From: Candidatus Falkowbacteria bacterium
GTDB lineage: Bacteria; Patescibacteriota; Patescibacteriia; Patescibacteriales; Patescibacteriaceae
Reading direction: 5' to 3'
Length of the DNA stretch: 38,664 nt
Assembly: GCA_037130845.1 (NCBI GenBank)
Contig: JBAXSE010000013.1
Span: forward strand, 1 to 38,664
Shown: in pieces, positions 1 to 38,664 of the stretch
Layout of the letters: each line of letters opens with the position of its first letter
Numbering within the stretch: position 1 is the first letter of the stretch
Position numbers and translations under genes: made by a program
Notes under the pieces: model-generated
What the model was told of the DNA's origin: nothing
Database searches by the model: none
Seen by the model: only the letters and a program-made list of their open reading frames with translations

Positions 1-40
1 TTACCCCTTGATGCCTAAGCCCGCGTAGCGGGCAAGATAG

Positions 41-74
41 AAACCGCCGGCTTTGACGGCGGTTTTCATTTTTT
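41..74 (+). terminator. Rho-independent terminator of a gene lying upstream of the window
   Basis: 9-bp stem aaaccgccg (41-49) / cggcggttt (57-65), 7-nt loop, then T-rich tail tcatttttt. Confidence 0.5.
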
Positions 75-81
75 ACCTGGC

Positions 82-110
82 TTGACATTGTTATTAAAAT
101 GTGTTAAAAA
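82..110 (+). promoter_or_regulatory. Candidate sigma70-type promoter for the zinc-ribbon gene
   Basis: TTGACA (82-87), 17-nt spacer ending in TGT, weak -10 TAAAAA (105-110). Confidence 0.35.
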
Positions 111-164
111 AGCCATAATTATTTGAAAATTAATCAGTATTTATGCATATATGTGGAGGTTTTG

Positions 165-1553
165 ATGTTATTGCAACAGGAATATAAGCGTCTTTGCCAG
201 GTCATGACTATGACGGCGGAGCATTTTGGAGTGGACATCGTCCTACCGTCAGTCATCCCTGATGAGTGGCAGACGGAATTTGATAAGAAAAGCAAGGTGG
301 TGTTGAGCCTTGGTTCGCATCATCTGGTTATCATGAGATATCTCAATACCTTGAAGATTGAATTGGTCAGCAATGCTGCTCATAATCTTAAGGATGAATG
401 GGCGCTCAAGGTCCATGACATCGATTTTGTGACTTGGGTCTATGGCAGCTATTTTTCTGCCGATAAGGTGTTTGATTTGACCAAGACGATCGGGACGCAT
501 TATCACCCCGAGATATTTCCTGATAAACCTTGGGAATGGAAAGAGAAAGCACCAACAGAAACAAAGGCGGAAACGATCGGACAATTCCTGCATCTCGAGC
601 CGGAGGTCCCGGTGGTTCCGGATATGGTAGTTGAACCTAATTTCGGCCAGCAGCCGGTAGTTGTGGAGAAAAGGCGGAATTGTCCTCATTGCAATCATCG
701 CTTGACTGCCGAAGAAGTGGCGGATGAATGTTGCAGCAAATGCGAGGAGTATTTCTATGTTTGTCCGCGTTGTTCAGTTCTGCTAAAAGAAGACCCCGAC
801 GACCTGGAAGAGTGCCCCAAATGCCATAAGACCTATCTGCATATCGATTGCCCTAGCAATAATTGCCAAGCCGAAGTCTGGATAGATGCCAAGCACTGTC
901 CTGAGTGCAAGAAGACGTTTGAACGACAGCCTTGCCCGAGCTGTGAAAAGCCGATTATCTTTTCGGAATCACAGGAGGAGTGTCCGCATTGCGGAAATAC
1001 GCTCTATATCTGCCCGCGCTGCCATTGTTATATTGATGAAGATCCTGACGATGTTGAGGAGTGCCCCAAGTGCCATAAGACGCTAAGGATAACCGATTGT
1101 CCTGGTAATCATTGTCGTGCGGATGTTTATGCCGATGCCACGGAATGTCCGGAGTGCCATATGCCCTTTGACCTCAAGCCTTGTCCGAGCTGCGAAAAGC
1201 CGATTATCTTTTCGGAAAATCTGGATGAGTGCCCATATTGCGATACTACGCTCTATATCTGCCCATTCTGCCATGAGTATATAGATGAAGATCCTGACGA
1301 TGCCGATGAATGTCCTAAATGTAAGGCTAGTCTGCGGCAGATGGATTGTCCAAATTGCGGTGACACTATCTTTGCGGATTATAAGTCTTGCCCGGCCTGC
1401 CATACTGAATTCGATTTTATTAAGTGTCCTGTCCTGGGCTGTGAAGAGATGATTATCTTGCACCAAGATGTAGAATCTTGTCCGCATTGTGATTTTGATA
1501 TCACATATACCAAATGCCCGCATTGCGACAAAGCGTATTATGTCGTGGTTTAA
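165..1553 (+). CDS. Poly-zinc-ribbon protein: ~170-aa N-terminal domain of unknown function plus about ten CPxC...CPxC zinc-ribbon pairs
   Basis: ORF 123-1553. Preferred start is ATG165, 5 nt after GGAGG (155-159). The C-terminal ~290 aa hold at least 10 paired CxxC/CPxC knuckles spaced 10-14 aa apart. Confidence 0.75.
   Translation: MLLQQEYKRLCQVMTMTAEHFGVDIVLPSVIPDEWQTEFDKKSKVVLSLGSHHLVIMRYLNTLKIELVSNAAHNLKDEWALKVHDIDFVTWVYGSYFSADKVFDLTKTIGTHYHPEIFPDKPWEWKEKAPTETKAETIGQFLHLEPEVPVVPDMVVEPNFGQQPVVVEKRRNCPHCNHRLTAEEVADECCSKCEEYFYVCPRCSVLLKEDPDDLEECPKCHKTYLHIDCPSNNCQAEVWIDAKHCPECKKTFERQPCPSCEKPIIFSESQEECPHCGNTLYICPRCHCYIDEDPDDVEECPKCHKTLRITDCPGNHCRADVYADATECPECHMPFDLKPCPSCEKPIIFSENLDECPYCDTTLYICPFCHEYIDEDPDDADECPKCKASLRQMDCPNCGDTIFADYKSCPACHTEFDFIKCPVLGCEEMIILHQDVESCPHCDFDITYTKCPHCDKAYYVVV
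756..1502 (+). repeat. Three tandem 249-bp (83-aa) in-frame coding repeats, each encoding three zinc ribbons
   Basis: Units begin Y-[VI]-CP-[RF]-C at nt 756, 1005 and 1254. Long identical nt strings recur one period apart, e.g. gaaaagccgattatcttttcggaa and acgctctatatctgccc. Confidence 0.85.
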
Positions 1554-1762
1554 TATATATCATTCTTTTGGGATTCATATTTACCATAATTAGAAACCAT
1601 TACCATTGAGCCAATAAATAGATATTTGATGAAAATCATCATTTCGAAGCCTTGATACTAACAATATTGAGGCTTTTTATATTATTAGTGTGGGCTTGTA
1701 ATATTTTGATATTTGTGTTTTAATTGACCCACTGTACAAAAAACTAACAAAAAGGAGGCCGT

Positions 1763-2191
1763 ATGTTTGGTCGGATAGAGCCGATTGTGGAGCGTGAATA
1801 CTTGGATGAGGTAGAGCTATTGTCTGTTTGGTTTGAGAATATCAAAGTCGTCAATAATGTATTCTCGCCGGTAGCGGTGTTCTCTTCTTGGTATGCCGCA
1901 GAAAAAGTAGGGGGTAGTCTGGATTTTAAGCAGGCAGCTCTTATTGAACGCACTGGAGAAATGCTAATGAAACATCTGGACGTGGCTTGGTTGATTCAAT
2001 TTTACGCCGCCGCTCCTCGCCATCAGTCCATACTACGTGATATTATCGTCGGTCTTATCGCCGAGTTGGTAGATCGCGAAAACAACACGGGATTGTTGGA
2101 ACACTATCTCTATTATGCGCAAAGATCAAAAGCGATAATAATCCAATCGATTATTCAATACAAAATAGGTGAATTATCGCTTGCCAAGTAA
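1763..2191 (+). CDS. Hypothetical protein (142 aa)
   Basis: ATG1763 lies 4 nt after AAAGGAGG (1751-1758). Clean ORF, no motif recognised. Confidence 0.6.
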   Translation: MFGRIEPIVEREYLDEVELLSVWFENIKVVNNVFSPVAVFSSWYAAEKVGGSLDFKQAALIERTGEMLMKHLDVAWLIQFYAAAPRHQSILRDIIVGLIAELVDRENNTGLLEHYLYYAQRSKAIIIQSIIQYKIGELSLAK

Positions 2192-2300
2192 AGCCCAAGG
2201 TGCAATACCGCGGGCTTTTTATGTACTTTGTTTGCCAAATACAAAAGGGCTAAAATAAAGGATATTTTAGTATATAGCCTGTGGCGAGTCTCTCAAACCA

Positions 2301-2329
2301 TTGACAGAAATGCCAAAGTATGCTATACT
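2301..2329 (+). promoter_or_regulatory. Sigma70-type promoter
   Basis: TTGACA (2301-2306), 17-nt spacer, TATACT (2324-2329), about 50 nt upstream of ATG2381. Confidence 0.55.
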
Positions 2330-2380
2330 GTAAACAATCAAAAAAGTTCATTATATTATCAATAAATTTGGAGCAGCCTA

Positions 2381-2686
2381 ATGTCAGTAAATACATACGA
2401 ATTCGCCACGGAACAGCGCTACATGTTCGGTTTTAATTACAACGGCGGAGCGCCGACAGACGTTATAGTCGAAACGCCGTCGTTGATAAATGACACACAG
2501 ATACTTTTCCATTTCTTGCATGGCCATCATTCACTGGGTGAATTTATCAACAAAAGCGATATTATCGCCGTCGGCGATGATAAGAATGGCACAGTAGGAG
2601 TCAAGGGCTGGTCCGGTAAATATGTCATTTTGAACGAGAAATTGTTTAATCAGTACAAAAAGACCGGTGCTCTGGAATTGAAATAA
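2381..2686 (+). CDS. Hypothetical small protein (101 aa)
   Basis: ORF bracketed by its own promoter (2301-2329) and terminator (2692-2724). No motif recognised. Confidence 0.6.
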   Translation: MSVNTYEFATEQRYMFGFNYNGGAPTDVIVETPSLINDTQILFHFLHGHHSLGEFINKSDIIAVGDDKNGTVGVKGWSGKYVILNEKLFNQYKKTGALELK

Positions 2687-2691
2687 GTTTA

Positions 2692-2724
2692 ATAGCCGTG
2701 TGAATGATCACCGGCTATTTTTTG
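2692..2724 (+). terminator. Rho-independent terminator
   Basis: Stem atagccgtg / caccggctat with one bulge, followed by ttttttg. Confidence 0.55.
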
Positions 2725-2764
2725 TTGTAAAATGGCTAAGATATAGGCTATTCTTGCCGTAAGC

Positions 2765-2793
2765 TTGACAAATATGGTAATCTGTGATATAAT
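2765..2793 (+). promoter_or_regulatory. Sigma70-type promoter with extended -10
   Basis: TTGACA (2765-2770), 17-nt spacer ending TGa, TATAAT (2788-2793). Confidence 0.6.
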
Positions 2794-2838
2794 GTAGACA
2801 ATTAAAATTAATTATTGTTAATCTATTGTGGAGTTATC

Positions 2839-3402
2839 GTGAAGTTTTTTATCGTTCTTTTCGCCCTCATATTTGCTACCGTTGCTTATTCGTTTGAAAA
2901 TCAGATCGAAATCGAAAATGCCAGTTGGCCGAAGGTTTCGTCTGTGAATAGCATCAAGCTGGATGTCCTGACTCAGATCCCTGAACAGGGCCATGACTCG
3001 GTTAATATCTACGCTCATGTCGAGATAGAACAGGAAGGGGATTCGGTTAACGGCCGCAGCTTTGTCGGTCTGATCTATAGCTCATTCATGACTATTAATC
3101 TCGGGGTCGGCCTGTGGCAGCACGAACCTTCGCCTGGCGCTAATCTGGGCATCGGGTATAAGTCCGAGCATCATGAATTGGATTTCCAAGTGGATGTGTG
3201 CACGCATCTTAAGCTGAGAGGCTTCTATAACTACAAGGCCGCCGATTGGCTCAAGCTTGGTCTCTACGGCCGCAGTGAATTGGGCATAGGTCCCAGGGCT
3301 ATTATCAGAGCAAGCGAAAGCATTAGTTTAGGTCTTGCCTACAGCTACAATCCGGAAAAAAGCCATGGCTTAGCCTTGGCGCAACTAATTATAAAGTTCT
3401 AA
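2839..3402 (+). CDS. Secreted small beta-strand-rich protein, possibly an OMP-like 8-stranded barrel (hypothetical)
   Basis: GTG2839 lies 5 nt after TGGAG. Signal-like N-terminus KFFIVLFALIFATVAYS. Amphipathic Gly/aromatic strands (LGIGYKS, LRGFYNYKA, ISLGLAYSY). C-terminus ends ...LIIKF. Confidence 0.5.
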   Translation: MKFFIVLFALIFATVAYSFENQIEIENASWPKVSSVNSIKLDVLTQIPEQGHDSVNIYAHVEIEQEGDSVNGRSFVGLIYSSFMTINLGVGLWQHEPSPGANLGIGYKSEHHELDFQVDVCTHLKLRGFYNYKAADWLKLGLYGRSELGIGPRAIIRASESISLGLAYSYNPEKSHGLALAQLIIKF

Positions 3403-3451
3403 TCTACGAGCCCTCTGACGCAAGTCGGAGGGCTTTTCCGTTTGTTGTTTG

Positions 3452-3481
3452 TAAATTAAAACCCCCTTCATCGGAAGGGGG
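3452..3481 (-). terminator. Rho-independent terminator of the histidine kinase gene
   Basis: 8-bp stem cccccttc (3462-3469) / gaaggggg (3474-3481), 4-nt loop. On the minus strand it is followed by ttttaattta. Confidence 0.65.
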
Positions 3482-3488
3482 TTCGTGT

Positions 3489-6386
3489 TTAGTAATACTT
3501 TTTTAACAGGCTTTCAAGTATCCGCCAGTCGATTGGCTTTTGGATATAGTCGTTACTGCCGGCTTCCAGCGCTTTTTCTTTGTCGCCTGATAAGGCGTGC
3601 GCTGTTTGTGTTATTATTATTACCTCGTGGCTGATAGATCGGATTTGTCTTATGGCGGAATAGCCGTCGAGTTTGGGCAGTTTAATATCCATTAGAATCA
3701 AGTTAATATCTTGATTTGCTTGGAAGATTTCGACAGCCTCTTTGCCATCGAATGCAAATATTATATTTGCATTCGGAATGAACTTGTTTATCGCTTTTTC
3801 TAGCAGTTTTTTTGATGCTTTGTCGTCTTCGGCGATTAGTACTAATAATTTGGAATTTATTAAATCGGACGAAGCTGATGCTTGAAGATTTGATTTTGCT
3901 TCTTTGGTGTCTGGCTTTGGGATAAATGGGATGGTGAAATAAAAAGTTGACCCTTTGTCAATCTCGCTTTCAACCCATATTTCTCCTCCTAACATCTTTA
4001 CATATGCTTGGCATATTGATAGCCCGAGTCCCGTTCCTTGCGTTGCTCTAGAATTATCCACTTGAATAAATCGATCAAAAATGGCCGTTATCATATCTTC
4101 GGGAATGCCTATTCCGCTGTCCTTGATGAAGAATTCAAGGTATTCTGATTTATTTTCGGCGTCAATTTTTTTTGCGCATCCAAACTCAATTAGGCCTTCA
4201 TCGCAGTTCTTGATAGCATTTTTTATCAAGTTTAACAGTATGGCTCGTACTTTTTCTTTGTCGGTGATAACGAGATTATCTCCATCGGCAAGCGGCTTCT
4301 TGAATATAAATCCGATATTTTTTTCTTTTGCCTCAAGCTTTAACAAGTCATAGACAAAGCCGAATTGCTCATTAACTGAGGTGACGGTTTGGTTGACATT
4401 CATTTGTCCGGCCTCGATCTTAGACAGATCGACAACGTCGTTAATGATGTCTAGCAGGTGGTTGCCGCAGTTTTTTATTATATTCAAGTATTCTCGATCT
4501 TCTGTACATGTTATATTGTCCAGCAGCAAGTTCGAAAACCCTAGAATGCCGTTCATAGGCGTTCTTATTTCGTGGCTGATATTTGCCAGAAAGGCTGACT
4601 TGAGTCGGTCGCTTTCTTGCGCTTTGTTCATGGCCTTGACCAAGTCTTCTCTCATGTGAATTTGCTCTGTAACATCAATTAGAATGCCTTGAAGGACTGG
4701 GCTCTCATGCTCTGTGTTTAAGAGACGGCTGTATACGGTAGCCGAGATAATTGTGCCATCCTTGGTTCTAAACCGATAAGTGTTATTGCCGGTCAGCACT
4801 CCTTGGATGGAATCGCTTAGATTCTTTCGGCCCCTTTCTCTGTCTTCTTCGACTATCAGATTGAAGATATTCATGCCTTGGCCGATTTCTTTTTCGGTGT
4901 AGCCGAAGACTTCAAACGATTGCTTGTTGAGCAGCGTAGCATTGCCCAGACTGTCAATCTGGAAGACTACTTCCGGCATCATTTCCAGGATGTTGCTCAT
5001 TTTTTGCTGGCTGTCTTCAAGCGCTTTTTCGATTTGTTTGCGTTGCAACGACCCTCCGATCGCGATGCTGATGCCTTCCATAAAATTAATAAACTCAAGA
5101 GTGAACTGGTTTTTTCGCAAGTCGTTTAGCTGCAATAGTCCGATTATTTCTTTGTTTATTTTGAGCGGTATCAGGGCAACCGATAAATATCCTTCGTGGA
5201 TACAACGATTGCGCGGGTTGTGCCTAGGGTCTTGTTCCGGAGAGAGGCTGAGTAAATCTAGCAAATTATTGATCCATGCGCTGCCATAATTGGTAAATAG
5301 TTGGTTATTGCTGTCTGTTTTGCCAGAAACAACTAATCCGCAAGTGCATTCGAGGCTAATTTCTCCTTGTTCGTTGTGGCAAAAAGCTTGATTTTTGCTG
5401 ATGAGCGATCTTTCTGCTATGAGAAATTTATTGTCAAAGCCTTTGCTGGCGTAATAAGGGAAGTCGTGTTCTTGTTTAAGTCTTATGCCGACAGCGCTTA
5501 TGTTTAATCTCCTTTTGATAATGCTTATAATCTTGTCGATAGTTTCTTCTAGTGAATATGTTTCATTAAGGATTTTGAGTATCTCGATAAACATTTCTTG
5601 ATTGCTTTCGTGCTTTTTCCTTTTTGTAACATCTTTGCTGATACCGCGGTAGCCTAATAATTCGCCATTTTTGTCCTGTATGGGATAGCCATTAGTCAAG
5701 AAACAGACGGGCTGTCCATTCTTATGAAGATTCCAATTCTCTAAATCAACTATGGCTTTTTTTTCTGCTGCGATGTTGTTTAGCACTTCTTTGATGCGAG
5801 CCTGTTCATTCTCCGGCATCAGATCATAGAGCGTGATGCCAATAATCTCGTTAGGTGAATACCCTAATGTATCTTCTATTTGTTTTGAACAGTAAGTGTA
5901 TTCCGAGTTTGAGTTTATCTCCCAGGCTATATTGGATGAACTAAGGACGATGTCCTTAAACCGTTGCTTGCTTTCTTGCAGCTCAAGCTGCCTCCTTATT
6001 TCCGATGTCATATCCCGAGATACAATTTGAACAAATTCGATTGCATTGCCGTTATAAATCGGTGACATAGTTGAACTGACCCACGCAATTGTGGTGTCTC
6101 CTGAGTTGATTGGCCTGTAGTTGGCTTTTGTAACAATGCCTTCTAGGCATTTGTTGAAGATTTCTCGCATATGGCCGGCAGTATCTACTTGGAAAAACGG
6201 CAACTCATAAAAGAGCTTGCCAATCAAGCTATTTTCGCCGTTTTCTTGCGTAATGGCTATTGCTTTTGAATTACAGGTAATAATTATCTCATTTCTATCG
6301 ATAATAAATATGGCGTCAGAGCTATTGAGAAAGTAATTTTGATACAGTTTGCTTAGCTCGGCTTCTCCCGGTGAGTCGTTTTTCAT
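3489..6386 (-). CDS. Hybrid sensor histidine kinase (multiple PAS, GAF-like, HisKA, HATPase_c, C-terminal receiver)
   Basis: 965-aa ORF. H-box FLANISHEIRTPMNGILGF; ATPase motifs IKDSGIGIP and GTGLGLSI; receiver LVLIAEDD...LILMDIKLPKLDG...TAHA. The N-terminal 580 aa contain repeated PAS-like segments around a GAF-like block. Confidence 0.9.
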   Translation of the reverse strand: MKNDSPGEAELSKLYQNYFLNSSDAIFIIDRNEIIITCNSKAIAITQENGENSLIGKLFYELPFFQVDTAGHMREIFNKCLEGIVTKANYRPINSGDTTIAWVSSTMSPIYNGNAIEFVQIVSRDMTSEIRRQLELQESKQRFKDIVLSSSNIAWEINSNSEYTYCSKQIEDTLGYSPNEIIGITLYDLMPENEQARIKEVLNNIAAEKKAIVDLENWNLHKNGQPVCFLTNGYPIQDKNGELLGYRGISKDVTKRKKHESNQEMFIEILKILNETYSLEETIDKIISIIKRRLNISAVGIRLKQEHDFPYYASKGFDNKFLIAERSLISKNQAFCHNEQGEISLECTCGLVVSGKTDSNNQLFTNYGSAWINNLLDLLSLSPEQDPRHNPRNRCIHEGYLSVALIPLKINKEIIGLLQLNDLRKNQFTLEFINFMEGISIAIGGSLQRKQIEKALEDSQQKMSNILEMMPEVVFQIDSLGNATLLNKQSFEVFGYTEKEIGQGMNIFNLIVEEDRERGRKNLSDSIQGVLTGNNTYRFRTKDGTIISATVYSRLLNTEHESPVLQGILIDVTEQIHMREDLVKAMNKAQESDRLKSAFLANISHEIRTPMNGILGFSNLLLDNITCTEDREYLNIIKNCGNHLLDIINDVVDLSKIEAGQMNVNQTVTSVNEQFGFVYDLLKLEAKEKNIGFIFKKPLADGDNLVITDKEKVRAILLNLIKNAIKNCDEGLIEFGCAKKIDAENKSEYLEFFIKDSGIGIPEDMITAIFDRFIQVDNSRATQGTGLGLSICQAYVKMLGGEIWVESEIDKGSTFYFTIPFIPKPDTKEAKSNLQASASSDLINSKLLVLIAEDDKASKKLLEKAINKFIPNANIIFAFDGKEAVEIFQANQDINLILMDIKLPKLDGYSAIRQIRSISHEVIIITQTAHALSGDKEKALEAGSNDYIQKPIDWRILESLLKKYY

Positions 6387-6647
6387 GGTTATACCTTCTG
6401 GTAAATATATTTAAATTGTTAATGAACTTTCTAAAGGTAATTATTTAAGCATTATTGTGGCTGTTTGTCAATTTTCGTCAGTATACGGCTTATAATGCTA
6501 TGTAAACATTTTGCGCGTATTTTCGTAAATCGGGAGAAGCTTGGGATTTACATGTTGAGCAAATTAATTGCGTTATTTTTAATTGCAAAATTGCATTATT
6601 TGTTGATTCGTTAGATACTGATGTTAGGATAATTAATAAAAATTTAT

Positions 6648-7784
6648 ATGGCAGACGTCTATCAAGAGTCTTTGGCCTTGCACCAGGCTCATCGCGGCAA
6701 ATTTGAAATCAAAAGCAAAGTGCCATTAGCCGATAAGCATGACTTGTCTTTGGCCTATACGCCCGGCGTGGCTGAAGTCTGCCGGGTGATTGCAGCGGAC
6801 AAATCCAGGGTGATGGACCTGACACTCAAGGGGAATACAGTGGCCGTAGTGTCCGATGGCAGCGCGATTTTGGGCTTGGGCAACCTGGGCCCGGAGGCGG
6901 CCATCCCGGTAATGGAAGGCAAGTGCCTATTGTTCAAGGAGTTTGCCGGGGTTGACGCCTTCCCCATCTGTCTGGCCACGCAAGACACAGAAGAGATTAT
7001 TAAAGCGGTCAAGCTGATTGCCCCAGTCTTCGGCGGCATCAATCTGGAAGATATTTCCGCTCCGCGCTGTTTCGAAATCGAAGAACGGCTTAAGGCCGAA
7101 TTGGATATTCCGGTGATGCACGACGATCAGCATGGTACAGCCACGGTGGTTCTGGCCGCGCTGATCAACGCTCTCAAATTGAGCGGACTAGACAAGGACA
7201 CGGCGCGCTTGGTTGTCAATGGCGCTGGCGCGGCCGGCACAGCGGTGTCGGATCTGCTGATTAAATATGGTTTTAAGAATATTATCATCTGTGATAGCAC
7301 GGGCGCAATCTATGCGGGCCGTCCTGACTTGAGCGAAGTCAAAAAGAAGTTGGCCAGCCAGACTAATCCTGAACAAATCAAAGGCTCTCTGGCCGAGGCG
7401 ATCGTAGGCGCTGATATCTTTATCGGAGTTAGCGCGCCTGGCGTACTGACGGCGGAGATGGTCAAGACGATGGGCGCCAAGCCGATTATCTTTGGTTTGG
7501 CTAATCCTGTGCCCGAGATTATGCCCGAGCTGGCCTTGGCGGCGGGCGCCTTTATCGTGGCTAGCGGCCGCAGCGATTATCCCAATCAGATTAATAATGT
7601 CCTGGCATTCCCTGGCATCTTCCGCGGGGCCTTGGACAATGAGGTCAAGCAGATTACCGACGAGATGCTGATTCGCGCGGCCGAAAATCTGGCCGGCCTG
7701 GTAGCCGACCCGAGACCGGACGAAGTCTTGCCTAATGCATTTAATAAGGATGTGGCAAAAGTTGTGGCAGCAGCTATTTTTTAA
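6648..7784 (+). CDS. NAD(P)-dependent malic enzyme (short ~380-aa type)
   Basis: Motifs LAYTPGVA, DGSAILGLGNLGP, PVMEGK, FGGINLEDI, HDDQHGTA, Rossmann NGAGAAG, LANPVPEI, NNVLAFPG. Confidence 0.9.
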   Translation: MADVYQESLALHQAHRGKFEIKSKVPLADKHDLSLAYTPGVAEVCRVIAADKSRVMDLTLKGNTVAVVSDGSAILGLGNLGPEAAIPVMEGKCLLFKEFAGVDAFPICLATQDTEEIIKAVKLIAPVFGGINLEDISAPRCFEIEERLKAELDIPVMHDDQHGTATVVLAALINALKLSGLDKDTARLVVNGAGAAGTAVSDLLIKYGFKNIIICDSTGAIYAGRPDLSEVKKKLASQTNPEQIKGSLAEAIVGADIFIGVSAPGVLTAEMVKTMGAKPIIFGLANPVPEIMPELALAAGAFIVASGRSDYPNQINNVLAFPGIFRGALDNEVKQITDEMLIRAAENLAGLVADPRPDEVLPNAFNKDVAKVVAAAIF

Positions 7785-7870
7785 CTGCGCCTATATTTTT
7801 GTTTTCCGGCATGTTATAATATTTGCACAAGAGGCGTCGGTTAAGCGCTTGTGTTATTGTAAAGATTTAT

Positions 7871-8953
7871 ATGCCTAAGTGCGGAAAAATTAAGTCCGGA
7901 TTTACTTTAATTGAGCTGTTGGTTGTTATTGTGATTATTGGAGTGTTGGCCAGCTTGACAATGCTGGCCTTGAATAACGCTCGAGCCAAGAGTAGGGATG
8001 CTAAGCGGGTTAATGATATTCGGCAGATTAGCACTGCTGTTGAATTGTATTATGCTGAATACGGTATTTATCCTAGTTCTATTGCTAATGCTATTATTAG
8101 CGCTGATGGCACTAAAACATATATGGCCAAGACGCCGACTAATCCCAGTCCGATGAACGATGGCAGTTGCGGCGCTGACAATTACACTTATGCTACCACC
8201 TCGGATGCTACCGATTATTCATTGAACTTTTGTTTGGCTTATGGCGCAGGCGCTTTGTCGCCCGGCATTGGTTCGGTGAGCAAAGGCGGTTTTGATACCG
8301 CTCCCGGATTGATCGGCTGGTGGAAATTTTCTGACGGCAATAGTCCGGTAATTGATAGCAGCGGTAAAAGCAATAGCGGCTCGAATAATGGAGCAACTTG
8401 GGGCGCTGACAGCGGCCAATATGGCGGAGGGGCCTACACCTTCGATGGCGTTAATGATGCCATAGCTACTAATTCAAACATCTTGAATAACGCGACCGAA
8501 TTTACAATCGCTTTTTGGACCAAGCCATTGAGTTTTGGCGGTTGGAAAGGAATGATCGGCAAAGGTACGAGCGATACTAATGTTATAACGGTGCAGGCGG
8601 ATACGGGCGGGCGCATCTATGTCGACGTTGACAACGGTGTGTCAAATTCTTTTGCCAATACTGGCTTGGGTGTTTTGTCAGTCGGCCAGTGGGCGCACGT
8701 GGCGGCCGTTTATCAGGGTAGCGGCGCTACTAATGCTGATCGGGTAAAAGTCTATGTTAATGGCGCTAACTTGGCATTAACTTTTAGCGGAACGATCCCA
8801 ACGCAAACAGCTACATCCAACGCCGGCATTCTCTATATTGGTCAGCTCGGTTATGCCAGCAATTTCTATAATGGAATTATGGATGATGTGCGTATTTACA
8901 GCCGCAGTTTATTGCCCGAAGAGATAAGCGCGTTGTATAATTTTTCTAAATAA
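7871..8953 (+). CDS. Prepilin-type (type IV pilin-like) protein fused to a LamG/concanavalin-A-like lectin domain
   Basis: Start ATG7871 gives MPKCGKIKSG|FTLIELLVVIVIIGVLA, the class III signal/N-methylation motif. The C-terminal ~200 aa resemble Laminin_G_3 (WWKF..G....DSSG..N.G...GA.W, FDG.ND, FT...W.KP, DDVRIYSR.L...EI). Confidence 0.8.
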   Translation: MPKCGKIKSGFTLIELLVVIVIIGVLASLTMLALNNARAKSRDAKRVNDIRQISTAVELYYAEYGIYPSSIANAIISADGTKTYMAKTPTNPSPMNDGSCGADNYTYATTSDATDYSLNFCLAYGAGALSPGIGSVSKGGFDTAPGLIGWWKFSDGNSPVIDSSGKSNSGSNNGATWGADSGQYGGGAYTFDGVNDAIATNSNILNNATEFTIAFWTKPLSFGGWKGMIGKGTSDTNVITVQADTGGRIYVDVDNGVSNSFANTGLGVLSVGQWAHVAAVYQGSGATNADRVKVYVNGANLALTFSGTIPTQTATSNAGILYIGQLGYASNFYNGIMDDVRIYSRSLLPEEISALYNFSK

Positions 8954-8958
8954 AGTTT

Positions 8959-9258
8959 GTGGCAAATGATATTTACTACATCGCCGGCATCTTGCTGGCG
9001 CTCAACCTGATCGCCTTCGCGGCGATGATGGTAGACAAGATCAAGTCGGCCAAGACAGGCAAGCGGCGCATTTCCGAAGGCATGCTGTTCTTTATGGCAA
9101 CGCTCTTCGGCAGCGTCGGCGTCTATGCCGGCATGTTCGCCTTCCGCCACAAGACCAGGAAATGGTATTTTTTGATCGGCATTCCGCTCTTGATGATCGA
9201 GAACGCCGCCTTGCTCTATCTGCTTTATTTATTTTTGAGTGGAACGGTTATTTGGTAA
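8959..9258 (+). CDS. DUF1294 family membrane protein
   Basis: Signature VDK.KA..G..RISE..L...A..GG..G...GM..FRHKT.K..F is present (MVDKIKSAKTGKRRISEGMLFF...FRHKTRKWYF). GTG start is tentative. Confidence 0.75.
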   Translation: MANDIYYIAGILLALNLIAFAAMMVDKIKSAKTGKRRISEGMLFFMATLFGSVGVYAGMFAFRHKTRKWYFLIGIPLLMIENAALLYLLYLFLSGTVIW

Positions 9259-9273
9259 TATTCTATGGACTAG

Positions 9274-9301
9274 AGGCGCCCAAGCAAAGGCGTCTTTTTT
9301 G
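9274..9301 (+). terminator. Rho-independent terminator
   Basis: Stem aggcgcc (9274-9280) / ggcgtct (9289-9295) with one G-U pair, followed by tttttt. Confidence 0.5.
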
Positions 9302-9432
9302 TTAAACTTAGGCTTTTTTAGCCAAGGTGGAACATTTGACAAAGCGCCGATATAATACTATTTTAAGCATGTTCTTTGAAAAATAAATATAATTAAGAAA
9401 ACATAAATTTAAGATAAATTTTGGAGGTAGTC

Positions 9433-9876
9433 ATGTATTACGTATTCGTCGGAGTGGTGGTTGTATCCGGTGTATTCTACCACATATCACAAAAAGAAGT
9501 GCCCAAGTCGGTTAACCCGATGGCGTCGTTGGCCTTTAGCTATATCATAGCTTTGATTGGTTCTATAATTCTTTTGCCGGTTGTCTCCAGATTATCAGAA
9601 GCAAGTAAGTCTTTGAATCTGGACAAATTGACGCAGGCGGTAAATTGGCCCAGTTTCTTTGTCGGGGTCACGATAATCGGTATAGAAATCGGCGTAATGA
9701 TGGCCTATCGTTATGGCGGTAAGATGAATAATACGTCGTTGATTATTTATTCGACGATTGCGGCTGTTTTGTTTTTGGTAGGAGTCTATCATTATAATGA
9801 AACAATCTCCTGGCAAAAATTATTTGGCGCAGTATTATGTTTTGTCGGCCTCGTAGTAATGGCGTTAAGTAAATAA
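9433..9876 (+). CDS. Small polytopic membrane protein, EamA/DMT-like half transporter (tentative)
   Basis: ATG9433 lies 5 nt after GGAGG (9423-9427). 147 aa with 4-5 hydrophobic helices. Family assignment is by general resemblance only. Confidence 0.5.
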   Translation: MYYVFVGVVVVSGVFYHISQKEVPKSVNPMASLAFSYIIALIGSIILLPVVSRLSEASKSLNLDKLTQAVNWPSFFVGVTIIGIEIGVMMAYRYGGKMNNTSLIIYSTIAAVLFLVGVYHYNETISWQKLFGAVLCFVGLVVMALSK

Positions 9877-9898
9877 AGATCACGTTCAAATAATGTTT

Positions 9899-9930
9899 AG
9901 CCCCTAGAAATAGGGGCTTTATTTTATTTT
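9899..9930 (+). terminator. Rho-independent terminator
   Basis: Stem agcccct (9899-9905) / aggggct (9912-9918), 6-nt loop, then tttatttta. Confidence 0.6.
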
Positions 9931-9968
9931 GGCTTATGTTAGCCAAATTCAGAGAGAGCCAACCTCGA

Positions 9969-9997
9969 TTGACAAAAGGCCCGGAAAGTCCTAGATT
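9969..9997 (+). promoter_or_regulatory. Sigma70-type promoter upstream of hisS
   Basis: TTGACA (9969-9974), 17-nt spacer, TAGATT (9992-9997). Confidence 0.5.
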
Positions 9998-10083
9998 AAA
10001 GAGTTAAATGCACCTTAACAACAAAAAATCCTTAACCATAAATAAAATATTGGCAATTTGTATAACTATTTCGGAGATTAATA

Positions 10084-11499
10084 ATGGCAGAAGGCAACAA
10101 AGCCAAGGGCATAGTCAAACCTGAGCGTCCGGGAGGATTCCTGGATTTTTTACCGGCCGATTATCTGGCGCGGGAAAGAATCTTTGGCATCATAGCAAAA
10201 GTTTTCCGGTCTTATGGCTACGATCCGATCGAAACACCGATGGTGGAATTTGCAAAATCCCTTGTCGGCGAAGACGAAACATCGAAAAATATATTCTATA
10301 TTTCCAACAAGAATAAGAATATGACGCAAGAAGGGCAGTTGGGTTTGCGTTTTGACCACACTGTACCCTTTGCCAGATTGTTAGCGGCTAATCCATACAA
10401 CGCCGACACTAAAGAAGGCATTAAACTGCCTTGGCGCCGTATGGTGGTTGGTCCGGTGTTCAGGGGCGAAAGTCCGCAGAAAGGGCGTTACCGCCAGTTC
10501 TATCAATTCGATGTCGATATAGTCGGAGTTTCTTCCATGATGGCAGATGCTGAGATTGTGGCTATAATCTATGAAACTCTGACAGCTTTAGGGCTTGATG
10601 ATTTTGTAATCAAGATTAATAATCGCAAGTTATTAAATGGCTTGGCGGAATTATTGGATGTCCACGATAGGGCGGAAGTAAATCGAGATGATATTACCAA
10701 GGCTATTTTTAGAATCTTGGATAAATTGGATAAAATCGGCCTGGATCAGGTATTGTTTGAATTAACGCAAGAGCCTGACAGCATCTTCGATCCGGCGCCT
10801 AATTTATCGTCAGAGGCTGGAGAAAAGATCAAATCTTTTATTAATATCGATGGTGACAACTACGAGAAATTAATAAAAGCTAAAACAGTCTTTGCGGGTC
10901 TAAGTATCGCCGAAGACGGCATAAAGGAATTAGAGCAGATCTTAGGATTTACAGCTGATCTCGGCGTTCCGAGCGATAAGGTGTTAGTTGACTTTGGCGT
11001 TGCTCGCGGGCTGGATTATTATACCGGTCCGGTGATGGAGACAAGTTTGCTGACTGCGCCGGAATTCGGCAGTGTTTTCTCGGGAGGCCGTTACAACAAT
11101 CTGATGGAACGTTTTACAGGACAAGAATTGCCCGCGGTCGGCGCGTCTATCGGAGTCGATAGATTATTTGCCGCCTTAAGGCAGCTTGGTTTGTTGGACG
11201 TTAGTCGGGCTACCATTACCGATGTTTTGGTAATGCGCATTGCGGACAATCTTGATAGTGAATATCTGGAAATCGCCAAGATAATCAGGCGCTGTGGCCT
11301 GAATACGGAGGTTTCTATGCTTGAAGACAGGACTTTTAAGGCTCAATTCAATTTTGCGTTGGGTCGTGGCGTTAAATACGCCATTATTTACGGAGAAAAT
11401 GAATCAATCAAGCGCACAATCCAGATTAAGAATCTAAGCACTCGAAAACAGACAGAAATTAATTTTTCCGATTTGGAAATATATTTTAATAATATTTAA
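10084..11499 (+). CDS. hisS: Histidyl-tRNA synthetase (class II), of the LRFD.TVPFAR / FYQFDVD sequence type
   Basis: Motifs YDPIETPMVEF, LRFDHTVPFARLLA, GPVFRGESPQKGRYRQFYQFDVDIVG (motif 2), GLDYYTG, GGRYNNL, VGASIGVDRL (motif 3). C-terminal anticodon-binding-like domain (DVLVM...YAIIYGENE). SD GGAG lies 9 nt upstream. Confidence 0.9.
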   Translation: MAEGNKAKGIVKPERPGGFLDFLPADYLARERIFGIIAKVFRSYGYDPIETPMVEFAKSLVGEDETSKNIFYISNKNKNMTQEGQLGLRFDHTVPFARLLAANPYNADTKEGIKLPWRRMVVGPVFRGESPQKGRYRQFYQFDVDIVGVSSMMADAEIVAIIYETLTALGLDDFVIKINNRKLLNGLAELLDVHDRAEVNRDDITKAIFRILDKLDKIGLDQVLFELTQEPDSIFDPAPNLSSEAGEKIKSFINIDGDNYEKLIKAKTVFAGLSIAEDGIKELEQILGFTADLGVPSDKVLVDFGVARGLDYYTGPVMETSLLTAPEFGSVFSGGRYNNLMERFTGQELPAVGASIGVDRLFAALRQLGLLDVSRATITDVLVMRIADNLDSEYLEIAKIIRRCGLNTEVSMLEDRTFKAQFNFALGRGVKYAIIYGENESIKRTIQIKNLSTRKQTEINFSDLEIYFNNI

Positions 11500-11513
11500 T
11501 TTAGGAGTCAGAC

Positions 11514-13169
11514 ATGGAAAGGACTATTAGTCTAGATGGTCGCACTTTAACGCTGCAAGACGTTGTCTTGATAGCTCGCGGCTATCGCGGCCAAGACGGA
11601 CATCAACATTATCCATATGTTGAGTTATCCGAACAAGCACAAGCAGATATTGGCAGTTTTCGCCACGGCCTTGATCTTCGGATCGCGGCTGGCGATATTA
11701 TCTACGGTGTCAATACCGGTTGCGGTGTCAAGAAAGGCACTATCATTGATCAGAAAGAGATCGATGCCTATCAGGCTCATTATATTCCGGCGCATTGTGT
11801 CGGTTATGGCGAACCTTTTGATGAAGAAATTGTCAGAGCCGCTCTTGTTTTGCGGGTCAACTCTTTCGCCTTGGGAAATTCCGGAATCAGGCTGGAAACC
11901 TGCAATAAATTGTTGGAAATCTACAACAAGGGCGTGATTCCCTTTGTACCCGAACAGGGTTCGGTGGGCTCCAGCGGTGATTTGTGCCCGTTGGCTCATG
12001 TTGCGGCAGTCATTACTGGCGTCGAAGGACAACAAGCATTCTACCACGGCAAATTGATGCAAGCGGCAGAAGCTTTGTCGCTTGCCGGCATCGATCCGAT
12101 AGTATTAAAAGCCAAAGAAGCGATGGGCTTGACTAACGGCGCAACCTTAACTTTAGCCATGGGCTTGCTTGCTATTCATGATAGCAAAAAATTAATAGCG
12201 TATTCCCATATGGCGGCAGCATTGTCGCTTGAGGCGATCCGCGGTGAAAAAAACGCCTTTGACCCCAGAATCCACGAGGCCAGAAAGAACCAGCATAGCG
12301 CCAGAGTAGCGAAAATCATTCGTGACCTGACCAGCGGTTCAGACCGCATGACTACGTCAGCTAGAGATGTCTGTTTGACGGATGAGAAGAAATCGAAGAA
12401 ATATCAGGACGATGCTAAATCAAGGCCGACTCCTCGGGTCCAGGATGCCTATTCTTTCCGCGCCTATGCCCAGGTGGCAGGACCGGTGGTTAAAGCATTC
12501 GAGTATGCCGAAGAAGTCTTTTTGTCGGAAATGAATGCAGCTACAGATAATCCATTGATCTTTAAGAGCGGATTCGGGGAGAATGAAAGGTTTGAAGCGA
12601 TATCCGGTGGCAATTTTCATGGCGAACCGTTGGGTCAAGCAGCTGATTTTCTTAAGATTGCCATCCAGCAGTTGGCCAACATTTCCGATCGGCGTTTCTA
12701 TGCCTTGACGATGTCCACGACCAGCTATGGCTTGCCGGATGATTTGGCTGGAGCAATTAATCGCGATCTGAATACGGGATTAATGATCCTCCAATACACG
12801 ACAGCTGCTTTGGTATCAGAGAATAAAGCATTATGTTATCCTTCGGTTATCGATTCTATTCCGACTTCTGCAAACCAAGAAGATTATGTCAGTATGTCAA
12901 CTATCGGCGCGCGTAATCTGCGCAAGGTGATAAAAAATACTTATGGCGTTATCGGTGCCGAATTATTGGCTGCTGCCCAGGGCATATCACTGACCGAAGA
13001 CCAGCTAAGGCCGCTCGAGCTTGATGGCTTGGGAAGAGAAACTACCTTTGTTTATAAGAAGGTCCGCCAGGTAGTCGCCGCAATGTATGAAGATCGTTAT
13101 ATCCACAAAGATTTCAAGGCTTTGGTCGATTTCATGATAAAGTCTGATCCTCAGGATTTCTTACCATAG
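11514..13169 (+). CDS. hutH: Histidine ammonia-lyase-like MIO enzyme (aromatic amino acid lyase family)
   Basis: Collinear with HAL: YGVNTGCG, GSVGSSGDLCPLAH (MIO loop), LTNG, DPRIHEAR, QDAYSFR, TDNPL, SGGNFHGEP, TAALVSENK, PTSANQEDYVSM. AGGAG lies 6 nt before the ATG, which is only 14 nt after the hisS stop. Confidence 0.85.
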   Translation: MERTISLDGRTLTLQDVVLIARGYRGQDGHQHYPYVELSEQAQADIGSFRHGLDLRIAAGDIIYGVNTGCGVKKGTIIDQKEIDAYQAHYIPAHCVGYGEPFDEEIVRAALVLRVNSFALGNSGIRLETCNKLLEIYNKGVIPFVPEQGSVGSSGDLCPLAHVAAVITGVEGQQAFYHGKLMQAAEALSLAGIDPIVLKAKEAMGLTNGATLTLAMGLLAIHDSKKLIAYSHMAAALSLEAIRGEKNAFDPRIHEARKNQHSARVAKIIRDLTSGSDRMTTSARDVCLTDEKKSKKYQDDAKSRPTPRVQDAYSFRAYAQVAGPVVKAFEYAEEVFLSEMNAATDNPLIFKSGFGENERFEAISGGNFHGEPLGQAADFLKIAIQQLANISDRRFYALTMSTTSYGLPDDLAGAINRDLNTGLMILQYTTAALVSENKALCYPSVIDSIPTSANQEDYVSMSTIGARNLRKVIKNTYGVIGAELLAAAQGISLTEDQLRPLELDGLGRETTFVYKKVRQVVAAMYEDRYIHKDFKALVDFMIKSDPQDFLP

Positions 13170-13186
13170 TTCTGTATAGCTATCTT

Positions 13187-13218
13187 GCCGACCTTCGGAC
13201 CTGGGTCGGCTTTTTTTT
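13187..13218 (+). terminator. Rho-independent terminator after the hisS/HAL-like operon
   Basis: Stem gccgacc (13187-13193) / ggtcggc (13204-13210), followed by tttttttt. Confidence 0.7.
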
Positions 13219-13251
13219 GGCTATTCGTAGTAAAATTGGATTGGCTGGCAT

Positions 13252-13279
13252 TTGACAAAACTAGGAATCATGCTAGAAT
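13252..13279 (+). promoter_or_regulatory. Sigma70-type promoter for the GNAT/tRNA-His unit
   Basis: TTGACA (13252-13257), 16-nt spacer, TAGAAT (13274-13279). Confidence 0.5.
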
Positions 13280-13326
13280 ATTGAACAAAATAAAAATATC
13301 AGTTCATTAATAAAAAGGGTTAAAAG

Positions 13327-13995
13327 ATGCAAAAAAATACCTGCACTTATAGGAAAATAAATAACCTTGATAATGCCGCAGAAGCTGAAAAGTTAGCGCG
13401 TTGCTATCAGGAGGTTTTTGCCGGTTATCCTTGGAATGAATACAAGAAATGCCCTGATTGCGGGGTGAGGTGGGGCAAAGAAGATGCGCCGGAAGATGGA
13501 CGTTGTTCAAAATGTGATGCTACTCCCGTTCTTGTTGATTTCTGGGCGAAGGAGGATGTTATAAATGATTTCCAAAAACAATTACAAAGCTCCAGCGGCG
13601 TGTTGTGTGTTGCGGTTAATTCCAGAGACGAGATTACGGGTTTCTGTTCCGGTTACGAAACTACTCCCGAAGAATTGGAAAAGCATTTGCAGCTTCCTGA
13701 ATTGGCCAAATGGTTGCGTTGTTATTTTCCCAATGGTGTTAGATTCGGTTATCAAGATGAGATCGGCGTTCTCGATTCGTATCGAGGGCAGAAGATTGCT
13801 ACCGAACTTTTCAAGAAAAGAATGGAAGATTTTAAGGCAAGTGGTTTGGATATAGCTGTATTAAGAACCAAGACTATGCCTCCGACCATAACCTTTAAAT
13901 GGTACCCTCGATTGGGTTATAGTGTCATCCAATGTTATCATGATGATGATTGCCGTGTAATTATGGCGACAGAAATCAAGAGTATTCAGTTGTAG
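13327..13995 (+). CDS. GNAT-family N-acyltransferase with an inserted CxxC...CxxC zinc ribbon
   Basis: GNAT core YQDEIGVLDSYRGQKIATELFKKRMEDFKASGLDIAVLRT (acetyl-CoA motif-A-like R-G-Q-x-I-A) plus ...RLGYSVI. Zn ribbon CPDCG-x15-CSKC at aa 42-63. Confidence 0.7.
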   Translation: MQKNTCTYRKINNLDNAAEAEKLARCYQEVFAGYPWNEYKKCPDCGVRWGKEDAPEDGRCSKCDATPVLVDFWAKEDVINDFQKQLQSSSGVLCVAVNSRDEITGFCSGYETTPEELEKHLQLPELAKWLRCYFPNGVRFGYQDEIGVLDSYRGQKIATELFKKRMEDFKASGLDIAVLRTKTMPPTITFKWYPRLGYSVIQCYHDDDCRVIMATEIKSIQL

Positions 13996-14019
13996 AACAG
14001 TTGAGCTTTACATGCCGAT

Positions 14020-14094
14020 GGACGCGTAGCTCAGTTGGCCCAGAGCAATGGATTGTGGCTCCATTTGTCACGGGTTCGATTCCCGTCGCGTCCA
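14020..14094 (+). tRNA. tRNA-His (anticodon GUG), discriminator A73, no genomically encoded G-1, no encoded CCA
   Basis: Hand-folded cloverleaf. Acceptor GGACGCG (14020-26) pairs with CGCGTCC (14087-93). U8A9. D arm GCTC/AGTTGGCCCA/GAGC. Anticodon arm ATGGA / TT-GTG-GC / TCCAT with GTG at 14055-57. 5-nt variable loop. T arm ACGGG/TTCGATT/CCCGT. Position -1 is T14019 and position 73 is A14094. Confidence 0.9.
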
Positions 14095-14098
14095 CGAA

Positions 14099-14126
14099 CG
14101 GCAATTATAATGATTGCCGTTTTTTA
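14099..14126 (+). terminator. Rho-independent terminator directly after tRNA-His
   Basis: Stem cggcaat (14099-14105) / attgccg (14113-14119), followed by ttttttatt. Confidence 0.7.
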
Positions 14127-14162
14127 TTTACAAAAATGTCAGTTTGAGTCAGAATAGGATAT

Positions 14163-14975
14163 ATGAAATATGATGAGACGATAATTAAGATATCGGGCGC
14201 TAAGCCGGGCAAGACGCTGGCTGTTTTTGCCGGTGTCCATGGCAATGAAACCACGGGCATCAAGGCTCTTAAGCAAGTCGTAAAAAACATTAAAATAGAC
14301 GCTGGTACAGTATATTTTGTTTTGGCTAATCCGGAGGCGATTGGAAAGAATGTCAGGCAAGTTGATAAGAATTTAAATCGATGCTTTTTTCTCGGCAATA
14401 AAGGCAGGACGGCAGAGGATAAGCGCGCTAGAGAGCTGATGAAGCTGTTGGATAAATGCGAAGCGTTGTTAGATTTGCATGCCAGTAACAACCCCAATTC
14501 AATACCGTTCATCATCTGTGAAAAACACGCATTTCAAGCTGCCAGCATCTTTGATTTCAAAATTGTATCACATGGCTGGGATGCTTTTGAGCCCGGCGCG
14601 ACTGATGGCTACATGAATACTCAGCGCAAAATAGCCTTGTGTCTGGAGTGCGGTTCTGTACACGATAATAACGAACCATTAGCCGTTAAATCAATTATGC
14701 AGTTTCTTAAATTTTTTGGCGCAATTAAAGATGCAACTGTTAAGTATAATCATAAGAAACAAAAAATGATTAAGATTGTCAAAGCCGGTTATAAGAAATC
14801 GGAGCAGCTTGCCTTTGCCAAAAATTATAATGATTTTGCCAAGTTAAAACCCGGAGAAATATACGCCACGGATGGACCGAATAAATATAAAGCGGGGACG
14901 AACCAATGCATTATCTTTCCAAATATAAATAAAAAAATTGGCGAAGAAATATTCTTGATTGGCAGAACGATGTAA
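14163..14975 (+). CDS. Succinylglutamate desuccinylase/aspartoacylase (AstE/AspA) family zinc deacylase
   Basis: Family signature LAVFAGVHGNETTG (H-x-x-E zinc ligands) and LLDLHAS (third His ligand). Size is typical at 270 aa. Confidence 0.75.
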   Translation: MKYDETIIKISGAKPGKTLAVFAGVHGNETTGIKALKQVVKNIKIDAGTVYFVLANPEAIGKNVRQVDKNLNRCFFLGNKGRTAEDKRARELMKLLDKCEALLDLHASNNPNSIPFIICEKHAFQAASIFDFKIVSHGWDAFEPGATDGYMNTQRKIALCLECGSVHDNNEPLAVKSIMQFLKFFGAIKDATVKYNHKKQKMIKIVKAGYKKSEQLAFAKNYNDFAKLKPGEIYATDGPNKYKAGTNQCIIFPNINKKIGEEIFLIGRTM

Positions 14976-15035
14976 TGATGATTTTGACTGGTGTTATTTT
15001 CTGTGATTTGCTAAGATTGGTTATGGAATTTAATT

Positions 15036-16115
15036 ATGACTATTACAACTTTTAATAAGGCCTTGTTATTGATTGCCGTCTGCTTGTTGCTGGCGGTATT
15101 TTTGCCTTCTGCCCACGCGGTGCATGCGCAGGTCGCCAGTGATAATGTTACGGCTGCCGGCTTTCAGGCCGATTTGGAGCTGGGCGACGAGGGGGCGGAT
15201 GTGTTGGCTTTGCAGAAGCTGCTAATCAAATCGGGGTATCTGAAGATTACCAAGCCGAGCCCTGTCTATGGTTACAAGCCTAACGGCTACTATGGCGAGC
15301 AGACCAAGGCGGCTGTGGCTAAGTGGCAGAAGTCCAAGGGCATTAAGGCCTCTGGCGTCTTTGGCCCTATTTCGCGCGCCAAGGCTAACCTGGGCTATCT
15401 GGCGATTGCCAATAGGGAAACCGCGGCTACTTCCAGCGGCACCAGCACACCCGCAGTCAGCAACGGCCGCCTTATAGCGGCTAATACTTGCACTGCTTGG
15501 ACATACACCGATTGGTCGGCGTGTTCGTCCTGGGGCAACCAGACGCGCAGTATTGTCTTTGCTTATCCGTCCGGTTGCGCAGGCGGCGCCTTTGTGTTGG
15601 CGCAGGCTTGCGGTGCTAATGCGACTTCTACCGCTACTTCAACCGCGGAGACTGTTGTTGTAAGCGCGCAGCCTTCGATCGGCACTTTTCATCCTAGCCA
15701 GCAAAGTTTAACCTTGGATGATCGCTTGTTAAGCGTTGCTTTTTCCGAAAATGGGCTCAAGGTCGGTTTGACCTGCAAGCCTTGGGTCAGCAAGGTAGTG
15801 GCTGTGGCTACCGACCAGACTCTTGCCTTGCCCACGACCAGTGATAATAATTATACTTGGAAAAACAATGCCAATGGCCGAGTACAGACCAGGGATCACT
15901 CTATACAGAACACCGGCCGCGGTGACATTATCCAGATGAACATGCTGAAGAATGATCTGCCGCATACGGCGATTGTAGTGTCTGCTACACCTGCAGGCAT
16001 GGTTTGGATCCATAGCAATTGGCAGACCAAGAAGACTGTCAGCGTCGACTTTATCACCTATGCATATTTTAATGCCACCTTCGGTCCGGATTATTCCGTC
16101 TATCATCTCCAGTAG
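15036..16115 (+). CDS. Secreted protein with a peptidoglycan-binding (PG_binding_1-like) domain and a C-terminal CHAP/amidase-like domain
   Basis: Signal peptide ...LPSAHAVHA|Q. PG-binding repeat GDEGADVLALQKLLIKSGYL...YGEQTKAAVAKWQKSKGIKASG. C-terminal candidate Cys (LTCKPWVSKV) and His (GDIIQM...LPHTAIVV) are spaced as in CHAP domains. Confidence 0.55.
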   Translation: MTITTFNKALLLIAVCLLLAVFLPSAHAVHAQVASDNVTAAGFQADLELGDEGADVLALQKLLIKSGYLKITKPSPVYGYKPNGYYGEQTKAAVAKWQKSKGIKASGVFGPISRAKANLGYLAIANRETAATSSGTSTPAVSNGRLIAANTCTAWTYTDWSACSSWGNQTRSIVFAYPSGCAGGAFVLAQACGANATSTATSTAETVVVSAQPSIGTFHPSQQSLTLDDRLLSVAFSENGLKVGLTCKPWVSKVVAVATDQTLALPTTSDNNYTWKNNANGRVQTRDHSIQNTGRGDIIQMNMLKNDLPHTAIVVSATPAGMVWIHSNWQTKKTVSVDFITYAYFNATFGPDYSVYHLQ

Positions 16116-16138
16116 TCTCTGTAAATCTTAAGGGTATG

Positions 16139-16167
16139 AAAAAACTGACCGCTTGAGGGTCAGTTTT
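16139..16167. terminator. Bidirectional terminator between convergent genes
   Basis: Stem ctgacc (16145-50) / ggtcag (16158-63), flanked by an A-run upstream and a T-run downstream. Confidence 0.6.
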
Positions 16168-16174
16168 ATTAATT

Positions 16175-17494
16175 CTAATTCAAATGAATGTTGCTTGATG
16201 CCGCTTTGGCAGCAGTTGCGGTGGGCGATAAGAATCCGTGGACTCTTTTGTAATGCCTAAAGACATTTTCGAATTTTATTTTTTGCAAATGAGTAATTTG
16301 TGCAAACATATAATCTTCGGTTATCTGTCCCAGGTCAACCTGTGTTTGCAGATTGGCCAGGCAATACGGACAAAGCCGTTCTTCATCGCCATCGATTTCG
16401 TCGTCTGTCCCGTTGAGCTGTCTGAGTTGATTGATTTCCTCGACGGTTTTGGGCCATAGCTTGAGAGCCTGCAGCTGTTCTTCGTTAGCTTTCTTTTTCC
16501 TTAGCGCCAGCACTTTCTTTTTGGCTTCCAATTCGTAGCCTTGGATTTCCAGGTCAACCCTTTCTTTTTCTATCCTTAGCAATTCCTTTTCTTTGGCTAG
16601 TTGCAGGTCGGCTTTGCGCTGTTCTTCCAGTAGGTCGGCTTGCGCTTTAGCTGCCAGATCATCAGCTAATTTTTGTTTAGCTTTTTTGTCGGCTGCTTCT
16701 TTTGATTTCTTTGCGTCAGCAATTTGTTTGAGTTCTAGCTTTTCAGCTTCCTCCTTTAACTTTTTTGCATCCGTAAGCTGTTTGAGTTTAAGTTTTTCCG
16801 CTTTCTGGACTGCTGCCATATTATCGGCTGCTTTCTTTTCTTCAGCCTGTTTGGCTTTTTCAATCGCCTTGTTCTTGTCGGCAATTACCTTTAGCCTGGC
16901 CGTCTCTGTGTCTTTTTCTTGTTTGGCAAGCCAAACCAATTGCTGATTGTTCGCTTTGACCAGCCATTGTTCATCTTTAATCCTGTCTCGAACAGTTTTT
17001 TTGAGCCGATAGCTGATGGCAGCGCGTTTGATTTTTTTAACCAGGGCAATTAGTAGAAAAATACTAATGACGATTAAGGCGAAGATGATGGCAATTTTCA
17101 CTGTTCCACTCGGCAAATTGTCTAGTATGGATTTTGATTTGGCCGTTGAAGTATTTAGGTCAACGGCTTGGTAGGTGACTTTGAGTGCGGATTTGTCATC
17201 CTCTTCAATGTCGCCAATTGTAACCTTGGCGCCAAGCTTGGATAGTTTTTCGCCGAATTCTTCCGCCTTTTTCAAGGCTTCTGCTTTTTCTCTTTTTGAG
17301 GCATAGCAGCCGGTGATTTGAACCAGTATTTCCTGGTCTTTGTCAAAGGCTTTTTCTATCCTTTTTTGCCAATCGGTCATCGTTTGGTCCCAGTCTGTAT
17401 AGTCGGCCGGATAGCTGATTTTTTGTTCTTCGCCAGCCCATGCAACGCCGGCAGTTAGCAGAAAGGTAAATAAAATGATGAAAAAAGTTCTCAT
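16175..17494 (-). CDS. Membrane-anchored coiled-coil protein (K/E/A-rich repeats) with a C-terminal Cys2-His2-like motif; hypothetical
   Basis: CAGGAG SD lies 5 nt before the ATG (minus strand). N-terminal signal/anchor MRTFFIILFTFLLTAGVAWA. Internal TM IAIIFALIVISIFLLIALV. About 190 aa of AEKLKLKQLTDAKK-type heptad-like repeats. CPYC...H-x5-H near the C-terminus. Confidence 0.7.
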   Translation of the reverse strand: MRTFFIILFTFLLTAGVAWAGEEQKISYPADYTDWDQTMTDWQKRIEKAFDKDQEILVQITGCYASKREKAEALKKAEEFGEKLSKLGAKVTIGDIEEDDKSALKVTYQAVDLNTSTAKSKSILDNLPSGTVKIAIIFALIVISIFLLIALVKKIKRAAISYRLKKTVRDRIKDEQWLVKANNQQLVWLAKQEKDTETARLKVIADKNKAIEKAKQAEEKKAADNMAAVQKAEKLKLKQLTDAKKLKEEAEKLELKQIADAKKSKEAADKKAKQKLADDLAAKAQADLLEEQRKADLQLAKEKELLRIEKERVDLEIQGYELEAKKKVLALRKKKANEEQLQALKLWPKTVEEINQLRQLNGTDDEIDGDEERLCPYCLANLQTQVDLGQITEDYMFAQITHLQKIKFENVFRHYKRVHGFLSPTATAAKAASSNIHLN

Positions 17495-17607
17495 CGTAAC
17501 TCCTGTATCTTAGTTTGTAATGTACTTGTTTAAGGCTAAATTATAGCACATTTGTTGGTATTTGTCAATGATATGCTGAATTATATCTATTACATGCGTA
17601 ATATTAG

Positions 17608-17758
17608 CCCTTCGACGAGCTCAGGGCAGGCCAAATTTCTCTATTATTAGCTAAAAAAATATAAATTTTTGTAATAGATTACTAGCCTTGTTTTGTGCTT
17701 GGTATATCAAAAAAGCATGTCAAAAGACGAGAGGGCTTGCCCTGAGCATGTCGAAGGG
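17608..17758. repeat. Imperfect 25-bp inverted repeats flanking a 101-bp AT-rich core (MITE/REP-like element)
   Basis: cccttcgacgagctcagggcaggcc (17608-17632) versus the reverse complement of ggcttgccctgagcatgtcgaaggg (17734-17758): 22 of 25 positions match. Confidence 0.7.
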
Positions 17759-17787
17759 TTGACATTTACTATATTTTGTGTTATATT
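17759..17787 (+). promoter_or_regulatory. Sigma70-type promoter with extended -10, abutting the right inverted repeat
   Basis: TTGACA (17759-64), 17-nt spacer ending TGt, TATATT (17782-87). It would give a ~460-nt leader before ATG18251. Confidence 0.5.
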
Positions 17788-17914
17788 CTTCTCTATTAAA
17801 TATGTTTTGTCCGCAAGGTCCATGTTTAATAAAAAATAAGAGAAAGCAAAGTACATTAACAATTAAGTATCAATTGATTGTCAATATTCAAAGATTTGAT
17901 GACTTTAATGTTGG

Positions 17915-18115
17915 CTGAGGGGAAGTGAGGCGTCGTCCGAACTTATCCTTGGCTAATAATTGGAGCTATGAGAGCTTTTTATGTTGGTGGTAGATTATAA
18001 ATAATTGAGTCTTTGTTTTTAAGATTTTTCGATCGAAGAGCAGATTGTCTCGCAGGTTATTCTATTATTATCAGAAACTACTTAGATATGAAGTGAGGTA
18101 CGACCAAACTGATTA
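17915..18115 (+). promoter_or_regulatory. Candidate structured 5' leader (possible riboswitch-like RNA) upstream of the LysM-NlpC/P60 gene
   Basis: Two related modules 168 nt apart: GAAGTGAGGcgtCGtCCgAAC...CTAAT..GAGC from 17922 and GAAGTGAGGtaCGaCCaAAC..TTAAT.GAGC from 18090. No convincing ORF. Class not identified. Confidence 0.3.
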
Positions 18116-18250
18116 ATGAGCGGCCAGAAAATAAAAAAAATAATTGAAAATGCAATCCTATTGGAGTTCGAAACTTCGTCTGGAATAATGCCAGAAAATT
18201 ATGTCTGGCAAAAAATAACTTATTTTTTAATTTATACCACAGGCATAAAA

Positions 18251-19465
18251 ATGAAGAGAATATATTTAACTTTAATCGTGGCAGTTATCTTTTGCATTAT
18301 TTCCGCAAATGTTAACGCCAAAACAAAAACACGCACTACAAGCAATGCCCCAGCCGGCACCCCGATAATATACACGGTAGCCAAGGGCAATTGCTTATCC
18401 ACTATTGCAGATAAATTCGGCTTAAGCGTCGCTGAATTATATAATCTGAACAAAAGCAAAATCAGCGATAAAAGTTTGATTTATGCAGGTCAGAAATTTA
18501 TCGTCGGTTATCAGGAGACAGTCCAGCCGCAAACAACCACAGTGGTTTCTGGCGACGGCGCTGCTAATACTTTTAGCCAAAACTATTTCGGTTATCTGTT
18601 GCCTTTCTGCCTCTATGTTGCCCCATCTGATAGCACTTGCGGCCAGTCTGACCCGACGATTGCCGACAAAGAGGAATATGTCGAAGCTGATAGAATCTTG
18701 ATAGCCAAAGCTAAACTCTTGGGAATTAAATATAATACCCAGTCTAGCAAATTGTATTCAGCCAAAGAGATTATAAAAAGTTTCCAAGGCAAATTAATTT
18801 ATTGCAAGGACAAAAGTTTTGTCCTGGATAAGAACGGCGCTAAGATGTATCTTAGGCAGTCCGACAAAGATATACTGCTGTGGGCCTGTTATGGCCTGGG
18901 TATAGAATTGTATGATTGCCAGGATCCAAAGATGATTATTGAAGCTCATGAACTGGGCATCAAGTTCAATCATCCCGGCGGCCGTTATCACGATCGCGAA
19001 GAAATCGTACAGAGCATGTATGATGAAAATGGGCGCAAGAAAGTGGCCTATTCGCGGTCTATGCGTTTTCAGTGGATCAGCCGCTTGGTTTATTTGGACT
19101 GCTCCGCCTTTGCTTATTTTTTGAGCAATTGCTATGCGCAAATAGCCCCCGGCAATACTTCGCTTACTATCTTTACCGCCAAACACGGCAGGCGTCTGGT
19201 CACTTCTGTTGATCAGCTTAAGCCCGGCGATTTGGTAGGAAGGCCCGGAGTCTCTGAGGGGCACGTGGTTACTTATCTGGGTAATGGGAAATTCGCCCAT
19301 TCATCCGGAGATAAGCCGCTGTTTACCGACAAGGACCAGATCGGGCTTAAAAAAGGTTTGTTTTGCTGCCGACCGCAGCCAAACCGGGAATTGGAAAATT
19401 CCTTACTTGCTCATAACAAAATATTAAGCAAAAAATTTCCACAATCTATCGCTGGCAATAAGTAA
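18251..19465 (+). CDS. Secreted LysM-domain NlpC/P60-family peptidoglycan hydrolase
   Basis: Start ATG18251 gives signal peptide MKRIYLTLIVAVIFCIISANVNA. LysM segment YTVAKGNCLSTIADKFGLSVAELYNLN...GQKFIV. NlpC/P60 catalytic Cys (YLDCSAFAYF) and His (GDLVGRPG...GHVVTYLGNGKFAHS). Confidence 0.8.
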   Translation: MKRIYLTLIVAVIFCIISANVNAKTKTRTTSNAPAGTPIIYTVAKGNCLSTIADKFGLSVAELYNLNKSKISDKSLIYAGQKFIVGYQETVQPQTTTVVSGDGAANTFSQNYFGYLLPFCLYVAPSDSTCGQSDPTIADKEEYVEADRILIAKAKLLGIKYNTQSSKLYSAKEIIKSFQGKLIYCKDKSFVLDKNGAKMYLRQSDKDILLWACYGLGIELYDCQDPKMIIEAHELGIKFNHPGGRYHDREEIVQSMYDENGRKKVAYSRSMRFQWISRLVYLDCSAFAYFLSNCYAQIAPGNTSLTIFTAKHGRRLVTSVDQLKPGDLVGRPGVSEGHVVTYLGNGKFAHSSGDKPLFTDKDQIGLKKGLFCCRPQPNRELENSLLAHNKILSKKFPQSIAGNK

Positions 19466-19483
19466 TAGATTTTTAAAAACCAA

Positions 19484-19510
19484 CCCCGCTCAATGCTAGC
19501 GGGGTTTTAT
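19484..19510. terminator. Bidirectional terminator between convergent genes
   Basis: Stem ccccgct (19484-90) / agcgggg (19498-504), with an A-run upstream and ttttat downstream. Confidence 0.6.
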
Positions 19511-19574
19511 AATATTTAAAATAAGATTATAACCTTGCGGATAGTTTTGTTTATATTAACTATATTTAGAAAAG

Positions 19575-20393
19575 CTAGAAAGTGATAGGGTTATTATTAA
19601 AAGGCTCGACTTTGCAAAAGTCTGGAATTAAGTTTTCTTGGCTTCCTGCCTCTTGTATCCATCCGTTGCCCAGGCCCAGCTTGAGCTGATACTGGTGGAC
19701 GATGGCGAACTCTTCGGCTGTCACGGCGCGACCCAGTTCGGGGAAGCGGTCGGCCTGGTAAAGCGGGGAGTATTGGTTCATCAGGCTGATGTGCAGCTCC
19801 AAGTCGATGGCGGCCAGGGTGTCTAGCACGCCGAAGCTGTTGGTCAGCTGGTCGGGCAAGACCATGTGCCGGACTATCAGTCCCTTGGCTGCTTTATTAT
19901 TTACAATTTGCAGATTGCCGACTTGTCGGTACATCTCGGCGATAGCTGTTTGGGCGGTGGCAAAATAATCTTTGATGCCTGAGTATTTGAAGGCCAGATC
20001 GTCGTGGCTGTATTTGAAATCGGGGAGGTAGATGTCGATCAAGCCGTCCATCTCTTTGATGATGTCCGGCGATTCGTAGCCGTTGGAGTTCCAGGCGATC
20101 GGAATTTTTAGCCCTTGTCCTTTGGCGCTGATAATCGCTTCTTTGATGCACTGGTGCCAGATTGTGGGAGTGACTAGGTCGATGTTGGCTGCGCCGAGTA
20201 TTTGCAATTCTAGCATCATGCCAGCTAGTTCTTGGCTGTCAAAAAGCCGGCCCAGATACTGTTGCGAAATCTGGAAATTCTGGCAGAAGACGCAGTGCAG
20301 ATTGCAGCCGCTAAAGAAGATGCCGCCGGCCGGCAGCAGGGGTGGTTCTTCGCCCGTGTGCAGGCCATGCCAGGCGATTTTGGTTTGGGTCAT
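19575..20393 (-). CDS. Radical SAM enzyme, PflX-like (putative glycyl-radical-activating-enzyme family)
   Basis: FFSGCNLHCVFCQNFQIS carries the CxxxCxxC 4Fe-4S/SAM motif. 272 aa, collinear with COG1313-type proteins as I remember them. Confidence 0.75.
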   Translation of the reverse strand: MTQTKIAWHGLHTGEEPPLLPAGGIFFSGCNLHCVFCQNFQISQQYLGRLFDSQELAGMMLELQILGAANIDLVTPTIWHQCIKEAIISAKGQGLKIPIAWNSNGYESPDIIKEMDGLIDIYLPDFKYSHDDLAFKYSGIKDYFATAQTAIAEMYRQVGNLQIVNNKAAKGLIVRHMVLPDQLTNSFGVLDTLAAIDLELHISLMNQYSPLYQADRFPELGRAVTAEEFAIVHQYQLKLGLGNGWIQEAGSQENLIPDFCKVEPFNNNPITF

Positions 20394-20482
20394 AGATTGG
20401 TAGTATAATCAGCAATTTGACTCCTGGCAAGCTGTTTGCTATGGTCAAGAGGATAGTTGTTTCAAATATTAGGAATTATCGT

Positions 20483-21016
20483 ATGAAAACATTGTCATCG
20501 ATCGTCAAGATTGTTCACAAGAACATCTGTGCCAGCCCGGAAGTCTATAAGGCTTTCCAATTGCGGGTGTCCGAAGGCGCGCCGACGCGGGAGCAAAATC
20601 CGATGTCTCATTTTTCTGTCTATTTTTTGCCCTATAATCCGTACAACAAAAAAGTATTCATTACGCATCACAAGAAATCCGGCCTGTGGCTATCGCCCGG
20701 CGGACATGTGGACGAAGGCGAAACTTTGTGGCAGACGGTTAATCGCGAGATCAAAGAGGAGTTGGGCGTGGCTGATTTTTTCAAGCTTGAGCCTAAGCCT
20801 TTCTTGCTGACCATCACGCCGGTGGCCAATGCCGCTCATGCCTGCAAAACGCATTATGACGTTTGGTATCTGGTGATTACTGACGGCCATGATTTTAGTA
20901 TCGATCCCAGAGAGTTCCATGCCACGCAGTGGATGGCTATCGACGATGCCAAAAAGATTGTCACCGATCCGCCTAATCTGCTGGCCTTGGACCGGGTGGC
21001 ACGACTGGCCAAATAA
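20483..21016 (+). CDS. Nudix hydrolase
   Basis: Canonical Nudix box GGHVDEGETLWQTVNREIKEELGV. Start ATG20483 is preferred (AGGAA 7 nt upstream); in-frame alternatives at 20417 (TTG) and 20441. Confidence 0.8.
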   Translation: MKTLSSIVKIVHKNICASPEVYKAFQLRVSEGAPTREQNPMSHFSVYFLPYNPYNKKVFITHHKKSGLWLSPGGHVDEGETLWQTVNREIKEELGVADFFKLEPKPFLLTITPVANAAHACKTHYDVWYLVITDGHDFSIDPREFHATQWMAIDDAKKIVTDPPNLLALDRVARLAK

Positions 21017-21032
21017 TTCCAAAAAGAATAAA

Positions 21033-21065
21033 ACCCGCTCCGACTTGATGTCGGGCGGGTTTTTG
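21033..21065 (+). terminator. Rho-independent terminator
   Basis: Interrupted stem acccgc-tc-cgac / gtcg-g-gcgggt, followed by ttttg. Confidence 0.6.
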
Positions 21066-21263
21066 ATTGTTTTTCCGCTAATGTTAAAAAAATAATTTGA
21101 TAAGTGTAATATTGCTTAATAAGGTGCTACCATCTCGCATGCTTTACAAGATATAATAATTGTGTCATACTTTGCCGGTAGCTTTTTGGATTAGATATGC
21201 ACGGGGTAGATATATCAGATTTGAGGGCTAGTAATAATTAATATTAGCCAAAAAGCTATCATT

Positions 21264-23021
21264 ATGATCACATTTAAAGAACTCGGTCTTAACGACCATA
21301 TCCAGCAAAGCCTGGAAGAATTGGGCTATATCAACCCAACGCCTATCCAAGAACAGGCGATCCCTTTTGTCTTGGAGAACGAACAAGATTTGATCGGGCT
21401 GGCGCAAACCGGCACCGGCAAGACGGCGGCCTTCGGCTTGCCGATTTTAAACAAATTGGAAAAGAATAAGGACGTGCAAGCCATCATCCTTTGTCCGACC
21501 CGCGAACTGTGCTTGCAGATCAGCAAGGAAATGACCGGCTTTGCCAAACATTCGACCAGCGTCAAAATCGCTACTATCTATGGCGGCGCGCGCGCCGATT
21601 TGCAAGTACAGCAGATTAGGGCTGGCGCCAATATCGTTGTCGGTACTCCCGGACGCGTGCATGATATGATCCGCCGCAAGGTGCTCAAGATGCACACGAT
21701 CCGTTTCGTGGTGTTGGACGAGGCTGACGAGATGCTTGATATGGGCTTCAAGGACGACCTGGATGCTATCTTGGCCGATACGCCGGAGACCAAGCAAACC
21801 TTGCTGTTCTCGGCCACCATGTCTTCGGTGATCCACAATATCGCCAAGAAGTTCATGCACGACCCGAAGGAGATCAGCGTCGGCAAGAAGAATATCGGCG
21901 CCGACAAAGTGGTCCATCAATATTATCTGGTCAAGCAAGGCCAGAAGTATGAAGCCTTGCGCCGCATCGTCGATTCTGAACCGGATATCTATGGTATCTT
22001 GTTCTGCCGCACTCGCAACGAAACCCAGGAGATCGCCGATAAGCTGAAGGAAGATCATTATTCGACCGAGGCCCTGCATGGCGAAATTTCCCAGAGCATG
22101 CGCACTCAGATTATGGAACGATTCCGCCAGCGCAAAATCCAATTGTTGGTGGCGACCGACGTGGCCGCCCGCGGCATCGATGTCAACGACCTGACCCATG
22201 TCATTAATTACAATCTGCCTGATGTCAACGAATTGTATGTCCATCGCAGCGGCCGTACCGGACGCGCTCAGAAAAGCGGCGTCTCCCTTTCTATCCTGAC
22301 CAATCGCGAGCTGCACAAAGTGCGCGAGTTGGAATACAAGACCGGCAAGACCTTTGAACAGAAGCAAGTGCCGACCGGCCAAGAAATCTGCCAGAAGCAA
22401 TTGATCGCCTTGGTCGAGAAAATGAAAGAGATTAAGGTGGATAAGAAGGAAATCGCGCCCTTTATGCCGGCTATTGAAGAGATGCTGGGCGATTTTTCCC
22501 GCGAGGAATTGCTGACTCGTTTTGTCTCGGCTGAATTCAATCATTTTTTATCATTATATAAAGACAAATCAGACTTGGCGTCCGTGCCGATGGGCCGTGA
22601 GGCTGTCGGCGGCCGTACTAACGACCGAGGCGAGCGTCGTGAACGCGGCGAGCGCCAGCCGGAGGAGAACTTTGTCAACGTGCATATCAATATCGGCCGT
22701 CGTGATAATCTGGAGGTCAAAACTTTGTTGGGCTTTATCAATTCCCAGCCGGAATTGAAGGGCGCCGAGATTGGCAAGGTCAAGATTTCCGAAGCCTTTA
22801 CCGTTTTCGGTATTGACAAGAATCGCGCTGGAGTAGTGGCTGACAGCTTCAAGACTGCTCGCTATAACGGACGCGCCTTGGAGGCTAGAGTCGTTGGCGG
22901 CGGGGGAGGAATGGAAAGACCGAGCCGCGGCGGTTATGTCGAAAAGAGTTTTGCTGACAAAAGGCGCGATACCAAATCTTCTTATAAAGCAAGCTCAACT
23001 ACCAAAAAGGGCCGTCGCTAA
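21264..23021 (+). CDS. deaD: DEAD-box ATP-dependent RNA helicase with a DbpA-type C-terminal RNA-binding domain and a basic RG-rich tail
   Basis: Q motif GY..PTPIQ, motif I AQTGTGKT, Ia PTRELC, II VLDEADEM, III SAT, V ATDVAARGID, VI HRSGRTGRA. C-terminal VNVHINIGRRDNLEVKTLLGFI... Confidence 0.92.
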   Translation: MITFKELGLNDHIQQSLEELGYINPTPIQEQAIPFVLENEQDLIGLAQTGTGKTAAFGLPILNKLEKNKDVQAIILCPTRELCLQISKEMTGFAKHSTSVKIATIYGGARADLQVQQIRAGANIVVGTPGRVHDMIRRKVLKMHTIRFVVLDEADEMLDMGFKDDLDAILADTPETKQTLLFSATMSSVIHNIAKKFMHDPKEISVGKKNIGADKVVHQYYLVKQGQKYEALRRIVDSEPDIYGILFCRTRNETQEIADKLKEDHYSTEALHGEISQSMRTQIMERFRQRKIQLLVATDVAARGIDVNDLTHVINYNLPDVNELYVHRSGRTGRAQKSGVSLSILTNRELHKVRELEYKTGKTFEQKQVPTGQEICQKQLIALVEKMKEIKVDKKEIAPFMPAIEEMLGDFSREELLTRFVSAEFNHFLSLYKDKSDLASVPMGREAVGGRTNDRGERRERGERQPEENFVNVHINIGRRDNLEVKTLLGFINSQPELKGAEIGKVKISEAFTVFGIDKNRAGVVADSFKTARYNGRALEARVVGGGGGMERPSRGGYVEKSFADKRRDTKSSYKASSTTKKGRR

Positions 23022-23036
23022 TTATTTATAGATTGC

Positions 23037-23066
23037 AAAAACACTCTGTTAAATGGAGTGTTTTTG
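23037..23066 (+). terminator. Rho-independent terminator
   Basis: Stem aaacactc / gagtgttt around loop tgttaaatg, followed by tttt. Confidence 0.65.
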
Positions 23067-23143
23067 CTTTTTGCCTTGACATTATCTGCTTTTCGTACTA
23101 GCGTAAAAGAAAAATAGTTCATAAACAATTCTAAGGAGATGTA

Positions 23144-23821
23144 ATGGTAAGCAAGAATAATGTTTTTATGTTGGCTCCCGCTGAGCAACTGGCATCTTTG
23201 AGGGTGGATTTGGGCGAATTGCCTGATTTTAACCCGGACTTTATCGTCAAGCCTCTGCCGGACAAGGCAGCAAATAATTTTGTCGTGCCTCAGTGGAGCA
23301 TATTAGCGCCGACCTATCTGGAAGCTTTGGACAAGGTGCATCAGGCTTTGGCAGCTCATTTGGAGTTTACTAATGGCCTAAACCTGTCTCATGGCGAGCG
23401 CCAGGACCTCAAGTTCCTGCGTCCCCAATTTCGTACGGTTAAAGGATGGGAAAAAATGGTTCAGGCGCAGCAGTGCGGTGTAGTAATTGTGCCGGCGCAG
23501 TTTACCGGGCATTATCAGGATCTTGGCTTCCGTAATTTGTATACGGAAAAGATGAACAGGGAAGATGAGTTTGGCCTTGATCCGTATACCGTCGCCATTG
23601 TTTTGCTGTCGCATCAATATTTGTATTATGACGGTGCTGAACTTAATTTGGATATCCGTTGCGCCGGAGCGCATTATCCGCCCCGTAATCCGCCGGATGC
23701 TGACAGTAGTTCTATTTTATATTTTCTCAAGTCGCAGGAGGGTAAGCAAGAATTGTTTCTCTCTAGCAATGCCCATACTTTTAGCGATGCTGAAGGTTGG
23801 GCGACCGGCTATATTCTCTAG
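23144..23821 (+). CDS. Hypothetical protein (225 aa)
   Basis: ATG lies 6 nt after AAGGAG. Clean ORF followed by a terminator. No motif recognised. Confidence 0.65.
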   Translation: MVSKNNVFMLAPAEQLASLRVDLGELPDFNPDFIVKPLPDKAANNFVVPQWSILAPTYLEALDKVHQALAAHLEFTNGLNLSHGERQDLKFLRPQFRTVKGWEKMVQAQQCGVVIVPAQFTGHYQDLGFRNLYTEKMNREDEFGLDPYTVAIVLLSHQYLYYDGAELNLDIRCAGAHYPPRNPPDADSSSILYFLKSQEGKQELFLSSNAHTFSDAEGWATGYIL

Positions 23822-23831
23822 CCAAAAATCA

Positions 23832-23862
23832 AAGAATCGGGTATCAAATCCGATTCTTTTTC
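23832..23862 (+). terminator. Rho-independent terminator
   Basis: 9-bp stem aagaatcgg (23832-40) / ccgattctt (23850-58), followed by tttttc. Confidence 0.7.
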
Positions 23863-23896
23863 TTCCCTTTTTTCCTAATATTAGGCAAAAAATTAT

Positions 23897-23936
23897 ACAC
23901 CACACTTCAGTAAACTAGTTTACTGAAGTGTGGTGT
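23897..23936. repeat. Perfect 40-nt palindrome (19 + 2 + 19), either a second strong hairpin terminator or a protein-binding site
   Basis: acaccacacttcagtaaac-ta-gtttactgaagtgtggtgt, followed by gttttt. It lies 34 nt upstream of the -35 of the next promoter. Confidence 0.85.
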
Positions 23937-23969
23937 GTTTTTGTAAATACGGCAGGGTTATTAATTTTC

Positions 23970-23998
23970 TTGACATTTTTGGCCTTTTCTGGTATTTT
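23970..23998 (+). promoter_or_regulatory. Sigma70-type promoter of the RNAP-like gene
   Basis: TTGACA (23970-75), 17-nt spacer, TATTTT (23993-98). Confidence 0.5.
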
Positions 23999-24069
23999 GT
24001 ATTTACTCCAATTTTTGGTCGGGAGGATAAAACATAGGATCATTTAGTACCTTTACAAAGGAATAAGCA

Positions 24070-26706
24070 ATGAATGTTGCACAATTAAACACAGAAAAGC
24101 GTCTTGCTACGGCTATTATGCCTTGGAAAGACATCAGCATCGGTTCGGCCGCTATTGTTTCTAGCACTATCGCTAATAGCGGTATTTTTACTTCTACCCA
24201 AACCTTTAAGATTCAAGTTCCGCTTAGTGTTAACGAAAGCGTAACCAGGGATTATGACGGTTATCGCTTGCCAATGGACAAGCTGGACGAAGACGGAGTA
24301 ATCCGAGTCGGCGAGAGCGTCGCCTTGGGTGATGTGCTGGTTGCCATGATTGAATATGATCCACGAGAGTATCAGCCGGAAGAAAAATTGCTCAAAGCAA
24401 TTTTTGGCGACGGTGCTACTAACGTGACCGATCGTTCGGTTACCATGTCTTTCCCTGATCCTGCTATAGTCTATAGCGTCGAAAAAAAACTCGAAGGCAA
24501 AAAAAAGCTGGTGACTGTTTATCTGGCCTTTAAACGTAAACTACGTTTGGGTGATATTCTGGTCGATAGCAAAGGTAACCAAGCAGTTGTCTCGGCTGTT
24601 GTTGCTGATAATGAAATGCCTTATCTGAAAAGCTCGCAAACCAGAGCTCAAATAGTGGTTACGCCGCTCACTGATTGCGGCGAAACGATGGTAGATCATT
24701 TGGATAAACAAAGGCTGGTTGTGGTATATGATACCGAAGATCCCAAGTTTATCCTGATAGCGCCGCCGCTTGATAGGCCAAGCAAAAATAAGAAGTGGTT
24801 ATGCAAAGATGAAGAAGCGCGTTTTGGGGCTATCGCTTGGAAAAAATTAGAACTATTGTCCGGTCAAAAGAATATCGGTTATGGCGTTCAAAGTAGATTG
24901 CGCAACGATGCCCAATTGGTGGATGGCATCAAGATCCGCCAAGAATTTATCACAAGCCTGTTGCATTACAATCTGCCGGCTGTAGCCAGAGAATTTTTGA
25001 CCGTCAAGTCTGACGATGCCAAAGGCTACGGCGATACTGTACAAGCTATTATTAATGGATGGTCTTTGCCCGCAGCGGCTGCTCCGGCTTCGCTAAAGCG
25101 CTATGAAGCGACGATCAAGGCAATGGCCTTGACTATCGGAGTCGATAACGGCAGTAGGCAAGTCGGCTTACTTGATGGCTATAATTATCCCAACCAGGAT
25201 TTGCCAGGTATTGGCGTTTCTTTGTGGGTAACTCCGCAATCAGAGATTTTGGCTCAGTCCCACGGTGAATTGACCGGTGTTGATTATATGGATGATGCTA
25301 TCAAGCAGGCTCAAGGGAAAAAGAAAACAGACAAGATAGAAGTCGGTTTGTTCAGCCAACGCATTTTCGGCCCTCTACGGGATTATGAATGCGCTTGCGG
25401 TAAATACAAGCGAGTCCGCTATAGCGGCATCGTCTGCGATCGTTGCGGTGTCTTGGTAGCGCAAAGCTCTGTGCGCAAAGAACGTTTCGGCCATATCAAC
25501 CTGGCTTTGCCTTGCGTGCATCCTTTGTTCGAAAAAGCAGTTGCCGAGTTATATAAGTCGATCGATTACACGAACACTCCGCAATATTTTGAAGAGCTGA
25601 TCGAAAAAAACTTTGATCTAGAAAAAGCCGATTATCTTTTTGAATGTTCCGAGATAATGAAAAAGTTATCGTTGCCCGAACAGCAGATTCTTAATGTCAT
25701 CCCGGTCATGCCGGCCGGTTGGCGTTCCGATTGGATGTCTTATACTAGCAGTTGGACAATGGATTTAAATTATCTATATAGCAGATTAATGACTCGTAAC
25801 AATCGATTGACTCGATTAATCGACATCAAAGCTCCTTGGATGATTATCTCCAATGAATATCGAATGCTACAAGAGGCTTTGTCTGAATTATTTAATTGCA
25901 CTCATTTGGGGAGTGAGACTCCGCCTGTCGGATTGATCCATAGCCTGCAAGCAGCCGGTCGCAATCTTTATGACAAAAAGGTTAGTTATTCCGGACGTGC
26001 GCTGGTTATCCCAGATGACCGCCTGGCAATCGACGAATGCGTTTTGCCTAGAACTCTGGCAGTCAGATTGTTTGAGCCTTTTGTGCTTCAGCGCTTGATG
26101 GCATCGCCGCCGGAAACTCCTTGCGACCCGATTTGGGACGATTCTTATCCGGATCTGCCTCCTATCTTGGCAGATGTAGTAGTAGATATTGCCGCTGGCA
26201 ATAAGACTACAGTCGATCTAAAGAAGATTGATGAAGATGAAGCTAGAGCTTATCCGGGCTATACCTACAAGACGGCTAGTGGAATGGTTAAAAATAACCA
26301 CCCCGAAGCATTGGAAAAGCTGGAAGCGATTGTTGGCGATAGGGTTGTCCTATTGAGCTCTGTCAGTCAGATAGAATTTGCCGGTTTTTGTCCACGTTTA
26401 AGTAACGAAGAAGTCATCAGACTTCATCCGCAGGCTATTAAGCTTCTTGGTATTTCTCTGGGTAAGGCTGGCAAGGCGTTAGTCTATCTACCCTTGTCTG
26501 ATGATGCTCAAGCGGAAGTCAAAGGTGTTATGTGCGGCCAAGAATGGTCGTATGTTCCTCAGACTCCGAGCGTTGGATATAGCTCTGTTCTTAATAGTAA
26601 TCTCAAGCATCTTGTTTCTAATCCTTGGTTGGATCAACCGGAGCCGGAAACCTGCAAATGGTTGCTATCCTTAAATGATCGATTTTTGCTCAATTATAGC
26701 AAATAG
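24070..26706 (+). CDS. RNA polymerase beta (C-terminal third) / beta-prime (N-terminal third) fusion-like protein lacking catalytic motifs (pseudo-RNAP)
   Basis: 878-aa ORF, AAGGAA SD. Beta-like blocks: PEEKLLKAIFGDGATNVTDRSV, VYLAFKRKLRLGDILVDSKGNQAVVS..EMPY, FLTVKSDD. Beta-prime-like blocks: GLFSQRIFGPLRDYECACGKYKRVRYSGIVCDRCGV, VIPVMPAGWR, LYSRLMTRNNRLTRLIDIKAP..ISNEYRMLQEAL, VSYSGRALVI, LPRTLAVRLFEPF. There is no NADFDGD; the aligned segment is LGISLGKAGKALVYLPL. Confidence 0.85.
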   Translation: MNVAQLNTEKRLATAIMPWKDISIGSAAIVSSTIANSGIFTSTQTFKIQVPLSVNESVTRDYDGYRLPMDKLDEDGVIRVGESVALGDVLVAMIEYDPREYQPEEKLLKAIFGDGATNVTDRSVTMSFPDPAIVYSVEKKLEGKKKLVTVYLAFKRKLRLGDILVDSKGNQAVVSAVVADNEMPYLKSSQTRAQIVVTPLTDCGETMVDHLDKQRLVVVYDTEDPKFILIAPPLDRPSKNKKWLCKDEEARFGAIAWKKLELLSGQKNIGYGVQSRLRNDAQLVDGIKIRQEFITSLLHYNLPAVAREFLTVKSDDAKGYGDTVQAIINGWSLPAAAAPASLKRYEATIKAMALTIGVDNGSRQVGLLDGYNYPNQDLPGIGVSLWVTPQSEILAQSHGELTGVDYMDDAIKQAQGKKKTDKIEVGLFSQRIFGPLRDYECACGKYKRVRYSGIVCDRCGVLVAQSSVRKERFGHINLALPCVHPLFEKAVAELYKSIDYTNTPQYFEELIEKNFDLEKADYLFECSEIMKKLSLPEQQILNVIPVMPAGWRSDWMSYTSSWTMDLNYLYSRLMTRNNRLTRLIDIKAPWMIISNEYRMLQEALSELFNCTHLGSETPPVGLIHSLQAAGRNLYDKKVSYSGRALVIPDDRLAIDECVLPRTLAVRLFEPFVLQRLMASPPETPCDPIWDDSYPDLPPILADVVVDIAAGNKTTVDLKKIDEDEARAYPGYTYKTASGMVKNNHPEALEKLEAIVGDRVVLLSSVSQIEFAGFCPRLSNEEVIRLHPQAIKLLGISLGKAGKALVYLPLSDDAQAEVKGVMCGQEWSYVPQTPSVGYSSVLNSNLKHLVSNPWLDQPEPETCKWLLSLNDRFLLNYSK

Positions 26707-26715
26707 AAACCGAAG

Positions 26716-26746
26716 CCTCTCCGACGCCATGTCTGGGAGGTTTTTA
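26716..26746 (+). terminator. Rho-independent terminator of the RNAP-like gene
   Basis: Stem cctctccgac (26716-25) / gtctgggagg (26731-40), 9 of 10 pairs including one G-U, followed by ttttta. Confidence 0.6.
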
Positions 26747-26752
26747 TTTGCC

Positions 26753-26781
26753 TTGACTGGATTAATATCTTGTAATATGAT
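26753..26781 (+). promoter_or_regulatory. Sigma70-type promoter
   Basis: TTGACT (26753-58), 17-nt spacer, TATGAT (26776-81). Confidence 0.45.
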
Positions 26782-26830
26782 AGCGCTAAATATGTTATTA
26801 GAGTTCTTTTACTAATTTGGAGGATGGGGC

Positions 26831-27154
26831 GTGATACATTTGTTTAATTTGCATAATAAATCGACTTCTTTTGCTTGGGAGTGGTATATAGAGCGTTTGA
26901 TGCTGGTTTTGCCAATCTGGATAGTGATGGTGCTGGTTGGCATCTATGGAACCGTTTGCTATTTTCAAGTCGATATAAACCATCTGGAGAAGTATAGGGG
27001 AGACGTAAGTAATGTCCATTTGATGCTGATATTAAGCCTGGTAATCCCGACCCTAATCTTTGCTATCGACCTGCCAATCTCATATTATCTGGCGAAACGC
27101 AAAGAAAAAAGCCGTGAAAACTTAATCGAAGTTGCGCCCAAAAGCCAAAATTGA
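26831..27154 (+). CDS. Small membrane protein (107 aa, 2-3 TM), hypothetical
   Basis: GTG26831 lies 7 nt after GGAGGA. Hydrophobic helices LMLVLPIWIVMVLVGIYGTV and LMLILSLVIPTLIFAI. Confidence 0.55.
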   Translation: MIHLFNLHNKSTSFAWEWYIERLMLVLPIWIVMVLVGIYGTVCYFQVDINHLEKYRGDVSNVHLMLILSLVIPTLIFAIDLPISYYLAKRKEKSRENLIEVAPKSQN

Positions 27155-27161
27155 ACCGTTA

Positions 27162-27192
27162 ATATAGCTGAATCAAGTAAGCTATATTTTTT
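27162..27192 (+). terminator. Rho-independent terminator
   Basis: 8-bp stem atatagct (27162-69) / agctatat (27180-87), followed by tttttatttt. Confidence 0.6.
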
Positions 27193-27270
27193 ATTTTTGC
27201 GTCTGCTCTGGACATTTTTTCAATTATCTGTTATGATTTAGCGATTAACAATACTAAGTATACATATTAT

Positions 27271-28722
27271 ATGGCCGAAGAAGTAATTTTGCGTTTCGAC
27301 AATGTCGATTTTGAATATCAAGAGAAAAAGCCTATCCTGGATAGCGCTTGTTTCAGCTTGCGTCGAGGCGCCAAAGTTACGCTGATGGGCCAGAATGGGG
27401 CCGGTAAAAGCACGATTTTTGGCCTAATCCGCGGGGAACTCAAGCCCAAGAATGGTAATGTGGCCATAGGCAAGGAGACTAGCGTTGGCACCGCCAGACA
27501 GATGATTGCCCGCGAGGACCTGCCTTTGAGCGTGGAAGAATACTTCGCCCGTGCCTTTAATCCCGTGCCCTACAACTTGCCGGCTCGTATCGCCAAAGTG
27601 ATGGATGCGGTAAACCTGCAGGTGCCGCTAGACCGCAAAGTAGGTGAGTTGAGCGGGGGACAGCAGGCTCGTTTGCTCTTGGCCTATGCCTTGATTGAGG
27701 ATCCTGACATCCTGCTTTTGGACGAGCCGACCAACAACTTGGACAAGGCTGGCATTGATCATCTGGTCGCCTTTTTAATCATGTATGACAAGACAGTGGT
27801 GGTTATCTCTCATGATGCAGACTTTTTAAACTGTTTTACCGAAGGCGTCATTTATCTGGATATCTTTACCAAGCAGACCGAAATCTATGTCGGCGACTAT
27901 TATACGGTGACCGAAGAGATCGCCAAGCGGGTAGAGCGTGAACAGAAAAAGAACGCCCAGCTGGAAAAGACCATCCTGGACCGCAAAGAAAAGGTCAACT
28001 TTTTCGCCAATAAGGGCGGTAAGATGCGCAAGCTGGCCAAGAAGATGCGCGATGAGATTGAGGAGTCCGAGGAAAATATGGTGGATGTTCGCCGCGAGGA
28101 CAAGACTATTCGCCGTTTTACCATTCCGGCTCAGGATATCACTGGCGCTATTGTGGATATTAATTCATTCAAAATAATCGTCAATCACGAACCGGTGCTC
28201 AAGCACAAGGAAGTGGTGTTACGTATGGGGCAAAAGATGTTGATCTCCGGCCCCAATGGTATCGGCAAGAGCACATTTTTGCGCTCCTTGGTGTCGGGCA
28301 AGAGTGAAGGCGCCAGCATATTGCCGGAGGTTAAGATCGGTTATTATAGCCAGGACTTTGCCAATCTGGATTTCGACCAGACCGTATTTGCTTCTCTCGA
28401 GAGTCTGATTGGCGATGGCTGCGACGTGCAGGATATGCGTTCTATTGCTGCCGGCTTCTTGATTACCGGCGACCTGATGGGTCATCTGGTAGGCGATCTA
28501 TCTGAAGGGCAGAAAGGTCTTTTGTCCTTTGCCCGCCTAGTGATGATGCGTCCCGGCCTGCTGATTATGGATGAACCGACCAATCATATTAATTTCCGCC
28601 ATATCCCGGTAATTGCCGAGGCTTTGGACAAATACGAAGGCGCGCTGATTATGATCAGTCATATGCCTGATTTTGTAAAAGAAATTAAATTTAATGAGTT
28701 TATTGAATTGGATAGATTATAA
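27271..28722 (+). CDS. ABC-F family ATPase (two ABC domains, no transmembrane domain)
   Basis: Walker A GQNGAGKST and GPNGIGKST; signatures LSGGQQ and LSEGQK; Walker B ILLLDEPTNNLD and LLIMDEPTNHIN; charged inter-domain linker (EREQKKNAQLEK...). Confidence 0.88.
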   Translation: MAEEVILRFDNVDFEYQEKKPILDSACFSLRRGAKVTLMGQNGAGKSTIFGLIRGELKPKNGNVAIGKETSVGTARQMIAREDLPLSVEEYFARAFNPVPYNLPARIAKVMDAVNLQVPLDRKVGELSGGQQARLLLAYALIEDPDILLLDEPTNNLDKAGIDHLVAFLIMYDKTVVVISHDADFLNCFTEGVIYLDIFTKQTEIYVGDYYTVTEEIAKRVEREQKKNAQLEKTILDRKEKVNFFANKGGKMRKLAKKMRDEIEESEENMVDVRREDKTIRRFTIPAQDITGAIVDINSFKIIVNHEPVLKHKEVVLRMGQKMLISGPNGIGKSTFLRSLVSGKSEGASILPEVKIGYYSQDFANLDFDQTVFASLESLIGDGCDVQDMRSIAAGFLITGDLMGHLVGDLSEGQKGLLSFARLVMMRPGLLIMDEPTNHINFRHIPVIAEALDKYEGALIMISHMPDFVKEIKFNEFIELDRL

Positions 28723-28727
28723 TTAAA

Positions 28728-28832
28728 TTTTATCCCTGCGAAGGCAGGGATCCTGGACCCGTTTTTTTATTTTTATCCCTGCCCGCCAAAGGTCGGGTTG
28801 ACTCCGGCAGGCTTGCCTCCCGTGAGGGAGAG
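28728..28832. repeat. Cluster of small GC-rich hairpins (REP-like) that includes the ABC-F terminator region
   Basis: 12-nt direct repeat ttttatccctgc at 28728 and 28771. Hairpins atccctgc/gcagggat (28732-51), cctgcc...ggcagg (28778-28811) and ctccc-gtga-gggag (28817-30). T-runs at 28762-68 and 28843-48. Confidence 0.55.
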
Positions 28833-28873
28833 ATTATTAACCGTTTTTTGTTCATTAATTAATAGGAGTTTGT

Positions 28874-29524
28874 GTGAAAATGCATCAAGCTGATATCAAT
28901 TTGTTTTACAGCTGTTTTTACTCACTTGGTCTTGATAGTCGTGACAAAGGCTTTGCCGCTTTAGCCGAGTATGTAGTGAATACTTATGCTGAACCGGGCA
29001 GGCATTATCACGATTTCGGGCATATTGGTAAGATGTTGAATGTTTTGGATCAATACTTACCCGAAGCAGATAGTTTGGATGCTTTACGCATTGCGATATT
29101 GTTTCATGATCTAAGGCAAGGCCATAAACACGAGCGTGAGAGCGCTTCAATGGCTGGAATTTTGCTTAAGCCTTTCAACCATGTCTTAGGTCGAATGCTA
29201 ATCAATCGAGTTGCCGAGCTGATACTCGACACTGTCCACCCAGGCAACCCCACGACCAATGACGGCCAATTGATCCACGATATCGATCTGTATGGCTTCG
29301 GCCAGAGCTTTGAAGAGTGTCGAGATGCCAGCCGGGGAATACGATTGGAGTATGCCGATATGAATGATGAAGATTTCTATCAGGCGCAAAAAGGTTTCTT
29401 TGAACATCTATTGTCGCAAGACAGTATCTACAAGCATCCGAGCTTTGCCATCTTTGAAGACAAAGCCAGGAATAATCTCAAAAAGCTAATAAAGATCCTG
29501 CCGATCTTGAGTATAATGCCCTAA
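28874..29524 (+). CDS. HD-superfamily metal-dependent phosphohydrolase-like protein (COG4339-like)
   Basis: GRHYHDFGHIGKML...AILFHDL gives the H...HD metal-ligand pattern. GTG28874 lies 5 nt after GGAG (ATG28880 is the alternative). Confidence 0.6.
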   Translation: MKMHQADINLFYSCFYSLGLDSRDKGFAALAEYVVNTYAEPGRHYHDFGHIGKMLNVLDQYLPEADSLDALRIAILFHDLRQGHKHERESASMAGILLKPFNHVLGRMLINRVAELILDTVHPGNPTTNDGQLIHDIDLYGFGQSFEECRDASRGIRLEYADMNDEDFYQAQKGFFEHLLSQDSIYKHPSFAIFEDKARNNLKKLIKILPILSIMP

Positions 29525-29529
29525 AGTTA

Positions 29530-29554
29530 AGCCGTCCTAACCGACGGCTTTTTG
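29530..29554 (+). terminator. Rho-independent terminator
   Basis: Stem agccgtc (29530-36) / gacggct (29543-49), followed by ttttg. Confidence 0.65.
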
Positions 29555-29598
29555 TTATTTTCAAACTGAACATATTGTGTTATTATTATGTAAAAGAC

Positions 29599-29880
29599 AT
29601 GAAAAAAAATATCTTCACCAAGAAATTCGATATCTTTAATAAGATCGATCGATATAGCATGCGTGACGCCGGTACTGACCATTCTTTTTTAAATGAGCTG
29701 GTTGGCTTTTGTTTCGCGCCGCTATGGTACTTGCTTGGAGGTGGAAGTAAATTTTTGCAGCGGACGCTGAAAGGTAAATTGATTTATTCGCTTATTCCGT
29801 TGCTTGCGGCCATTATCGGTATTATTATTTTTTTAATTATTATCCTGGGTGCTTTATTAATAAGCAAATTTATAAAATAA
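29599..29880 (+). CDS. Small membrane protein (93 aa), hypothetical
   Basis: ATG29599 within ORF 29575-29880. C-terminal TM LIPLLAAIIGIIIFLIIILGALLI. Confidence 0.5.
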   Translation: MKKNIFTKKFDIFNKIDRYSMRDAGTDHSFLNELVGFCFAPLWYLLGGGSKFLQRTLKGKLIYSLIPLLAAIIGIIIFLIIILGALLISKFIK

Positions 29881-29890
29881 TTTTATATTT

Positions 29891-30256
29891 ATGATGAAGG
29901 AAACGAGCAAATCGCTCAAGGCATATTTTATGATTATCGGCGTGCTCGGAATGTTTTCTGGCATAATCGATGTTCTGGGTTCTCTTGACTCGATGAACGG
30001 TAAATTATTTTTTATTGGAGTAATCGAGTTGGTGATGGCTTTGCTATTTATATATTTTGGTTTTAAAATTGATCGATATCTGAGACGCTCGCCAAAAATT
30101 TTAATCGCCTTTATTGCTGTTGTGGTGGCGATCAGATGTGTCGTGGCTTTGTTGGGTAAGGGATATGCCGCAATCGTTGCCTCTTTATTGATTGGCTGGT
30201 ATCTAATCTATAATGTCAAGAAATTATCACTACTGGTTAAAGAGGTAAAAAAATAA
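29891..30256 (+). CDS. Small polytopic membrane protein (121 aa, ~4 TM), hypothetical
   Basis: ORF starts 10 nt after the previous stop. It contains four hydrophobic helices. Confidence 0.55.
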   Translation: MMKETSKSLKAYFMIIGVLGMFSGIIDVLGSLDSMNGKLFFIGVIELVMALLFIYFGFKIDRYLRRSPKILIAFIAVVVAIRCVVALLGKGYAAIVASLLIGWYLIYNVKKLSLLVKEVKK

Positions 30257-30503
30257 AACCATTGACACATAATAACTTTTGTGTTTTAGCATAAAAATGA
30301 GCAATAAAAATCGTCAATTATGGCGATTTTTTGTTTTTTTACAAAAAGATATTTGACAAAAATAACAAAATATATTTTGGATAAAATTATAAGCAAATGC
30401 TATTGACAATTAAATTAAATAGTGTTAACAAGGAGACAAACTATGAGTTATAGTGATTTTCGGCAATTTTGCCAAATGTACCTTTACAGCAAAGGAAGTC
30501 TAA

Positions 30504-32876
30504 ATGTTATTAAGCATTGTCCTACAGTACATCGTTCCGATAATCGTTGCGTTCATCGTATTGATTGTCGTTATGAATTCATTCGCGAACGCCAAAGGCG
30601 ATCAGATTATTTTGTTAGAACGCCGTTGGTTCGGCAAGTCTATGCCGGACGGCCGTACAGTTGCTCTTCATAATGAAGTCGGCGTCCAGGCCAGAGTTCT
30701 GGGTCCAGGTTTCCATTGGTTGATTCCATTTATTTATAAGACAACCAAGATGCCTTTTACCACCATCCATAAGAATAAGGTCGGTGTCGTGCGTGCCATT
30801 ACTGGTGCCACTTTGCCGAGCGATAAGATTATGGCCAAGACGGTAGCTTGTGACTATTTCCAAGATGGCGAAGCCTTCTTGATGAATGGCGGACAAAAAG
30901 GTCCGCAGATTACCATACTGCCAGACGGTGAATACAAGATTAATCCGCATTTGTTCAATGTGGTAGAAGTTGAAGCCATCATGATTGATGATGATCATAT
31001 TGCAGTCGTTGAAGCCATTGCCGGTTTACCGGTCACTAGGCCCGGAGGAAACTTTGGATCGCCAGTACCCTGTGATAATTTCCAGGATGGCGAAGCTTTC
31101 TTGGCAAACGGCGGACAGAAAGGCCCGCAGGTTGCTTTTATAGAGCCAGGGTTCTATAGGATTAATACGATCATGTTTGACGTAGCGCTCATGCCTATTA
31201 CCGTAATACCAGGCGGGCATGTTGGTTTGGTTTTAGCGACTGATGGTGCCAGGATTCCTGAAGGCCGTTTGTTGGCTAACAAAGTAGAAGGACATGATAA
31301 TTTCTATAATGGCGAAGCTTTCTTGGCAAAAGGCGGCGAAAGAGGCCGTCAAATCGATACTTTGCCTCCGGGAAGATATAGGCTTAATCCAAGACTCTTT
31401 GAAATCAAAGAAAATGCTATTATCCCTTGGACGAACATTTCGGCCGATGAGGTCGGAATTGTGACAGTCAATGAAGGTAGGCCGATTATCGACGCTACCA
31501 AGATAGCTGCTGAAGAACTACCCATGGGTACGCACAATAATTTCCAGGATCCGAACGCCTTCTTGAAGGCTGGCGGACAAAAAGGTTTGCAGATTCCAGT
31601 GCTACGCGCCGGAAACTATGCAATCAATCCCTGGTTCTGTACTGTGGAAAAAGTACCGATGGTCCAGGTGGCAATCGGATTCTGCGGCGTCGTCACTAGC
31701 TATGTCGGTGAAGAGGGCAAAGATCTGACGGAAGATGATGTCAATGCCAAGATTGTCGAGAACGGCAAGAAGGGTATTTGGTCCGAACCGTTACAGCCGG
31801 GCAAACACCCCTTGAATACCAAGATCTGTAAAGTGGACATTGTGCCCACGACCCAGATATTGCTTAATTGGGCGGATAACCGTTCCAGTGCTCATGAGCT
31901 TGATACTAACTTGAAGACCATTACCTTACGTACGTCAGACGCCTTTAATGTTAATATGGATGTCTCCGTGATTATCCATATCCCAATGAAGAATGCGCCG
32001 AAGGTTATCGCCAATCTTGGATCGGTCAAGAATATGATTTCTCAGGTTCTTGAACCGGCTATCTCGTCGCACTTCCGTAATGCTGCTCAGTATATCCAGG
32101 CATTGGAATTATATACCAAGCGTAAAGAATTACAGGATACTGCTAAGGTTCATATCGATAGCGTACTTAAGGTGCACCATATCGATTCCAAGGAAACTTT
32201 GATTGCTGATGTTGTCCTGCCGCTCGAATTAACCAAGACGGTTACCGACAGGCAGATTGCCGAACAGGAAAAGAAAACCTTCTTTACTCAGAAGGAGGCA
32301 CAGGATGAAAGACGTACTCTCGAAAACGCCAAGGCCCAAGCAGATATGCAGCCTGAGGTAGTTAAATCCGAGAGGAATGTCGAAATCGCCAAGAACATCG
32401 CCGAAGGTAAGGTCAAGGAAGCGGAAGGTATGAAATCCGCCGCTATCTTGAAGGCTACCGGTGATGCCGAATCAGTCAAACTGAAAGCCAGAGCTGACGC
32501 CGAAGCAGTCACTGTGACCGCCGAAGCGAACGCCAAGAAGGTCAAGGTCACGGCTGAAGCCGATTCTGAGGCTATCATGAAAGTTGGAACATCCGAAGCT
32601 GATATCATATTAGCCAAAGGTAAATCAACTGCCGAGTCCTACAAGCTGGAAGTCGATGCCATGGGCAAAGAGGTCTTTGGACAGATCCGTGTAGTCAGAG
32701 AAATCGCAGCCAGCAAGCTGAAATTCATTCCTGAAAACTTAATTATCGGCGGTGGCAGCGGTGCTGGCAGCAGTTCGATGGAAAACATGATGGGCATTGC
32801 TTTGATGGAAAAGCTATCCGGCAGAGCATTTAGTGCTACCGAAAAAGCTGTTGAAAAAACAGAAGTAAAAGTTTAA
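30504..32876 (+). CDS. Membrane-anchored SPFH/band-7 flotillin-like protein with a repeat-expanded N-terminal region
   Basis: N-terminal TM LLSIVLQYIVPIIVAFIVLIVVM. SPFH-like core (LRTSDAFNVNMDVSVIIHI...). C-terminal E/A/K-rich flotillin-type coiled coil (AEGKVKEAEGMKSAAILKATGDAESVKLKARADAEAV...). Confidence 0.75.
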   Translation: MLLSIVLQYIVPIIVAFIVLIVVMNSFANAKGDQIILLERRWFGKSMPDGRTVALHNEVGVQARVLGPGFHWLIPFIYKTTKMPFTTIHKNKVGVVRAITGATLPSDKIMAKTVACDYFQDGEAFLMNGGQKGPQITILPDGEYKINPHLFNVVEVEAIMIDDDHIAVVEAIAGLPVTRPGGNFGSPVPCDNFQDGEAFLANGGQKGPQVAFIEPGFYRINTIMFDVALMPITVIPGGHVGLVLATDGARIPEGRLLANKVEGHDNFYNGEAFLAKGGERGRQIDTLPPGRYRLNPRLFEIKENAIIPWTNISADEVGIVTVNEGRPIIDATKIAAEELPMGTHNNFQDPNAFLKAGGQKGLQIPVLRAGNYAINPWFCTVEKVPMVQVAIGFCGVVTSYVGEEGKDLTEDDVNAKIVENGKKGIWSEPLQPGKHPLNTKICKVDIVPTTQILLNWADNRSSAHELDTNLKTITLRTSDAFNVNMDVSVIIHIPMKNAPKVIANLGSVKNMISQVLEPAISSHFRNAAQYIQALELYTKRKELQDTAKVHIDSVLKVHHIDSKETLIADVVLPLELTKTVTDRQIAEQEKKTFFTQKEAQDERRTLENAKAQADMQPEVVKSERNVEIAKNIAEGKVKEAEGMKSAAILKATGDAESVKLKARADAEAVTVTAEANAKKVKVTAEADSEAIMKVGTSEADIILAKGKSTAESYKLEVDAMGKEVFGQIRVVREIAASKLKFIPENLIIGGGSGAGSSSMENMMGIALMEKLSGRAFSATEKAVEKTEVKV
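30765..31670 (+). repeat. Four clear tandem protein modules of 74-80 aa, plus degenerate copies on either side, within the SPFH gene
   Basis: Motif [CH]D[YN]F[QY][DN]GEAFL.[NK]GG[QE][KR]G.Q...L.PG.Y.[IL]N recurs with Phe codons at nt 30858, 31080, 31302 and 31542. The similarity is visible at nt level (tttccaggatggcgaagctttcttggcaaa...). Confidence 0.8.
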
Positions 32877-32906
32877 TAATCACTGAGTTAGTCTCATTAA
32901 TATCAC

Positions 32907-32937
32907 AATCCCATTCCGATAACGGCGTGGGATTTTT
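32907..32937 (+). terminator. Rho-independent terminator
   Basis: Stem aatccca (32907-13) / tgggatt (32928-34), followed by tttta. Confidence 0.5.
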
Positions 32938-32967
32938 ATATTTTACGTAACTAATCAACCTTGGACC

Positions 32968-32996
32968 TTGACGGATTTTTGAAAGGGGGATAATAT
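32968..32996 (+). promoter_or_regulatory. Sigma70-type promoter upstream of the NAD cluster
   Basis: TTGACG (32968-73), 17-nt spacer, TAATAT (32991-96). A second candidate is TTGACA (33028-33)-17-TTAGAT (33051-56). Confidence 0.45.
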
Positions 32997-33014
32997 AGTG
33001 TTATATTTACACTA
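32996..33014. promoter_or_regulatory. Candidate operator: inverted repeat TAGTGT-N7-ACACTA abutting the -10
   Basis: tagtgttatatttacacta with perfect 6-bp arms, starting at the last base of the -10 hexamer. Confidence 0.3.
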
Positions 33015-33129
33015 AGTAAAAATGCTATTGACATCGCTTAGGTAAAGTGTTTAGATAGGCTCATTATTACGATAATAAAAAGCTAATAATAGCATAAAAT
33101 TGTTCATTAATATATTTGCGGAGGATAAA

Positions 33130-33807
33130 ATGGAAAGGTCTAATAGAGTAATTATCCCGGGTTTAGGGACTATTCTCAGGCTTAAGATCGCTAGCATGCA
33201 TGTCGATGCGGAAAACGGCTTTGCGCCCCTGTGTCCGTTGGAACTGCCGGTACCGGACGGCCAGAATATTGTACACGAGCTGATAGCTCAAAATAACTTC
33301 GCCCGCTATCTGGTAGGCAGCAAAGAAGGACACTCGGACCATCCCCAATGGGCGGCCACCGAGAGCGAGCCGGCCTTTACGCCGATGACGGGCTATCCCA
33401 ATATGAATCGGCGTTGGAATGTGCATTGCGCTATCGGTACCTATGGCGGACAATTGCTGGACGGACTGCCGCCGATTAGCGGCTATGATTTTATGGTCTG
33501 GAAGGGCATTGAAGATGATATGCATCCCTATGGGGCTTGCTATCACGACCTGGCCAAGAAGCTGTCTACCGGGCTGATAGAATGGCTGACCTGCCAGAGA
33601 ATCTCGACAGTGATAGTGGGTGGTCTGGCGACTGATTACTGCGTGCTGGAAACAGTCTTGGAATTATTAGAGGCTGGTTTTGAAGTAGTAGTCAATCTGG
33701 GAGCTTGCCGCGGTGTCGCAACAGACACGACAGACACAGCTATCAAAAAGATGATTAAGCACGGCGCGATTATTATCCAGTCCAGCCAAGAACTAACGCT
33801 TGTCTAA
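33130..33807 (+). CDS. pncA: Nicotinamidase (isochorismatase-fold, PncA)
   Basis: ATG33130 lies 4 nt after GGAGGA. Catalytic Asp region VDAENGF, Lys in MVWKG, Cys in VGGLATDYCV. His-rich metal-site segment EGHSDHPQW. Confidence 0.8.
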   Translation: MERSNRVIIPGLGTILRLKIASMHVDAENGFAPLCPLELPVPDGQNIVHELIAQNNFARYLVGSKEGHSDHPQWAATESEPAFTPMTGYPNMNRRWNVHCAIGTYGGQLLDGLPPISGYDFMVWKGIEDDMHPYGACYHDLAKKLSTGLIEWLTCQRISTVIVGGLATDYCVLETVLELLEAGFEVVVNLGACRGVATDTTDTAIKKMIKHGAIIIQSSQELTLV

Positions 33808-33947
33808 GGGCACGATCCATCGCAAAGTCAAACAGGGGAAAGCCAGCCTTTCCCCCTACTCAAGTGGCGCTGAAAGTTTCGGCGCCAGCTGTCTAGGCAG
33901 TTCTTTAAAATTGAATAATCAAATTGTTATATTTATCAGGAGTAGAC

Positions 33948-35222
33948 ATGTATTTACCATCAAGTTTGTTCAGCTACAAGCAGGACAAAGGCATCATCCA
34001 AACGCTCATGGATGTGGACTTCTATAAGTTCACTATGGGGCAATTGGCCTTTAAGTATTATCGCAATGTGCAAGTGACCTTCAAGTTCACCAATCGCAAT
34101 AAGAATGTTAAGCTGGCCAAGATTATCGATATCGCCCGTTTGCGTGAAGAGCTGGACCATTGCCGTACCCTAAGCTTCAAGAATTCGGAGATCCATTATT
34201 TGCGCGGTACTAATGAGTATCAGCATAGGATGTTCGAGGAAGATTACTTGCAGTTCTTGGCGACCTTGCGTTTGCCAGATTATGAGCTGGAATTTGTGGG
34301 AGATGAAATTTGGCTGACCTTTACGGGCTTTTGGCCGGAAGTGACATTGTGGGAAACCCTCGCCTTGTCGATTATCAACGAGCTCTATGTTCGTGCCATG
34401 TTAGGCAAGGATACTAGCGCTTGGGAACGCAACTACGCTGTCGGAGTCACCAGGTTGTATGAGAAGATTGAAAGCTTGCGCGAATATCCGGAATTAGTCT
34501 TCACTGATTTCTGTACCCGTCGCCGTTTTAACGGCCCGTGGCAGGGATACTGCATCGAGACGACCGTGCGAGAATTACCCGGGCAGTTCCTGGGCACTTC
34601 CAACGTGATGTTCTCTCAGCAATTGGCAGACCACAATTTCGTCCCTATGGGCACATCCGCTCATGAACGTGATATGGTGTTGGCTGCTTTGCAGTTCAAT
34701 AGCGATGTGGGCATCCTTAATAGCCTCTGGCAGAGCGCGGATGAATGGTACAATCAATATGGCGAAGGCCTGTCTATCTTTTTGCCCGATACCTTCGGCA
34801 CCGATGCCTTTTTCGCCCAATTCGGGTCGGCTCGAGCCAAAAAATGGAAGGGCTCGCGGCAAGATTCCGCTGATCCATATGCCTACGGCAGAAAGTTGAT
34901 CAAGTATTATGAAGGCTATGAGATTGATCCACGAAATAAAATGTGCATCTTTAGCGATGGCTTGACGCACGAATTGATGATTTGTTTGCATATATATTTC
35001 CATCGGCAGCTCAAAGATGGTTATGGCTACGGCACGCATTTCGGCAACGACTTGCTGGTTCCGCCTTTGCCCATTGTGGTCAAAGTCGACAGCGTCAACG
35101 GCAATCCGGCTGTCAAGCTTTCTGACAATCTGGCCAAAGGCATGGGATTGCAGACTGAACAAGAGCGTTACAAAAGGATATTTGGCTACACGCGTGATTT
35201 CAGACAAGAATGTGTTGTATAA
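33948..35222 (+). CDS. pncB: Nicotinate phosphoribosyltransferase
   Basis: ATG33948 lies 5 nt after CAGGAG. N-terminal DVDFYKFTMGQ, FTDFCTRRR, MGTSAHERDM (phospho-His loop), SDGL. Length 424 aa. Confidence 0.85.
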   Translation: MYLPSSLFSYKQDKGIIQTLMDVDFYKFTMGQLAFKYYRNVQVTFKFTNRNKNVKLAKIIDIARLREELDHCRTLSFKNSEIHYLRGTNEYQHRMFEEDYLQFLATLRLPDYELEFVGDEIWLTFTGFWPEVTLWETLALSIINELYVRAMLGKDTSAWERNYAVGVTRLYEKIESLREYPELVFTDFCTRRRFNGPWQGYCIETTVRELPGQFLGTSNVMFSQQLADHNFVPMGTSAHERDMVLAALQFNSDVGILNSLWQSADEWYNQYGEGLSIFLPDTFGTDAFFAQFGSARAKKWKGSRQDSADPYAYGRKLIKYYEGYEIDPRNKMCIFSDGLTHELMICLHIYFHRQLKDGYGYGTHFGNDLLVPPLPIVVKVDSVNGNPAVKLSDNLAKGMGLQTEQERYKRIFGYTRDFRQECVV

Positions 35223-35240
35223 TTTAACTCGGAGTTTAGA

Positions 35241-36149
35241 ATGATAGTAGAAAGAAGGAAGTTCTATGGTCTGAACGGAGTGATCCAGGAAGACCGTGAG
35301 CGGTTTAAGCATATTCCTTTGTTGGAATTCTCTAAGGAAGTTATGAATAGTTTTTCTCTTGCCAGTACAAAGATACGCGACAAGGATGATCTAGAGAAAG
35401 CGGTAGCTGATATTTATTGCAAATGGACGGCAGGCTATGGTTATTATGGCGATGTCATCAATGTTAGCTGTTTTATTGCTGACGACCATTGTTATCTGCA
35501 AGTAAATTATATCGCTCGTTTGGCTTTTCCCAAGCCGAATATGGCCTCCGACCTGGTGCCTATCGTGATTGATAATCGCGGCTATGCCTTTCTGATTGCC
35601 ATTACCCGCAAATACAATCCCGGTAAAGGCGGACTTGCCTTGATAGGCGGCTTCCGAAGCGTGATCAAGAATCGCATGGAAACGTCAGTTGAAGCAGCAA
35701 TGCGAGAGGCTAGTGAAGAAGCAGTCGGTCTTGATCTAGAGTATATAGTTAATTGTCACGATGGGATATATTCTAATATAACTCCCCAAAACAGTCAGGC
35801 GATACTAGTGCTGGGCCTGCGTCATGAGATTGTCGGCGGCATCTGGCAGCAGGTGGTGAATCTGGAGTGGTTGGGTACTTATCGTACTGCTCCGGATCGA
35901 GATGAATCATACATCACTCGGCAACGAGTCGATATAACTGATGCTTATGTCCTGCCGATTCGAGTTGATCGGCTGTTGACCAAAGCAGAAATCGCCACTT
36001 GGTTTAGACCGGGCGATGATGCTGAAACGGTCGAAATTATCCGGATTGACGATGGCTACGAGCCTGCTTTTGTCTTTAACCATCATAGTGTCATCTTCAA
36101 GGAAGCTTGGAAAAAGATCGCGAATGAAGTGGCCGTTCTCTATATGTAA
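35241..36149 (+). CDS. Nudix-fold protein with a ~100-aa N-terminal extension and a near-canonical Nudix box; function unclear
   Basis: GGAG SD. LALIGGFRSVIKNRMETSVEAAMREASEEAVGL has E-x7-REASEE intact but the G-to-E spacing is lengthened. C-terminal AFVFNHHSVIFKEAW resembles the LAFDH..I motif of ADP-ribose-type Nudix/NrtR proteins. Confidence 0.6.
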   Translation: MIVERRKFYGLNGVIQEDRERFKHIPLLEFSKEVMNSFSLASTKIRDKDDLEKAVADIYCKWTAGYGYYGDVINVSCFIADDHCYLQVNYIARLAFPKPNMASDLVPIVIDNRGYAFLIAITRKYNPGKGGLALIGGFRSVIKNRMETSVEAAMREASEEAVGLDLEYIVNCHDGIYSNITPQNSQAILVLGLRHEIVGGIWQQVVNLEWLGTYRTAPDRDESYITRQRVDITDAYVLPIRVDRLLTKAEIATWFRPGDDAETVEIIRIDDGYEPAFVFNHHSVIFKEAWKKIANEVAVLYM

Positions 36150-36264
36150 GCAAATTGATTATTCACAGTCGACGGCTAACACGACCGTCGACTATTTATC
36201 TAAGCGATCAAACTCTTGATCCTTTGGATAAGTAAAGTACTTTGAAAATTTATAAGGAACAATC

Positions 36265-37002
36265 ATGAAATATTTAACCGTTTTTTCGGACAGTCTGGCT
36301 GCACAAGATCTAGCCCGCCAAGTCAAGGAAAAGCATTTGCAGGTAACCGATGATCCGCAACAAGCGGATGCGATTATCGTTGGTGGTGGAGATGGCACTA
36401 TGTTGCACGCAATTCATCAGTATTGGCAATTAAAGGTACCTTTTTTAGGAATTAATTGTGGTTCGGTCGGTTTTTTATTAAACCCTGTCGAAACGGAGAG
36501 GGATCTTTTGTTGTTATTGCATCATTTCCAAGAGGTTAAATTGAACTTAATGGAAGTGCATATAGATGCTGAAAGCGATAGCTTTACCTTGCATGCCTTC
36601 AATGACGTTTATCTAAACGTCAAACCGGGCTCCATTTGTTATGGCACGATTCAAGGCGAGCATTATCCCAGACAAAAATTTCGTGGAGACGGCCTAATAG
36701 TAGCTACCGGCCAAGGTTCAACGGCCTACAATCGTAATGCCGGCGGGTCGATATTACCTTTGCAAAATGACCTGTTGGCTATTACCGGTATTTGTACTTA
36801 TGATACGCTACGCGATGTGGTGTCTCAACAGGATCTGATTATTACTATCACTCGTGGTGAGGTGACGGCCAATGCTGACAATCAGTCGGTAGCCGGTGTC
36901 AGGTCAATCGTTATCCGTCCGGGCTTTAGCACTGTCGCCTTGGGTTTCCGCCCCGACTATAATTTCGAAAGCAAAAGATATTCATTCTATAACCAATTCT
37001 AG
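36265..37002 (+). CDS. nadK: NAD+ kinase
   Basis: DAIIVGGGDGTML (GGDG motif), NDVYL, GDGLIVATGQGSTAYNRNAGGSI. Confidence 0.88.
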   Translation: MKYLTVFSDSLAAQDLARQVKEKHLQVTDDPQQADAIIVGGGDGTMLHAIHQYWQLKVPFLGINCGSVGFLLNPVETERDLLLLLHHFQEVKLNLMEVHIDAESDSFTLHAFNDVYLNVKPGSICYGTIQGEHYPRQKFRGDGLIVATGQGSTAYNRNAGGSILPLQNDLLAITGICTYDTLRDVVSQQDLIITITRGEVTANADNQSVAGVRSIVIRPGFSTVALGFRPDYNFESKRYSFYNQF

Positions 37003-37012
37003 GAGTGCAGTA

Positions 37013-37954
37013 ATGTATAAATTAACACAGCAACAGTTGGCTGACGTAGCAAAATACGCCAGCTCTAACCTCTACGCCTATTGCGTGAAAAATAATATCC
37101 ACCATCTGGTGGTTGGTTCTTCCGGCGGTTTGGACAGCGCGGTTACGCTTAAACTAGCTCAATTAGCCTGCAACTTAGCCGAAAAAGATGGCTATGAATT
37201 AAAGAGCATCGGCATGGTCTTGCCTTGTTTCTCCAGCCGTAGGTCGATTGATTTGGGTCGGCTAGCTATTAGGTCTGCCGGTGCTGAAGTAATCGAAATC
37301 AATCTGGATAAAGCTTTTAGTGCTTTGATGAATAATGCAGTCGAGGAAGGCATCGGGTGGCAGTTGGATGACATCGAACCTGATGTAACGGCTGCCGACT
37401 GGCGGCAAAGGCGAATCATCGCTCAGGGCAATATCAAAGCTCGTCTGCGTATGATCCATGTCTATCAGGTAGCCGGCTTGCTCAAGGGCATAGTGCTCTC
37501 GACCGATAATCTGAGCGAACTATGGATGGGCTTTTGGACCCTGCATGGGGACGTAGGCGACTACGGCATGATTCAGAATCTGCTCAAAGGCTTGGAGCTC
37601 TATGACTTGGCACGCTACTTGGGCGTACCGAAAGAGATTATCGCGGCTAAGCCGGACGACGGACTAGGCATAGGCAAAGGGGATGAAGATCAGTTGCATG
37701 CGCCTTATGACAAGATTGATGAAGTGATGATTACGTTCTATCAACAGAACGAACCGCATATCATAAACAGACGACACTCGGCAGTCCTGCCGGCTGTCGA
37801 GGGAGTGAAGCCGGAAGTAGTCTCAGAATTAGTGGCTCGCTACCAAGCGACCAATTATAAGCGTTGGGGGACGGTCAATCTGACCCGCAGCGACTTGCAT
37901 CTGCCGCCAATCAACAATATCAATCTGCGAGGCGACAGTGAAAACCAAGCTTGA
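37013..37954 (+). CDS. nadE: NH3-dependent NAD+ synthetase
   Basis: ATG37013 lies 7 nt after AGGAG and 10 nt after the nadK stop. PP-loop VVGSSGGLDSAV; GNIKARLRM; STDNLSELWMGFWTLHGD; KPDDGL. Confidence 0.85.
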   Translation: MYKLTQQQLADVAKYASSNLYAYCVKNNIHHLVVGSSGGLDSAVTLKLAQLACNLAEKDGYELKSIGMVLPCFSSRRSIDLGRLAIRSAGAEVIEINLDKAFSALMNNAVEEGIGWQLDDIEPDVTAADWRQRRIIAQGNIKARLRMIHVYQVAGLLKGIVLSTDNLSELWMGFWTLHGDVGDYGMIQNLLKGLELYDLARYLGVPKEIIAAKPDDGLGIGKGDEDQLHAPYDKIDEVMITFYQQNEPHIINRRHSAVLPAVEGVKPEVVSELVARYQATNYKRWGTVNLTRSDLHLPPINNINLRGDSENQA

Positions 37955-38579
37955 TTTCATCCAAGGCTTCAAGGCCTTAACCGAACTGGCATTGGCCGCT
38001 GCCAAGCCGGTAGTAGTATTAATTGCCGGAGCCAGTGGTTCCGGCAAGAGTCATCTGGCTAAGCTGTTGTCCGCCAAGCTGCTGCAATGCGGCATTTTGA
38101 CTACCGTTATTGGACAGGATGATTATTTCCGCGATTGTTTCGATCCCGATTTGCCGCTCGATAGCCAAGGACGGGGAATCTTCGATCTGCCGGCTTCCTA
38201 TCTCGATTTGGAACTGGCTAGCGACATCCGCATGTTGCTTAGCGGCTTTACGGTCCAGGGTCCGCTTTATGACAAGAAAGTCAATCTGCGGTCGCTAACC
38301 AAGAAAACGCTGGAAGCTGCGCCTGTGGTTATTGTGGAAGGTCTCTATGCCATTTTGGCGTTGGCTGATAATGATGATATGCCTATCATCAAGATTTATG
38401 TGGAGGCCGACTCGGATATTTGTTTGCGGTCGCGAATTAGGCGTGATACCGTGGCTTTTGGCATCAGCGCCGAAAAGGTAGAGAAATTCTACAACGAACG
38501 GGTATTGCCTTATGCCAAGGAGGCCTTGACCGACCAGGCCAAGCTGGCTGACTTGATTATCGTTAATGATCACCTATAA
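37938..38579 (+). CDS. Uridine kinase/PRK-family P-loop nucleoside kinase (possible nicotinamide riboside kinase)
   Basis: GTG37938 overlaps the nadE stop by 17 nt. P-loop IAGASGSGKSHLAK, GQDDYF, PLYD, IVEGLYA, YVEADSDICLRSRIRRD. Confidence 0.7.
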   Translation: MKTKLDFIQGFKALTELALAAAKPVVVLIAGASGSGKSHLAKLLSAKLLQCGILTTVIGQDDYFRDCFDPDLPLDSQGRGIFDLPASYLDLELASDIRMLLSGFTVQGPLYDKKVNLRSLTKKTLEAAPVVIVEGLYAILALADNDDMPIIKIYVEADSDICLRSRIRRDTVAFGISAEKVEKFYNERVLPYAKEALTDQAKLADLIIVNDHL

Positions 38580-38586
38580 ATTATAG

Positions 38587-38616
38587 TCTGCCCATGTAAA
38601 ATGGGCAGATTTTTTA
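38587..38616 (+). terminator. Rho-independent terminator of the NAD cluster
   Basis: 9-bp stem tctgcccat (38587-95) / atgggcaga (38601-09), followed by ttttttatt. Confidence 0.75.
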
Positions 38617-38664
38617 TTAAAGGAAAAACCGCCGGCTTTAGCCGGCGTGTGCGTTTGATGGCGT

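Follow-up and report, generated by a model that had tools for sequence, protein, structure and literature searches.

The window, a 38,664-nt contig of Candidatus Falkowbacteria, encodes a 462-aa poly-zinc-ribbon protein whose array follows a simple rule, a leading ribbon (ribbon 0), n copies of a triplet of three ribbon types in the order A-B-C and one lone C-terminal CxxC knuckle, where n is three in this protein. The best explanation of this protein, one that we prefer tentatively and rate as somewhat short of probable, is that it is a zinc-ribbon scaffold or adaptor, a multivalent protein binder tied to the NfeD/YqiJ-flotillin system, a role that we infer while the window copy itself stands alone. 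The third triplet is the product of an internal duplication older than the split from the nearest known relative.

The Gene and Its Integrity

The open reading frame (462 aa plus stop) begins at an ATG with a Shine-Dalgarno GGAGG 6 nt 5′ of it (Table 1), and the gene callers of the public record likewise place the start of the 462-aa product at this ATG (position 165). The terminator-like hairpin at positions 40 to 66 ends the upstream unit and thus the gene opens a new transcription unit, and with such hairpins on both sides it looks monocistronic. No transmembrane segment is found in the 462-aa protein (maximum Kyte-Doolittle hydropathy over 19 residues, 1.24), and the best explanation is that the gene is intact and expressed-looking and that its product is cytoplasmic, strongly acidic and soluble. 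Its neighbors in the window encode proteins of 142, 101, and 195 aa without Pfam hits and a histidine kinase. The PADLOC anti-phage defense HMMs gave no match for the poly-zinc-ribbon protein or for its three downstream neighbors, and no Rfam family was found within nt 1-3600.

Table 1. Features of the poly-zinc-ribbon gene and its flanks (positions in the window)
Feature	Position	Strand	Details
Terminator-like hairpin + T-run, ends upstream transcription unit	40..66	+	10-bp stem, 6 GC pairs
Shine-Dalgarno GGAGG	154..158	+	6 nt before the ATG at 165
CDS, 462 aa + stop	165..1553	+	product identical to NCBI MAG protein WCO55_03925 (Candidatus Falkowbacteria)
N-terminal family-defining α/β domain, aa 1-108	165..488	+	predicted order α-α-β-β-β-α-β-β; no Pfam match, no PDB relative
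Disordered Pro/Glu-rich linker, aa 109-170	489..674	+	pLDDT <50 at residues 109-167
Ribbon 0, CPHC-13-CSKC, short helix between knuckles	681..743	+	before the triplets in all full-length members
Type-A ribbon A1, CPRC...EDPDD...CPKC	762..824	+	precedes the duplicated block
Duplication source copy: B1 CPSNNC..CPEC, C1 CPSC..CPHC, A2 CPRC..CPKC	843..1091	+	repeat and site-pattern analysis
Second duplication copy: B1' CPGNHC..CPEC, C1' CPSC..CPYC, A2' CPFC..CPKC	1092..1340	+	72% nt, 65% aa identical to 843-1091
Last B and C ribbons, CPNC..CPAC and CPVLGC..CPHC	1341..1490	+	orthologous to second-unit B and C of two-unit members
C-terminal β-hairpin, lone CPHC knuckle (aa 451-454)	1509..1550	+	half zinc site kept in all full-length members
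Terminator-like hairpin + T-run, 3′ of stop codon	1646..1676	+	gene looks monocistronic

It is extremely unlikely that the repeats were mis-assembled or that the gene is a decaying and non-functional pseudogene. The preliminary description had named an assembly artifact as one outcome that would undo it, but ORF DNA identical to that of the window recurs in four assemblies, one each from ENA and JGI and two from Logan runs, made by different pipelines, so the array is not such an artifact, and the units are in any case too diverged, at only ~72% identity, for collapse or expansion during assembly. The other such outcome was an ORF disrupted in close relatives, and what favors a pseudogene is that in L011, the sole close relative, the codon matching Cys273 is an in-frame TGA (L011:4778-4780). 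Past this TGA, however, the L011 frame is intact over 187 aligned codons, with every Cys kept and a dN/dS of ~0.09, and the window copy contains no disruption. The sequence that follows the L011 TGA contains a hairpin, starting 11 nt on, of ordinary energy (z = -1.56), and Rfam gave only chance-level matches (snoRNA families) in that stretch; a reading of the TGA as selenocysteine was considered but not adopted.

Architecture of the Protein

The first ~170 aa had been described as a domain without a recognizable motif. No motif is recognized there, but the segment is really a 108-aa folded domain followed by a disordered linker of ~60 aa. The head domain is predicted by AF2 with a pLDDT of 94. 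Nothing meaningful was found when its profile was compared with PDB sequences, Foldseek with the full model found nothing in the PDB, and the profile matches just 14 clusters, formed at 50% identity, among 1.84 billion representatives. A CesT/Tir-type chaperone-like domain is a described partner of flotillin/YqiJ operons (PMC11237479), and a test of the head domain for this type (T3SS-chaperone-like: CesT/YbjN/DUF2170) gave neither a sequence nor a fold match. The linker differs in length and sequence across the family, dN peaks within it, and in one family member (P0013) a β-carbonic anhydrase (true Pro_CA) domain is inserted into it.

The rest of the protein is the array, and here the original count of at least 10 ribbon pairs and more than 40 Cys holds. 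The protein has 45 Cys, and its 21 knuckles (18 CxxC plus CPSNNC, CPGNHC, and CPVLGC) amount to 10 ribbon pairs and a lone CPHC; 44 of the Cys lie within the 292 array residues (15% Cys), giving 10 predicted Zn sites. The knuckles are spaced 13-6-13-8-10-8-12-6-..., the pattern 13-6-13-8-10-8-12-6 being seen three times, and this fits the Pfam double zinc ribbon DZR (PF12773) in its long intra-ribbon (10-13 aa) and short inter-ribbon (6-8 aa) distances. DZR is matched in four stretches with 57.2 bits against a gathering cutoff of 27.3 (E = 1.8e-15), the best stretch (aa 366-412) spanning 1-44 of the 45 profile positions, while Pfam TF_Zn_Ribbon is absent among the matches of the protein. The three 83-aa super-repeats of three ribbon types each are also borne out, and the A-B-C order is kept across the family. 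AF2 gives a pLDDT of ~90 over the whole array and places β-hairpins centered on the knuckles, with strands 226-228/237-239 flanking knuckle 229-234, strands 254-256/263-265 flanking knuckle 257-260, and strands 445-450 and 457-461 flanking the lone CPHC. The knuckles are thus predicted to lie at β-hairpin turns, as in a zinc-ribbon fold. The pTM of 0.48 leaves the overall shape undefined, and only the spacing, the match to DZR and the secondary structure underlie the knuckle pairing and the "rod" geometry that we infer.

The array has a net charge of -33 and a pI of 4.6, contains 24 aromatic residues, one CC and one CxC motif, and is strongly conserved at non-Cys positions, such as the YICPRCxEYIDEDPDD of the type-A ribbons. 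Its charge bears on the earlier suggestion that such an array binds nucleic acids or proteins multivalently or acts as a metal buffer. Zinc ribbons are found in many nucleic-acid-binding proteins, and the array has weak sequence matches to designed C2H2 arrays (2i13, E = 0.0023), but a regulator whose tandem ribbons read DNA or RNA is very unlikely because the array is so acidic, even with the negative Zn(Cys)4 centers not yet counted, and because acidic arrays are found in 20 of the 21 family members. In addition, the protein has no HTH or other DNA-binding domain, and the matches of the array to PDB sequences are compositional and insignificant, with nothing meaningful among them.

Origin of the Repeat and Triplet Number in the Family

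The 249-nt (83-aa) period is confirmed, since an offset of 249 gives an identity of 0.55 across 625 nt, compared with at most 0.40 at every other in-frame offset, and a repeat search yields a pair of 228 nt matching at 76% as well as families of three copies with a spacing of 249 + 249. The exact runs that recur after one period, also noted earlier, measure 24 nt (945-968), 19 nt (1035-1053), and 18 nt (998-1015), and when codons are redrawn from the codon usage of the window, the longest run exceeds expectation (P(longest ≥ 24) = 0.006). The divergence of the units is the reason why Tandem Repeats Finder, run on nt 1-3000, did not call the 249-nt array. In the register first proposed (nt 756, 1005, and 1254), units 1 and 2 are 70% identical in nucleotides and 63% in amino acids, and unit 3 is only 45-51% identical in ungapped nucleotide comparison; the best-conserved register is shifted relative to this one and sets nt 843-1091 against nt 1092-1340, with 72% nucleotide identity, a dS of ~1.05 and a dN of 0.25.

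The units are therefore not recently duplicated, as had been claimed, given a dS of ~1 and the same three units in the closest relative (L011, 77% nucleotide identity), where orthologous units are closer to those of the window (76-80% aa identity) than paralogous units are to one another (60-65%). Site patterns in the two genomes comprise 25 informative sites for orthology, 10 concerted (within-genome) sites and a single "cross" site, and by our own estimate the 10 to 1 excess has a one-sided binomial p of ~0.006. This excess of within-genome sites points to short gene-conversion tracts, as judged from sequence comparison. Of the ongoing concerted evolution proposed previously, what survives is such short tracts, suggested by these sites and by the exact runs, and not wholesale homogenization. 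The third triplet arose by in-register internal duplication of B1-C1-A2, from nt 843-1091 into nt 1092-1340, before the split from the nearest known relative, and was later touched only by short gene-conversion tracts. Over the whole gene, the comparison with L011 gives a dN of 0.15 and a dS of 1.20, which reflects purifying selection.

Variation in copy number, mentioned before as a possibility, is absent among the four assemblies of this organism but present in the family, in which the triplet number is 1, 2, 3 or more. Knuckle counts are 9, 15, and 21, always odd, according to the formula 2+6n+1 with n = 1, 2, and 3. P0016 differs from P0003, with which it is 68% identical, by a clean 81-aa deletion of one unit, and elsewhere in the family unequal recombination has shifted n within a range of 1 to 3 or more. 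The family is very small and uncharacterized and has so far been seen in metagenome bins of the candidate phyla radiation (CPR, Patescibacteria). An alignment-based locus search of GTDB species representatives found no relative, and a metagenome scan for related loci added three loci.

Gene Neighborhood and Proposed Role

Genes for NfeD/YqiJ and flotillin/SPFH proteins adjoin the family gene in 6-7 of the 9 informative loci of relatives, a statistic that rests on ~9 loci given the small family. In L001/L002, L013, L012, L006, L015, and L016, the genes immediately downstream, in the same orientation, are NfeD/YqiJ and flotillin/Band_7; L005 contains a protein of the SPFH-like MVP_shoulder type, a fragment similar to the C terminus of a flotillin and a β-carbonic-anhydrase-like (β-CA-like) gene; and L003 is without the NfeD-flotillin association. 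Among the loci examined, none showed a pspA gene. In the window, no NfeD or flotillin gene adjoins the poly-zinc-ribbon gene, and the only SPFH gene (30504-32876) is 29 kb off and without an NfeD partner. Under the best explanation, the gene has moved away from any NfeD-flotillin operon in this genome.

Because the NfeD-flotillin neighborhood is conserved in relatives, protein binding, or scaffolding, fits best among the activities considered. Zinc would lock every ribbon into a small rigid bead, and the triplet array would then form a length-tunable, multivalent protein-binding rod whose binding surfaces may be the conserved acidic loops, such as that of the type-A ribbons. The head domain might tether the rod or make it oligomerize, while the unpaired C-terminal CxxC may complete its zinc site in trans by meeting another copy of the protein or a partner. 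The likely partner, judged by gene neighborhood in most relatives, would be the membrane scaffold of NfeD/YqiJ and flotillin (SPFH), often accompanied by a β-CA-like protein. A more far-reaching proposal, speculative and rather doubtful, is that the family constitutes an unrecognized accessory subunit of bacterial NfeD-flotillin scaffolds, a zinc-beaded acidic rod in which the triplet number (1, 2, 3 or more) sets spacing or valency, the CxxC acting in trans joins rods or docks a partner, and a new head fold tethers it, possibly with a β-CA-like protein.

Some of the same neighbors raise the question of whether the protein is instead a zinc store, buffer or chaperone in which ~10 Cys4 sites hold and release Zn(II), for example for the fused or co-encoded β-CA-like proteins. 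Such proteins are twice linked or fused. A β-CA-like gene with its CxDxR and HxxC zinc ligands intact follows flotillin in L001 and L013, and this gene, the Pro_CA domain inserted in P0013, a NicO/DsbD_2-type metal-transporter-like gene in the L015 cluster and the Cys content and predicted Zn sites of the array are all consistent with zinc storage. Zn(Cys)4 ribbon sites, however, normally hold metal too tightly for exchange, and those predicted here look structural, with classical CPxC knuckles at confidently modeled β-hairpin turns. The aromatic residues, the near absence of CC and CxC motifs, the conserved non-Cys positions and a dN/dS of ~0.1 also argue against a store, which we regard as unlikely.

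Hsp33 and RsrA are examples of proteins in which zinc is released from CxxC pairs, and a zinc-thiolate redox or stress switch would work in this way, oxidants or envelope stress freeing zinc from CxxC and the change in conformation signaling to membrane-stress machinery. The many CxxC pairs would suit it, as would the SPFH/NfeD neighborhoods, which have ties to envelope-stress systems in other bacteria (PMC11237479, PMC9239133), and the thioredoxin and desulfoferrodoxin genes that lie a few genes downstream in L001. These redox genes occur in one locus only, though, the protein is without a redox-enzyme domain, and ten near-identical structural sites far exceed what a switch needs, which makes this role quite unlikely. 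The scaffold or adaptor reading remains the preferred one.

Multi-zinc-ribbon proteins are common in annotations and almost never studied, and this family offers a clean, rule-based example, with a fixed triplet grammar, a conserved half-site and whole-unit gain and loss by recombination. Gene order in relatives ties it to flotillin/NfeD scaffolds, whose bacterial clients are poorly known, and to β-CA-like proteins, and its head domain has a confidently predicted fold without detectable relatives that is limited to a few CPR lineages. Should the link to flotillin be true, the protein would be a new soluble component of bacterial membrane microdomains in as-yet-uncultured organisms; if it is untrue, it would be an unremarkable lineage-specific hypothetical protein whose internal repeat is old.

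Comparison with Known Systems

In its adjacent CPxC...CPxC ribbon pairs the protein resembles Pfam DZR, and its relatives also match DZR_2 and Zn_ribbon_6. DZR, however, is a two-ribbon module of unknown function that usually occurs as a single accessory domain, whereas the window protein has 10 ribbons, A-B-C triplets, a half-site and a head that no model covers. Like metallothioneins, the protein has a high cysteine content and numerous predicted zinc sites in each chain, but metallothioneins are richer in Cys, have CxC/CC clusters and are without aromatics or regular secondary structure, while this array, at 15% Cys, has CxxC-type knuckles only, 24 aromatic residues and ordered β-hairpins and so does not resemble a buffer of the metallothionein type. 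The conserved CxxC at the tip of the C-terminal β-hairpin, with no intramolecular partner, recalls the Rad50 zinc hook in that it could share zinc between two chains, but this is an analogy only, as the protein has no coiled coils and is not similar to Rad50 in sequence.

The pspA-ydjGHI (samGHI) operon of Bacillus subtilis encodes YdjG/SamG, which contains Zn ribbons, together with an SPFH protein that has a Zn ribbon/finger at its C terminus, and its Zn-ribbon proteins help to recruit the SPFH protein (PMC9239133, PMC11237479, bioRxiv 10.64898/2026.02.06.704340). The Zn-ribbon genes of the relatives similarly sit in clusters with SPFH/flotillin genes (NfeD/YqiJ-flotillin). YdjG, however, is an integral membrane protein with two Zn ribbons and an NTF2-like domain, whereas the window protein lacks a transmembrane segment, contains ten ribbons and differs in its head domain, and unlike YdjG/SamG the window copy is not in an operon with an SPFH gene, although the relatives in L001, L002, L006, L012, L013, L015, and L016 are. 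The downstream pair in relatives, a transmembrane protein with NfeD/YqiJ_N and a transmembrane protein with Band_7 and Flot (476-671 aa), shares its architecture with YuaF-FloT of B. subtilis and YqiJ-YqiK of Escherichia coli, but these classical pairs are without a poly-zinc-ribbon or β-CA-like gene, and both additions appear to be specific to these CPR loci.

The poly-zinc-ribbon gene and its product

The gene, a 462-codon open reading frame, appears to be monocistronic, since terminator-like hairpins lie on both sides of it (see the table of coordinates). Its product is identical to the NCBI MAG protein WCO55_03925 of a Candidatus Falkowbacteria bin, and the same ORF DNA is found in four assemblies (ENA, JGI and two Logan runs), so that mis-assembly of the repeat is not credible and there is scarcely any likelihood that the gene is an artefact or pseudogene. 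It is intact and conserved.

The protein has a classical Zn-ribbon sequence grammar, with 45 Cys and 21 knuckles (18 CxxC plus CPSNNC, CPGNHC and CPVLGC) spaced 13-6-13-8-10-8-12-6-..., and the only family that Pfam recognizes in it is the double zinc ribbon, DZR (57 bits, cutoff 27); a search of NCBIfam gave no useful match. The preliminary description had assigned it an N-terminal domain of about 170 residues, which resolves into a domain of 108 residues and a linker, since residues 109-167 are disordered in the full-length predicted model (pLDDT < 50). From residue 171 to the C-terminus this model is ordered (pLDDT ~90), with the first knuckle of every ribbon at the centre of a short beta-hairpin. 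The AlphaFold2 model of the head domain (aa 1-108), built from 14 aligned head-domain sequences, has a pLDDT of 94 and the predicted order alpha-alpha-beta-beta-beta-alpha-beta-beta.

The head domain is without detectable relatives: a PDB profile search gave nothing meaningful (best E 0.024), Foldseek gave TM-scores of at most 0.29, and Pfam gave no consistent match across 14 members at E up to 10. A CesT/Tir-like identity, which would have suited the flotillin-operon theme of PMC11237479, was tested and is unsupported. Neither sequence nor fold comparison with the PDB gave a match for the ribbon array, and PADLOC and Rfam gave none either. The array is strongly acidic (59 D+E vs 26 K+R, net charge −33, pI 4.6), which disfavours nucleic-acid binding by the ribbons, a role that we consider very improbable. 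The protein has no membrane anchor, as a search for transmembrane segments found none (maximum 19-residue hydropathy 1.24).

Coordinates of features in the window and in the contigs of relatives (L001-L013)
Feature	Contig	Position	Strand	Remark
Terminator-like hairpin	window	40-66		closes the upstream unit
GGAGG	window	154-158	+	ahead of ATG at 165
Poly-zinc-ribbon ORF	window	165-1553	+
Duplicated block, first copy	window	843-1091	+
Duplicated block, second copy	window	1092-1340	+
24-mer GAAAAGCCGATTATCTTTTCGGAA	window	945-968, 1194-1217		encodes EKPIIFSE
24-mer (same)	L011	about 4743-4766, 4992-5015
TGT, Cys273	window	981-983	+	first Cys of CPxC knuckle
In-frame TGA	L011	4778-4780		aligned to Cys273
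Terminator-like hairpin	window	1646-1676		3' of the stop codon
Prepilin-type protein	window	7823-8953	+	376 aa
RNA-polymerase-like protein	window	24070-26706	+	878 aa
SPFH/Band_7 protein	window	30504-32876	+	790 aa
Three head-domain paralogues	L006	5223-9164		tandem
beta-CA-like protein	L001	13243-13854		directly after flotillin
beta-CA-like protein	L013	4989-5636		directly after flotillin
beta-CA-like protein	L005	7531-7914		directly after flotillin
MVP_shoulder protein	L005	9470-12181		903 aa

Age and evolution of the repeat

The 249-nt periodicity is genuine, which, with the Cys and knuckle counts and the DZR score, confirms the poly-zinc-ribbon protein and 249-nt repeat of the preliminary description. 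At an offset of 249 nt the fraction of identical positions is 0.55 (625 nt compared), and every other in-frame offset gives at most 0.40; a repeat search found a 228-nt pair, 76% identical, together with several families of three copies at 249 + 249 spacing, and exact runs of 24, 19 and 18 nt lie one period apart. Tandem Repeats Finder does not call the array, so the copies are not close. When single ribbons are compared with those of two-triplet relatives, the window protein reads A1 / B1 C1 A2 / B1' C1' A2' / B2 C2: A2 and A3 are both similar to the relatives' second-unit A, C1 and C2 to their first-unit C, and B3 and C3 to their second-unit B and C, CPxxxC spacing included. The duplicated block keeps the period originally described in a shifted register. 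Its copies share 72% nt and 65% aa identity (dS ~1.05, dN 0.25), and the nearest relative, on contig L011 (77% nt identity over the gene), already has the same three triplets. Orthologous blocks of the two genomes are 76-80% identical as protein and paralogous ones 60-65%, and 25 informative sites in the four-block alignment group orthologues; judged from these sequences, the duplication predates the split of the two lineages, and the recent origin proposed earlier is not supported.

Ten further sites group the two blocks within one genome and one is crosswise, an excess (one-sided binomial p ~0.006 by our own estimate) that points to some short gene-conversion tracts between blocks. One example is AGC/AGC vs CAT/CAT in a C-ribbon knuckle. 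In agreement with conversion, codons agree at 0.67 of identical residues, against 0.44 predicted by codon usage, and the exact runs exceed simulated lengths (P = 0.006). Of the four blocks in the two genomes, three carry the 24-mer unchanged and the fourth differs from it at a single position, in blocks whose synonymous divergence is otherwise saturated; the chance of an independent EKPIIFSE with exactly these codons is ~1.5e-3, and the sameness may reflect nucleotide-level constraint or repeated conversion. Family member P0016, 68% identical along its length to P0003, is missing precisely one 81-aa unit, and the junction falls within a type-A ribbon, a signature of unequal recombination. Hence the concerted evolution and copy-number variation suggested earlier hold in a weak or long-term sense only, the former as short tracts and the latter across the family (n = 1, 2, 3 or more triplets).

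The L011 gene carries an in-frame TGA at the codon of Cys273, where the gene caller cut its protein (P0002) at 275 aa. Beyond it the reading frame is uninterrupted over 187 aligned codons, with all Cys kept and dN/dS ~0.09. A 9+2-bp hairpin begins 11 nt past the TGA and is statistically ordinary (z = −1.56), and Rfam gave only chance-level snoRNA-family matches on this stretch. A sequencing error, a nonsense mutation of very recent date or selenocysteine might each explain the TGA.

The family and its ribbon grammar

Among 5.8 billion proteins, a word-indexed search gave 15 relatives, and the head-domain profile, run as an exhaustive HMM search against 1.84 billion cluster representatives, matched only 14 clusters; where the source is named, it is a Falkowbacteria or a Parcubacteria bin. 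A head, a variable linker and a ribbon array make up nearly every member, and the array follows a strict rule: ribbon 0, n triplets of types A, B and C, and one lone CxxC, so that 9, 15 and 21 knuckles correspond to n = 1, 2 and 3. Knuckles are far more numerous in P0014 and P0023, two long members. The odd number is kept across the family, and by spacing and the predicted model the last knuckle sits partnerless at the tip of the terminal beta-hairpin. P0013 carries a beta-carbonic anhydrase (Pro_CA) domain within its linker, N-terminal to the ribbons. The head is the family-defining module, as the ribbon-less P0022 and one L006 paralogue, with other informative variants, indicate.

Genomic neighbourhood

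In relatives' loci a recurrent cluster of membrane-scaffold genes lies on the same strand as the family member.

Genes accompanying family members in relatives' loci
Locus	Family member	Neighbours
L001/L002	P0004	NfeD-like (202 aa), flotillin (Band_7+Flot, 476 aa), beta-CA-like (203 aa), second Band_7
L013	P0006	NfeD-like, flotillin, beta-CA-like, as the first three in L001/L002
L012	P0005	8 nt to 271-aa membrane protein, then NfeD_TM, flotillin
L006	P0013, P0021, ribbon-less head paralogue	NfeD-like, Band_7 (518 aa), homologue of the 271-aa membrane protein
L015	new 433-aa member	YqiJ_N protein, Band_7 (671 aa), NicO/DsbD_2-like
L016	new member	NfeD-like at contig end
L005	P0012	fragment like flotillin C-terminus, beta-CA-like, 903-aa MVP_shoulder (SPFH-like) protein
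L003	P0014	tandem paralogue only; SPFH gene absent

The beta-carbonic-anhydrase-like (beta-CA-like) proteins have a DivIVA-like N-terminal helix and a core with intact CxDxR and HxxC zinc-ligand motifs (L001: Pfam Pro_CA_2 34.8 bits, cutoff 30). Of the L006 paralogues, which are followed by the NfeD-like and Band_7 genes, P0021 has a basic ribbon array (net +15), the only non-acidic one in the family, and the third (293 aa) has zero ribbons, an acidic linker and a helical C-terminus. The vault/SPFH-like 903-aa protein beside P0012 comes from a CPR bacterium, in a Parcubacteria bin, and matches the Major Vault Protein shoulder (MVP_shoulder) and Vault_3.

The neighbours in the window are three small ORFs without family matches and a PAS histidine kinase gene on the opposite strand, and the sole SPFH gene lies 29 kb away without an NfeD partner. 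In its product, a transmembrane segment at the N-terminus and some four tandem repeats, each roughly 70-90 aa long (NFQDGEAFLxxGGQKGxQ), come ahead of Band_7, and a long coiled-coil tail comes after it. Elsewhere in the window, a single 878-aa chain combines a match to Rpb2 domain 6 of RNA polymerase (aa 10-199, E = 2e-23) with matches further along to Rpb1 domain 1 (E 6e-22) and, at a score under the Pfam cutoff, domain 2 (aa 528-676); it is a small fused beta/beta'-like, two-barrel RNA-polymerase-like protein, far below the length of rpoB plus rpoC. A candidate for a large pilin-like adhesin is a 376-aa protein in which a Laminin_G_3 (concanavalin-like) domain is joined to a prepilin-type N-terminal methylation motif.

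Discussion

We tentatively read the window protein as a zinc-ribbon scaffold protein functionally assigned to the NfeD-flotillin scaffold, a combined statement to which we give slightly less than an even chance. The assignment follows from gene order in 6-7 of about nine loci and from two independent beta-CA-like links, one a fusion and one a neighbourhood, and is weakened by the detachment of the window genome's copy from such a cluster. Each ribbon would hold one zinc (~10 per chain), the triplets would make up a binding platform that is multivalent and tunable in length, its surfaces being the conserved acidic loops, the head may tether the protein or drive oligomerisation, and the lone CxxC might complete a zinc site in trans. 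The zinc sites could alternatively serve zinc buffering or chaperoning, which seems unlikely, or a zinc-thiolate stress switch, which seems unlikelier still.

The window protein is a DZR-type zinc-ribbon repeat protein, a kind already known, and is distinguished by its unrecognised head fold, fixed triplet grammar and conserved half-site, and by its relatives' flotillin/NfeD/beta-CA-like neighbourhood. A literature search found no paper on poly-zinc-ribbon proteins in flotillin operons. A precedent for the relatives' clusters is pspA-ydjGHI of B. subtilis, where a Zn-ribbon protein is likewise encoded alongside an SPFH gene: YdjG bears zinc ribbons, and the SPFH protein, which has one at its C-terminus, depends on YdjG and YdjH for its recruitment to the membrane (PMC9239133, PMC11237479, bioRxiv 10.64898/2026.02.06.704340).

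What the first reader, a model, noticed from the sequence alone, without database searches (positions are those of the whole stretch)
10084..14975. Histidine-themed neighbourhood: hisS/HAL-like operon, GNAT + tRNA-His unit, AstE/AspA deacylase
Five consecutive + strand features all plausibly touch histidine or acyl-amino acids.
- hisS (10084-11499) and a histidine ammonia-lyase-like MIO enzyme (11514-13169) are separated by only 14 nt, with an SD and no intervening terminator. They look co-transcribed.
- After a strong terminator and a new promoter, a GNAT acyltransferase and tRNA-His form one terminator-bounded unit (13252-14126).
- The next gene is an AstE/AspA-family Zn deacylase. That family hydrolyses N-acyl amino acids such as N-succinylglutamate and N-acetylaspartate.

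No other Hut pathway genes (urocanase, imidazolonepropionase, formiminoglutamase) are in the window. The HAL-like enzyme therefore does not sit in a classical hut operon, and coupling it transcriptionally to the histidine-charging enzyme is unusual.

One reading is a small module that balances free histidine between charging, deamination and reversible N-acylation. This is inference from adjacency only.
Basis: inference. Interest (0 to 1): 0.6.

Follow-up and report, generated by a model that had tools for sequence, protein, structure and literature searches.

The report
Conserved histidine hub: hisS, tRNA-His, lyase
In this candidate-phyla-radiation bacterium and its relatives, the gene for the enzyme that loads histidine onto its tRNA, the tRNA-His gene and the enzyme that starts histidine breakdown stay together through genome rearrangements, often with an uncharacterised acetyltransferase/deacylase pair, which points to an undescribed module for sharing scavenged histidine between protein synthesis and disposal.

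Summary
All five features exist at the stated coordinates, and the promoters and terminators are as described. The source is a Candidatus Falkowbacteria (Patescibacteria) MAG.

- **Lyase:** keeps every catalytic and histidine-specific residue of P. putida HAL. Only the first MIO residue differs (Ser for Ala).
- **Core linkage:** hisS and tRNA-His sit beside the lyase in 10 of 10 distinct Patescibacteria genomes sampled (52-72% lyase identity). They occur in three arrangements with otherwise different flanks.
- **Coupling:** all seven hisS->lyase junctions are -14 to +14 nt, which fits translational coupling.
- **Other phyla:** hisS lies within 10 kb of HAL in 9 of 80 unrelated loci (about 0.4 expected). 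At least three of these links arose independently.
- **GNAT:** belongs to an unnamed family of about 400 clusters with a zinc-ribbon-like insert. It always sits near a Zn amide hydrolase (AstE, M15 or M20), and next to hisS and tRNA-His even where the lyase is absent.
- **Relatives:** some add a histidine-racemase homologue or urocanase.

Best reading: a histidine acquisition-and-partition locus. The genomic linkage is shown. The flux logic and the GNAT/AstE substrates are inferred.

Novelty: a new variant of a known kind. The one described analogue is argS in the Lactococcus arc cluster.

The parts
9421..9876 (+). Small (151 aa) EamA/DMT-type membrane transporter. Accessory member, in its own transcription unit.
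   Evidence: Pfam EamA 33.9 bits. Orthologue directly upstream of hisS in L088 (57% id) and downstream of hisS in L008: 3/10 clade loci. Terminator-like hairpin 9899-9918 follows it.
9969..9997 (+). Sigma-70-like promoter of the hisS-lyase operon (TTGACA-17-TAGATT), giving a leader of about 85 nt.
   Evidence: 10/12 match. TTGACA-type promoters at a similar distance upstream of hisS in L088-L094. No conserved leader structure and no Rfam T-box.
10084..11499 (+). hisS, histidine--tRNA ligase (471 aa), of the cyanobacterial/Bacteroidetes/eukaryote-like class.
   Evidence: TIGR00442 345 bits above cutoff, plus HGTP_anticodon. Best PDB relatives are Nostoc 3NET (245 bits), 6NHI and human cytoplasmic HisRS (182 bits), against about 105 bits for E. 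coli/Thermus. RGLDYYTG and SGGRYN motifs present (sequence).
11500..11513 (+). 14-nt hisS-lyase junction with Shine-Dalgarno AGGAG (11503-11507) and no terminator.
   Evidence: Equivalent junctions in six relatives have gaps of +12, -14, -11, -11, +2 and -4 nt, with the SD inside or just after the hisS 3' end.
11514..13169 (+). Histidine ammonia-lyase (551 aa). MIO enzyme with an SSG153-155 triad and a clade-specific insertion of about 20 aa.
   Evidence: Lyase_aromatic 505 bits; hutH 474.7 bits. Alignment to P. putida HAL 1GKM: Y53/Y64, H83/H94, N195/N208, Q277/Q310, Y280/Y313, R283/R316, F329/F368, E414/E456 all conserved and invariant in 34 clade members.
13187..13218 (+). Intrinsic terminator of the hisS-lyase operon (8-bp stem with 6 GC pairs, then T8).
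   Evidence: sequence.
13252..13279 (+). Strong extended -10 promoter of the GNAT-tRNA-His unit (TTGACA-16-tgcTAGAAT).
   Evidence: 11/12 match with TG, the best-scoring site in the region.
13327..13995 (+). GNAT acyltransferase (222 aa) of an uncharacterised subfamily with a Cys-rich (C42, C45, C60, C63) zinc-ribbon-like insert.
14020..14094 (+). tRNA-His (GUG), 24 nt after the GNAT stop codon. No encoded G-1 (T at 14019), discriminator A73, no encoded CCA.
   Evidence: A tRNA-His gene lies within the cluster in 10/10 clade loci and in L097 and L098.
14096..14128 (+). Hairpin plus T-run directly abutting the tRNA 3' end. Terminator of the GNAT-tRNA unit.
   Evidence: 12-bp stem. An analogous terminator follows tRNA-His in L094 (sequence).
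14163..14975 (+). AstE/AspA-family Zn-dependent deacylase (270 aa), far from any characterised member.
   Evidence: AstE_AspA_cat 77.4 bits plus hybrid domain 27.3 bits. Below the aspartoacylase and AstE equivalog cutoffs. HGNE, NLNR, LDLH and LECG motifs align with the Zn ligands, carboxylate site and catalytic Glu of Vibrio AstE 2BCO, E 1e-8. Orthologues sit beside the GNAT in L088, L008, L095, L097 and L098.

Best explanation
The locus is a histidine acquisition-and-partition module built around a hub of hisS and tRNA-His.

**Shown**
- hisS and a genuine histidine ammonia-lyase form one tightly coupled operon.
- In every lyase-bearing relative sampled, the lyase stays beside hisS and tRNA-His despite rearrangement.
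- A GNAT/Zn-hydrolase pair attaches to the same hub, with or without the lyase.
- tRNA-His is transcribed as the 3' element of one of these protein-coding units.

**Inferred**
- These bacteria are presumed histidine auxotrophs, from general knowledge of Patescibacteria. They would take up histidine or histidine conjugates.
- Free L-His is then shared between HisRS and HAL. From memory, HisRS has micromolar affinity and HAL has millimolar affinity, so HAL would remove only the surplus as urocanate and ammonia. Where urocanase is present, urocanate goes further down the Hut route.
- Co-transcription and translational coupling would fix the ratio of charging capacity to disposal capacity.
- The GNAT and its partner hydrolase (AstE here; M15 or M20 elsewhere) probably make and break an N-acyl amino acid, most plausibly an N-acyl-histidine or a related conjugate. 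That would buffer or feed the same pool. The histidine racemase homologue in some relatives would do likewise.
For: - Lyase is a real HAL: all catalytic residues and the His-specific H83/E414 are conserved and invariant in the clade.
- hisS is adjacent to the lyase in 10/10 distinct Patescibacteria genomes. These fall into about five architecture groups and three arrangements (hisS->HAL; HAL->tRNA->hisS; divergent), with different flanks.
- tRNA-His is in the cluster in 10/10.
- Junction gaps run from -14 to +14 nt, each with an SD.
- In 80 unrelated HAL loci, hisS is present in 9, TyrRS in 0 and AspRS in 3. All three AspRS hits are Clostridia loci where aspS directly follows hisS, as in the familiar Firmicutes hisS-aspS operon. 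Expected about 0.42; Poisson P about 1e-9.
- In the 84 non-self HAL loci held at that stage (4 clade loci, L008 and 79 others), 11 of 24 tRNA genes are tRNA-His.
- Origins are independent. The L056 and L076 HALs are nearest to Chloroflexota HALs that lack hisS, and the Clostridia loci form a separate clade.
- The GNAT subfamily is in 6/10 clade loci but only 1/80 controls. That control, L016, also has HAL, a racemase-like gene, M15 and a distant AstE/AspA-family gene.
- Entering from the GNAT side finds hisS, tRNA-His, AstE and GNAT together without HAL in L097 and L098, and M20 + GNAT in L099.
- The racemase-like gene's best solved relative is F. nucleatum histidine racemase, and both catalytic Cys are kept (PMC11602996).
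- Urocanase is adjacent in L091 and L093.
- AstE keeps its Zn and catalytic motifs.
- Precedent for a synthetase gene next to catabolism of its own amino acid: argS in the L. lactis arc cluster (PMC7818446, PMC6586332).
Against: - No experiment or expression data; all evidence is genomic.
- The 10 clade genomes are related, and the lyase clade is monophyletic. A single ancestral juxtaposition explains part of the 10/10.
- The substrates of the GNAT and AstE are unknown. Fold searches give only generic GNATs.
- The window's GNAT has Lys where the family consensus has the central Gly of the acyl-CoA motif.
- GNAT and AstE are absent from 4-6 of the 10 clade loci, so they are accessory.
- No histidine-sensing regulator or leader was found in the window.
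- I could not check whether the rest of the Hut pathway, histidine biosynthesis or a second hisS exists elsewhere in these genomes.
- The affinity argument rests on values recalled for other organisms.
Confidence: 0.5

Rival explanations
1. Inherited synteny without functional coupling. hisS + tRNA-His is a stable translation-gene anchor in this Patescibacteria group. The lyase, and separately the GNAT/AstE pair, landed next to it once in an ancestor and has not yet been separated.
For: - The lyase clade is monophyletic.
- Other unrelated genes recur in the same neighbourhoods: a PRT-like gene, LDcluster4, PNP_UDP_1 and AP_endonuc_2. This shows residual synteny.
- hisS-tRNA-His adjacency persists without the lyase.
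Against: - Adjacency survives three different arrangements and changed flanks.
- Overlapping stop/start codons imply selection for co-expression.
- The same hisS/tRNA-His-HAL linkage arose independently in Chloroflexota and Clostridia and is strongly enriched over chance and over TyrRS/AspRS controls.
- L016 links HAL with the GNAT, racemase-like gene, M15 and AstE outside this lineage.
Confidence: 0.17
2. A tRNA-centred system. The GNAT acts on His-tRNA-His, for example by N-acetylating the aminoacyl moiety as the TacT/AtaT/ItaT GNAT toxins do, or it acts on HisRS. The deacylase recycles the released N-acetyl-histidine. The zinc-ribbon insert would bind RNA, which would explain why the GNAT is co-transcribed with tRNA-His and sits by hisS.
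For: - GNAT and tRNA-His share a promoter/terminator-bounded unit in the window and L088, with spacers of 24 and 6 nt.
- A GNAT-containing unit ends in tRNA-His in L094, and probably in L093.
- GNAT + AstE sit beside hisS + tRNA-His without HAL.
- The family-specific CxxC...C insert is conserved.
- An aa-tRNA-acetylating toxin (7BYY) is among the Foldseek hits.
Against: - 7BYY is a weak, non-specific hit (TMq 0.44) among hundreds of GNATs. No Fem or L/F-transferase-like fold appears.
- No antitoxin-like (RHH/DUF1778) neighbour, and no PADLOC hit.
- The constant partner is a hydrolase of free N-acyl amino acids or dipeptides (AstE, M15, M20). That fits small-molecule chemistry better.
- L099 has M20 + GNAT with no hisS or tRNA.
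Confidence: 0.1
3. The lyase is simply the first step of ordinary Hut catabolism for nitrogen or energy, with the remaining hut genes elsewhere in the genome. hisS is nearby because both respond to one histidine-dependent regulator. The GNAT and AstE belong to an unrelated pathway.
For: - Urocanase is adjacent in L091 and L093.
- HutU is within 10 kb in about 22 of the 80 control HAL loci, so HAL is normally Hut-linked.
- A TrpR-like regulator gene recurs in L093-L095 and beside hisS in L038.
Against: - No HutU, HutI or HutG in the window or in 8/10 clade loci.
- No regulator gene and no conserved leader in the window.
- GNAT/AstE association with hisS and with HAL (L016) is too specific for an unrelated pathway.
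Confidence: 0.18
4. The MIO enzyme is not a histidine ammonia-lyase but an aminomutase, or a Tyr/Phe lyase feeding a secondary metabolite.
For: - It scores below the hutH equivalog cutoff (474.7 against 539.15).
- It gives substantial scores to aminomutase and TAL models.
- It has an SSG rather than ASG triad and a clade-specific insertion.
Against: - HAL models score best by about 140 bits.
- H83 and E414, the residues that distinguish HAL from PAL/TAL (from established structural work on P. putida HAL), are conserved and invariant.
- The top PDB hits are all HALs.
- Urocanase is adjacent in two relatives.
Confidence: 0.05

Closest known systems
Classical hut (histidine utilisation) operons (hutH-hutU-hutI-hutG/F, regulated by HutC or HutP)
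   Same: Contains a bona fide HutH-type histidine ammonia-lyase with the full catalytic residue set. Two relatives have hutU next to it.
   Different: - No hutU, hutI, hutG or hutC/hutP in the window or in most relatives.
- The lyase is instead the second cistron of a hisS operon and is linked to tRNA-His.
argS within the Lactococcus lactis arginine deiminase (arc) gene cluster
   Same: An aminoacyl-tRNA synthetase gene sits in the cluster that catabolises its own amino-acid substrate (PMC7818446, PMC6586332).
   Different: - Different amino acid, enzymes and phylum.
- No cognate tRNA gene is reported in that cluster.
- Here the synthetase and the catabolic enzyme are translationally coupled, and the association recurs across phyla.
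Firmicutes hisS-aspS operon with T-box leader
   Same: hisS heads a short operon. The hisS-aspS arrangement is seen beside HAL in the Clostridia control loci, and AspRS-hisS occurs in L098.
   Different: The window has no T-box or other Rfam leader and no conserved leader structure. The downstream cistron is a catabolic enzyme, not another synthetase.
GNAT plus AstE/AspA-family deacetylase pairs, e.g. EctA / DoeB in ectoine metabolism, and NAT8L / aspartoacylase for N-acetylaspartate (from my own knowledge, not tested here)
   Same: A GNAT N-acyltransferase paired with an AstE/AspA-fold Zn hydrolase that removes an N-acyl group from an amino acid. The Zn ligands and catalytic Glu are conserved here.
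   Different: - The sequences are far from all characterised members (below every equivalog cutoff; E 1e-8).
- The GNAT carries a family-specific zinc-ribbon-like insert.
- The substrate is unknown.
- The partner hydrolase is interchangeable: AstE, M15 or M20.
Human histidine N-acetyltransferase HisAT/NAT16
   Different: HisAT is a double-GNAT protein (PMC12219266). The window protein is a single GNAT domain of 222 aa with a Cys-rich insert. It is not a member of that family.
Alpha-proteobacterial and eukaryotic tRNA-His lacking an encoded G-1
   Same: The tRNA-His gene has no encoded G-1 and has discriminator A73. HisRS is of a divergent class.
   Different: - The alpha-proteobacterial type has G1-U72 and U20a (PMC3064791). 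The window has G1-C72.
- The discriminator varies (A, U, C) among close relatives.
- No Thg1-like gene in the window.

Membership tests
Histidine--tRNA ligase (HisRS, TIGR00442) | Score above the curated equivalog cutoff and above the hisZ paralogue model | tested here: met
   345 bits against a cutoff of 286.75. hisZ model 176 bits, below its 271.65 cutoff.
Histidine--tRNA ligase (HisRS, TIGR00442) | C-terminal class IIa anticodon-binding domain | tested here: met
   HGTP_anticodon 36.3 bits, residues 380-465. Full-length alignment to Nostoc HisRS 3NET.
Histidine ammonia-lyase (HutH, TIGR01225) | MIO-forming Ala-Ser-Gly triad | tested here: inconclusive
   The triad is Ser153-Ser154-Gly155. 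The Ser-Gly that form MIO are present, but the first residue is Ser rather than Ala. S154 is nearly invariant and G155 invariant in the clade. MIO formation itself cannot be tested in silico.
Histidine ammonia-lyase (HutH, TIGR01225) | Catalytic and substrate residues Y53, H83, N195, Q277, Y280, R283, F329, E414 (P. putida numbering) | tested here: met
   All conserved in the alignment to 1GKM and invariant in 34 clade sequences.
Histidine ammonia-lyase (HutH, TIGR01225) | Score above the curated equivalog cutoff | tested here: not met
   474.7 bits against a cutoff of 539.15; NF006871 491 against 524. The shortfall fits the clade-specific insertion and divergence. HAL models still lead the next model by about 140 bits.
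Classical hut operon | hutU/hutI/hutG co-located with hutH | tested here: not met
   None in the window. hutU is present in only 2/10 clade loci, against about 22/80 control HAL loci.
GNAT superfamily (acyl-CoA N-acyltransferases) | GNAT fold | tested here: met
GNAT superfamily (acyl-CoA N-acyltransferases) | Q/R-x-x-G-x-G/A acyl-CoA pyrophosphate-binding motif | tested here: inconclusive
   The family consensus YRGxGIAK fits the motif. The window protein and L088 read R153-G-Q-K156-I-A158, with Lys in place of the central Gly.
HisAT/NAT16 histidine N-acetyltransferases | Double-GNAT architecture | tested here: not met
   Single GNAT domain of 222 aa. HisAT architecture is taken from PMC12219266.
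tRNA-dependent GNAT-fold aminoacyl transferases (Fem, L/F-transferase) and aa-tRNA-acetylating GNAT toxins | Specific structural similarity, or a toxin-antitoxin gene pair | tested here: not met
AstE/AspA Zn-dependent deacylases | Catalytic domain plus C-terminal hybrid domain above the Pfam cutoffs | tested here: met
   77.4 bits (cutoff 25) and 27.3 bits (cutoff 25).
AstE/AspA Zn-dependent deacylases | His-Glu-His zinc ligands and catalytic Glu | tested here: met
   H26-x-x-E29, H106 (LDLH) and Glu in LECG align with the corresponding residues of Vibrio AstE 2BCO.
Succinylglutamate desuccinylase (AstE) or aspartoacylase, as specific enzymes | Equivalog-level score | tested here: not met
   Aspartoacylase NF002601 78.9 bits against 180. 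AstE TIGR03242 58.5 bits against 305.65. No ast operon context.
Canonical bacterial tRNA-His | Genome-encoded G-1 paired with C73 | tested here: not met
   T at -1 (14019) and A73 (14094). G at -1 in only 3 of 15 tRNA-His genes of the related CPR loci.
T-box or other known cis-regulatory leader on hisS | Match to an Rfam model, or a conserved leader structure | tested here: not met
   No Rfam hit other than the tRNA at E<=1 in 9000-16000. RNAalifold finds 0 conserved pairs in five leaders.

The most novel reading that the evidence does not exclude
The hub is a self-contained, non-canonical histidine decoding and handling unit. A tRNA-His lacking G-1, a co-evolved eukaryote-like HisRS, and a zinc-ribbon GNAT that acts on His-tRNA-His or on HisRS would tune histidine charging. 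The deacylase would recycle N-acetyl-histidine and HAL would drain the surplus. This would be a new kind of amino-acid-specific translational control module in ultra-small bacteria.
Probability: 0.08. Interest if true: 0.85.

Novelty: new variant of a known kind. Interest (0 to 1): 0.6.

Why it matters
Aminoacyl-tRNA synthetase genes are rarely wired directly to the enzyme that destroys their own substrate. Here the wiring is translationally coupled, includes the cognate tRNA gene, and has arisen more than once.

If the partition model is right, it shows how genome-reduced, auxotrophic Patescibacteria manage a scavenged essential amino acid with a minimal gene set.

It also gives a first functional handle on three poorly understood items:
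- an uncharacterised GNAT family of about 400 clusters with a zinc-ribbon insert;
- a divergent AstE/AspA deacylase;
- the biological role of cofactor-independent histidine racemases, which the HisR paper calls unclear.

The irregular -1/73 positions of tRNA-His in these genomes also raise a testable question about histidine identity rules in this radiation.

Tried and rejected
- **Exact-protein look-up of the lyase.** Returned only copies of the same contig, so it says nothing about conservation.
- **Genome-collection scan with the clade alignment.** The degenerate patterns were too generic. 78 of 80 loci were ordinary HALs, which I reused as the control set.
- **Metagenome scan with the single protein.** One irrelevant locus; the scan was wasted.
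- **Word-indexed homology search for the GNAT.** Found only the protein itself and L088. The exhaustive HMMER search was needed.
- **Source names for GNAT family members.** Only 'GNAT family' or 'RimI-like'.
- **T-box or riboswitch on hisS.** Rejected.
- **Defence-system reading.** Rejected.
- **'The divergent HisRS is a special paralogue travelling with HAL'.** Rejected. It is the normal cyanobacterial/Bacteroidetes/eukaryote-like class.
- **AstE as a HutG replacement (N-formyl- or formimino-glutamate hydrolase).** Considered, but AstE tracks the GNAT and never co-occurs with urocanase in the loci sampled. Not favoured.
- **HisAT/NAT16 homology.** Rejected on architecture.
- **Precomputed CntK_N Pfam hit.** Not reproduced in my Pfam copy, but supported by the PDB sequence search.
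- **Literature searches** for hisS + hutH, HAL + HisRS + operon, tRNA-His G-1 in Patescibacteria, and HAL in CPR found nothing relevant.

Full report
**1. Observation**

The window comes from a contig that NCBI annotates as a Candidatus Falkowbacteria MAG (Patescibacteria). Identical copies occur in JGI, ENA and Logan metagenome assemblies.
- hisS, 10084-11499.
- An aromatic-amino-acid-lyase-family gene, 11514-13169.
- A GNAT gene, 13327-13995.
- tRNA-His(GTG), 14020-14094.
- An AstE/AspA-family gene, 14163-14975.

The transcription signals are also as described:
- A 14-nt hisS-lyase spacer with AGGAG and no terminator.
- A GC-rich hairpin plus T8 at 13187-13218.
- The best promoter match in the region at 13252-13279.
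- Only 24 nt between the GNAT stop codon and the tRNA.
- A hairpin plus T-run abutting the tRNA 3' end.

No other Hut gene, Thg1 gene or regulator gene is present in the 38.6-kb window.

**2. What the parts are**

*HisRS.* It passes the curated hisS equivalog cutoff and has the anticodon-binding domain. It belongs to the class shared by cyanobacteria, Bacteroidetes, archaea and eukaryotes. It scores 245 bits to Nostoc 3NET and 182 bits to human cytoplasmic HisRS, but only about 105 bits to the E. coli/Thermus enzymes.

*Lyase.* It falls just below the hutH equivalog cutoff. It nevertheless aligns to P. putida HAL with Y53, H83, N195, Q277, Y280, R283, F329 and E414 all conserved. These positions are invariant in 34 clade members. 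The MIO triad is Ser-Ser-Gly instead of Ala-Ser-Gly, and there is a clade-specific insertion of about 20 residues. I conclude it is a genuine histidine ammonia-lyase.

*AstE/AspA protein.* It retains the His-Glu-His zinc ligands, the NLNR carboxylate motif and the catalytic Glu. It is far below every equivalog cutoff.

*GNAT.* It belongs to a compact, unnamed family:
- About 403 representatives among 1.84 billion proteins.
- Members are 200-250 aa with a conserved CY(R/Q)xVFAxxPWNEWxKCxxC...C...DFWP signature. This is a zinc-ribbon-like insert in a single GNAT domain.
- A confident model (pLDDT 94.9) matches only generic acyl-CoA-dependent GNATs.
- It is not the double-GNAT HisAT/NAT16 (PMC12219266).

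**3. Neighbourhood conservation, the key test**

A clade of about 46 Patescibacteria lyases at 52-72% identity stands apart from ordinary HALs at 47% or less. I obtained the genomic context for nine further distinct members.

| Loci | Arrangement |
|---|---|
| L088, L089, L090, L091, L093, L094 | hisS immediately upstream of the lyase |
| L008, L096 | hisS immediately downstream, with two tRNA-His genes in between |
| L095 | hisS divergent from the lyase |

- Including the window, that is 10 of 10, in about five architecture groups with otherwise different flanking genes.
- The seven hisS->lyase junctions have gaps of -14 to +14 nt. An SD lies inside or just after the hisS 3' end, and L094 has an ATGA overlap.
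- A tRNA-His gene lies within each of the ten clusters. It is usually the 3'-terminal element of either the hisS unit or the GNAT-containing unit, followed by a terminator.

**4. Beyond the clade**

The 80 control HAL loci come from other phyla.
- Genuine hisS, passing TIGR00442 in every case, lies within 10 kb in 9 of them.
- CPR TyrRS and AspRS probes find 0 and 3. All three AspRS hits are Clostridia loci where aspS directly follows hisS, as in the familiar Firmicutes hisS-aspS operon.
- For a single-copy gene in a 3-Mb genome the expectation is about 0.42 loci, giving Poisson P of about 1e-9.
- In the 84 non-self HAL loci held at that stage (4 clade loci, L008 and 79 others), 11 of the 24 tRNA genes are tRNA-His.

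Examples of the arrangement elsewhere:
- tRNA-His, hisS, HAL in a Chitinophagaceae MAG (L024).
- HAL, hisS, tRNA-His in an Anaerolineae MAG (L076).
- 2x tRNA-His, hisS, HAL in another Anaerolineales genome (L056).

The L056 and L076 HALs are closest to Chloroflexota HALs whose loci lack hisS. The Clostridia loci form their own clade. The linkage therefore arose several times, which argues for function over inheritance.

**5. The accessory layer**

Custom profiles run over all ORFs of all loci give these counts among the ten clade loci:

| Gene | Clade loci |
|---|---|
| GNAT subfamily | 6/10 |
| AstE | 4/10 |
| Small EamA transporter | 3/10 |
| TrpR-like gene | 3/10 |
| Racemase-like gene plus M15 peptidase | 2/10 |
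| Urocanase | 2/10 |

- Among the 80 controls, the GNAT subfamily occurs only in L016. That locus also has HAL, the racemase-like gene, M15 and a distant AstE/AspA-family gene, but no hisS.
- The racemase-like protein's best solved relative is F. nucleatum histidine racemase HisR (E 8e-15 and 2e-16). Both catalytic cysteines are conserved (PMC11602996).
- Entering independently from the GNAT side gives three more contexts:
  - L097: tRNA-His, hisS, AstE, GNAT, without any lyase.
  - L098: hisS, tRNA-His, a PRT-like gene, GNAT, AstE, without any lyase.
  - L099: M20 peptidase, GNAT.

So the GNAT is consistently near a Zn amide hydrolase that acts on a C-terminal amino acid (directly adjacent in all but the window and L095), and the pair is drawn to hisS and tRNA-His in its own right.

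**6. Interpretation**

Shown:
- A conserved, tightly coupled hisS-HAL operon.
- A hub of hisS and tRNA-His to which HAL and a GNAT/hydrolase pair attach.
- Several further histidine-specific neighbours: histidine racemase homologue and urocanase.

Inferred:
- The locus shares scavenged histidine between charging and deamination. HAL acts as a low-affinity overflow, and the GNAT/hydrolase pair (and the racemase where present) buffers or feeds the free L-His pool through N-acyl or D-forms.
- The affinity argument and the presumed auxotrophy rest on general knowledge, not on data from this genome.

No histidine-sensing leader or regulator was found in the window. A defence-system reading has no support.

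**7. Rivals**

- *Pure synteny.* Real residual synteny exists (PRT-like gene, LDcluster4, PNP_UDP_1). It is weakened by the rearrangements, the overlapping junctions, the independent origins and the enrichment statistics.
- *tRNA-centred role for the GNAT* (acting on His-tRNA-His). This fits the co-transcription with tRNA-His and the zinc-ribbon insert. It has no specific structural support, and the GNAT's constant partners are small-molecule hydrolases.
- *Ordinary Hut catabolism with hisS co-regulated.* This remains possible where urocanase is adjacent.
- *A non-histidine substrate for the lyase.* Unlikely, given the conserved residues.

**8. Comparison with what is known, and novelty**

The individual families are known. 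The one described analogue I could document for a synthetase gene embedded in the catabolic cluster for its own amino acid is argS in the L. lactis arc cluster (PMC7818446, PMC6586332). Searches of the paper library found nothing on hisS-hutH linkage, HAL in CPR bacteria, or tRNA-His G-1 in Patescibacteria. I rate it a new variant of a known kind. It is moderately to clearly interesting because the linkage is recurrent, includes the tRNA, and gives testable roles to an unnamed GNAT family and to histidine racemases.

**9. Limits**

- I could not inspect the rest of any genome, so I cannot speak to a second hisS, the full Hut pathway or his biosynthesis.
- The ten clade genomes are not phylogenetically independent.
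- There are no expression or biochemical data.

Noticed in passing
window 14019-14095; L008, L088-L091, L093-L098 tRNA-His genes: The tRNA-His gene has T at -1 and discriminator A73, with G1-C72 and no encoded CCA. Across the related CPR loci, only 3 of 15 tRNA-His genes have G at -1, and the discriminator varies (A, U, C). So the near-universal bacterial G-1:C73 identity element is not systematically encoded. The pattern differs from the alpha-proteobacterial type (A73, G1-U72, U20a; PMC3064791). No Thg1-like gene is in the window. HisRS is of the eukaryote/cyanobacteria-like class.
   Followed up: partly
L089 10787-10861, L090 15679-15753, L091 15115-15189: Three tRNA-His genes share an acceptor stem GGGUUCG/CGUUCCC with two consecutive U.U mismatches (4:69 and 5:68). 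The mismatches are conserved even though the anticodon and T stems differ between the three genomes.
   Followed up: no
window 24070-26706 (+): An 878-aa ORF combines RNA polymerase beta domain 6 (Rpb2_6, 83.7 bits, aa 10-199) with beta-prime domain 1 (Rpb1_1, 78.8 bits, aa 528-613). It is far too short for rpoB or rpoC and looks like a compact fused two-barrel RNAP-like protein.
   Followed up: no
L093 4099-4863, L094 6302-7024, L016 11536-13148: Homologues of F. nucleatum cofactor-independent histidine racemase HisR, with both catalytic Cys conserved. They sit next to the zinc-ribbon GNAT and an M15 (D-Ala-D-Ala dipeptidase-like) peptidase in hisS-HAL clusters. L016 has two tandem copies. 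This may give context for the still-unclear role of HisR.
   Followed up: partly
L093 3678-4007, L094 5902-6225, L095 12504-12818 (-), L038 ~446-800: A small TrpR-family (PF01371, 72.6 bits) gene recurs at the edge of the histidine clusters, and directly upstream of hisS in a Saccharibacteria contig. It is a candidate regulator. It is absent from the window.
   Followed up: no
L089-L091, L096-L098, L008 (e.g. L097 10801-11838, L098 8828-9877): A 290-350-aa protein with a weak phosphoribosyltransferase-domain match recurs next to hisS/tRNA-His or the GNAT, often with an LDcluster4 (SLOG) protein and a PNP_UDP_1 phosphorylase. This may be residual synteny or a further module member.
   Followed up: partly
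L035, L043, L069 (Clostridia/Proteiniclasticum): A canonical hisS-aspS operon lies 2-3 kb upstream of HAL in three related Clostridia loci. This is a separate instance of hisS-HAL proximity with the E. coli/Firmicutes-type HisRS.
   Followed up: partly
L008 (CAZQLY010000001.1): The record is labelled 'uncultured Gammaproteobacteria bacterium'. L008's lyase (57% identical), HisRS and gene content place it inside the Patescibacteria clade, so the label is probably wrong.
   Followed up: no
window 33100-38579: An NAD salvage and synthesis cluster: isochorismatase-family (nicotinamidase-like) gene, NAPRTase, an unknown 302-aa ORF, NAD kinase and NAD synthase.
   Followed up: no
window 9998-10083 and the hisS leaders of L088-L091: The hisS 5' leaders (about 85-100 nt) share a short CtTTAAC(A) sequence motif but no conserved secondary structure and no Rfam match.
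   Followed up: yes

Follow-up and report, generated by a model that had tools for sequence, protein, structure and literature searches.

A zinc-ribbon GNAT acyltransferase of CPR bacteria sits in a conserved histidine gene island, with histidine a likelier substrate than tRNA

The window, i.e. the whole 38.7-kb stretch of DNA analyzed here, carries within a few kb, all on the forward strand, genes for histidyl-tRNA synthetase (HisRS), histidine ammonia-lyase (HAL), a GNAT N-acyltransferase, tRNA-His and an AstE-like protein. A promoter-like site found by sequence scan (TTGACA-17-TAGATT, 10/12; positions 9969..9997) precedes a transcription unit that encodes a 471-aa HisRS (10084..11499) and, starting 14 nt after it, a 551-aa HAL (11514..13169; Pfam Lyase_aromatic, 505 bits), and that ends at an intrinsic terminator made of an 8-bp hairpin with 6 GC followed by T8 (13187..13210). 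The next unit opens with a sigma-70-type promoter carrying a TG extension (TTGACA-16-(TG)cTAGAAT, 11/12; 13252..13279), the top-scoring site of the 7 kb scanned, followed by the 222-aa GNAT ORF (13327..13995; ATG start, TAG stop, AAGGG 8 nt 5' of the start). tRNA-His with the anticodon GTG (14020..14095 by ARAGORN, 14020-14094 by Rfam at 69 bits) starts 24 nt after the GNAT stop codon and is the sole tRNA of the window; a hairpin of 12 pairs and a T-run terminate the unit (14096..14122). The two terminators rank first and third among 16 matches, shuffled sequences giving 7.2±2.7. Further downstream lies a 270-aa zinc amidohydrolase of the AstE/AspA family (14163..14975), aspartoacylase/succinylglutamate-desuccinylase-like by its Pfam domains (AstE_AspA_cat, 77 bits, plus the hybrid domain).

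The compact unit of promoter, GNAT ORF, tRNA-His and terminator that the preliminary description had proposed was confirmed in all its parts. In locus L001, whose GNAT is 79% identical, the same order of terminator, TG-extended promoter, GNAT, tRNA-His and terminator was found, with an equivalent of the hairpin and T-run at 13187-13210, a counterpart of the promoter at 7918-7945, a tRNA-His that begins 6 nt past the GNAT stop and the terminator stem of 14096-14122 shared at 8754-8777. Given that L001 keeps the whole layout, we concluded that the arrangement of the window is more than chance. The layout itself was seen in two close relatives only. A weak promoter-like site (TTTAAA-18-TATAGT, 13894-13923) is located within the GNAT ORF, and tRNA-His may have its own promoter there.

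The GNAT protein matched PF00583 (Acetyltransf_1) weakly and over residues 73-181 only (25.3 bits against a cut-off of 20.7). Its alignment-based AF2 model (pLDDT 96.6) has the GNAT α/β fold and consists of one GNAT domain plus a zinc ribbon that takes the place of the α1-α2 loop, a site where, by general GNAT architecture, GNATs would build one wall of the acceptor site. The ribbon (C42, C45 ... C60, C63; residues 42-63; nt 13450..13515), placed between helices α1 and α2 by conservation and model secondary structure, lies where it had been reported before, but its cysteines are spaced CPDC-x14-CSKC rather than with x15. Across 61 family members, C42, C45 and C63 vary little or not at all, and either C60 or H62 supplies the fourth ligand. 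The acyl-CoA pyrophosphate-binding motif R153-G-Q-K-I-A (13783..13800) has the family consensus R/Q-G-x-G-I-A and fits Q/R-x-x-G-x-G/A; in the same 61 members, position 153 is R in 54/61 and Q in 7/61 and position 156 is G in 32/61 and K in 23/61, followed by I157 and A158. In the window protein RGQKIA is followed by WYxxLGY, and the motif-B tyrosine is conserved family-wide. The profile search against PDB sequences matched only the CoA-binding core, at about positions 130-200; for the N-terminal 130 residues, containing a PWNEW motif, the 40-residue zinc ribbon and a DFW motif, no solved structure matched by sequence.

The earlier suggestion to compare the structure with TacT, AtaT and Fem proteins led elsewhere, as fold searches with the model matched generic acetyl-CoA GNATs. 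The best Foldseek matches were arylalkylamine N-acetyltransferases; a bacterial GNAT toxin, 7byy, was matched as well (E 1.5e-7) under the bare label 'bacterial toxin', and we take it to be ItaT, an aminoacyl-tRNA-acetylating toxin. Judged by modeled fold and motifs, the window protein is an ordinary acyl-CoA-dependent GNAT; fold similarity does not tell the acceptors of GNATs apart. Retention of the R/Q-x-x-G-x-A acyl-CoA motif and the motif-B tyrosine speaks against the kinship with Fem or L/F-transferases that had been considered. With a pI of 5.6 (family median 6.3) and a net charge of -3 the window protein is acidic, and the ribbon carries a net charge of -2; these values, as bulk charge only, argue against the idea of the ribbon as a nucleic-acid-binding add-on.

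An exhaustive phmmer search recovered 387 cluster representatives of about 200-250 aa, 165 of them at E<1e-10; a word-index search had returned only the window GNAT itself and one relative with 79% identity. The family signature reads CYxxVFAxxPWNEWKKCxxC...WG...(H/C)C...DFW...YQDE(I/L)GV..YRG, with E38 and C42 invariant and W36, C45, C63, W73, Y142, R180, Y204 and R210 near-invariant. The zinc-ribbon GNATs are a distinct, previously uncharacterized family, and all members seen so far come from CPR bacteria or DPANN archaea.

Gene neighborhoods were compared in loci found via one motif, PW[NH]E[WY]K[KR]C, which covers part of the family, so that sampling is biased; many of the loci are metagenomic contigs without known taxonomy. 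Dereplication at 70% GNAT identity left 31 bacterial lineages, which are not statistically independent; HisRS was found near the GNAT in 23/31, tRNA-His in 19/31 and HAL in 14/31. A deacylase of either of two families was present in 24/31, M20 in 16/31 and AstE in 8/31, never both. These loci contain 27 tRNAs, 24 of which are tRNA-His (binomial P nominally about 1e-36, the lineages not being independent). Recurrent linkage of orthologs to tRNA-His, the check that had been proposed, is thus what we found, and the contrary expectation that orthologs are never linked to tRNA genes fails. The gene set is kept at least in part in 24/31 lineages spanning several CPR phyla despite rearrangements. Its canonical order is HAL - Zn-amidohydrolase - GNAT - HisRS - tRNA-His, and the window holds the full set in a rearranged order (HisRS-HAL, GNAT-tRNA-His, AstE-like). 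Between lineages the GNATs share only about 28-45% identity and the genes are reordered, indicating that the clustering is maintained and not passively inherited. In many CPR lineages, then, the zinc-ribbon GNAT sits in a conserved histidine gene island.

Variants of the island add urocanase, long-form HisG, a CntK-like racemase or a TrpR-like regulator, the last adjoining the GNAT in at least 9 loci. The racemase ORF overlaps the start of the GNAT gene of a ribbon-less sister family; in zinc-ribbon loci no racemase was seen, and HutI or HutF was seen in no locus inspected. Most island enzymes handle free histidine or its immediate catabolic product urocanate. In DPANN, all 5 lineages keep exactly the GNAT-M20 pair, next to which we saw no histidine genes and no tRNA or aminoacyl-tRNA synthetase gene, indicating that histidine specificity may not hold family-wide. 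An origin of the island by integration of a mobile element at tRNA-His was dismissed, as there is no integrase and the internal gene order is variable. The literature searched gave no description of such an island or of HAL in Saccharibacteria/CPR bacteria, and nothing relevant on CPR tRNA-His identity or on a histidine racemase plus acetyltransferase; the island appears to be previously undescribed.

The histidine enzymes of the window are intact. HisRS is a bona fide hisS product (Pfam tRNA-synt_His and HGTP_anticodon; TIGR00442 at 345 bits against a cut-off of 286.75), and the alignment shows class II motifs 2 and 3 and the HisA/HisB motifs all preserved. The closest PDB matches of HAL are HALs; Y53, H83, N195, Q277, Y280, R283, F329 and E414 align, and the enzyme has retained every His-specific residue of P. 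putida HAL, with Ser-Ser-Gly rather than Ala-Ser-Gly as the MIO triad. A reversal of HAL, in which acetylation would trap the product thermodynamically and so recover histidine from urocanate, was rejected, since urocanase in several islands suggests the catabolic direction and since HisRS alone would already draw the equilibrium. The AstE-like protein at 14163-14975 falls under every NCBIfam equivalog cut-off and is the predicted de-acylating partner of the GNAT. Across the islands this slot is taken by non-homologous enzymes of the same chemistry, of the M20 ArgE/DapE family or AstE/AspA, and in the ribbon-less sister family by a VanX-type M15 protein. To encode both acylation and deacylation in the same cluster would seem futile without regulation, a point against a histidine cycle.

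The tRNA-His of the window has no encoded G-1 (T at -1), A73 as discriminator and no encoded CCA. In the window and 14 related loci the Rfam matches were all tRNAs, with no T-box, riboswitch or leader among them. The GNAT gene often lies directly 5' of HisRS, and in L009, L028 and L041 its stop codon overlaps the HisRS start codon. In 7 loci (the window, L001, L011, L012 and L045-47) at most 100 nt separate it from tRNA-His and HisRS does not intervene. Overlap with HisRS and proximity to tRNA-His would equally fit action on His-tRNA-His, which also counts against a histidine cycle. The proposal that tRNA-His follows the GNAT rather than HisRS was dropped: four GNAT-less HisRS loci lack tRNA-His and fit it, but L065, a related island without GNAT, contradicts it, having tRNA-His 5.3 kb downstream. 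L065 indicates that the tRNA belongs to the island and not to the GNAT. The functional link to tRNA-His or His-tRNA-His proposed in the preliminary description therefore stands as far as a tie to the histidine/tRNA-His system is concerned; a link specific to the tRNA is not supported, the linkage being island-wide and most of the enzymes acting on free histidine.

From gene content, synteny, fold and CoA motifs we infer that the GNAT N-acylates histidine and that the neighboring amidohydrolase reverses the acylation, a tentative reading to which we assign a probability of roughly 0.4; histidine is the likelier substrate of the two, compared with tRNA. The GNAT would use acyl-CoA to place a short acyl group, acetyl or another, on the α-amino group of free histidine, the zinc ribbon forming part of the acceptor pocket, and the adjacent amidohydrolase, AstE/AspA-like in the window and M20 ArgE/DapE-like elsewhere, would take the acyl group off again. 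N-acyl-histidine is expected to be a non-substrate for both HAL and HisRS, and the pair would set how much histidine is parked, degraded by HAL or charged onto tRNA-His by HisRS in organisms presumably unable to make it. tRNA-His would share the GNAT transcript for co-regulation, as a histidine gene of the island, and not as a substrate of the enzyme.

The GNAT might act on another compound of histidine metabolism, such as D-histidine, glutamate, hut intermediates of the N-formyl/formimino-glutamate type, histamine or histidinol, with the amidohydrolase taking the matching product. The CntK-like racemase and the VanX-type M15 peptidase, from a D-specific family, beside the ribbon-less sister GNAT are consistent with this, as are the N-succinyl-glutamate activity annotated for AstE relatives, the arylalkylamine N-acetyltransferases at the top of the Foldseek matches and the urocanase of some islands. 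Still, we consider it unlikely, as no racemase was seen in zinc-ribbon loci, no HutI or HutF was seen in the loci inspected, M20 and AstE families favor a free α-carboxylate, which disfavors histamine and histidinol, and none of these acceptors explains the linkage to HisRS and tRNA-His better than histidine does. We also regard as unlikely, by a slightly less favorable estimate, that the GNAT acts on His-tRNA-His and acetylates its α-amine from acetyl-CoA, a chromosomal, regulatory version of TacT/AtaT/ItaT chemistry in which peptidyl-tRNA hydrolase (Pth) would release N-acetyl-His for recycling by the amidohydrolase. In its favor are the close and repeated clustering of GNAT, HisRS and tRNA-His, the codon overlaps and the 7 direct GNAT-tRNA-His adjacencies given above; the reaction would account for the N-acyl-amino-acid amidohydrolase, too, and 7byy, if indeed ItaT, is among the structural matches. 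Against it, the linkage extends over the whole histidine island, and L065 has tRNA-His without the GNAT. More doubtful again is the extension of that chemistry to the island as a device of histidine-specific translational control, in which acetylation of His-tRNA-His, release by Pth and recycling by the amidohydrolase would be joined by HAL draining the excess.

Acetylation of proteins, either at N-termini as by RimI/Ard1 or at lysines, e.g. of HisRS, with the ribbon docking the protein or ribosome, is improbable: it does not explain why the gene is almost always paired with an N-acyl-amino-acid amidohydrolase, from three families in all, or why HAL, HutU, HisG and racemase are its neighbors, and the likeness to Nα-acetyltransferases is confined to the generic CoA-binding core. 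A histidyl transferase like Fem or L/F-transferases, for which His-tRNA-His would be the donor of a His-X amide cleaved by the neighboring peptidase, would suit the clustering of an aminoacyl-tRNA synthetase, a tRNA, a GNAT-fold protein and a peptidase-family enzyme; with acyl-CoA motifs kept family-wide in a protein that is not Fem- or L/F-like, we give it very little credence. Even less credible is a chance or historical adjacency of an unrelated housekeeping GNAT upstream of a tRNA gene. CPR genomes are compact, many unrelated genes abut in them and the exact window layout was seen only in two close relatives, but the clustering of histidine genes in 24/31 lineages and the 24/27 share of tRNA-His effectively refute it by synteny.

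A large share of microbial diversity falls to the CPR bacteria and DPANN archaea, which are believed to obtain their amino acids from hosts and in which many genes have no known function. The present data define in them a well-populated, structurally confident, uncharacterized acetyltransferase family and a conserved operon that combines an aminoacyl-tRNA synthetase, its tRNA, an enzyme destroying the same amino acid and an acylation/deacylation pair. If N-acyl-histidine is made and broken by this pair, bacteria would have a convergent counterpart to the N-acetylhistidine system of animals, and auxotrophic symbionts a simple means of managing an amino acid in short supply. If instead the GNAT acts on His-tRNA-His, aminoacyl-tRNA acetylation would extend from toxins to normal physiology, the enzyme would be the first non-toxin, housekeeping aminoacyl-tRNA acetyltransferase, and genome-reduced episymbionts could throttle protein synthesis to histidine supply.

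Compared with single-domain acetyl-CoA GNATs (Ard1/Naa10/RimI, the tabtoxin-resistance protein, phosphinothricin/methionine-sulfoximine-type enzymes and insect arylalkylamine N-acetyltransferases), the window GNAT is only 10-19% identical and adds the PWNEW motif, the ribbon, the DFW motif and a histidine-centered gene context. With the TacT/AtaT/ItaT toxins it has in common the GNAT fold and the use of acetyl-CoA, and the linkage to a tRNA and a synthetase makes an aminoacyl-tRNA acceptor conceivable. Such toxins are basic in character, whereas the window GNAT is acidic, larger, bears the ribbon insert and belongs to an operon with housekeeping and metabolic genes, flanked by its promoter and HAL upstream and by tRNA-His and AstE downstream. 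No DUF1778/RHH-type antitoxin gene was found in the window or about 50 related loci, which together with the bulk pI of 5.6 speaks against the TacT/AtaT-type toxin that had been suggested. Fem and L/F-transferases are not known to have acyl-CoA binding motifs, and no model or structure match to FemAB or Leu/Phe-transferases was obtained for the window GNAT.

Pathways that acylate, transform and deacylate, such as ArgA-ArgE, AstA-AstE and the Geobacillus conversion of D- to L-amino acids, likewise encode a GNAT and an M20/AstE deacylase in one cluster; the Geobacillus pathway, as Sakai et al. reportedly described in 2006, consists of a GNAT N-succinyltransferase, an N-succinylamino-acid racemase and an M20 hydrolase, and the sister family similarly adds a racemase-like gene. 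In the zinc-ribbon loci no enzyme transforming N-acyl-histidine was identified, HAL presumably requires a free amine, and a synthetase and its tRNA, as in the island, are not known to be part of any of those pathways. Like pylTSBCD-type clusters, the island encodes together a tRNA, its cognate synthetase and enzymes for the same amino acid; it differs in having a standard HisRS and GTG tRNA-His, no sign of a non-canonical amino acid, and enzymes that are catabolic or handling and not biosynthetic. Animal aminoacylases belong to the M20 and AstE/AspA families, and the vertebrate hydrolases to compare are M20-type anserinase/aminoacylase and, for N-acetyl-aspartate, aspartoacylase. The chemistry proposed here, in which acetyl-CoA and His would yield Nα-acetyl-His and a zinc amidohydrolase would reverse the reaction, is that of vertebrate HisAT/NAT16 and its N-acetylhistidine-hydrolyzing partners. 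In NAT16, a double-GNAT enzyme, histidine is bound between the two domains (PMC12219266), whereas in our model the window protein has one GNAT domain plus a zinc ribbon and no double-GNAT fold, indicating that the histidine activity, predicted here from the gene neighborhood, would be convergent.

Examining the window, which lies on a CPR contig (Candidatus Falkowbacteria, by the name attached to the identical protein), we found all the elements of the transcription unit recognized in the preliminary description, i.e. promoter, GNAT ORF, tRNA-His and terminator. An intrinsic terminator (13187-13210) closes the unit upstream of GNAT and is followed by a sigma-70-like promoter (13252-13279; TTGACA-16-TAGAAT with a TG extension, 11/12), the best site of the region, by the 222-aa GNAT ORF (13327-13995), by tRNA-His(GTG) (14020-14095), which begins 24 nt past the GNAT stop codon, and by a terminator comprising a 12-pair hairpin and a T-run (14096-14122). 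The order terminator, TG-promoter, GNAT, tRNA-His, terminator is retained in L001, a locus of another metagenome whose GNAT is 79% identical, with a GNAT-to-tRNA-His spacer of 6 nt versus 24 nt in the window. A weak -35/-10 pair within the GNAT ORF (13894-13923) could act as a separate tRNA-His promoter; since it overlaps conserved codons, its conservation in L001 is uninformative. Two further histidine-related units flank the GNAT-tRNA-His unit. Upstream, a bona fide HisRS (10084-11499; TIGR00442 345 bits, cut-off 287) has its promoter at 9969-9997, and HAL (11514-13169) starts 14 nt after it in the same orientation, sharing promoter and terminator; HisRS is thereby paired (10084-13169) with the enzyme that breaks down the amino acid it uses. 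Aligned to P. putida HAL, the window HAL carries an insertion of ~20 residues and keeps Y53, H83, N195, Q277, Y280, R283, F329 and E414, while its MIO triad (motif GSVGSSGDL) is Ser-Ser-Gly rather than the usual Ala-Ser-Gly; among the 19 island HALs read, SSG was found in 12, ASG in six and CSG in one. Downstream lies a zinc amidohydrolase of the AstE/AspA family (14163-14975), aspartoacylase- or succinylglutamate-desuccinylase-like, scoring under every equivalog cut-off. No riboswitch or T-box was found in the window. Farther along, in an 878-aa ORF (24070-26706, + strand), C-terminal RNA polymerase β sequence (Rpb2 domain 6) is joined to N-terminal β' sequence (zinc finger CxCGKYK...CxxCG, Rpb1 domain 1); the catalytic motif NADFDGD was not found in this ORF, which looks like a β/β' junction fragment.

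A word-index search with the window GNAT returned almost no matches, while an exhaustive search yielded 387 cluster representatives, mostly of 200-250 aa, 165 of them with E<1e-10. They share the signature CYxxVFAxxPWNEWKKCxxC...WG...(H/C)C...DFW...GF.WGY...YQDE(I/L)GV..YRGxGIA...RT...P...WY..LGY...GRV, in which E38 and C42 are invariant and W36, C45, C63, W73, Y142, R180, Y204 and R210 nearly so. The classical acyl-CoA pyrophosphate motif reads R/Q153-x-x-G/K-I-A and motif B WYxxLGY. The zinc ribbon noted earlier is present, with a spacing of 14 rather than 15 residues (CPDC-x14-CSKC, residues 42-63); the fourth zinc ligand in the family is C60 or H62. AF2 with a 61-sequence alignment gave a standard GNAT (pLDDT 96.6) in which the ribbon separates α1 from α2 and two inserted helices separate β3 from β4. 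Matches in a PDB sequence profile search were confined to the CoA-binding core, leaving the N-terminal 130 residues without a solved relative. The window enzyme belongs to a new GNAT subfamily. In GNATs the α1-α2 loop walls the acceptor site; as the ribbon replaces this loop, it is more likely a substrate-pocket element than the nucleic-acid-binding add-on suggested previously. Its net charge is -2. The family as a whole is mildly acidic, with a median pI of 6.3 against 5.6 for the window GNAT.

Scanning one genome per species and the JGI metagenomes with the family motif, we retrieved 48 loci, a set in which divergent members are under-sampled because a single conserved peptide motif was used. 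ORFs were called in-house and BLASTP clusters named by Pfam and NCBIfam, both gene calls and clusters being heuristic. Some MAGs may be assigned to the wrong taxon: L024, given as 'Gammaproteobacteria', has neighbours in common with CPR3 loci. The canonical CPR order, found in Saccharibacteria, Paceibacterota, Moranbacteria, CPR3 and Parcubacteria, is HAL - M20 (ArgE/DapE-family deacylase) - GNAT - HisRS - tRNA-His; in nine loci, the window included, the M20 slot is occupied by an AstE/AspA-like enzyme, and the two never occur together. Dereplication at 70% GNAT identity left 31 bacterial lineages, of which 23 carried HisRS, 19 tRNA-His, 14 HAL and 24 a deacylase; 24 had at least one of HisRS, tRNA-His and HAL, and the rest were mostly very short contigs. 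tRNA-His accounts for 24 of the 27 tRNA genes in family loci (nominal binomial P ~1e-36, which overstates independence). Synteny bears out the recurrent linkage of orthologues to tRNA-His that the preliminary description had put up for checking, and extends it to the whole histidine island. All five DPANN lineages retain the GNAT-M20 pair alone, with no histidine genes near it. Several DPANN loci have a second, ordinary GNAT at most ~1.2 kb upstream of the pair, divergently transcribed (L017 4930-5484; L021 5003-5455) or co-oriented (L018 4176-4745; L019 4211-4756).

The islands vary in further members. Saccharibacteria loci open with a long-form HisG (ATP phosphoribosyltransferase with a His-binding C-terminal domain), which in five loci (477-1370 in L009, a Saccharibacteria MAG; also L028, L029, L033 and L053) lies just 5' of M20-GNAT-HisRS-tRNA-His, with a conserved acidic ORF (~70-87 aa) in between; further his biosynthesis genes are not visible in these five. 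Other islands hold a PRPP-transferase-like protein, a Cof-type HAD hydrolase, a SLOG protein or a GNAT-adjacent TrpR-like regulator. An uncharacterised ~350-390-aa protein with the PRPP-binding loop VEDGxFTG occurs in islands lacking M20 (L011 3409-4575; L026 4173-5237; L037 2206-3288), followed in L026 by a SLOG/LOG-like protein. In L010 (2942-3914), a HAD-like ORF downstream of M20-GNAT overlaps, in another frame, a 97-aa stand-alone HisRS-type anticodon-binding domain, with tRNA-His 20 nt past it and a full HisRS absent from the locus; the arrangement may reflect a fusion broken by a frameshift, a gene remnant or a misassembly. Working outward from homologues of the window HisRS, we found extra contexts. 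L058 carries AstE, zinc-ribbon GNAT (-), TrpR (-), tRNA-His, urocanase, HisRS and HAL; L066 has this set without urocanase, AstE lying past HAL after two transposase genes. In L056, L063 and L064 the order is TrpR - CntK-like - sister GNAT - VanX-type M15 peptidase - tRNA-His - urocanase ... HisRS - HAL (cassette as far as tRNA-His: L056 1459-4070; L063 3694-6337; L064 79-2036), except that the L056 urocanase is upstream on the other strand and TrpR is not seen in L064, whose contig begins inside the racemase gene. The sister GNAT, ribbon-less and scoring 48-63 bits against the family HMM, overlaps the CntK-like (histidine-racemase-type) gene in all three, and the cassette hints at D-histidine chemistry for this sister family. 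L065 (HisRS-HAL-HAD...SLOG-tRNA-His) has no family GNAT. The HisRS-HAL pair recurs in L056, L058 and L062-L066, 1-10 nt apart or overlapping. HisRS of the window subtype shares 57-63% identity with the Desulfobacterales enzyme, and in such free-living Desulfobacterota the contexts are generic or of his biosynthesis.

The tRNA-His genes (window, L001, L009-L015, L026-L047, L056 and L058) differ widely at -1:73. Bacterial HisRS identity normally depends on G-1:C73, and this canonical pair was found in fewer than half. The window gene (14019-14095 including -1) has T at -1, so that G-1 is unencoded, discriminator A73 and no encoded CCA. U:A occurs in five genes, and G:U, A:U, G:A, A:C, C/A, U/C and C/C were also seen; U-1:A73 and A-1:U73 possibly retain an eighth acceptor pair. 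L027 (M20-GNAT-HisRS-tRNA-His-HAL-tRNA-His) has two different tRNA-His(GTG), both G-1:C73, on either side of HAL (2801-2876 and 4564-4638).

Most of the island enzymes deal with free histidine (HAL, HisG, CntK-like racemase) or, as urocanase does, with the urocanate formed from it, and the constant partner of GNAT is an N-acyl-amino-acid-type amidohydrolase from one of three unrelated families, M20, AstE/AspA and M15. That a fixed deacylase slot is refilled by non-orthologous enzymes argues strongly that GNAT and amidohydrolase acylate and deacylate a single small molecule bearing a free carboxylate, and gene context points to histidine or a close derivative as this molecule in CPR bacteria. 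We tentatively propose (probability about 0.4) that GNAT would acylate histidine at Nα, parking it beyond reach of HAL and HisRS, that the neighbouring amidohydrolase would take the acyl group back off, and that tRNA-His would share the transcript as a member of a histidine regulon.

That GNAT instead acetylates His-tRNA-His, N-acetyl-His being recycled by Pth and the amidohydrolase, appears unlikely to us. It would fit the placement of HisRS, usually directly after GNAT and at times with overlapping stop and start codons, and of tRNA-His, which in seven loci lies <100 nt from GNAT with no HisRS between. It would also fit L041, where GNAT is followed, with overlap at its stop codon, by a degenerate HisRS paralogue (1466-2767; 175 bits with the hisS model, whose cut-off is 287) and then by the true HisRS. 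This paralogue has GGYMEF for GRYRQF in motif 2, retains the arginines of neither motif 2 nor motif 3, and is probably catalytically dead and HisZ-like. Of the tRNA-directed enzymes raised earlier, a Fem or L/F-type mechanism is excluded by the retained CoA motifs, and the lack of an antitoxin, the acidity of the protein and the DPANN neighbourhoods argue against a TacT-like toxin.

In the searchable literature we found no description of the histidine island. NAT16, the sole histidine N-acetyltransferase characterised, has a double-GNAT architecture (PMC12219266), so that an activity in common with the window GNAT would be convergent. The pairing of GNAT with an amidohydrolase resembles the acylate/deacylate pairs ArgA/ArgE and AstA/AstE. 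Acylation and deacylation are likewise paired in the D-to-L amino-acid conversion of Geobacillus. As a cluster of aminoacyl-tRNA synthetase, tRNA and metabolic enzymes the island recalls pylTSBCD; unlike in pylTSBCD, its synthetase and tRNA are of the standard kind.

What the first reader, a model, noticed from the sequence alone, without database searches (positions are those of the whole stretch)
14019..14094. tRNA-His(GUG) with A73 and no genomically encoded G-1
The hand-folded cloverleaf is unambiguous: 7-bp acceptor G14020-C14093 ... G14026-C14087, U8, D, anticodon and T arms all canonical, anticodon GTG at 14055-57. Only seven nucleotides precede U8A9. The base at -1 is T14019 and the discriminator is A14094.

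Typical bacterial tRNA-His genes encode an extra G-1 that pairs with C73 and is retained by RNase P. G-1/C73 is the major HisRS identity element. Known exceptions are eukaryotes (A73, with G-1 added by Thg1) and a clade of Alphaproteobacteria that lost G-1 and has A73 together with a co-evolved, atypical HisRS.

Here the HisRS encoded 2.5 kb upstream has the LRFDHTVPFAR / RYRQFYQFDVDIVG motif type. I associate that type with eukaryote/archaeal-like HisRS rather than the E. coli-type LRPEGT / QLGCEVFG form. The tRNA and synthetase therefore look jointly non-canonical for a bacterium.
Basis: partly seen in the sequence, partly recalled or inferred. Interest (0 to 1): 0.62.

Follow-up and report, generated by a model that had tools for sequence, protein, structure and literature searches.

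The report
Extra HisRS–tRNA-His module lacking G-1
The histidine tRNA gene really does lack the usual extra 5' G and has A73, but it appears to belong to an add-on gene module (second histidyl-tRNA synthetase, histidine ammonia-lyase and its own tRNA) found in some candidate-phyla-radiation bacteria, rather than to a Caulobacter-style co-evolved replacement of the housekeeping pair.

Summary
Observation confirmed. ARAGORN and Rfam (69 bits) call tRNA-His(GUG) at 14020-14094 with a 7-bp acceptor stem, T at -1, A73 and no encoded CCA.

Interpretation only partly supported. The HisRS at 10084-11499 is of the eukaryote/archaeal-like type. However, it keeps the standard motif-2 loop (PQKGRYRQF), and the tRNA lacks the Caulobacter signature (U72, C3-G70).

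Eight independent lineages carry this "A-type" hisS fused into an operon with a histidine ammonia-lyase homolog, plus a linked tRNA-His. Their -1/73 states are U/A, G/U, A/A, U/A, C/U, A/U, G/C and G/U, while the cloverleaf is kept by compensatory changes. In 119 comparator tRNA-His genes, 117 are G-1/C73 (Fisher p = 3e-9).

In two related contigs (L215, L218) the A-type hisS lies on the same contig as the 429-aa HisRS that is the standard enzyme of Falkowbacteria/Patescibacteria. A named Falkowbacteria lineage lacks the module at the syntenic site.

Best reading: an accessory HisRS/HAL/tRNA-His module whose synthetase does not depend on G-1:C73.

Whether this MAG also has a canonical tRNA-His and the 429-aa HisRS could not be tested. 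New variant of a known kind. Interest is moderate to high.

The parts
14020..14094 (+). tRNA-His(GUG). It has a 7-bp acceptor stem GGACGCG/CGCGTCC, G1-C72, A73 (A14094), G37 and a 10-nt D-loop. The base at -1 is T14019. No CCA is encoded (74-75 = CG).
   Evidence: ARAGORN; Rfam 69.1 bits; sequence. Ortholog in L006 with the same stem. Cloverleaf covariation across 7 linked orthologs: 97% paired, 10/21 pairs with double changes.
14096..14128 (+). Intrinsic-terminator-like hairpin and T-run starting 2 nt after position 73.
   Evidence: Terminator scan; stable hairpin in the MFE fold. An equivalent hairpin follows the linked tRNA-His in L006, L210, L213, L215, L216, L217 and L218.
13327..13995 (+). 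GNAT-fold acetyltransferase-like protein (222 aa) with a Cys-rich insert. It ends 24 nt before the tRNA, so it is probably co-transcribed with it.
   Evidence: Pfam Acetyltransf_1, E 1.9e-5. Only one homolog among 5.8 billion clusters, P0122 in L006. Weak similarity (E 1e-5 to 1e-7) to the GNATs just upstream of the tRNA-His in L215 and L217, plus a shared N-terminal motif.
13252..13279 (+). Best sigma-70-like promoter match in the region (TTGACA-16-TAGAAT with TG), upstream of GNAT-tRNA.
   Evidence: Consensus scan, 11/12. This is a prediction only.
13187..13210 (+). Terminator-like hairpin directly after the lyase gene.
   Evidence: 8 pairs, 6 GC, T8 tail. This is a prediction only.
11514..13169 (+). 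Histidine ammonia-lyase-like MIO enzyme (551 aa). It starts 15 nt after hisS.
   Evidence: Pfam Lyase_aromatic 505 bits. NCBIfam hutH 474.7 bits, below the 539 cut-off. Best PDB matches are P. putida HAL, 1e-85, with GSVGSSGDL in place of GSVGASGDL and the His83 and Glu414 equivalents kept. hisS-lyase adjacency is conserved in all A-type loci.
10084..11499 (+). 'A-type' histidyl-tRNA synthetase (471 aa), of the eukaryote/archaeal-like sequence type. All class II and HisA/HisB motifs are present. Motif-2 loop is FRGES-PQKGRYRQF.
   Evidence: TIGR00442 345 bits against a cut-off of 286.75; PDB matches; alignment; NJ tree places window with L006 at 100% within the A/B clade.
9969..9997 (+). Promoter-like site upstream of hisS. 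It is preceded by a terminator-like hairpin at 9899-9918 after the EamA gene.
   Evidence: This is a prediction only.
14163..14975 (+). AstE/AspA-family (succinylglutamate desuccinylase/aspartoacylase-like) protein, a conserved downstream neighbour.
   Evidence: Pfam AstE_AspA_cat. Ortholog at the same place in L006, 71% identical.
9421..9876 (+). EamA-family membrane transporter, a conserved upstream neighbour.
   Evidence: Pfam EamA. Ortholog upstream of hisS in L006, 57% identical.

Best explanation
The window comes from a Falkowbacteria-like candidate-phyla-radiation bacterium (the label NCBI gives the MAG).

Positions 9.9-14.1 kb hold an accessory histidine module with these parts:
- a second, 'A-type' HisRS gene
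- a histidine ammonia-lyase homolog immediately after it
- a GNAT gene
- a dedicated tRNA-His gene, closed by a terminator

How it most likely works (inferred):
1. The tRNA is transcribed with the GNAT mRNA.
2. RNase P cuts it at +1.
3. Its 3' trailer is removed and CCA is added.
4. The A-type HisRS charges it without needing G-1 or C73.

In this module family the synthetase apparently reads other features: the GUG anticodon, G37, G1-C72 and G2. Positions -1 and 73 have therefore drifted freely between lineages.

The housekeeping HisRS of such organisms is a different, 429-aa enzyme encoded elsewhere. My model predicts, but I could not test, that it serves a separate canonical tRNA-His.

Shown here: the tRNA anatomy, the conserved module, the drift at -1/73 under a conserved cloverleaf, and the coexistence of two HisRS types in related genomes.

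Inferred: G-1-independent charging, the processing steps, and that this particular MAG also has the housekeeping pair.
For: 1. The tRNA is real and non-canonical.

2. The module is conserved. hisS is followed directly by the HAL-like lyase, with overlap in L213 and L216, in every A-type locus examined: window, L006, L210, L212, L213, L215, L216, L217 and L218. A tRNA-His lies on the same strand within 1-7 kb in eight lineages. In an unselected set of 80 HisRS loci only 2 had any tRNA-His nearby.

3. The -1/73 states in those eight lineages are U/A, G/U, A/A, U/A, C/U, A/U, G/C and G/U. In comparators the count is 117/119 G/C (Fisher p = 3e-9).

4. The same tRNAs keep a perfect cloverleaf. 97.3% of cells are paired, and 10/21 pairs have changes on both sides (0/500 shuffles reach this). 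Rfam scores are 64-70 bits. They are therefore functional tRNAs, not decaying copies.

5. The motif-2 loop is unchanged relative to relatives that have canonical tRNA-His.

6. L215 and L218 each carry the A-type hisS and a 429-aa HisRS on one contig. P0083 and P0166 both list a longest contig of exactly 400,209 bp.

7. The 429-aa type has more than 7,900 homologs. The top 120 are 69-81% identical, and the named ones are Patescibacteria or 'Candidatus Falkowbacteria'.

8. In a named Falkowbacteria lineage the syntenic site next to the 429-aa HisRS lacks the module.

9. The window's HisRS carries the NCBI label 'Candidatus Falkowbacteria'.
Against: - No direct evidence that this MAG has the 429-aa HisRS or a second tRNA-His. 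Only this 38.7-kb contig could be read.
- The window/L006 sub-branch is separate from the L215/L218 sub-branch in which coexistence was shown. It also lacks the urocanase and CntK-like genes of those loci.
- The MAG's taxonomic label is the submitter's.
- No residue-level signature of G-1 independence could be identified. The Gly-Gly pocket dipeptide is absent from the A-type, but also from B-type enzymes of Desulfobacterales, which have canonical tRNA-His. It is present in the G-1-independent T. brucei enzyme.
- Three of the eight linked tRNAs still have G at -1. Six of the eight -1/73 combinations could pair, so retention of N-1 is not excluded.
- No function is established for having a second pair that reads the same codons.
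Confidence: 0.55

Rival explanations
1. Sole-pair replacement. This organism has only this tRNA-His and only this HisRS, and the synthetase has become G-1-independent. This would be an independent repeat of what happened in the Caulobacter/Rhizobiales clade.
For: - The tRNA is intact and under structural constraint.
- CPR genomes are small and usually single-copy for tRNAs (general knowledge).
- No second HisRS or tRNA-His lies within the 38.7-kb window.
- The window sub-branch was never directly seen together with the 429-aa HisRS.
Against: - Related CPR genomes carry the A-type as an extra copy beside the ubiquitous 429-aa HisRS.
- The A-type is rare among Falkowbacteria-labelled proteins, whereas the 429-aa type is universal.
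- There is no co-evolutionary change in the motif-2 loop.
- The discriminator varies among A, U and C across close relatives. That is unusual for an identity element of a sole housekeeping pair.
Confidence: 0.25
2. N-1 is retained. T-1 pairs with A73 (G-1 with U73 in L006), giving an 8-bp acceptor helix. Bacterial RNase P then cuts one position upstream, and the mature tRNA carries U-1 with its 5' phosphate, which HisRS mainly senses.
For: - U-1:A73 pairs in the precursor MFE fold.
- Six of eight lineages have pairable -1/73 combinations, against 6/16 expected by chance.
- HisRS contacts with position -1 are mostly with the phosphate and backbone (Tian 2015).
Against: - L210 (A/A) and L216 (C/U) cannot pair.
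- Six of eight against an expectation of 3 of 8 is not significant.
- A weak terminal U:A or G.U pair is a poor substitute for G:C in directing the shifted cleavage (literature summarised).
- The A-type lacks the Gly-Gly pocket that accommodates N-1.
Confidence: 0.07
3. G-1 is added after transcription by a Thg1-like protein encoded elsewhere, as in eukaryotes, where A73 and G1-C72 are the norm.
For: - A73 with G1-C72 is the eukaryotic pre-Thg1 configuration.
- The HisRS is of the type closest to eukaryotic cytoplasmic enzymes.
- Thg1-like proteins exist in some bacteria.
Against: - No Thg1 domain is found in any window ORF or in the related loci, by precomputed and run Pfam searches.
- Bacterial and archaeal-type Thg1-like enzymes act in a templated way and prefer C73. 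Opposite A73 the archaeal type adds U, and G only inefficiently.
- Position 73 varies among A, U and C between relatives, which does not fit one addition rule.
Confidence: 0.05
4. The gene is a redundant, functionally decaying tRNA-His copy whose acceptor end is drifting because nothing uses it.
For: - Positions -1 and 73 are free to vary.
- L213 and L216 carry two U.U mismatches in the acceptor stem.
Against: - Compensatory changes maintain all four helices across eight lineages whose HisRSs are only 59-74% identical.
- Rfam scores are as high as for canonical tRNAs.
- The anticodon loop, G37 and the T-loop are invariant.
- The gene has stayed linked to hisS and has kept its own terminator.
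Confidence: 0.03

Closest known systems
Caulobacter crescentus-type (alpha-proteobacterial RCS clade) delta-G-1 tRNA-His / divergent HisRS pair (Wang 2007; Yuan 2011, PMC3064791)
   Same: It is a bacterial tRNA-His gene without G-1 and with A73. Charging is presumably independent of G-1. The HisRS is of the longer, non-E. coli type.
   Different: - The window tRNA has C72 and A3-U70, not U72 and C3-G70. In Caulobacter, U72C costs about 90-fold in charging efficiency.
- The window HisRS keeps Gln at the motif-2 position where Caulobacter has Gly118.
- The discriminator is not fixed among relatives (A, U or C).
- The pair is physically linked and sits in a HAL operon.
- It probably coexists with a second, standard HisRS instead of replacing it.
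G-1-independent HisRS/tRNA-His of Trypanosoma brucei and Acanthamoeba castellanii (Rao & Jackman 2015, PMC4338351)
   Same: - The tRNA has A73 and a Watson-Crick G1-C72 pair, with no G-1.
- The synthetase shows no obvious motif-2 signature.
- A. castellanii has two HisRS enzymes with different G-1 dependence in one organism.
   Different: - Those are eukaryotes, and the two Acanthamoeba enzymes work in different compartments. Here both would share one bacterial cytoplasm.
- It is the CPR housekeeping 429-aa HisRS, not the A-type, that resembles the trypanosomatid enzyme in sequence.
Canonical bacterial tRNA-His (encoded G-1:C73 kept by RNase P)
   Same: Same anticodon arm, D arm and T arm. The L217 member of the same module family still has G-1:C73.
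   Different: The window gene has T at -1 and A at 73. 117 of 119 comparator genes are G/C.
Auxiliary aaRS copies and dedicated tRNAs, for example the non-proteinogenic tRNA-Gly species used with Fem transferases in Staphylococcus (general knowledge, not tested here)
   Same: This is the idea of an extra synthetase or tRNA serving a specialised or conditional role beside the housekeeping set. A GNAT-fold gene lies next to the tRNA.
   Different: There is no evidence here that the GNAT uses aminoacyl-tRNA. The structure model was too poor to compare. This is a lead, not a classification.

Membership tests
tRNA (Rfam RF00005), histidine isoacceptor | Cloverleaf matching the covariance model, with a GUG anticodon | tested here: met
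   69.1 bits against a gathering score of 29, model positions 1-71. ARAGORN calls tRNA-His gtg.
Canonical bacterial tRNA-His | G encoded at -1 | tested here: not met
   T14019.
Canonical bacterial tRNA-His | C73 discriminator pairing with G-1 | tested here: not met
   A14094.
Caulobacter-type delta-G-1 pair | No encoded G-1, and A73 | tested here: met
Caulobacter-type delta-G-1 pair | G1-U72 wobble pair (a major identity element) and C3-G70 | tested here: not met
   The window has G1-C72 and A3-U70. The features are defined in Yuan 2011. By contrast, L030, L092, L132 and L156 do have them.
Caulobacter-type delta-G-1 pair | 9-nt D-loop with U20a | tested here: inconclusive
   The window D-loop is AGUUGGCCCA, 10 nt. 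It is enlarged, but not the described form.
Caulobacter-type delta-G-1 pair | HisRS motif-2 loop changed at position 118 (Gly instead of Gln) | tested here: not met
   The window has PQKGRYRQF. G118 in CcrHisRS is taken from Rao & Jackman 2015.
Caulobacter-type delta-G-1 pair | Acidic residues replacing the Gly-Gly G-1 pocket of HisRS | tested here: inconclusive
   The window loop NKNKNMTQEG has no Gly-Gly. Neither do B-type relatives that go with canonical tRNA, and the loop alignment is ambiguous.
Caulobacter-type delta-G-1 pair | It is the only tRNA-His and the only HisRS of the genome | not testable with these tools
   Only this contig is available. Related genomes have two HisRS types.
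Eukaryote-type tRNA-His (G-1 added by Thg1) | A73 and G1-C72, with no encoded G-1 | tested here: met
Eukaryote-type tRNA-His (G-1 added by Thg1) | A Thg1 or Thg1-like protein in the genome | not testable with these tools
   None in the window or in related loci. The rest of the genome was not seen.
Histidyl-tRNA synthetase (TIGR00442, class IIa) | Score above the curated cut-off; catalytic, HisA/HisB and anticodon-binding regions present | tested here: met
   345 bits against 286.75. Pfam tRNA-synt_His and HGTP_anticodon. RGLDYYTG and GGRY are conserved.
Histidine ammonia-lyase (HutH, TIGR01225) | Score above the equivalog cut-off; MIO tripeptide; His-binding residues | tested here: inconclusive
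   474.7 bits, below the 539.15 cut-off. The best PDB hits are HALs. The tripeptide is S-S-G instead of A-S-G. The H83 and E414 equivalents are present. There is a ~25-residue insertion.
A-type hisS-HAL-tRNA-His module (defined in this work) | hisS of the A/B clade directly followed by the lyase; a tRNA-His on the same strand nearby, ending in a terminator; G1-C72/G2 (G1.U72 in L218), G37, no CCA | tested here: met
   Window coordinates as listed under parts. Relatives are L006, L210, L213, L215, L216, L217 and L218. Tree.

The most novel reading that the evidence does not exclude
Some CPR bacteria maintain a naturally insulated second HisRS/tRNA-His pair in the same cytoplasm. The A-type enzyme would charge a G-1-less tRNA that the housekeeping HisRS ignores. 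The pair is co-expressed with histidine-catabolic genes (HAL, and urocanase in relatives) and with a GNAT.

Its purpose would be one of two things:
- to keep His-tRNA charged while histidine is being degraded
- to feed His-tRNA to a non-ribosomal acceptor, for example a GNAT-type transferase acting on the cell wall or on a metabolite

This would be a natural example of the 'two orthogonal HisRS/tRNA-His pairs in one cell' that Yuan et al. (2011) proposed as an engineering goal.
Probability: 0.2. Interest if true: 0.85.

Novelty: new variant of a known kind. Interest (0 to 1): 0.62.

Why it matters
G-1 on tRNA-His is among the most conserved tRNA identity marks. In Bacteria the only accepted exception is one alpha-proteobacterial clade (stated). 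My literature searches found no other report.

This finding, with the relatives uncovered here, adds three things:
1. G-1-less tRNA-His genes occur in CPR bacteria, and Caulobacter-type ones occur in contigs assigned to Acidobacteriota.
2. In the CPR case the tRNA is physically tied to a specific HisRS and to histidine ammonia-lyase.
3. In that lineage -1 and 73 are evolutionarily unconstrained, with no visible change in the motif-2 loop. That points to a mode of tRNA-His recognition different from both the canonical and the Caulobacter modes.

If the pair really is insulated from the housekeeping pair, it is a ready-made orthogonal HisRS/tRNA pair for genetic-code engineering. It would also be a test case for how tRNA identity rules diverge after duplication.

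The claim is directly testable with two recombinant enzymes and a few transcripts.

Tried and rejected
1. **Alternative register** with G14020 as G-1 and C14093 as C73. Rejected because it breaks 7:66 and displaces U8.

2. **Phage origin of the contig.** This was suggested by a fused RpoB/RpoC-like ORF, NAD-salvage genes and one-strand gene order.
   - No HisRS relative in IMG/VR.
   - PHROG hits only to families of unknown function.
   - tblastn hits in 'phage' records are mostly bacterial rpoB-rpoC junctions at about 29% identity.
   - Not supported.

3. **Metagenome scan for G1G2-type tRNA-His** with the window's D and anticodon arms. It gave 0 hits, not even the window's own contig, so that collection does not hold this lineage.

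4. **Covariation of -1 with 73 as an eighth pair.** Six of eight combinations are pairable, L210 (A/A) and L216 (C/U) are not, and this is not significant. It is kept only as a low-probability rival.

5. **Gly-Gly pocket as a predictor of G-1 dependence.** It is not diagnostic. It is absent in B-type enzymes that go with canonical tRNA, and present in the G-1-independent T. brucei HisRS.

6. **R116-equivalent in motif 2.** It varies (S, N, T, K) in both A and B types, so it is uninformative.

7. **GNAT as an aminoacyl-tRNA-dependent transferase.** The AlphaFold model from a 2-sequence alignment had mean pLDDT 61 with the C-terminal half below 50, so no fold search was run.

8. **Organism names for A-type relatives** from cluster look-up. 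None were returned.

Full report
**1. The observation**

ARAGORN finds one tRNA in the 38.7-kb window, tRNA-His(gtg) at 14020-14095. Rfam's tRNA model matches 14020-14094 end to end at 69.1 bits.

Read directly, the gene has:
- seven Watson-Crick acceptor pairs, G14020-C14093 to G14026-C14087
- U8 and A9 at 14027-14028
- anticodon GTG at 14055-14057
- T at -1 (14019)
- A at 73 (14094)
- a CGAACGG trailer that runs straight into a terminator hairpin, so no CCA is encoded

Making G14020 the G-1 breaks pair 7:66 and displaces U8, so that register is rejected.

One qualification is that T-1 is complementary to A73, and an MFE fold of the precursor pairs them.

**2. How unusual it is**

I anchored positions 66-73 on the T-loop.
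- 117 of 119 genes have G-1 and C73.
- The two exceptions, L030 and L092, are discussed in section 7.

**3. The synthetase**

ORF 10084-11499 is a bona fide HisRS: TIGR00442 at 345 bits against a cut-off of 286.75.
- Its best solved relatives are Nostoc 3net, Elizabethkingia 6nhi and human cytoplasmic HisRS. E. coli, S. aureus and T. thermophilus enzymes score far lower.
- It is 100% identical to a protein that NCBI labels 'MAG: Candidatus Falkowbacteria bacterium'.
- It is 74% identical to one metagenomic protein (P0002) and 56-63% identical to many others, including Desulfobacterales enzymes.

**4. A conserved module**

The contig of P0002 (L006) has the same gene order as the window: EamA, hisS, aromatic-lyase homolog, GNAT, tRNA-His, AstE/AspA-like.

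I looked up eight further close HisRS relatives. They fall into two groups.

*Six 'A-type' relatives.* In all six, hisS is followed at once by the lyase, and the two genes overlap in L213 and L216. These are P0003/L210, P0011/L212, P0029/L213, P0103/L216, P0008/L215 and P0083/L217. P0023/L218 is a further case. Wherever the contig extends far enough, a tRNA-His lies on the same strand within 1-7 kb and is followed by a terminator hairpin.

*Two 'B-type' relatives.* These are Desulfobacterales P0005/L008 and Patescibacteria MAG057 P0061/L007. They have neither lyase nor tRNA nearby. MAG057's tRNA-His, on another contig (L049), is canonical.

Among 80 HisRS loci of the wider family fetched from metagenomes, only two had a tRNA-His within 10 kb.

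The lyase is closest to histidine ammonia-lyase. P. putida HAL matches at 1e-85, the His83 and Glu414 equivalents are kept, and the MIO tripeptide is S-S-G. It scores below the HutH equivalog cut-off. Urocanase lies nearby in L215, L216 and L217.

**5. The key comparative result**

| Lineage | -1 | 73 |
|---|---|---|
| window | U | A |
| L006 | G | U |
| L210 | A | A |
| L213 | U | A |
| L216 | C | U |
| L215 | A | U |
| L217 | G | C |
| L218 | G | U |

- Only L217 is canonical. Against 117/119 in the comparators, Fisher p = 3e-9.
- All eight have G1 and G2, the GUG anticodon, G37 and no CCA. Position 72 is C in seven and U in L218.
- Seven of them were aligned. They fit the cloverleaf with 97.3% of cells paired, and 10 of 21 pairs show changes on both sides. 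No shuffle out of 500 reaches this, and slid controls collapse to 31-49% paired.
- Rfam scores are 64-70 bits, the same range as canonical controls.

These are working tRNAs in which only -1 and 73 are free to vary. The simplest inference is that the partner synthetase does not read G-1:C73.

**6. No Caulobacter-style co-evolution**

The alpha-proteobacterial type is defined as follows.
- *tRNA:* no G-1, A73, G1-U72, C3-G70 and a 9-nt D-loop (Yuan 2011).
- *HisRS:* divergent, with Gly at motif-2 position 118 (Rao & Jackman 2015) and acidic residues in place of the Gly-Gly G-1 pocket (Tian 2015).

The window does not fit this.
- Its tRNA has C72, A3-U70 and a 10-nt D-loop.
- Its HisRS keeps PQKGRYRQF, as do all A-type relatives, including the one linked to a canonical tRNA.
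- The Gly-Gly dipeptide is absent, but it is also absent from B-type enzymes. It is present in the G-1-independent T. brucei HisRS. It therefore cannot be used as a predictor.

**7. A separate group does fit the Caulobacter signature**

L030 and L092 (MAGs labelled Thermoanaerobaculia and Acidobacteriota) and the metagenome contigs L132 and L156 share these features:
- the tRNA-His lies directly upstream of hisS
- the base at -1 is not G
- G1.U72, C3-G70 (A3-U70 in L132) and A73
- their HisRS proteins have P-(G/D)-(P/K)-G-R-(F/Y)-R-E-F in motif 2 and an acidic 'PE.E' pocket loop

These proteins are about 38% identical to the window's and form their own clade. Three of the four loci also have the HAL-like lyase after hisS.

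I found no report of this outside Alphaproteobacteria.

**8. The A-type HisRS is an additional enzyme**

- In L215 (NCBI GCA_900089805.1, an 831-kb contig) a second HisRS of 429 aa lies 9 kb downstream of the A-type gene. L218 shows the same on a 25.9-kb contig.
- P0083 (A-type) and P0166 (429-aa type) both list a longest contig of exactly 400,209 bp.
- The 429-aa type has more than 7,900 homologs. The best 120 are 69-81% identical, and all named ones are Patescibacteria or 'Candidatus Falkowbacteria'. It is the housekeeping HisRS of these organisms, and it is very distant from the A/B clade.
- In a named Falkowbacteria lineage the 429-aa gene has the same local synteny (MgsA, response regulator, HisRS; RNase HII within 2 kb downstream), but no A-type module within 10 kb.

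The module is therefore accessory and variably present.

**9. Transcription signals in the window (consensus predictions only)**

- Terminator-like hairpin after EamA (9899-9918).
- Promoter-like site at 9969-9997, before hisS.
- Strong terminator-like hairpin after the lyase (13187-13210).
- The best promoter-like site at 13252-13279, before the GNAT.
- The GNAT ends 24 nt before the tRNA.
- Terminator-like hairpin at 14096-14122.

So the tRNA is probably made from a GNAT-tRNA transcript.

GNATs related to each other (46% identical) also sit just upstream of the tRNA-His in L215 and L217. They match the window's GNAT weakly and share an N-terminal motif with it. Otherwise the window's GNAT has a single homolog among 5.8 billion clusters.

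No Thg1 domain is present in any ORF of the window or of the related loci.

**10. Verdict**

The best-supported explanation is an accessory A-type hisS / HAL / (GNAT) / tRNA-His module in a Falkowbacteria-like CPR bacterium, whose synthetase charges its linked tRNA irrespective of -1 and 73 (confidence 0.55).

The main rival is that in this particular organism the module is the only histidine pair (0.25). Retention of U-1, addition of G-1 by a Thg1-like enzyme, and gene decay are minor rivals.

The decisive missing datum is the rest of the MAG: whether it holds a second tRNA-His, the 429-aa HisRS, or a Thg1-like protein.

Noticed in passing
window 24070-26706 (+): An 878-aa ORF joins an RpoB C-terminal region (Rpb2 domain 6) to an RpoC N-terminal region (Rpb1 domains 1-2). 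It belongs to a recurring family of ~790-870-aa proteins (P0243 68% identical; P0244-P0251 at 34-38%). All of them lack the catalytic NADFDGD motif that genuine beta' hits keep. This looks like a conserved, catalytically dead fused beta/beta' derivative.
   Followed up: partly
L030 1643-4886; L092 5839-7401; L132 5840-9366; L156 688-2722: In two MAGs labelled Acidobacteriota/Thermoanaerobaculia and in two metagenome contigs, the tRNA-His has no G-1 and has G1.U72 and A73 (C3-G70 in three of the four). It lies directly upstream of a hisS whose motif-2 loop has G or D instead of Gln118. In three of the four, a HAL-like lyase follows. This is the Caulobacter-type signature outside Alphaproteobacteria, with the tRNA and synthetase genes adjacent.
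   Followed up: partly
L132, L133, L149, L156, L182, L187, L195, L201, L204, L209 (metagenome loci): A HAL-like lyase lies downstream of hisS in 10 of 80 unselected loci of this broad HisRS family, immediately adjacent in most of them. The hisS-hutH-like gene pair therefore recurs well beyond the window's lineage. I found no description of it in the searchable literature.
   Followed up: partly
L213 10787-10860; L216 18544-18617: The linked tRNA-His of two related lineages shares tandem U4.U69 and U5.U68 mismatches in the acceptor stem (GGGTTCG/CGTTCCC). Both still score 66-69 bits as tRNA. Mismatches conserved in this way may be a recognition feature.
   Followed up: no
L215 20200-21404 (P0123); L218 12497-13786: The standard 429-aa HisRS of Patescibacteria/Falkowbacteria is most similar to Thermoplasma HisRS (1wu7) and to trypanosomatid HisRS (3hri, 3hrk). 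The T. brucei enzyme is reported to be G-1-independent. What CPR housekeeping tRNA-His genes look like in general was not surveyed. Only L049 was seen, and it is canonical.
   Followed up: no
window 33100-38579 (+): A run of NAD-related genes: isochorismatase/nicotinamidase-like, nicotinate phosphoribosyltransferase, a 302-aa unknown, NAD kinase-like, NAD synthase (NadE) and a PRK/uridine-kinase-family protein.
   Followed up: no
window 13327-13995 (+): The GNAT next to the tRNA carries a Cys-rich insert (CPDCG...CSKCD, zinc-ribbon-like) that is absent from the related GNATs of L215 and L217. In those loci the GNAT sits between a CntK_N (histidine-racemase-like) gene and an M15 (VanY-like) peptidase gene, hinting at histidine or cell-wall chemistry.
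   Followed up: partly
window 123-1553 (+): A 476-aa protein is built from many repeats of CPxC...CPxC double-zinc-ribbon (DZR) units.
   Followed up: no
L132 11717-11789: Rfam reports a second tRNA (61.7 bits) about 2.3 kb downstream of the lyase in L132. ARAGORN did not call it tRNA-His, and its identity was not examined.
   Followed up: no

What the first reader, a model, noticed from the sequence alone, without database searches (positions are those of the whole stretch)
25372..25899. The best-conserved parts of the pseudo-RNAP are partner- and RNA-docking surfaces (Zn-ribbon, clamp helices), suggesting a decoy or sequestration role
Conservation within the 878-aa protein is uneven. All four Cys of the beta-prime zinc-binding element are kept (C441, C443, C456, C459; nt 25390-25446). 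The segment equivalent to the beta-prime clamp coiled-coil (aa ~565-610; nt 25762-25899) is among the most similar stretches to E. coli, while the catalytic loops are replaced.

In bacterial RNAP the clamp helices are the main docking site for sigma region 2 and for the NusG N-terminal domain. The Zn-binding element, lid and beta flap line the RNA exit channel.

One inference is that the protein mimics the clamp and exit-channel face of RNAP. It could then titrate sigma, NusG/NusA-type factors or nascent-RNA-like ligands, or act as a scaffold, without polymerising RNA. This functional idea is speculative.
Basis: inference. Interest (0 to 1): 0.7.

Follow-up and report, generated by a model that had tools for sequence, protein, structure and literature searches.

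The report
Dead RNA polymerase paralogue keeping docking surfaces
This gene encodes a shortened, fused copy of the two large RNA polymerase subunits that has lost every catalytic residue but keeps the zinc element, clamp helices and flap tip where sigma and Nus factors normally dock, and it belongs to a sizeable, unannotated bacterial family that may regulate transcription by mimicking the polymerase.

Summary
ORF 24070-26706 (+) encodes an 878-aa fusion of the last third of beta and the first third of beta'. All four zinc cysteines lie at the stated coordinates. The zinc element (58% identity) and clamp helices (57%) are the stretches most like E. coli, against 31% overall and 0/9 in the catalytic loop.

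An exhaustive profile search found at least 68 family representatives. All lack the ten catalytic or NTP-site residues that are invariant in 68 real polymerases. Retention of polymerase-invariant residues is 83% in the zinc element and 47% in the clamp helices, against 9-23% in the barrels, switch 2 and rudder.

- The beta flap-tip helix, the sigma region 4 / NusA site, is also kept.
- About one family member in six carries a fused alpha C-terminal domain.
- A relative's genome also holds normal rpoB and rpoC.

No binding was tested. There is no conserved operon, and I found no paper on the family. My best reading, an inference, is a non-catalytic clamp-plus-flap platform that captures a sigma factor. 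Nus/Rho docking and nucleic-acid binding are the main rivals.

The parts
24070..26706 (+). Gene for the 878-aa catalytically dead beta-beta' mini-fusion (pseudo-RNAP)
23895..23938 (+). Terminator-like hairpin (20-bp stem plus T run) that separates the gene from the upstream 225-aa ORF
   Evidence: sequence read
23970..23998 (+). Promoter-like site TTGACA-17-TATTTT with an extended TG, about 70 nt upstream of the start codon. This is a consensus match only.
24058..24062 (+). Shine-Dalgarno-like AAGGA, 7 nt before the ATG
   Evidence: sequence read
24070..25152 (+). Beta-derived half (aa 1-361). It matches E. coli beta ~790-937 (barrel N-part and flap), 1045-1117 (barrel) and 1273-1342 (C-terminal clamp piece). 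The SI2 insertion, lobes and fork are absent.
24142..24147 (+). Positions of the lost Mg-B ligands (beta E813/D814 become G25/S26)
24376..24417 (+). Beta flap-tip helix PEEKLLKAIFGDGA (aa 103-116). It is 11/14 identical to E. coli beta 897-910. The hydrophobic face L107, L108, I111, F112 is kept.
   Evidence: modelled as helix 103-112
24550..24585 (+). Degenerate beta barrel motif GDILVDSKGNQA in place of GDKMAGRHGNKG. K1065 becomes I and K1073 becomes Q.
25204..26529 (+). Beta'-derived half (aa 379-820). It matches E. coli beta' ~14-114 and 235-485 and stops before the bridge helix.
25339..25524 (+). Beta' zinc-binding element and its flanks (aa 424-485), with Cys441/443/456/459 at nt 25390-25446
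   Evidence: 58% identical to E. coli. The best-conserved block of the family: JSD 0.56-0.59 and 29/35 canonical invariants kept.
25726..25761 (+). Lid remnant (aa 553-564), degenerate in this protein (1/13 identical) and modelled with low confidence
25762..25899 (+). Beta' clamp helices (aa 565-610). R576, E596 and A603 correspond to E. coli R275, E295 and A302.
   Evidence: modelled as two helices, 566-585 and 590-608, pLDDT above 90
25900..25983 (+). Shortened rudder and switch-2 remnant (aa 611-638); the basic DNA/RNA-contacting residues are lost
26110..26259 (+). Lineage-specific, probably disordered insertion (aa 681-730), absent from about 95% of relatives
   Evidence: occupancy 0.02-0.05; pLDDT below 50; 22% identity to the close orthologue
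26449..26478 (+). Former Mg-A catalytic loop (aa 794-803, GISLGKAGKA) in place of NADFDGDQM; no aspartate triad
26530..26703 (+). Family-specific C-terminal tail (aa 821-878) that replaces everything after beta' ~485. This protein has no alpha-CTD.

Best explanation
The gene encodes a single-chain, catalytically dead paralogue of the RNA polymerase core. The last third of beta (flap, barrel, C-terminal clamp piece) is fused to the first third of beta' (zinc element, clamp helices, barrel).

Shown:
- It cannot have the canonical active site.
- It belongs to one divergent family of at least 68 clusters, found in Patescibacteria (CPR) and Polyangia MAGs and in many unnamed metagenome contigs.
- In that family selection has kept the zinc element, the clamp helices and, in most members, the flap-tip helix. 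The catalytic and hybrid-handling elements have decayed.
- A relative is encoded beside intact rpoB and rpoC.

Inferred:
- The protein is a free-standing 'clamp plus flap' platform that binds a factor which normally docks on this face of the polymerase.
- The most likely factor is a sigma70-family protein, with region 2 on helices 566-608 and region 4 on helix 103-112.
- It would then either withdraw sigma from the real core (anti-sigma action by core mimicry) or form a sigma-loaded complex that recognises promoters but cannot transcribe.
- The fused alpha-CTDs of some relatives favour the promoter-bound version in those lineages.
For: Architecture and homology:
- Pfam, NCBIfam and PDB sequence matches.
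- A confident AF2 model that matches beta', beta, isolated beta-flap domains and an engineered stand-alone archaeal clamp bound to Spt4/5.

Loss of catalysis:
- Ten residues invariant in 68 canonical pairs are replaced here and are not conserved in 63 relatives.
- There is no bridge helix or trigger loop.

Family:
- The exhaustive profile search gave dozens of representatives 650-1050 aa long with the same architecture.
- They form a single clade in an NJ tree.

Constraint:
- Family conservation peaks at aa 421-480 and 541-600.
- Canonical invariants kept: zinc element 83%, clamp helices 47%, against 9-23% elsewhere, with p = 3e-13 and 4e-6.
- Surface polar clamp-helix residues keep the canonical identity: N266 51/63, R275 50/63, R278 50/63, E295 56/63, Q300 49/63, N309 50/63.
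- R275Q, E295K and A302D impair holoenzyme formation in E. coli. The clamp helices bind sigma region 2.2 and the flap tip binds sigma region 4 (PMC8321222, read).
- Flap-tip residues kept: E899 48/63, F906 49/63, L901 39/63, L902 38/63, I905 37/63.

Other:
- Alpha-CTD is fused in at least 11 of 63 representatives. In 13 fused domains R265 is kept in 8, G296 in 10 and E261 in 10.
- One relative lies directly after rpoB-rpoC-dnaG-rpoD.
Against:
- Gene neighbourhoods differ in 12 contexts.
- The rpoD adjacency occurs once and is absent from a 62%-identical orthologue.
- The same surfaces bind NusG/Spt5, NusA and other factors, so sequence conservation cannot name the ligand.
- Part of the retention, especially in the zinc element, may be structural.
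- Three full-length relatives have deleted the zinc knuckle, and one has degraded clamp helices.
- In this protein the lid, the N-terminal (zipper) region and the rudder are degenerate.
- Against its 67% orthologue the barrels are as conserved as the clamp helices.
- The window protein has no alpha-CTD.
- No sigma gene is present in the window.
Confidence: 0.4

Rival explanations
1. The partner is an elongation or termination factor rather than sigma. Candidates are the NusG N-terminal domain on the clamp helices, the NusA N-terminal domain on the flap tip (with alpha-CTD where fused), and possibly Rho or the ribosome, which I recall as docking on this face of the polymerase. The protein would titrate or scaffold these factors off the real polymerase.
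Against: From my own knowledge, NusG also uses the beta gate loop and lobe. That region of beta is absent here. The helicase/ABC-F synteny is shared only by two close orthologues, and the gene is separated from the upstream ORF by a strong terminator-like hairpin. No nusG or nusA linkage appears in any context.
Confidence: 0.2
2. The ligand is nucleic acid. The remnant exit channel (zinc element, flap, dock) and, in some relatives, the alpha-CTD bind RNA or DNA directly, making the protein an RNA- or DNA-binding regulator or chaperone without any protein partner.
For: Basic residues of the zinc element stay basic: K74 is K/R in 57/63, R98 60/63, R99 46/63, R101 62/63. The fused alpha-CTDs keep the DNA-binding R265/G296/K298 pattern in most cases.
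Against: The lid, rudder and switch 2, which handle RNA and DNA in the real enzyme, are degraded both in the family and in this protein. This reading does not explain why surface polar residues of the clamp helices keep their canonical identity.
Confidence: 0.12
3. The conserved blocks are mainly a folding core, and the real function lies elsewhere. One example is a platform for UvrD/AddAB-type helicase-nucleases or other DNA-repair proteins. Another is a function not related to the canonical partners at all.
For: Many retained invariants outside the three blocks are Gly, Pro or Leu. Between close orthologues constraint is broad. Five of 12 contexts have a repair or replication gene next door. 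AddA-like or AddB+AddA-like genes are co-directional downstream in two relatives.
Against: The repair link is post hoc, is co-directional only in one subclade, and is absent from the window. Retention of exposed polar clamp-helix residues at 75-90% in a family with about 28% pairwise identity is hard to explain by folding alone.
Confidence: 0.13
4. It is a defence-type decoy that soaks up phage proteins which target the host polymerase flap or clamp.
For: The model's flap matches flap domains crystallised with the phage proteins P23-45 gp39 and T4 gp33, so this surface is a known phage target.
Against: There is no match to PADLOC defence models. No defence genes or mobile-element context were seen. 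The only phage-database matches are host rpoB-rpoC sequences. The contexts of the CPR-type relatives are housekeeping.
Confidence: 0.05
5. It is still a polymerase with a non-canonical active site, or else a decaying pseudogene.
For: Both barrels are predicted to fold.
Against: All five metal ligands and the NTP-site residues are lost, and no alternative acidic cluster is conserved. There is no bridge helix or trigger loop. Against the pseudogene idea: the ORF is intact, a 67%-identical orthologue has the same length, and the family has invariant positions.
Confidence: 0.03

Closest known systems
Bacterial RNA polymerase beta and beta' subunits, including the natural beta-beta' fusions (NCBIfam NF007172 / NF011417, DNA-directed RNA polymerase subunit beta/beta')
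   Same: Clear homology. The order is the same (beta C-terminus joined to beta' N-terminus). Both double-psi barrels, the flap, the zinc element and the clamp helices are present.
   Different: Only about one third of each subunit is present. All catalytic residues are lost, and there is no bridge helix, trigger loop, lobes or jaw. Scores lie far below the equivalog cut-offs (229.8 against 5372; 206.4 against 963.5). It exists in addition to normal rpoB/rpoC.
Stand-alone clamp or clamp-helix fragments used experimentally: beta' coiled-coil fragments that bind sigma70 and induce non-template-strand binding (Young et al. 2001, cited in PMC8321222), and the engineered archaeal clamp bound to Spt4/5 (PDB 3qqc)
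   Different: Those fragments are laboratory constructs. This is a natural, conserved gene that also carries the flap and both barrels.
Minimal or split two-barrel RNA polymerases of phages (P23-45 gp96, AR9 and phiKZ non-virion polymerases; YonO from my own knowledge)
   Different: Those enzymes are active polymerases; from my own knowledge they keep the aspartate triad, and I did not check their flap-tip or clamp-helix sequences here. This protein shows the opposite pattern and is not phage-borne.
Anti-sigma factors, Rsd and 6S RNA (sequestration of sigma or holoenzyme, in the case of 6S RNA by mimicry)
   Same: The proposed outcome is the same: removal of sigma or holoenzyme from productive transcription through mimicry of a natural partner.
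   Different: None of them is a polymerase homologue. Here the mimic would be the core enzyme itself. Binding is not shown.
Inactive paralogues of transcription factors that regulate polymerase (Gfh1, archaeal TFS4; from my own knowledge)
   Same: The same principle: a pseudo-enzyme paralogue that keeps its docking surface and acts as a regulator.
   Different: Those are small secondary-channel factors, not copies of the catalytic subunits.

Membership tests
Active multisubunit RNA polymerase catalytic subunits (beta/beta') | Beta' Mg-A loop NADFDGD (D460, D462, D464) | tested here: not met
   It aligns with ISLGKAG. Positions 460 and 462 are not acidic in the family, and 464 is E or D in 33/63.
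Active multisubunit RNA polymerase catalytic subunits (beta/beta') | Beta E813/D814 and the NTP/3'-end contacts K1065, K1073, R1106, H1237; beta' R425 | tested here: not met
   All are 68/68 in canonical pairs. All are replaced in the window protein and are variable in the family.
Active multisubunit RNA polymerase catalytic subunits (beta/beta') | Bridge helix, trigger loop, funnel and beta lobes (Pfam Rpb1_3/4/5 and Rpb2_1/2/3) | tested here: not met
   Only Rpb2_6, Rpb1_1 and weak Rpb1_2 match. The alignment ends at beta' ~485.
Active multisubunit RNA polymerase catalytic subunits (beta/beta') | Homologous two-barrel fold with flap and clamp | tested here: met
Active multisubunit RNA polymerase catalytic subunits (beta/beta') | Score above the NCBIfam equivalog cut-offs for rpoB, rpoC or rpoBC | tested here: not met
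   229.8 against 5372; 206.4 against 963.5; 119 against 896.
Dead beta-beta' mini-fusion family (defined here) | Single chain of about 700-1050 aa: beta C-terminal third, then beta' N-terminal third, ending 50-100 aa after the former catalytic loop (longer where alpha-CTD or another extension follows) | tested here: met
   The window protein scores 1019 bits against the 8-sequence family profile (A1), which includes the window protein itself. It covers the profile end to end and clusters inside the family clade.
Dead beta-beta' mini-fusion family (defined here) | Four-cysteine zinc element, canonical-type clamp helices and flap-tip helix retained | tested here: met
   Across the family these are kept by about 65/68, 66/68 and 50/63 members respectively.
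Sigma-sequestering regulators (anti-sigma factors in the functional sense) | Direct, specific binding of a sigma factor | not testable with these tools
There is only indirect support from retained contact residues (PMC8321222).
Sigma-sequestering regulators (anti-sigma factors in the functional sense) | Genetic linkage with a sigma gene | tested here: not met
   One of 12 contexts has rpoD upstream. It is not kept in a 62% orthologue. There is none in the window.
Anti-phage defence system components (PADLOC) | Match to a defence-system model or a defence-island context | tested here: not met
   No PADLOC match. The context is housekeeping.

The most novel reading that the evidence does not exclude
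A new class of bacterial transcription regulator: a chromosomally encoded, catalytically dead mimic of the RNA polymerase core. Its clamp helices and flap tip would capture sigma (or NusG/NusA). In lineages where an alpha-CTD is fused, it would sit on promoters as a holoenzyme look-alike that cannot transcribe. It would set the free-sigma pool or occupy promoters in organisms such as the CPR bacteria.
Probability: 0.35. Interest if true: 0.9.

Novelty: new variant of a known kind. Interest (0 to 1): 0.75.

Why it matters
Regulation of bacterial transcription by partner mimicry is known for RNA (6S RNA) and for small proteins (anti-sigma factors). I know of no case where the mimic is a copy of the polymerase core itself.

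The family has at least 68 clusters at 50% identity, the public records seen call its members 'hypothetical protein', and it occurs in CPR bacteria and in Polyangia MAGs. It discards catalysis and keeps exactly the surfaces where sigma, NusG and NusA dock. That would add a new layer of control over sigma competition or factor availability.

It would also be a natural experiment on which parts of the polymerase suffice for factor docking. Practically, it offers a compact, soluble clamp-plus-flap module for structural and binding studies. It also shows that annotation pipelines can mistake or miss polymerase paralogues.

Tried and rejected
Searches and jobs that failed:
- Scan of one genome per species (genome contigs) with the family alignment. 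The patterns came from the zinc element, so all 80 loci were ordinary rpoB-rpoC junctions and no family member was recovered.
- Two further word-indexed protein searches with family alignments. They were swamped by canonical beta' and added only three members. The exhaustive profile search was what revealed the family.
- The AFDB50 structure library was not available.

Links that were tested and not found:
- Phage or mobile-element origin. The phage database gave only host rpoB-rpoC contamination. PHROG matches are to full-length beta and beta' families. The viral structure library gave only real polymerases.
- Defence link. There is no PADLOC match.
- Conserved operon. Twelve contexts were examined and none is shared beyond close orthologues.
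- Taxonomy from cluster names. These were mostly unnamed. Only Falkowbacteria, Pacebacteria/Paceibacterota and Polyangia were obtained.
- Literature. Six full-text searches for inactive, fused or paralogous polymerase cores found no description of the family.

Readings rejected:
- A residual polymerase is rejected because all ten invariant catalytic and NTP-site residues are lost.
- A pseudogene is rejected because the ORF is intact, a 67% orthologue has the same length, and family positions are conserved.

Self-correction: the '100% cysteine' figure in my 63-sequence set is partly circular, because that set was selected on the CxC...CxxC motif. Relaxing the filter shows three members with the knuckle deleted.
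Full report
WHAT IS THERE

The finding lies inside ORF 24070..26706 (+), which encodes 878 aa. Pfam finds Rpb2 domain 6 at aa 10-199, Rpb1 domain 1 at aa 425-613 and a weak Rpb1 domain 2. NCBIfam matches only the real rpoB, rpoC and rpoBC models, and far below their cut-offs. The best solved relatives are beta' chains (E = 1.7e-52), in three stretches.

BLAST against E. coli gives this map:
- aa 2-124 = beta 790-918
- aa 144-211 = beta 1045-1117
- aa 294-360 = beta 1275-1341
- aa 426-485 = beta' 55-114
- aa 537-680 = beta' 235-386
- aa 733-821 = beta' 392-484

So the protein is the last third of beta fused to the first third of beta'. It stops about 75 residues after the place of the catalytic loop. 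There is no bridge helix, trigger loop, lobes or jaw.

The gene appears to be its own transcription unit. A 20-bp terminator-like hairpin (23895-23938) follows the upstream ORF. A TTGACA-17-TATTTT site (23970-23998) and an AAGGA sequence 7 nt before the ATG precede the gene. These are consensus matches only.

The rest of the window is ordinary chromosome: HisRS, histidine ammonia-lyase, malic enzyme, a DEAD-box helicase, an ABC-F protein, an SPFH protein and NAD salvage genes. An identical protein is deposited as a 'hypothetical protein' of a Candidatus Falkowbacteria MAG.

CHECK OF THE OBSERVATION

The four cysteines and the clamp-helix segment are at the stated coordinates. Over 655 aligned columns the protein is 31% identical to E. 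coli. By element the figures are:
- zinc element 58%
- clamp helices 57%
- flap-tip helix 79%
- catalytic loop 0/9, lid 1/13, rudder 2/20

The two best 30-residue windows are aa 576-605 and aa 432-461. The binomial p values are 1e-5, 3e-4 and 3e-4.

Ten residues are invariant in 68 canonical rpoB/rpoC pairs: beta E813, D814, K1065, K1073, R1106 and H1237, and beta' D460, D462, D464 and R425. All ten are replaced here.

THE FAMILY

Word-indexed searches found one close orthologue (P0002, 67% identity, syntenic) and a handful of distant proteins with the same architecture. A profile of eight of them was searched exhaustively against 1.84 billion representatives. It returned dozens of proteins 650-1050 aa long that cover the profile end to end.

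I took 63 of them that have a mid-chain zinc motif. None has NADFDGD or GDKxxxRHGNKG. No protein of this architecture was excluded by that motif filter. Relaxing the zinc filter adds members, three of which have a clean deletion of about 28 residues that removes the zinc knuckle. One further member has degraded clamp helices.

In an NJ tree with 26 canonical sequences the 63 form one clade. They are very divergent: mean distance 0.73, against 0.24 among canonical sequences. Long-branch attraction could help that result. The shared truncation point and the shared C-terminal tail argue for one origin.

Named members come from Falkowbacteria, Pacebacteria/Paceibacterota and Polyangia. Wherever a function name is given it is 'hypothetical protein', or else the alpha-CTD alone is named.

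One relative (P0008) is encoded on a 1-Mb contig directly after intact rpoB, rpoC, dnaG and rpoD. So the family is a paralogue, not the cell's polymerase.

Within the family the most conserved 20-residue bins are aa 421-480 (JSD 0.56-0.59) and aa 541-600 (0.46-0.53). Next come aa 301-320 (beta C-terminal LTVKSDD) and aa 161-180.

I then aligned the 63 family members and 68 canonical pairs to one family HMM. For each element I counted the positions that are at least 90% conserved in real polymerases and that keep the same residue in at least 70% of the family:

| Element | Canonical-invariant positions kept |
|---|---|
| zinc element | 29/35 |
| clamp helices | 16/34 |
| dock | 7/18 |
| flap 911-937 | 3/7 |
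| flap-tip helix | 3/11 (mean retention 0.50) |
| beta GDK...RHGNKG | 3/13 |
| rudder | 2/9 |
| switch 2 | 2/12 |
| beta' barrel 421-457 | 2/23 |
| catalytic loop | 1/9 |
| beta 1077-1110 | 0/16 |

Against all other invariant positions, the zinc element (p = 3e-13), the clamp helices (p = 4e-6) and the flap tip (p = 0.048) are enriched. This control matters. The catalytic loop, switch 2 and the hybrid-binding part of beta are at least as conserved as the zinc element in real enzymes, yet they are lost here.

Exposed polar residues of the clamp helices keep their canonical identity. The counts out of 63 are N266 51, Y269 60, R275 50, R278 50, E295 56, Q300 49 and N309 50. In E. coli, R275Q, E295K and A302D impair holoenzyme formation. 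The clamp helices bind sigma region 2.2 and the flap tip binds sigma region 4 (PMC8321222).

There is one nuance. Between the two Falkowbacteria orthologues the zinc element is again near the top (87%), but the clamp helices (76%) are only moderately above the 67% mean, and the barrels are similarly constrained. So the whole fold is under selection, not just the surfaces.

STRUCTURE

With the 63-sequence alignment, AlphaFold2 gives a confident model (pLDDT 85.5, pTM 0.85). It has a helix at 103-112 (flap tip) and two long helices at 566-585 and 590-608 (clamp helices). Residues 684-728 are disordered; they belong to an insertion specific to this lineage.

EXTRA CLUES

At least 11 of 63 representatives end in an alpha-subunit C-terminal domain, all above the Pfam threshold, and one has two copies. 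These domains are close to the canonical one. In 13 fused domains they keep R265 in 8, G296 in 10, basic residues at 297/298 in most, E261 in 10 and E302 in all 13. From my own knowledge, R265, G296 and K298 form the DNA-binding determinant, and E261 lies on the surface that touches sigma region 4.

The members that carry alpha-CTD are scattered over the tree.

Gene neighbourhoods are otherwise unhelpful. Twelve contexts share nothing beyond close orthologues. The rpoD adjacency is unique and is not kept in a 62% orthologue.

One oddity remains. Five contexts have a DNA-repair or replication gene next door, and AddA-like or AddB+AddA-like genes are co-directional downstream in two related members. 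This is post hoc and is not seen in the window.

HOW IT MOST LIKELY WORKS

Shown:
- The protein is a folded, selected, non-catalytic copy of the clamp, flap and barrels.
- It exists beside a normal polymerase.
- Its best-kept parts are factor-docking elements.

Inferred:
- It is a free platform for a factor that normally binds this face of the polymerase. I favour a sigma70-family factor, with confidence about 0.4.
- The reasons are that both principal sigma sites (clamp helices and flap tip) are kept together, that the residues known to matter for sigma binding are kept, and that alpha-CTD fusions recreate the upstream promoter-binding face of holoenzyme.
- The result would be titration of sigma, or a promoter-bound complex that cannot transcribe.

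The main rivals are docking of NusG, NusA or Rho (0.2), direct RNA or DNA binding (0.12), and a mostly structural explanation with an unrelated or repair-linked function (0.13). A phage decoy (0.05) and a residual polymerase or pseudogene (0.03) are unlikely.

NOVELTY

No curated family names this protein. Six literature searches found nothing on inactive or truncated polymerase-core paralogues in bacteria. The library does not cover all journals, so an earlier description cannot be excluded.

By homology it is a variant of a very well-known protein. By likely function it would be new. I rate it a new variant of a known kind, with interest 0.75.

Noticed in passing
L004:1-16000 (JGI contig Ga0642625_00003): The distant family member P0008 is encoded directly after rpoB-rpoC-dnaG-rpoD and before an AddA-like UvrD/PD-(D/E)XK helicase-nuclease. 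The rpoD adjacency is not kept in the 62%-identical orthologue P0222 (L092), where a tRNA-like sequence lies upstream.
   Followed up: yes
family contexts: L004, the P0016 contig (no DNA held), L011, L092, L094: DNA-repair or replication genes sit next to the pseudo-polymerase gene in 5 of 12 contexts. They are AddA-like, AddB+AddA-like, UvdE, an HhH-GPD glycosylase, and RecR-YbaB-DnaX. Only two are co-directional. This is a post hoc observation.
   Followed up: partly
relatives P0009, P0016, P0043, P0233, P0235, P0245, P0247, P0255, P0280, P0292, P0328, P0370: These relatives have a C-terminal fusion of one alpha-subunit C-terminal domain (two in P0328), with the DNA-binding residue pattern mostly intact. 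P0245 also has a Sel1 repeat before the alpha-CTD.
   Followed up: yes
relatives P0289, P0324, P0348; P0370: Three full-length family members have precisely deleted the four-cysteine knuckle while keeping canonical clamp helices. P0370 keeps the zinc element and alpha-CTD but has degraded clamp helices.
   Followed up: partly
window 26110-26259: A 50-residue acidic, proline-rich insertion (aa 681-730) is found only in the two Falkowbacteria orthologues. It is predicted to be disordered and is only 22% identical between them.
   Followed up: partly
window 23144-23821 and 26831-27154: A 225-aa ORF upstream and a 107-aa probable membrane ORF downstream have no match in Pfam, NCBIfam, PADLOC or PHROGs. 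Both are syntenic in the orthologous locus L002/L003.
   Followed up: partly
window 21264-23021 and 27271-28722: The flanking genes are a DEAD-box RNA helicase with a DbpA RNA-binding domain (CshA/DbpA-like) and an ABC-F protein (ribosomal-protection/EttA-like). Both are linked to RNA or the ribosome. The synteny is shared only with the close orthologue.
   Followed up: partly
window 33100-38579: A run of NAD-related genes: isochorismatase/nicotinamidase-like, nicotinate phosphoribosyltransferase, a 302-aa ORF without Pfam match, NAD kinase, NAD synthase and a PRK/uridine-kinase-family kinase. The ORFs at 36265-37002 and 36896-37954 overlap by about 100 nt, so one start codon is probably called too early.
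   Followed up: no
window 3489-6386 (-): A 965-aa hybrid histidine kinase with several PAS domains, a GAF domain, HisKA/HATPase and a receiver domain. That seemed to me a large sensor for a genome labelled Candidatus Falkowbacteria (CPR).
   Followed up: no
window 7823-8953: A protein with an N-terminal prepilin-type methylation motif and a laminin-G/concanavalin-like domain, which makes it a candidate pseudopilin or adhesin.
   Followed up: no
window 28874-29524: A 216-aa ORF with no Pfam or NCBIfam match hits PHROG 19425 'phosphohydrolase' (E = 8e-27). It contains an HD-like HDxxH..HD motif.
   Followed up: no

Follow-up and report, generated by a model that had tools for sequence, protein, structure and literature searches.

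What does an SPFH protein build when a small module has been repeated several times between its membrane anchor and its SPFH core? The question is posed by a gene in a 38,664-nt stretch of DNA from a Candidatus Falkowbacteria bacterium, called the window here. The 790-aa product is a flotillin-type SPFH protein in which SPFH1, a small N-terminal beta subdomain with the major vault protein (MVP) repeat fold, appears to have been amplified in tandem. Our best reading, which we regard as probable, is that the protein forms a homo-oligomeric SPFH cage facing the cytoplasm, its wall made taller by stacked SPFH1 modules: a membrane-anchored "half vault".

The gene and its flotillin-type framework

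From its N-terminus onward, the protein consists of a transmembrane (TM) helix, a partial module (M0), four full modules (M1 to M4), a further degenerate module (M5), the SPFH2 core, an A/E/K-rich helix some 140 residues long, and a C-terminal tail. The gene signals and the parts outside the module array are the following, in window coordinates:

30425..30454, forward strand: promoter-like site TTAACA-18-TATAGT upstream of the SPFH gene (10/12 consensus matches; a consensus match only)
30492..30498, forward strand: Shine-Dalgarno-like AAGGAAG, 5 nt ahead of the ATG at 30504 (direct reading of the sequence)
30504..32876, forward strand: gene encoding the 790-aa flotillin-type SPFH protein with TM anchor and amplified SPFH1 (ORF list; stop codon included)
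30507..30578, forward strand: N-terminal transmembrane helix, aa 2-25 (helix 2-25 in AF2)
31761..32306, forward strand: Pfam Band_7/SPFH match (PF01145), aa 420-601 (E 1.1e-27, 97.7 bits against a cut-off of 23.6)
32247..32660, forward strand: long A/E/K-rich helix, aa 582-719, equivalent of the flotillin-type coiled coil or "cap helix" (a single helix in AF2)
32661..32873, forward strand: C-terminal tail, aa 720-790, which contains the conserved motif IPENL-IGGG (P743, E769 and G773 are conserved columns)

An N-terminal TM helix, a C-terminal SPFH core and a flotillin-type helix rich in E, A and K had all been proposed in the original prediction, and each is borne out, by AF2, by the Pfam Band_7 match and by composition (A 19%, E 14% and K 14% over aa 582-719), respectively. 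The TM helix has a mean hydropathy of 3.05 over 19 residues, recurs as a hydrophobic segment in 51/51 homologs and is matched nearly residue by residue in the relative P0002; the NCBI gene call, which starts at Met24 and gives 767 aa, loses it. Across the 51 homologs, K and R average 0.04 ahead of the helix and 1.9 within the 15 residues past it. More than 120 homologs are 68-86% identical to the protein across 95-100% of its length, and an alignment of 51 sequences drawn from across phyla has a mean column identity of 72%.

Three marks of the SPFH superfamily are present, namely a Band_7 match above the curated threshold, an N-terminal membrane segment and a helical region after the SPFH domain, and Band_7 is likewise matched in 60/63 module-bearing relatives. 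For the 790-aa protein, the NCBIfam search gave no family at E <= 0.01. The best PDB sequence match of the family is flotillin-2 (9l3g_a), which together with Band_7 sustains the earlier SPFH/flotillin-like assignment: its residues 204-412 align with family profile positions 575-761 at E 1.6e-8 (1.1e-4 when the single 790-aa sequence is used), so that the match takes in part of the tail and reaches residue 412 of 428. The same C-terminal half of the profile matches prohibitin at 1.4e-4 and HflC at 1e-3; both are sequence and fold matches of the SPFH region, and HflC residues 227-290 match the helical region that follows it. Judging from solved SPFH cages, the C-terminal tail is likely the cap- or lid-forming end (PMC12915596).

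With flotillin-1/2, FloT/YuaG and YqiK (COG2268), the protein thus has in common a membrane-attached N-terminus, an SPFH domain, an A/E-rich helical region and a C-terminal tail, but the solved flotillin/SPFH chains that were matched, at 256-428 residues, are too short to hold the module array. The cages of HflK/C, QmcA-YbbJ, stomatin, prohibitin and erlin are members of this superfamily and are organised alike, an N-terminal anchor being followed by an SPFH domain, a helical wall and a C-terminal lid (PMC13100048). This group gives weak fold and sequence matches, and its members have a single SPFH1 and no repeat wall.

The repeated modules and their likeness to the vault wall

Six copies of the module can be laid out between the TM helix and the SPFH2 core:

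30579..30767, forward strand: M0, degenerate first module and membrane-proximal SPFH1-like copy, aa 26-88 (HH, Band_7 profile, blastp)
30768..30989, forward strand: M1, full module, aa 89-162 (HH, ortholog identity; pLDDT 79-93)
30990..31211, forward strand: M2, full module, aa 163-236 (blastp, HH, DNA repeats; pLDDT 82-93)
31212..31451, forward strand: M3, full module, aa 237-316 (blastp, HH, DNA repeats; pLDDT 83-91)
31452..31691, forward strand: M4, full module, aa 317-396 (blastp, HH, DNA repeats; pLDDT 66-88)
31692..31883, forward strand: M5, last degenerate module, which is the SPFH1 subdomain of the genuine SPFH domain, aa 397-460 (HH, start of the Band_7 match)

As predicted, four clear modules lie between the TM helix and the core, and the repetition is far above chance by blastp, profile-profile (HH) comparison and DNA repeats alike. 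M1 to M4, each 74-80 aa long, match one another pairwise in blastp at E 1e-9 to 1.6e-19 (31-49% identity) and in HH comparison at 98.4-99.9% probability (E 5e-15 to 9e-31). At the DNA level, a 69-nt core recurs four times at spacings of 222, 222 and 240 nt with 67-81% identity, copies too diverged from each other to be an assembly artefact. The motif [CH][DN][YN]F[QY][DN] falls at aa 116, 190, 264 and 344, and its Phe codons stand exactly where they had been placed, at 30858, 31080, 31302 and 31542. M1 is 59-74% identical to the orthologous M1 of other species but 37-42% identical to its own paralogs.

The degenerate copies claimed before and after these four hold up as matches to the broad module profile, with weaker support than M1 to M4: HH gives 96% for M5 (E 3.5e-9 over 40 columns) and 74% for M0 (E 2.8e-5), and M0 matches M2 in blastp at E 7.5e-4. 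The Band_7 match begins inside M5, with aa 420 at profile position 14, and the M0 region aa 59-100 matches Band_7 profile positions 14-54 at E 9.5e-5. On these sequence comparisons, the modules share homology among themselves and with the SPFH N-terminus. A helix is inserted in every module, the motif F-x-x-x-x-A-F / GG-x-K-G-x-Q / PG-x-Y-x-N is invariant, conservation is very high across the entire module surface, and Pfam and NCBIfam searches returned no model covering the module.

The structure was predicted by AF2 as a single chain without templates. MVP comes out far ahead of all else in both of two different structure comparison methods, and 288 residues of the predicted model fit the MVP wall as a rigid body at 3.7 A; as modelled, the modules share the fold of MVP repeats, are arranged end to end as those are, and are in this sense vault-wall-like. 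The original prediction made no mention of this fold or arrangement. Confident module geometry comes from the one full-length model, since a module-only fragment was modelled poorly (pLDDT 52); the SPFH core is also weakly modelled, with pLDDT <50 at aa 450-580. The layout expected of MVP, in which MVP-repeat-fold (SPFH1-type) domains follow one another in tandem ahead of an SPFH-type shoulder, is found in the model, and MVP structures (PDB 4V60, 3GF5, 9BW5) show the same succession of repeats, shoulder and helix. MVP R1-R9 are taken to be homologous to SPFH1, the shoulder to SPFH2 and the cap helix to the coiled coil (PMC12915596), and in ECOD the MVP-repeat group takes in the N-terminal subdomain of SPFH proteins from archaea (PMC13607799).

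Could the likeness instead be coincidence or predictor bias, so that the protein is simply a YqiK-type SPFH protein of unusual length whose modules are a small, unrelated beta domain? We think this very unlikely. AlphaFold's training PDB entries do include MVP, the module-only fragment is a low-confidence model, and structure-based identity is 9-12%. Neither HH comparison nor HMMER gave an MVP signal: the Pfam Vault repeats (PF01505, PF17794-6) and MVP_shoulder (PF11978), signatures carried by all true MVPs, were absent from the 790-aa protein (at E <= 10 for the modules) and from the 70 relatives scanned, and HH comparison with MVP repeats, shoulder and full length gave <=3% probability, equal to the reversed-profile control, in a test of low power (shallow vertebrate alignment), because MVP repeats R1, R2, R6, R8 and R9 themselves fail to detect other MVP repeats. 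Against coincidence, however, stand the first rank of MVP in both structure comparisons, with templates unused, and the independent sequence evidence that ties the module to the SPFH N-terminus, which has itself been equated with the MVP repeat fold (PMC12915596, PMC13607799).

In other respects the protein departs from MVP. MVP is soluble and has no TM helix, whereas the N-terminus here is a conserved TM helix; MVP has 9 repeats of about 55 aa, whereas the 790-aa protein has 4 full and 2 partial modules, the full ones of 74-80 aa with their inserted short helix and own motif. The C-terminal half is flotillin-like by sequence, unlike that of MVP. Finally, two MVP halves join through their N-terminal repeats into a closed particle, but because the N-terminus of the 790-aa protein is a membrane anchor, a half cage at most would be expected.

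Distribution and gene neighborhood

The original prediction had taken the expansion to be unusual among prokaryotic SPFH proteins, but the distribution gives no support to a peculiarity of this one protein. The module is present in 1,325 clusters at 50% identity, spread over 7 or more bacterial phyla as well as plasmids and phages, with 2-15 tandem copies per protein among the relatives. It precedes the SPFH core wherever a core is detected (92/151 proteins analysed; the remaining 59 are mostly short fragments). The module is thus widespread and commonly tandem, as a known SPFH-associated domain would be, but carries no Pfam or NCBIfam name. Cultured carriers include Geomonas, Ralstonia (R. 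insidiosa ATCC 49129) and Rhizobium. Some module-bearing proteins, including a 30%-identical Rhizobium relative, bear the PGAP label "flotillin family protein", JGI labels members YqiK, PHROG phrog_200 is labelled "lipoprotein", and none of the source names examined for family members mentions the vault.

Prokaryotic MVP homologues have been reported before, in a few Bacteria (Daly et al. 2013, PMC3762200; Sokolskyi 2019, 10.1101/872010) and as ten Asgard archaeal proteins with five repeats (PMC12962969). They have repeats, an SPFH shoulder and a helix, as here, some bacterial ones with a recognisable band-7 domain. Those proteins were found through similarity to MVP (BLAST/PSI-BLAST, reciprocal structure hits), however, and such searches miss the module family, which going by their descriptions is set apart by its TM anchor and by its far greater abundance. 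In archaeal "single MVP repeat + SPFH" proteins (ECOD H-group 3529.1 + 230.5; PMC13607799), an SPFH1/MVP-repeat fold lies directly before the core and corresponds to M5 plus core here, but these proteins have one copy in 300-400 aa, whereas the 790-aa protein shows tandem amplification.

The presence of homologs in a 642-kb uncultured phage (38% identity), in Vibrio phages and on plasmids of Ralstonia, Rhizobium, Streptomyces and Clostridium might point to a mobile-element or phage function, for example in defence, superinfection exclusion or the remodelling of membranes during infection, in place of housekeeping membrane organisation; two relatives are moreover fused to STAND/AAA NTPases, and a Gabija-like gene pair adjoins the Geomonas homolog. 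We consider such a function highly improbable, as PADLOC gave zero matches, the family tree mostly follows phyla, and a closed Holophaga genome as well as many MAGs have the gene on the chromosome, among unrelated housekeeping genes.

Immediately upstream of the SPFH gene, and outside the system, the window holds two small ORFs and a hairpin:

29599..29880, forward strand: small ORF A, 93 aa (ORF list)
29891..30256, forward strand: small ORF B, 121 aa, 3-4 hydrophobic segments (ORF list)
30306..30331, forward strand: terminator-like hairpin and T-run lying downstream of both small ORFs and ahead of the SPFH gene (an 11-bp stem, then TGTTTTTTTA; consensus match only)

These ORFs had been described as two small polytopic membrane proteins, which in a hydropathy scan fits ORF B (3 hydrophobic segments) and not ORF A (1 clear segment). 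Both are annotated as hypothetical proteins, ORF A is a singleton cluster, ORF B reaches the Pfam cut-off with no model, and their coding scores (0.215 and 0.249 bits/codon) fall short of those of all bona fide genes of the window (0.28-0.61). The classical operon partner of bacterial flotillins is NfeD (YqiJ/YuaF; PMC2636767). The ORFs do lack an obvious NfeD tail, as had been noted: neither matches NfeD in Pfam, NCBIfam, PADLOC or PHROGs (their only sub-threshold Pfam match is DUF3180), no neighbor resembles it, and NfeD is missing beside the 790-aa protein gene and at 50 related loci. QmcA, in comparison, has an NfeD partner. The further suggestion that the two ORFs are a non-orthologous partner set fails. 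Co-occurrence was checked in more than 50 relatives and the ORFs are absent beside them: tblastn gave zero matches in the 50 related loci, and both are missing at a syntenic, 86%-identical relative and from the P0012 and Geomonas contexts, while in the window itself the terminator-like hairpin and the promoter-like site intervene. We therefore reject ORF A and ORF B as partners. Across the 50 loci and three further contexts no neighbor gene is conserved; the family has no conserved partner gene.

A proposed membrane-anchored half vault and its meaning

In the half-vault reading, 790-aa chains would stand side by side in a large homo-oligomeric ring, by analogy with solved SPFH family members, all of which are rings or cages (PMC13100048, PMC12624060); the argument for a cage is one of analogy because the prediction is of a single chain. 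The N-terminal helices would sit in the cytoplasmic membrane with the bulk of the protein in the cytoplasm, a topology read from the positive-inside rule only. The stacked modules would form a tall cylindrical wall and the SPFH2 domains a shoulder, helices and C-terminal tails would close the dome, and the resulting membrane-capped "half vault" would fence off a patch of membrane and a large lumen, at a wall height set by the number of modules.

The opposite topology, with the bulk directed outward to the periplasm or cell surface and the modules forming a stalk or adhesin-like array into the envelope, is in our view quite unlikely. HflK/C cages, which are periplasmic and heteromeric and work with FtsH, offer a precedent, some relatives contain VWA and PG_binding_1 domains, and the "lipoprotein" label of phrog_200 and weak sub-threshold Pfam matches of relatives' modules to CshA_repeat point the same way. 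Yet zero stretches pass alone as CshA matches, and in P0142 the weak PG_binding_1 match lies between two TM helices, which would return the modules to the cytoplasm. The positive-inside pattern is consistent in 51/51 homologs, and flotillin, the closest sequence relative, sits on the cytoplasmic membrane face (PMC11775717).

Whether the modules close a wall is a separate matter. They may instead be rigid spacers or legs that keep a flotillin-like ring or dome off the membrane, or its client-binding sites, with the vault likeness confined to the single chain. Sequence-level kinship solely with flotillin, prohibitin and HflC suits this alternative, lateral contacts between modules are our extrapolation, and the inserted helix and invariant motif could equally mark a ligand site. 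We nevertheless judge it unlikely, given the rigid fit of 288 residues to the MVP wall, the lateral packing of SPFH1 domains in every solved SPFH cage (PMC12915596, PMC13100048) and the very high conservation of the whole module surface, which fits packing better; a mean column identity of 72% is what would be expected if most of the surface were buried in lateral contacts. Returning to the half vault, its fullest form is one we advance tentatively and at somewhat less than even confidence: closed cylinders in which SPFH1/MVP-type repeats pack laterally beneath a dome of flotillin type, the vault-type wall being an elaboration of membrane-bound SPFH cages that has recurred or is even ancestral, and this family the membrane-bound link hitherto missing between canonical SPFH half cages and free vaults.

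How the vault arose and what it does are questions of long standing. Tandem SPFH1 amplification before SPFH2 and a helical cap brings the construction principle of the vault into a large, strongly conserved bacterial group that is still membrane-attached like ordinary SPFH proteins and is hidden under generic names, and M0 to M5, as a visible internal duplication, offer a concrete route to a vault wall. The range of 2-15 modules provides a natural "wall height" series for SPFH cage geometry, and Geomonas, Ralstonia insidiosa ATCC 49129 and Rhizobium are cultured hosts in which such cages could be sought. Should such cages be real, few protein compartments on bacterial membranes would be larger, and if the fullest form of the half-vault reading is true, the vault-type wall would not be an invention of eukaryotes or Asgard archaea but widespread in bacteria and phages.

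Module array and its predicted fold

The window protein, encoded by the ORF at 30504..32876 on the + strand (790 aa), had been predicted to carry four clear modules between its transmembrane (TM) helix and its SPFH core, flanked by more degenerate copies. The fourfold motif [CH][DN][YN]F[QY][DN] lies exactly where the original prediction placed it, with Phe codons at 30858, 31080, 31302, and 31542, and the modules are delimited as follows.

Modules of the window protein (+ strand, residues of the 790-aa product)
aa 26/30-88: M0, degenerate copy
aa 89-162: M1, clear module
aa 163-236: M2, clear module
aa 237-316: M3, clear module
aa 317-396: M4, clear module
aa 397-460: M5, degenerate copy

Pairwise blastp of M1–M4 against each other gives 31–49% identity (E 1e-9 to 1.6e-19), and profile–profile comparison of the four positions, with each profile drawn from 51 orthologs, gives probabilities of 98.4–99.9%. 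The flanking copies are likewise real, with weaker support than M1–M4: a broad module profile (434 instances) matches M5 with a probability of 96% (E 3.5e-9) and M0 with a probability of 74% (E 2.8e-5). At the DNA level, a 69-nt core is present in four copies spaced 222, 222, and 240 nt apart, and no near-identical tandem repeat was found, so that the array must be an old duplication. We therefore reject the idea that the repeats arose through recent duplication of the DNA or through faulty assembly, given that the DNA copies are only 67–81% identical and that the module positions are orthologously conserved across species. Indeed, each position shares 59–74% identity with its orthologs elsewhere versus 37–42% with paralogs within the same protein, which places the expansion before the spread of the family.

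The sole Pfam match of the protein is Band_7 (aa 420–601, E 1.1e-27); aa 1–420 lie outside all Pfam and NCBIfam models, and searches of Pfam, NCBIfam, PADLOC, and PHROGs with the modules and the two small upstream ORFs left the modules without any match, the PHROG match (phrog_200) being confined to the SPFH part. The Band_7 match begins within M5, at profile position 14, making M5 the start of the genuine SPFH domain, and M0 alone matches Band_7 profile positions 14–54. On the basis of these two matches, what repeats is a duplicated N-terminal subdomain of SPFH, into which a short helix has been inserted at the F-x-D-x-x-A-F-L motif.

An AlphaFold2 model, built with 51 homologs as input and no templates, is confident over aa 1–400 (10-residue block means mostly 79–93), where it predicts a TM helix at aa 2–25 followed by a chain of small beta modules; confidence is poor in the SPFH core, at values below 50, and one long helix spans aa 582–719. 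(A fragment model of the modules alone, aa 89–316, reached a pLDDT of 52 and was left unused.) In a Foldseek search of the PDB, the best 15 matches are all to the eukaryotic major vault protein (MVP; E 1.3e-9 to 2.4e-5, probability 1.00), and the PDB matches include isolated R1-R7 MVP crystal structures at TM-scores of 0.50–0.59 (normalised to target); HflK/C, stomatin, prohibitin, and flotillin appear only at E > 0.04. The long rigid superposition on the MVP wall (288 residues, 3.7 Å) suggests that the predicted end-to-end layout of about five modules is vault-wall-like, beyond the fold of a single module. Such a module fold agrees with the field's equation of MVP repeats and SPFH1 (PMC12915596, PMC13607799): MVP R1–R9 have been described as SPFH1 homologs, with the shoulder corresponding to SPFH2 and the cap helix to the SPFH coiled coil (PMC12915596), and ECOD assigns to its 'MVP repeat' group the N-terminal subdomain found in ordinary SPFH proteins of archaea (PMC13607799).

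Sequence comparisons return no trace of MVP. The module profile finds only spurious matches among PDB sequences (E >= 0.12), and Pfam Vault and MVP_shoulder are absent from the window protein and from the 70 relatives scanned. Using the human sequence as the MVP reference (100% match in the PDB over residues 1–549), together with further true MVP homologs, hhalign comparison of vertebrate MVP with profiles of the module, the N-terminal part, the C-terminal part, and the full length gave at most 3% probability, equal to the reversed control. The power of this comparison is low, as R1, R2, R6, R8, and R9 miss other MVP repeats too in the shallow vertebrate alignment. We consider a reading of the vault resemblance as coincidental or predictor-biased quite improbable.

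Distribution of the family

More than 120 full-length homologs (765–827 aa) share 68–86% identity, with a mean column identity of 72%. A scan of species-representative genomes yielded 50 loci in Acidobacteriota (including one on a closed 3.5-Mb Holophaga chromosome), Verrucomicrobiota, Bacteroidota, Myxococcota, Pseudomonadota, Bdellovibrionota, and Patescibacteria. The neighbour-joining tree largely tracks phyla, with a few intrusions, which argues that the high identity is owed to strong constraint more than to recent transfer; rampant recent horizontal transfer as the source of the ~70% cross-phylum identity is thus largely rejected.

The phyletic spread of the module, for which the original prediction had pointed to a single-module profile search, was followed exhaustively through 1.84 billion cluster representatives, of which 1,325 proteins match at E <= 1e-3, among them 738 at <= 1e-10 and 181 at <= 1e-30, with 2 to 15 matched stretches apiece. 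Domain mapping of the best 150 of the 1,325 gives one layout, in which a TM helix or helices precede 2–13 modules and then the SPFH core; most of these 150 have two or three copies, and the core-less entries are mostly short fragments. Giants of 1,638–1,802 aa with 13–15 modules (P0121, P0122, P0123; Symploca sp. SIO2E6 NET58509.1 and others) occur in the filamentous cyanobacteria Symploca and Okeania and bear a C-terminal von Willebrand A (VWA) domain behind the SPFH core and helix; VWA is also present in 7 of 63 further relatives. Cultured carriers include Geomonas (WP_224962355.1, 835 aa, 5+1 modules), Ralstonia insidiosa ATCC 49129 (WP_024979564.1, 696 aa, three full modules), and Rhizobium sp. 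CCGE532 (WP_120670126.1, 679 aa, two full modules), and plasmid-borne relatives are found in Ralstonia, Rhizobium, Streptomyces, and Clostridium. Two module-bearing relatives (A4 members) are fused to STAND/AAA NTPase domains (AAA_16, nSTAND1), and in the relative P0142 a weak match to PG_binding_1 precedes the modules, flanked by two predicted TM helices.

Some phages carry the module as well. The 642-kb uncultured phage LR756502.1 (locus L055, 3965-5860) encodes a 631-aa protein with a TM helix, two full modules, and an SPFH core, and Vibrio phage Kuja (locus L056, 2896-4539) a 547-aa protein that has one full module and bears no annotation beyond 'putative membrane protein'; Vibrio phages related to Kuja have the one-module form too. 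A blastn search of phage genomes with the region gave no match, and Foldseek against a viral structure library gave nothing beyond ordinary short SPFH proteins. A primarily phage- or defence-related role is in our judgement very unlikely.

Database names for the family are generic ('SPFH domain-containing', 'YqiK', 'HflC', 'flotillin family', 'VWA domain-containing', 'hypothetical'), and none of the public names examined mentions the vault. Bacterial MVP homologs are known, detected through MVP similarity (PMC3762200, 10.1101/872010), among them the MVP-like proteins H8MNI3, A6FXM1, A1ZGE7, H6L4P8, I4AHY9, and A9AUD4 of Daly et al., and Asgard MVP homologs (PMC12962969) and archaeal single-repeat proteins (PMC13607799) have been reported; in the literature searched, we found no account of a TM-anchored tandem-module family.

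Genomic neighbourhood

The two small ORFs upstream had been proposed as possible partners of the SPFH gene.

Features upstream of the SPFH gene
29529-29550: terminator-like hairpin upstream of the small ORFs
29599..29880, +: small ORF A (93 aa)
29891..30256, +: small ORF B (121 aa)
30306-30331: terminator-like hairpin before the SPFH start, which with 29529-29550 brackets both small ORFs
30425-30454: promoter-like site before the SPFH start
30504, +: ATG of the SPFH gene, preceded by a good Shine–Dalgarno sequence

We reject this proposal, given the hairpin between and the lack of any counterpart in the 50 related loci or in further contexts. Specifically, tblastn of both small ORFs and of other window neighbours against the 50 loci gave no match, and no similar partner gene was found in the contexts of P0012 (a relative), Geomonas, Ralstonia, and Rhizobium. 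Neighbours across the 50 loci vary in size, strand, and hydrophobicity, and when all flanking proteins are clustered, families are shared only within one close Verrucomicrobia clade. Upstream synteny is kept in the nearest relative, at 86% identity (an RpoB/C-like ORF, a 106-aa ORF, an ABC-F ATPase, and a 216-aa gene), and the gap of this relative at the small-ORF position is 569 bp, with only a short repeat and masked bases. Annotation calls both small ORFs hypothetical proteins, and their clusters contain no diverged members; at 0.22 and 0.25 bits/codon, their coding scores fall under those of all bona fide window genes (0.28–0.61), on par with an antisense decoy (0.21). The earlier remark that neither has an obvious NfeD tail holds, as neither matches NfeD in Pfam or NCBIfam.

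Several further observations concern these surroundings. On L051, the contig of the nearest relative, the stretch at the small-ORF position (5500-5800) contains a masked-base run and a short tandem repeat that encodes 'MADRIIPPTGG'. GC content dips to 0.37–0.40 at window positions 29000-31000 (small ORFs 0.35–0.37) versus ~0.45 elsewhere. At 24070-26706 (+), an 878-aa ORF joins a C-terminal piece of RpoB (RNA_pol_Rpb2_6, aa 10–199) to an N-terminal piece of RpoC (RNA_pol_Rpb1_1, aa 528–613) and is far too short for either subunit; an 868-aa version is kept in the syntenic contigs L051 and L052, and tblastn against phages gave only bacterial rpoB/rpoC junctions at ~29% identity. That the window belongs to a huge phage, an idea raised by this ORF, a tRNA, and an aminoacyl-tRNA synthetase, is not established, since the ORF resembles only bacterial rpoB/rpoC and the contig has genes typical of bacteria. 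A cluster at 10084-14095 comprises histidyl-tRNA synthetase (10084-11499), an aromatic/histidine ammonia-lyase (11514-13169), and tRNA-His (14020-14095). Directly 3' of the SPFH gene, 33100-38579 is an NAD metabolism block (isochorismatase/PncA-like, NAPRTase, a 302-aa unknown, NAD kinase, NAD synthase, and PRK/uridine-kinase-like), in place of which L051 has glutamine synthetase and IMPDH. In Geomonas (locus L061, 9055-13172), a Gabija-like pair comes after the SPFH gene, made up of an OLD-family ATPase/TOPRIM protein and a UvrD-type helicase.

Membrane anchor, affinities, and proposed assembly

The NCBI annotation of the product (P0001, 767 aa) begins at Met24 (30573 versus 30504) and thereby loses the TM helix, which is present in 51/51 homologs and near-identical in the closest relative. 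Across the same 51 homologs, K/R residues average 0.04 before the helix versus 1.9 in the 15 residues after it, and by the positive-inside rule the N-terminus is probably outside, with the bulk of the protein cytoplasmic. An outward-facing orientation appears unlikely.

For the C-terminal half, the best sequence match of the family profile among solved structures is flotillin-2 (E 1.6e-8), with profile positions 575–761 aligned to flotillin-2 residues 204–412, which make up its helical flotillin region and its tail; the next matches are prohibitin (1.4e-4) and HflC (1e-3). The long helix is rich in A (19%), E (14%), and K (14%). By every feature that could be tested, the protein belongs to the SPFH superfamily. 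Its flotillin region matches the flotillin/YqiK type, but both an NfeD partner and a curated family model are lacking. Its architecture and predicted fold agree with MVP, whereas the MVP sequence signatures are missing, and its TM anchor contradicts the soluble, two-halved vault that MVP forms. The protein is flotillin-type by sequence and MVP-like in architecture and predicted structure; we do not claim membership in the MVP family, and it is best described as an SPFH1-amplified, membrane-anchored flotillin-type protein, built like MVP.

We regard as established the order of the domains, the homology of the modules, the resemblance of the predicted structure to the vault wall, the flotillin-like C-terminal half, the strong conservation, the variable module number, and the lack of a partner gene. 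All solved SPFH family members form rings or cages (PMC13100048, PMC12624060, PMC12915596). By analogy with them, the protein may assemble side by side into a large homo-oligomer, in which the TM helices would form a ring in the membrane, M0–M5 would stack into a tall wall, SPFH2 would provide the shoulder, and the helices and C-terminal tails would close the dome. The outcome would be a membrane-capped 'half vault' whose wall height is set by module number, a reading that we somewhat favour as a whole. If the vault is a guide, each module would add an estimated 2.5–3 nm or so to the wall. Conservation is exceptional across the entire surface of the modules, as would be expected if most of that surface were buried in lateral contacts, a point that we offer as an argument and not as a test. 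An alternative in which a flotillin-like dome stands on modules acting as non-sealing legs or spacers is one that we find doubtful. The family supplies tractable organisms for asking whether bacteria build vault-like cages on membranes.
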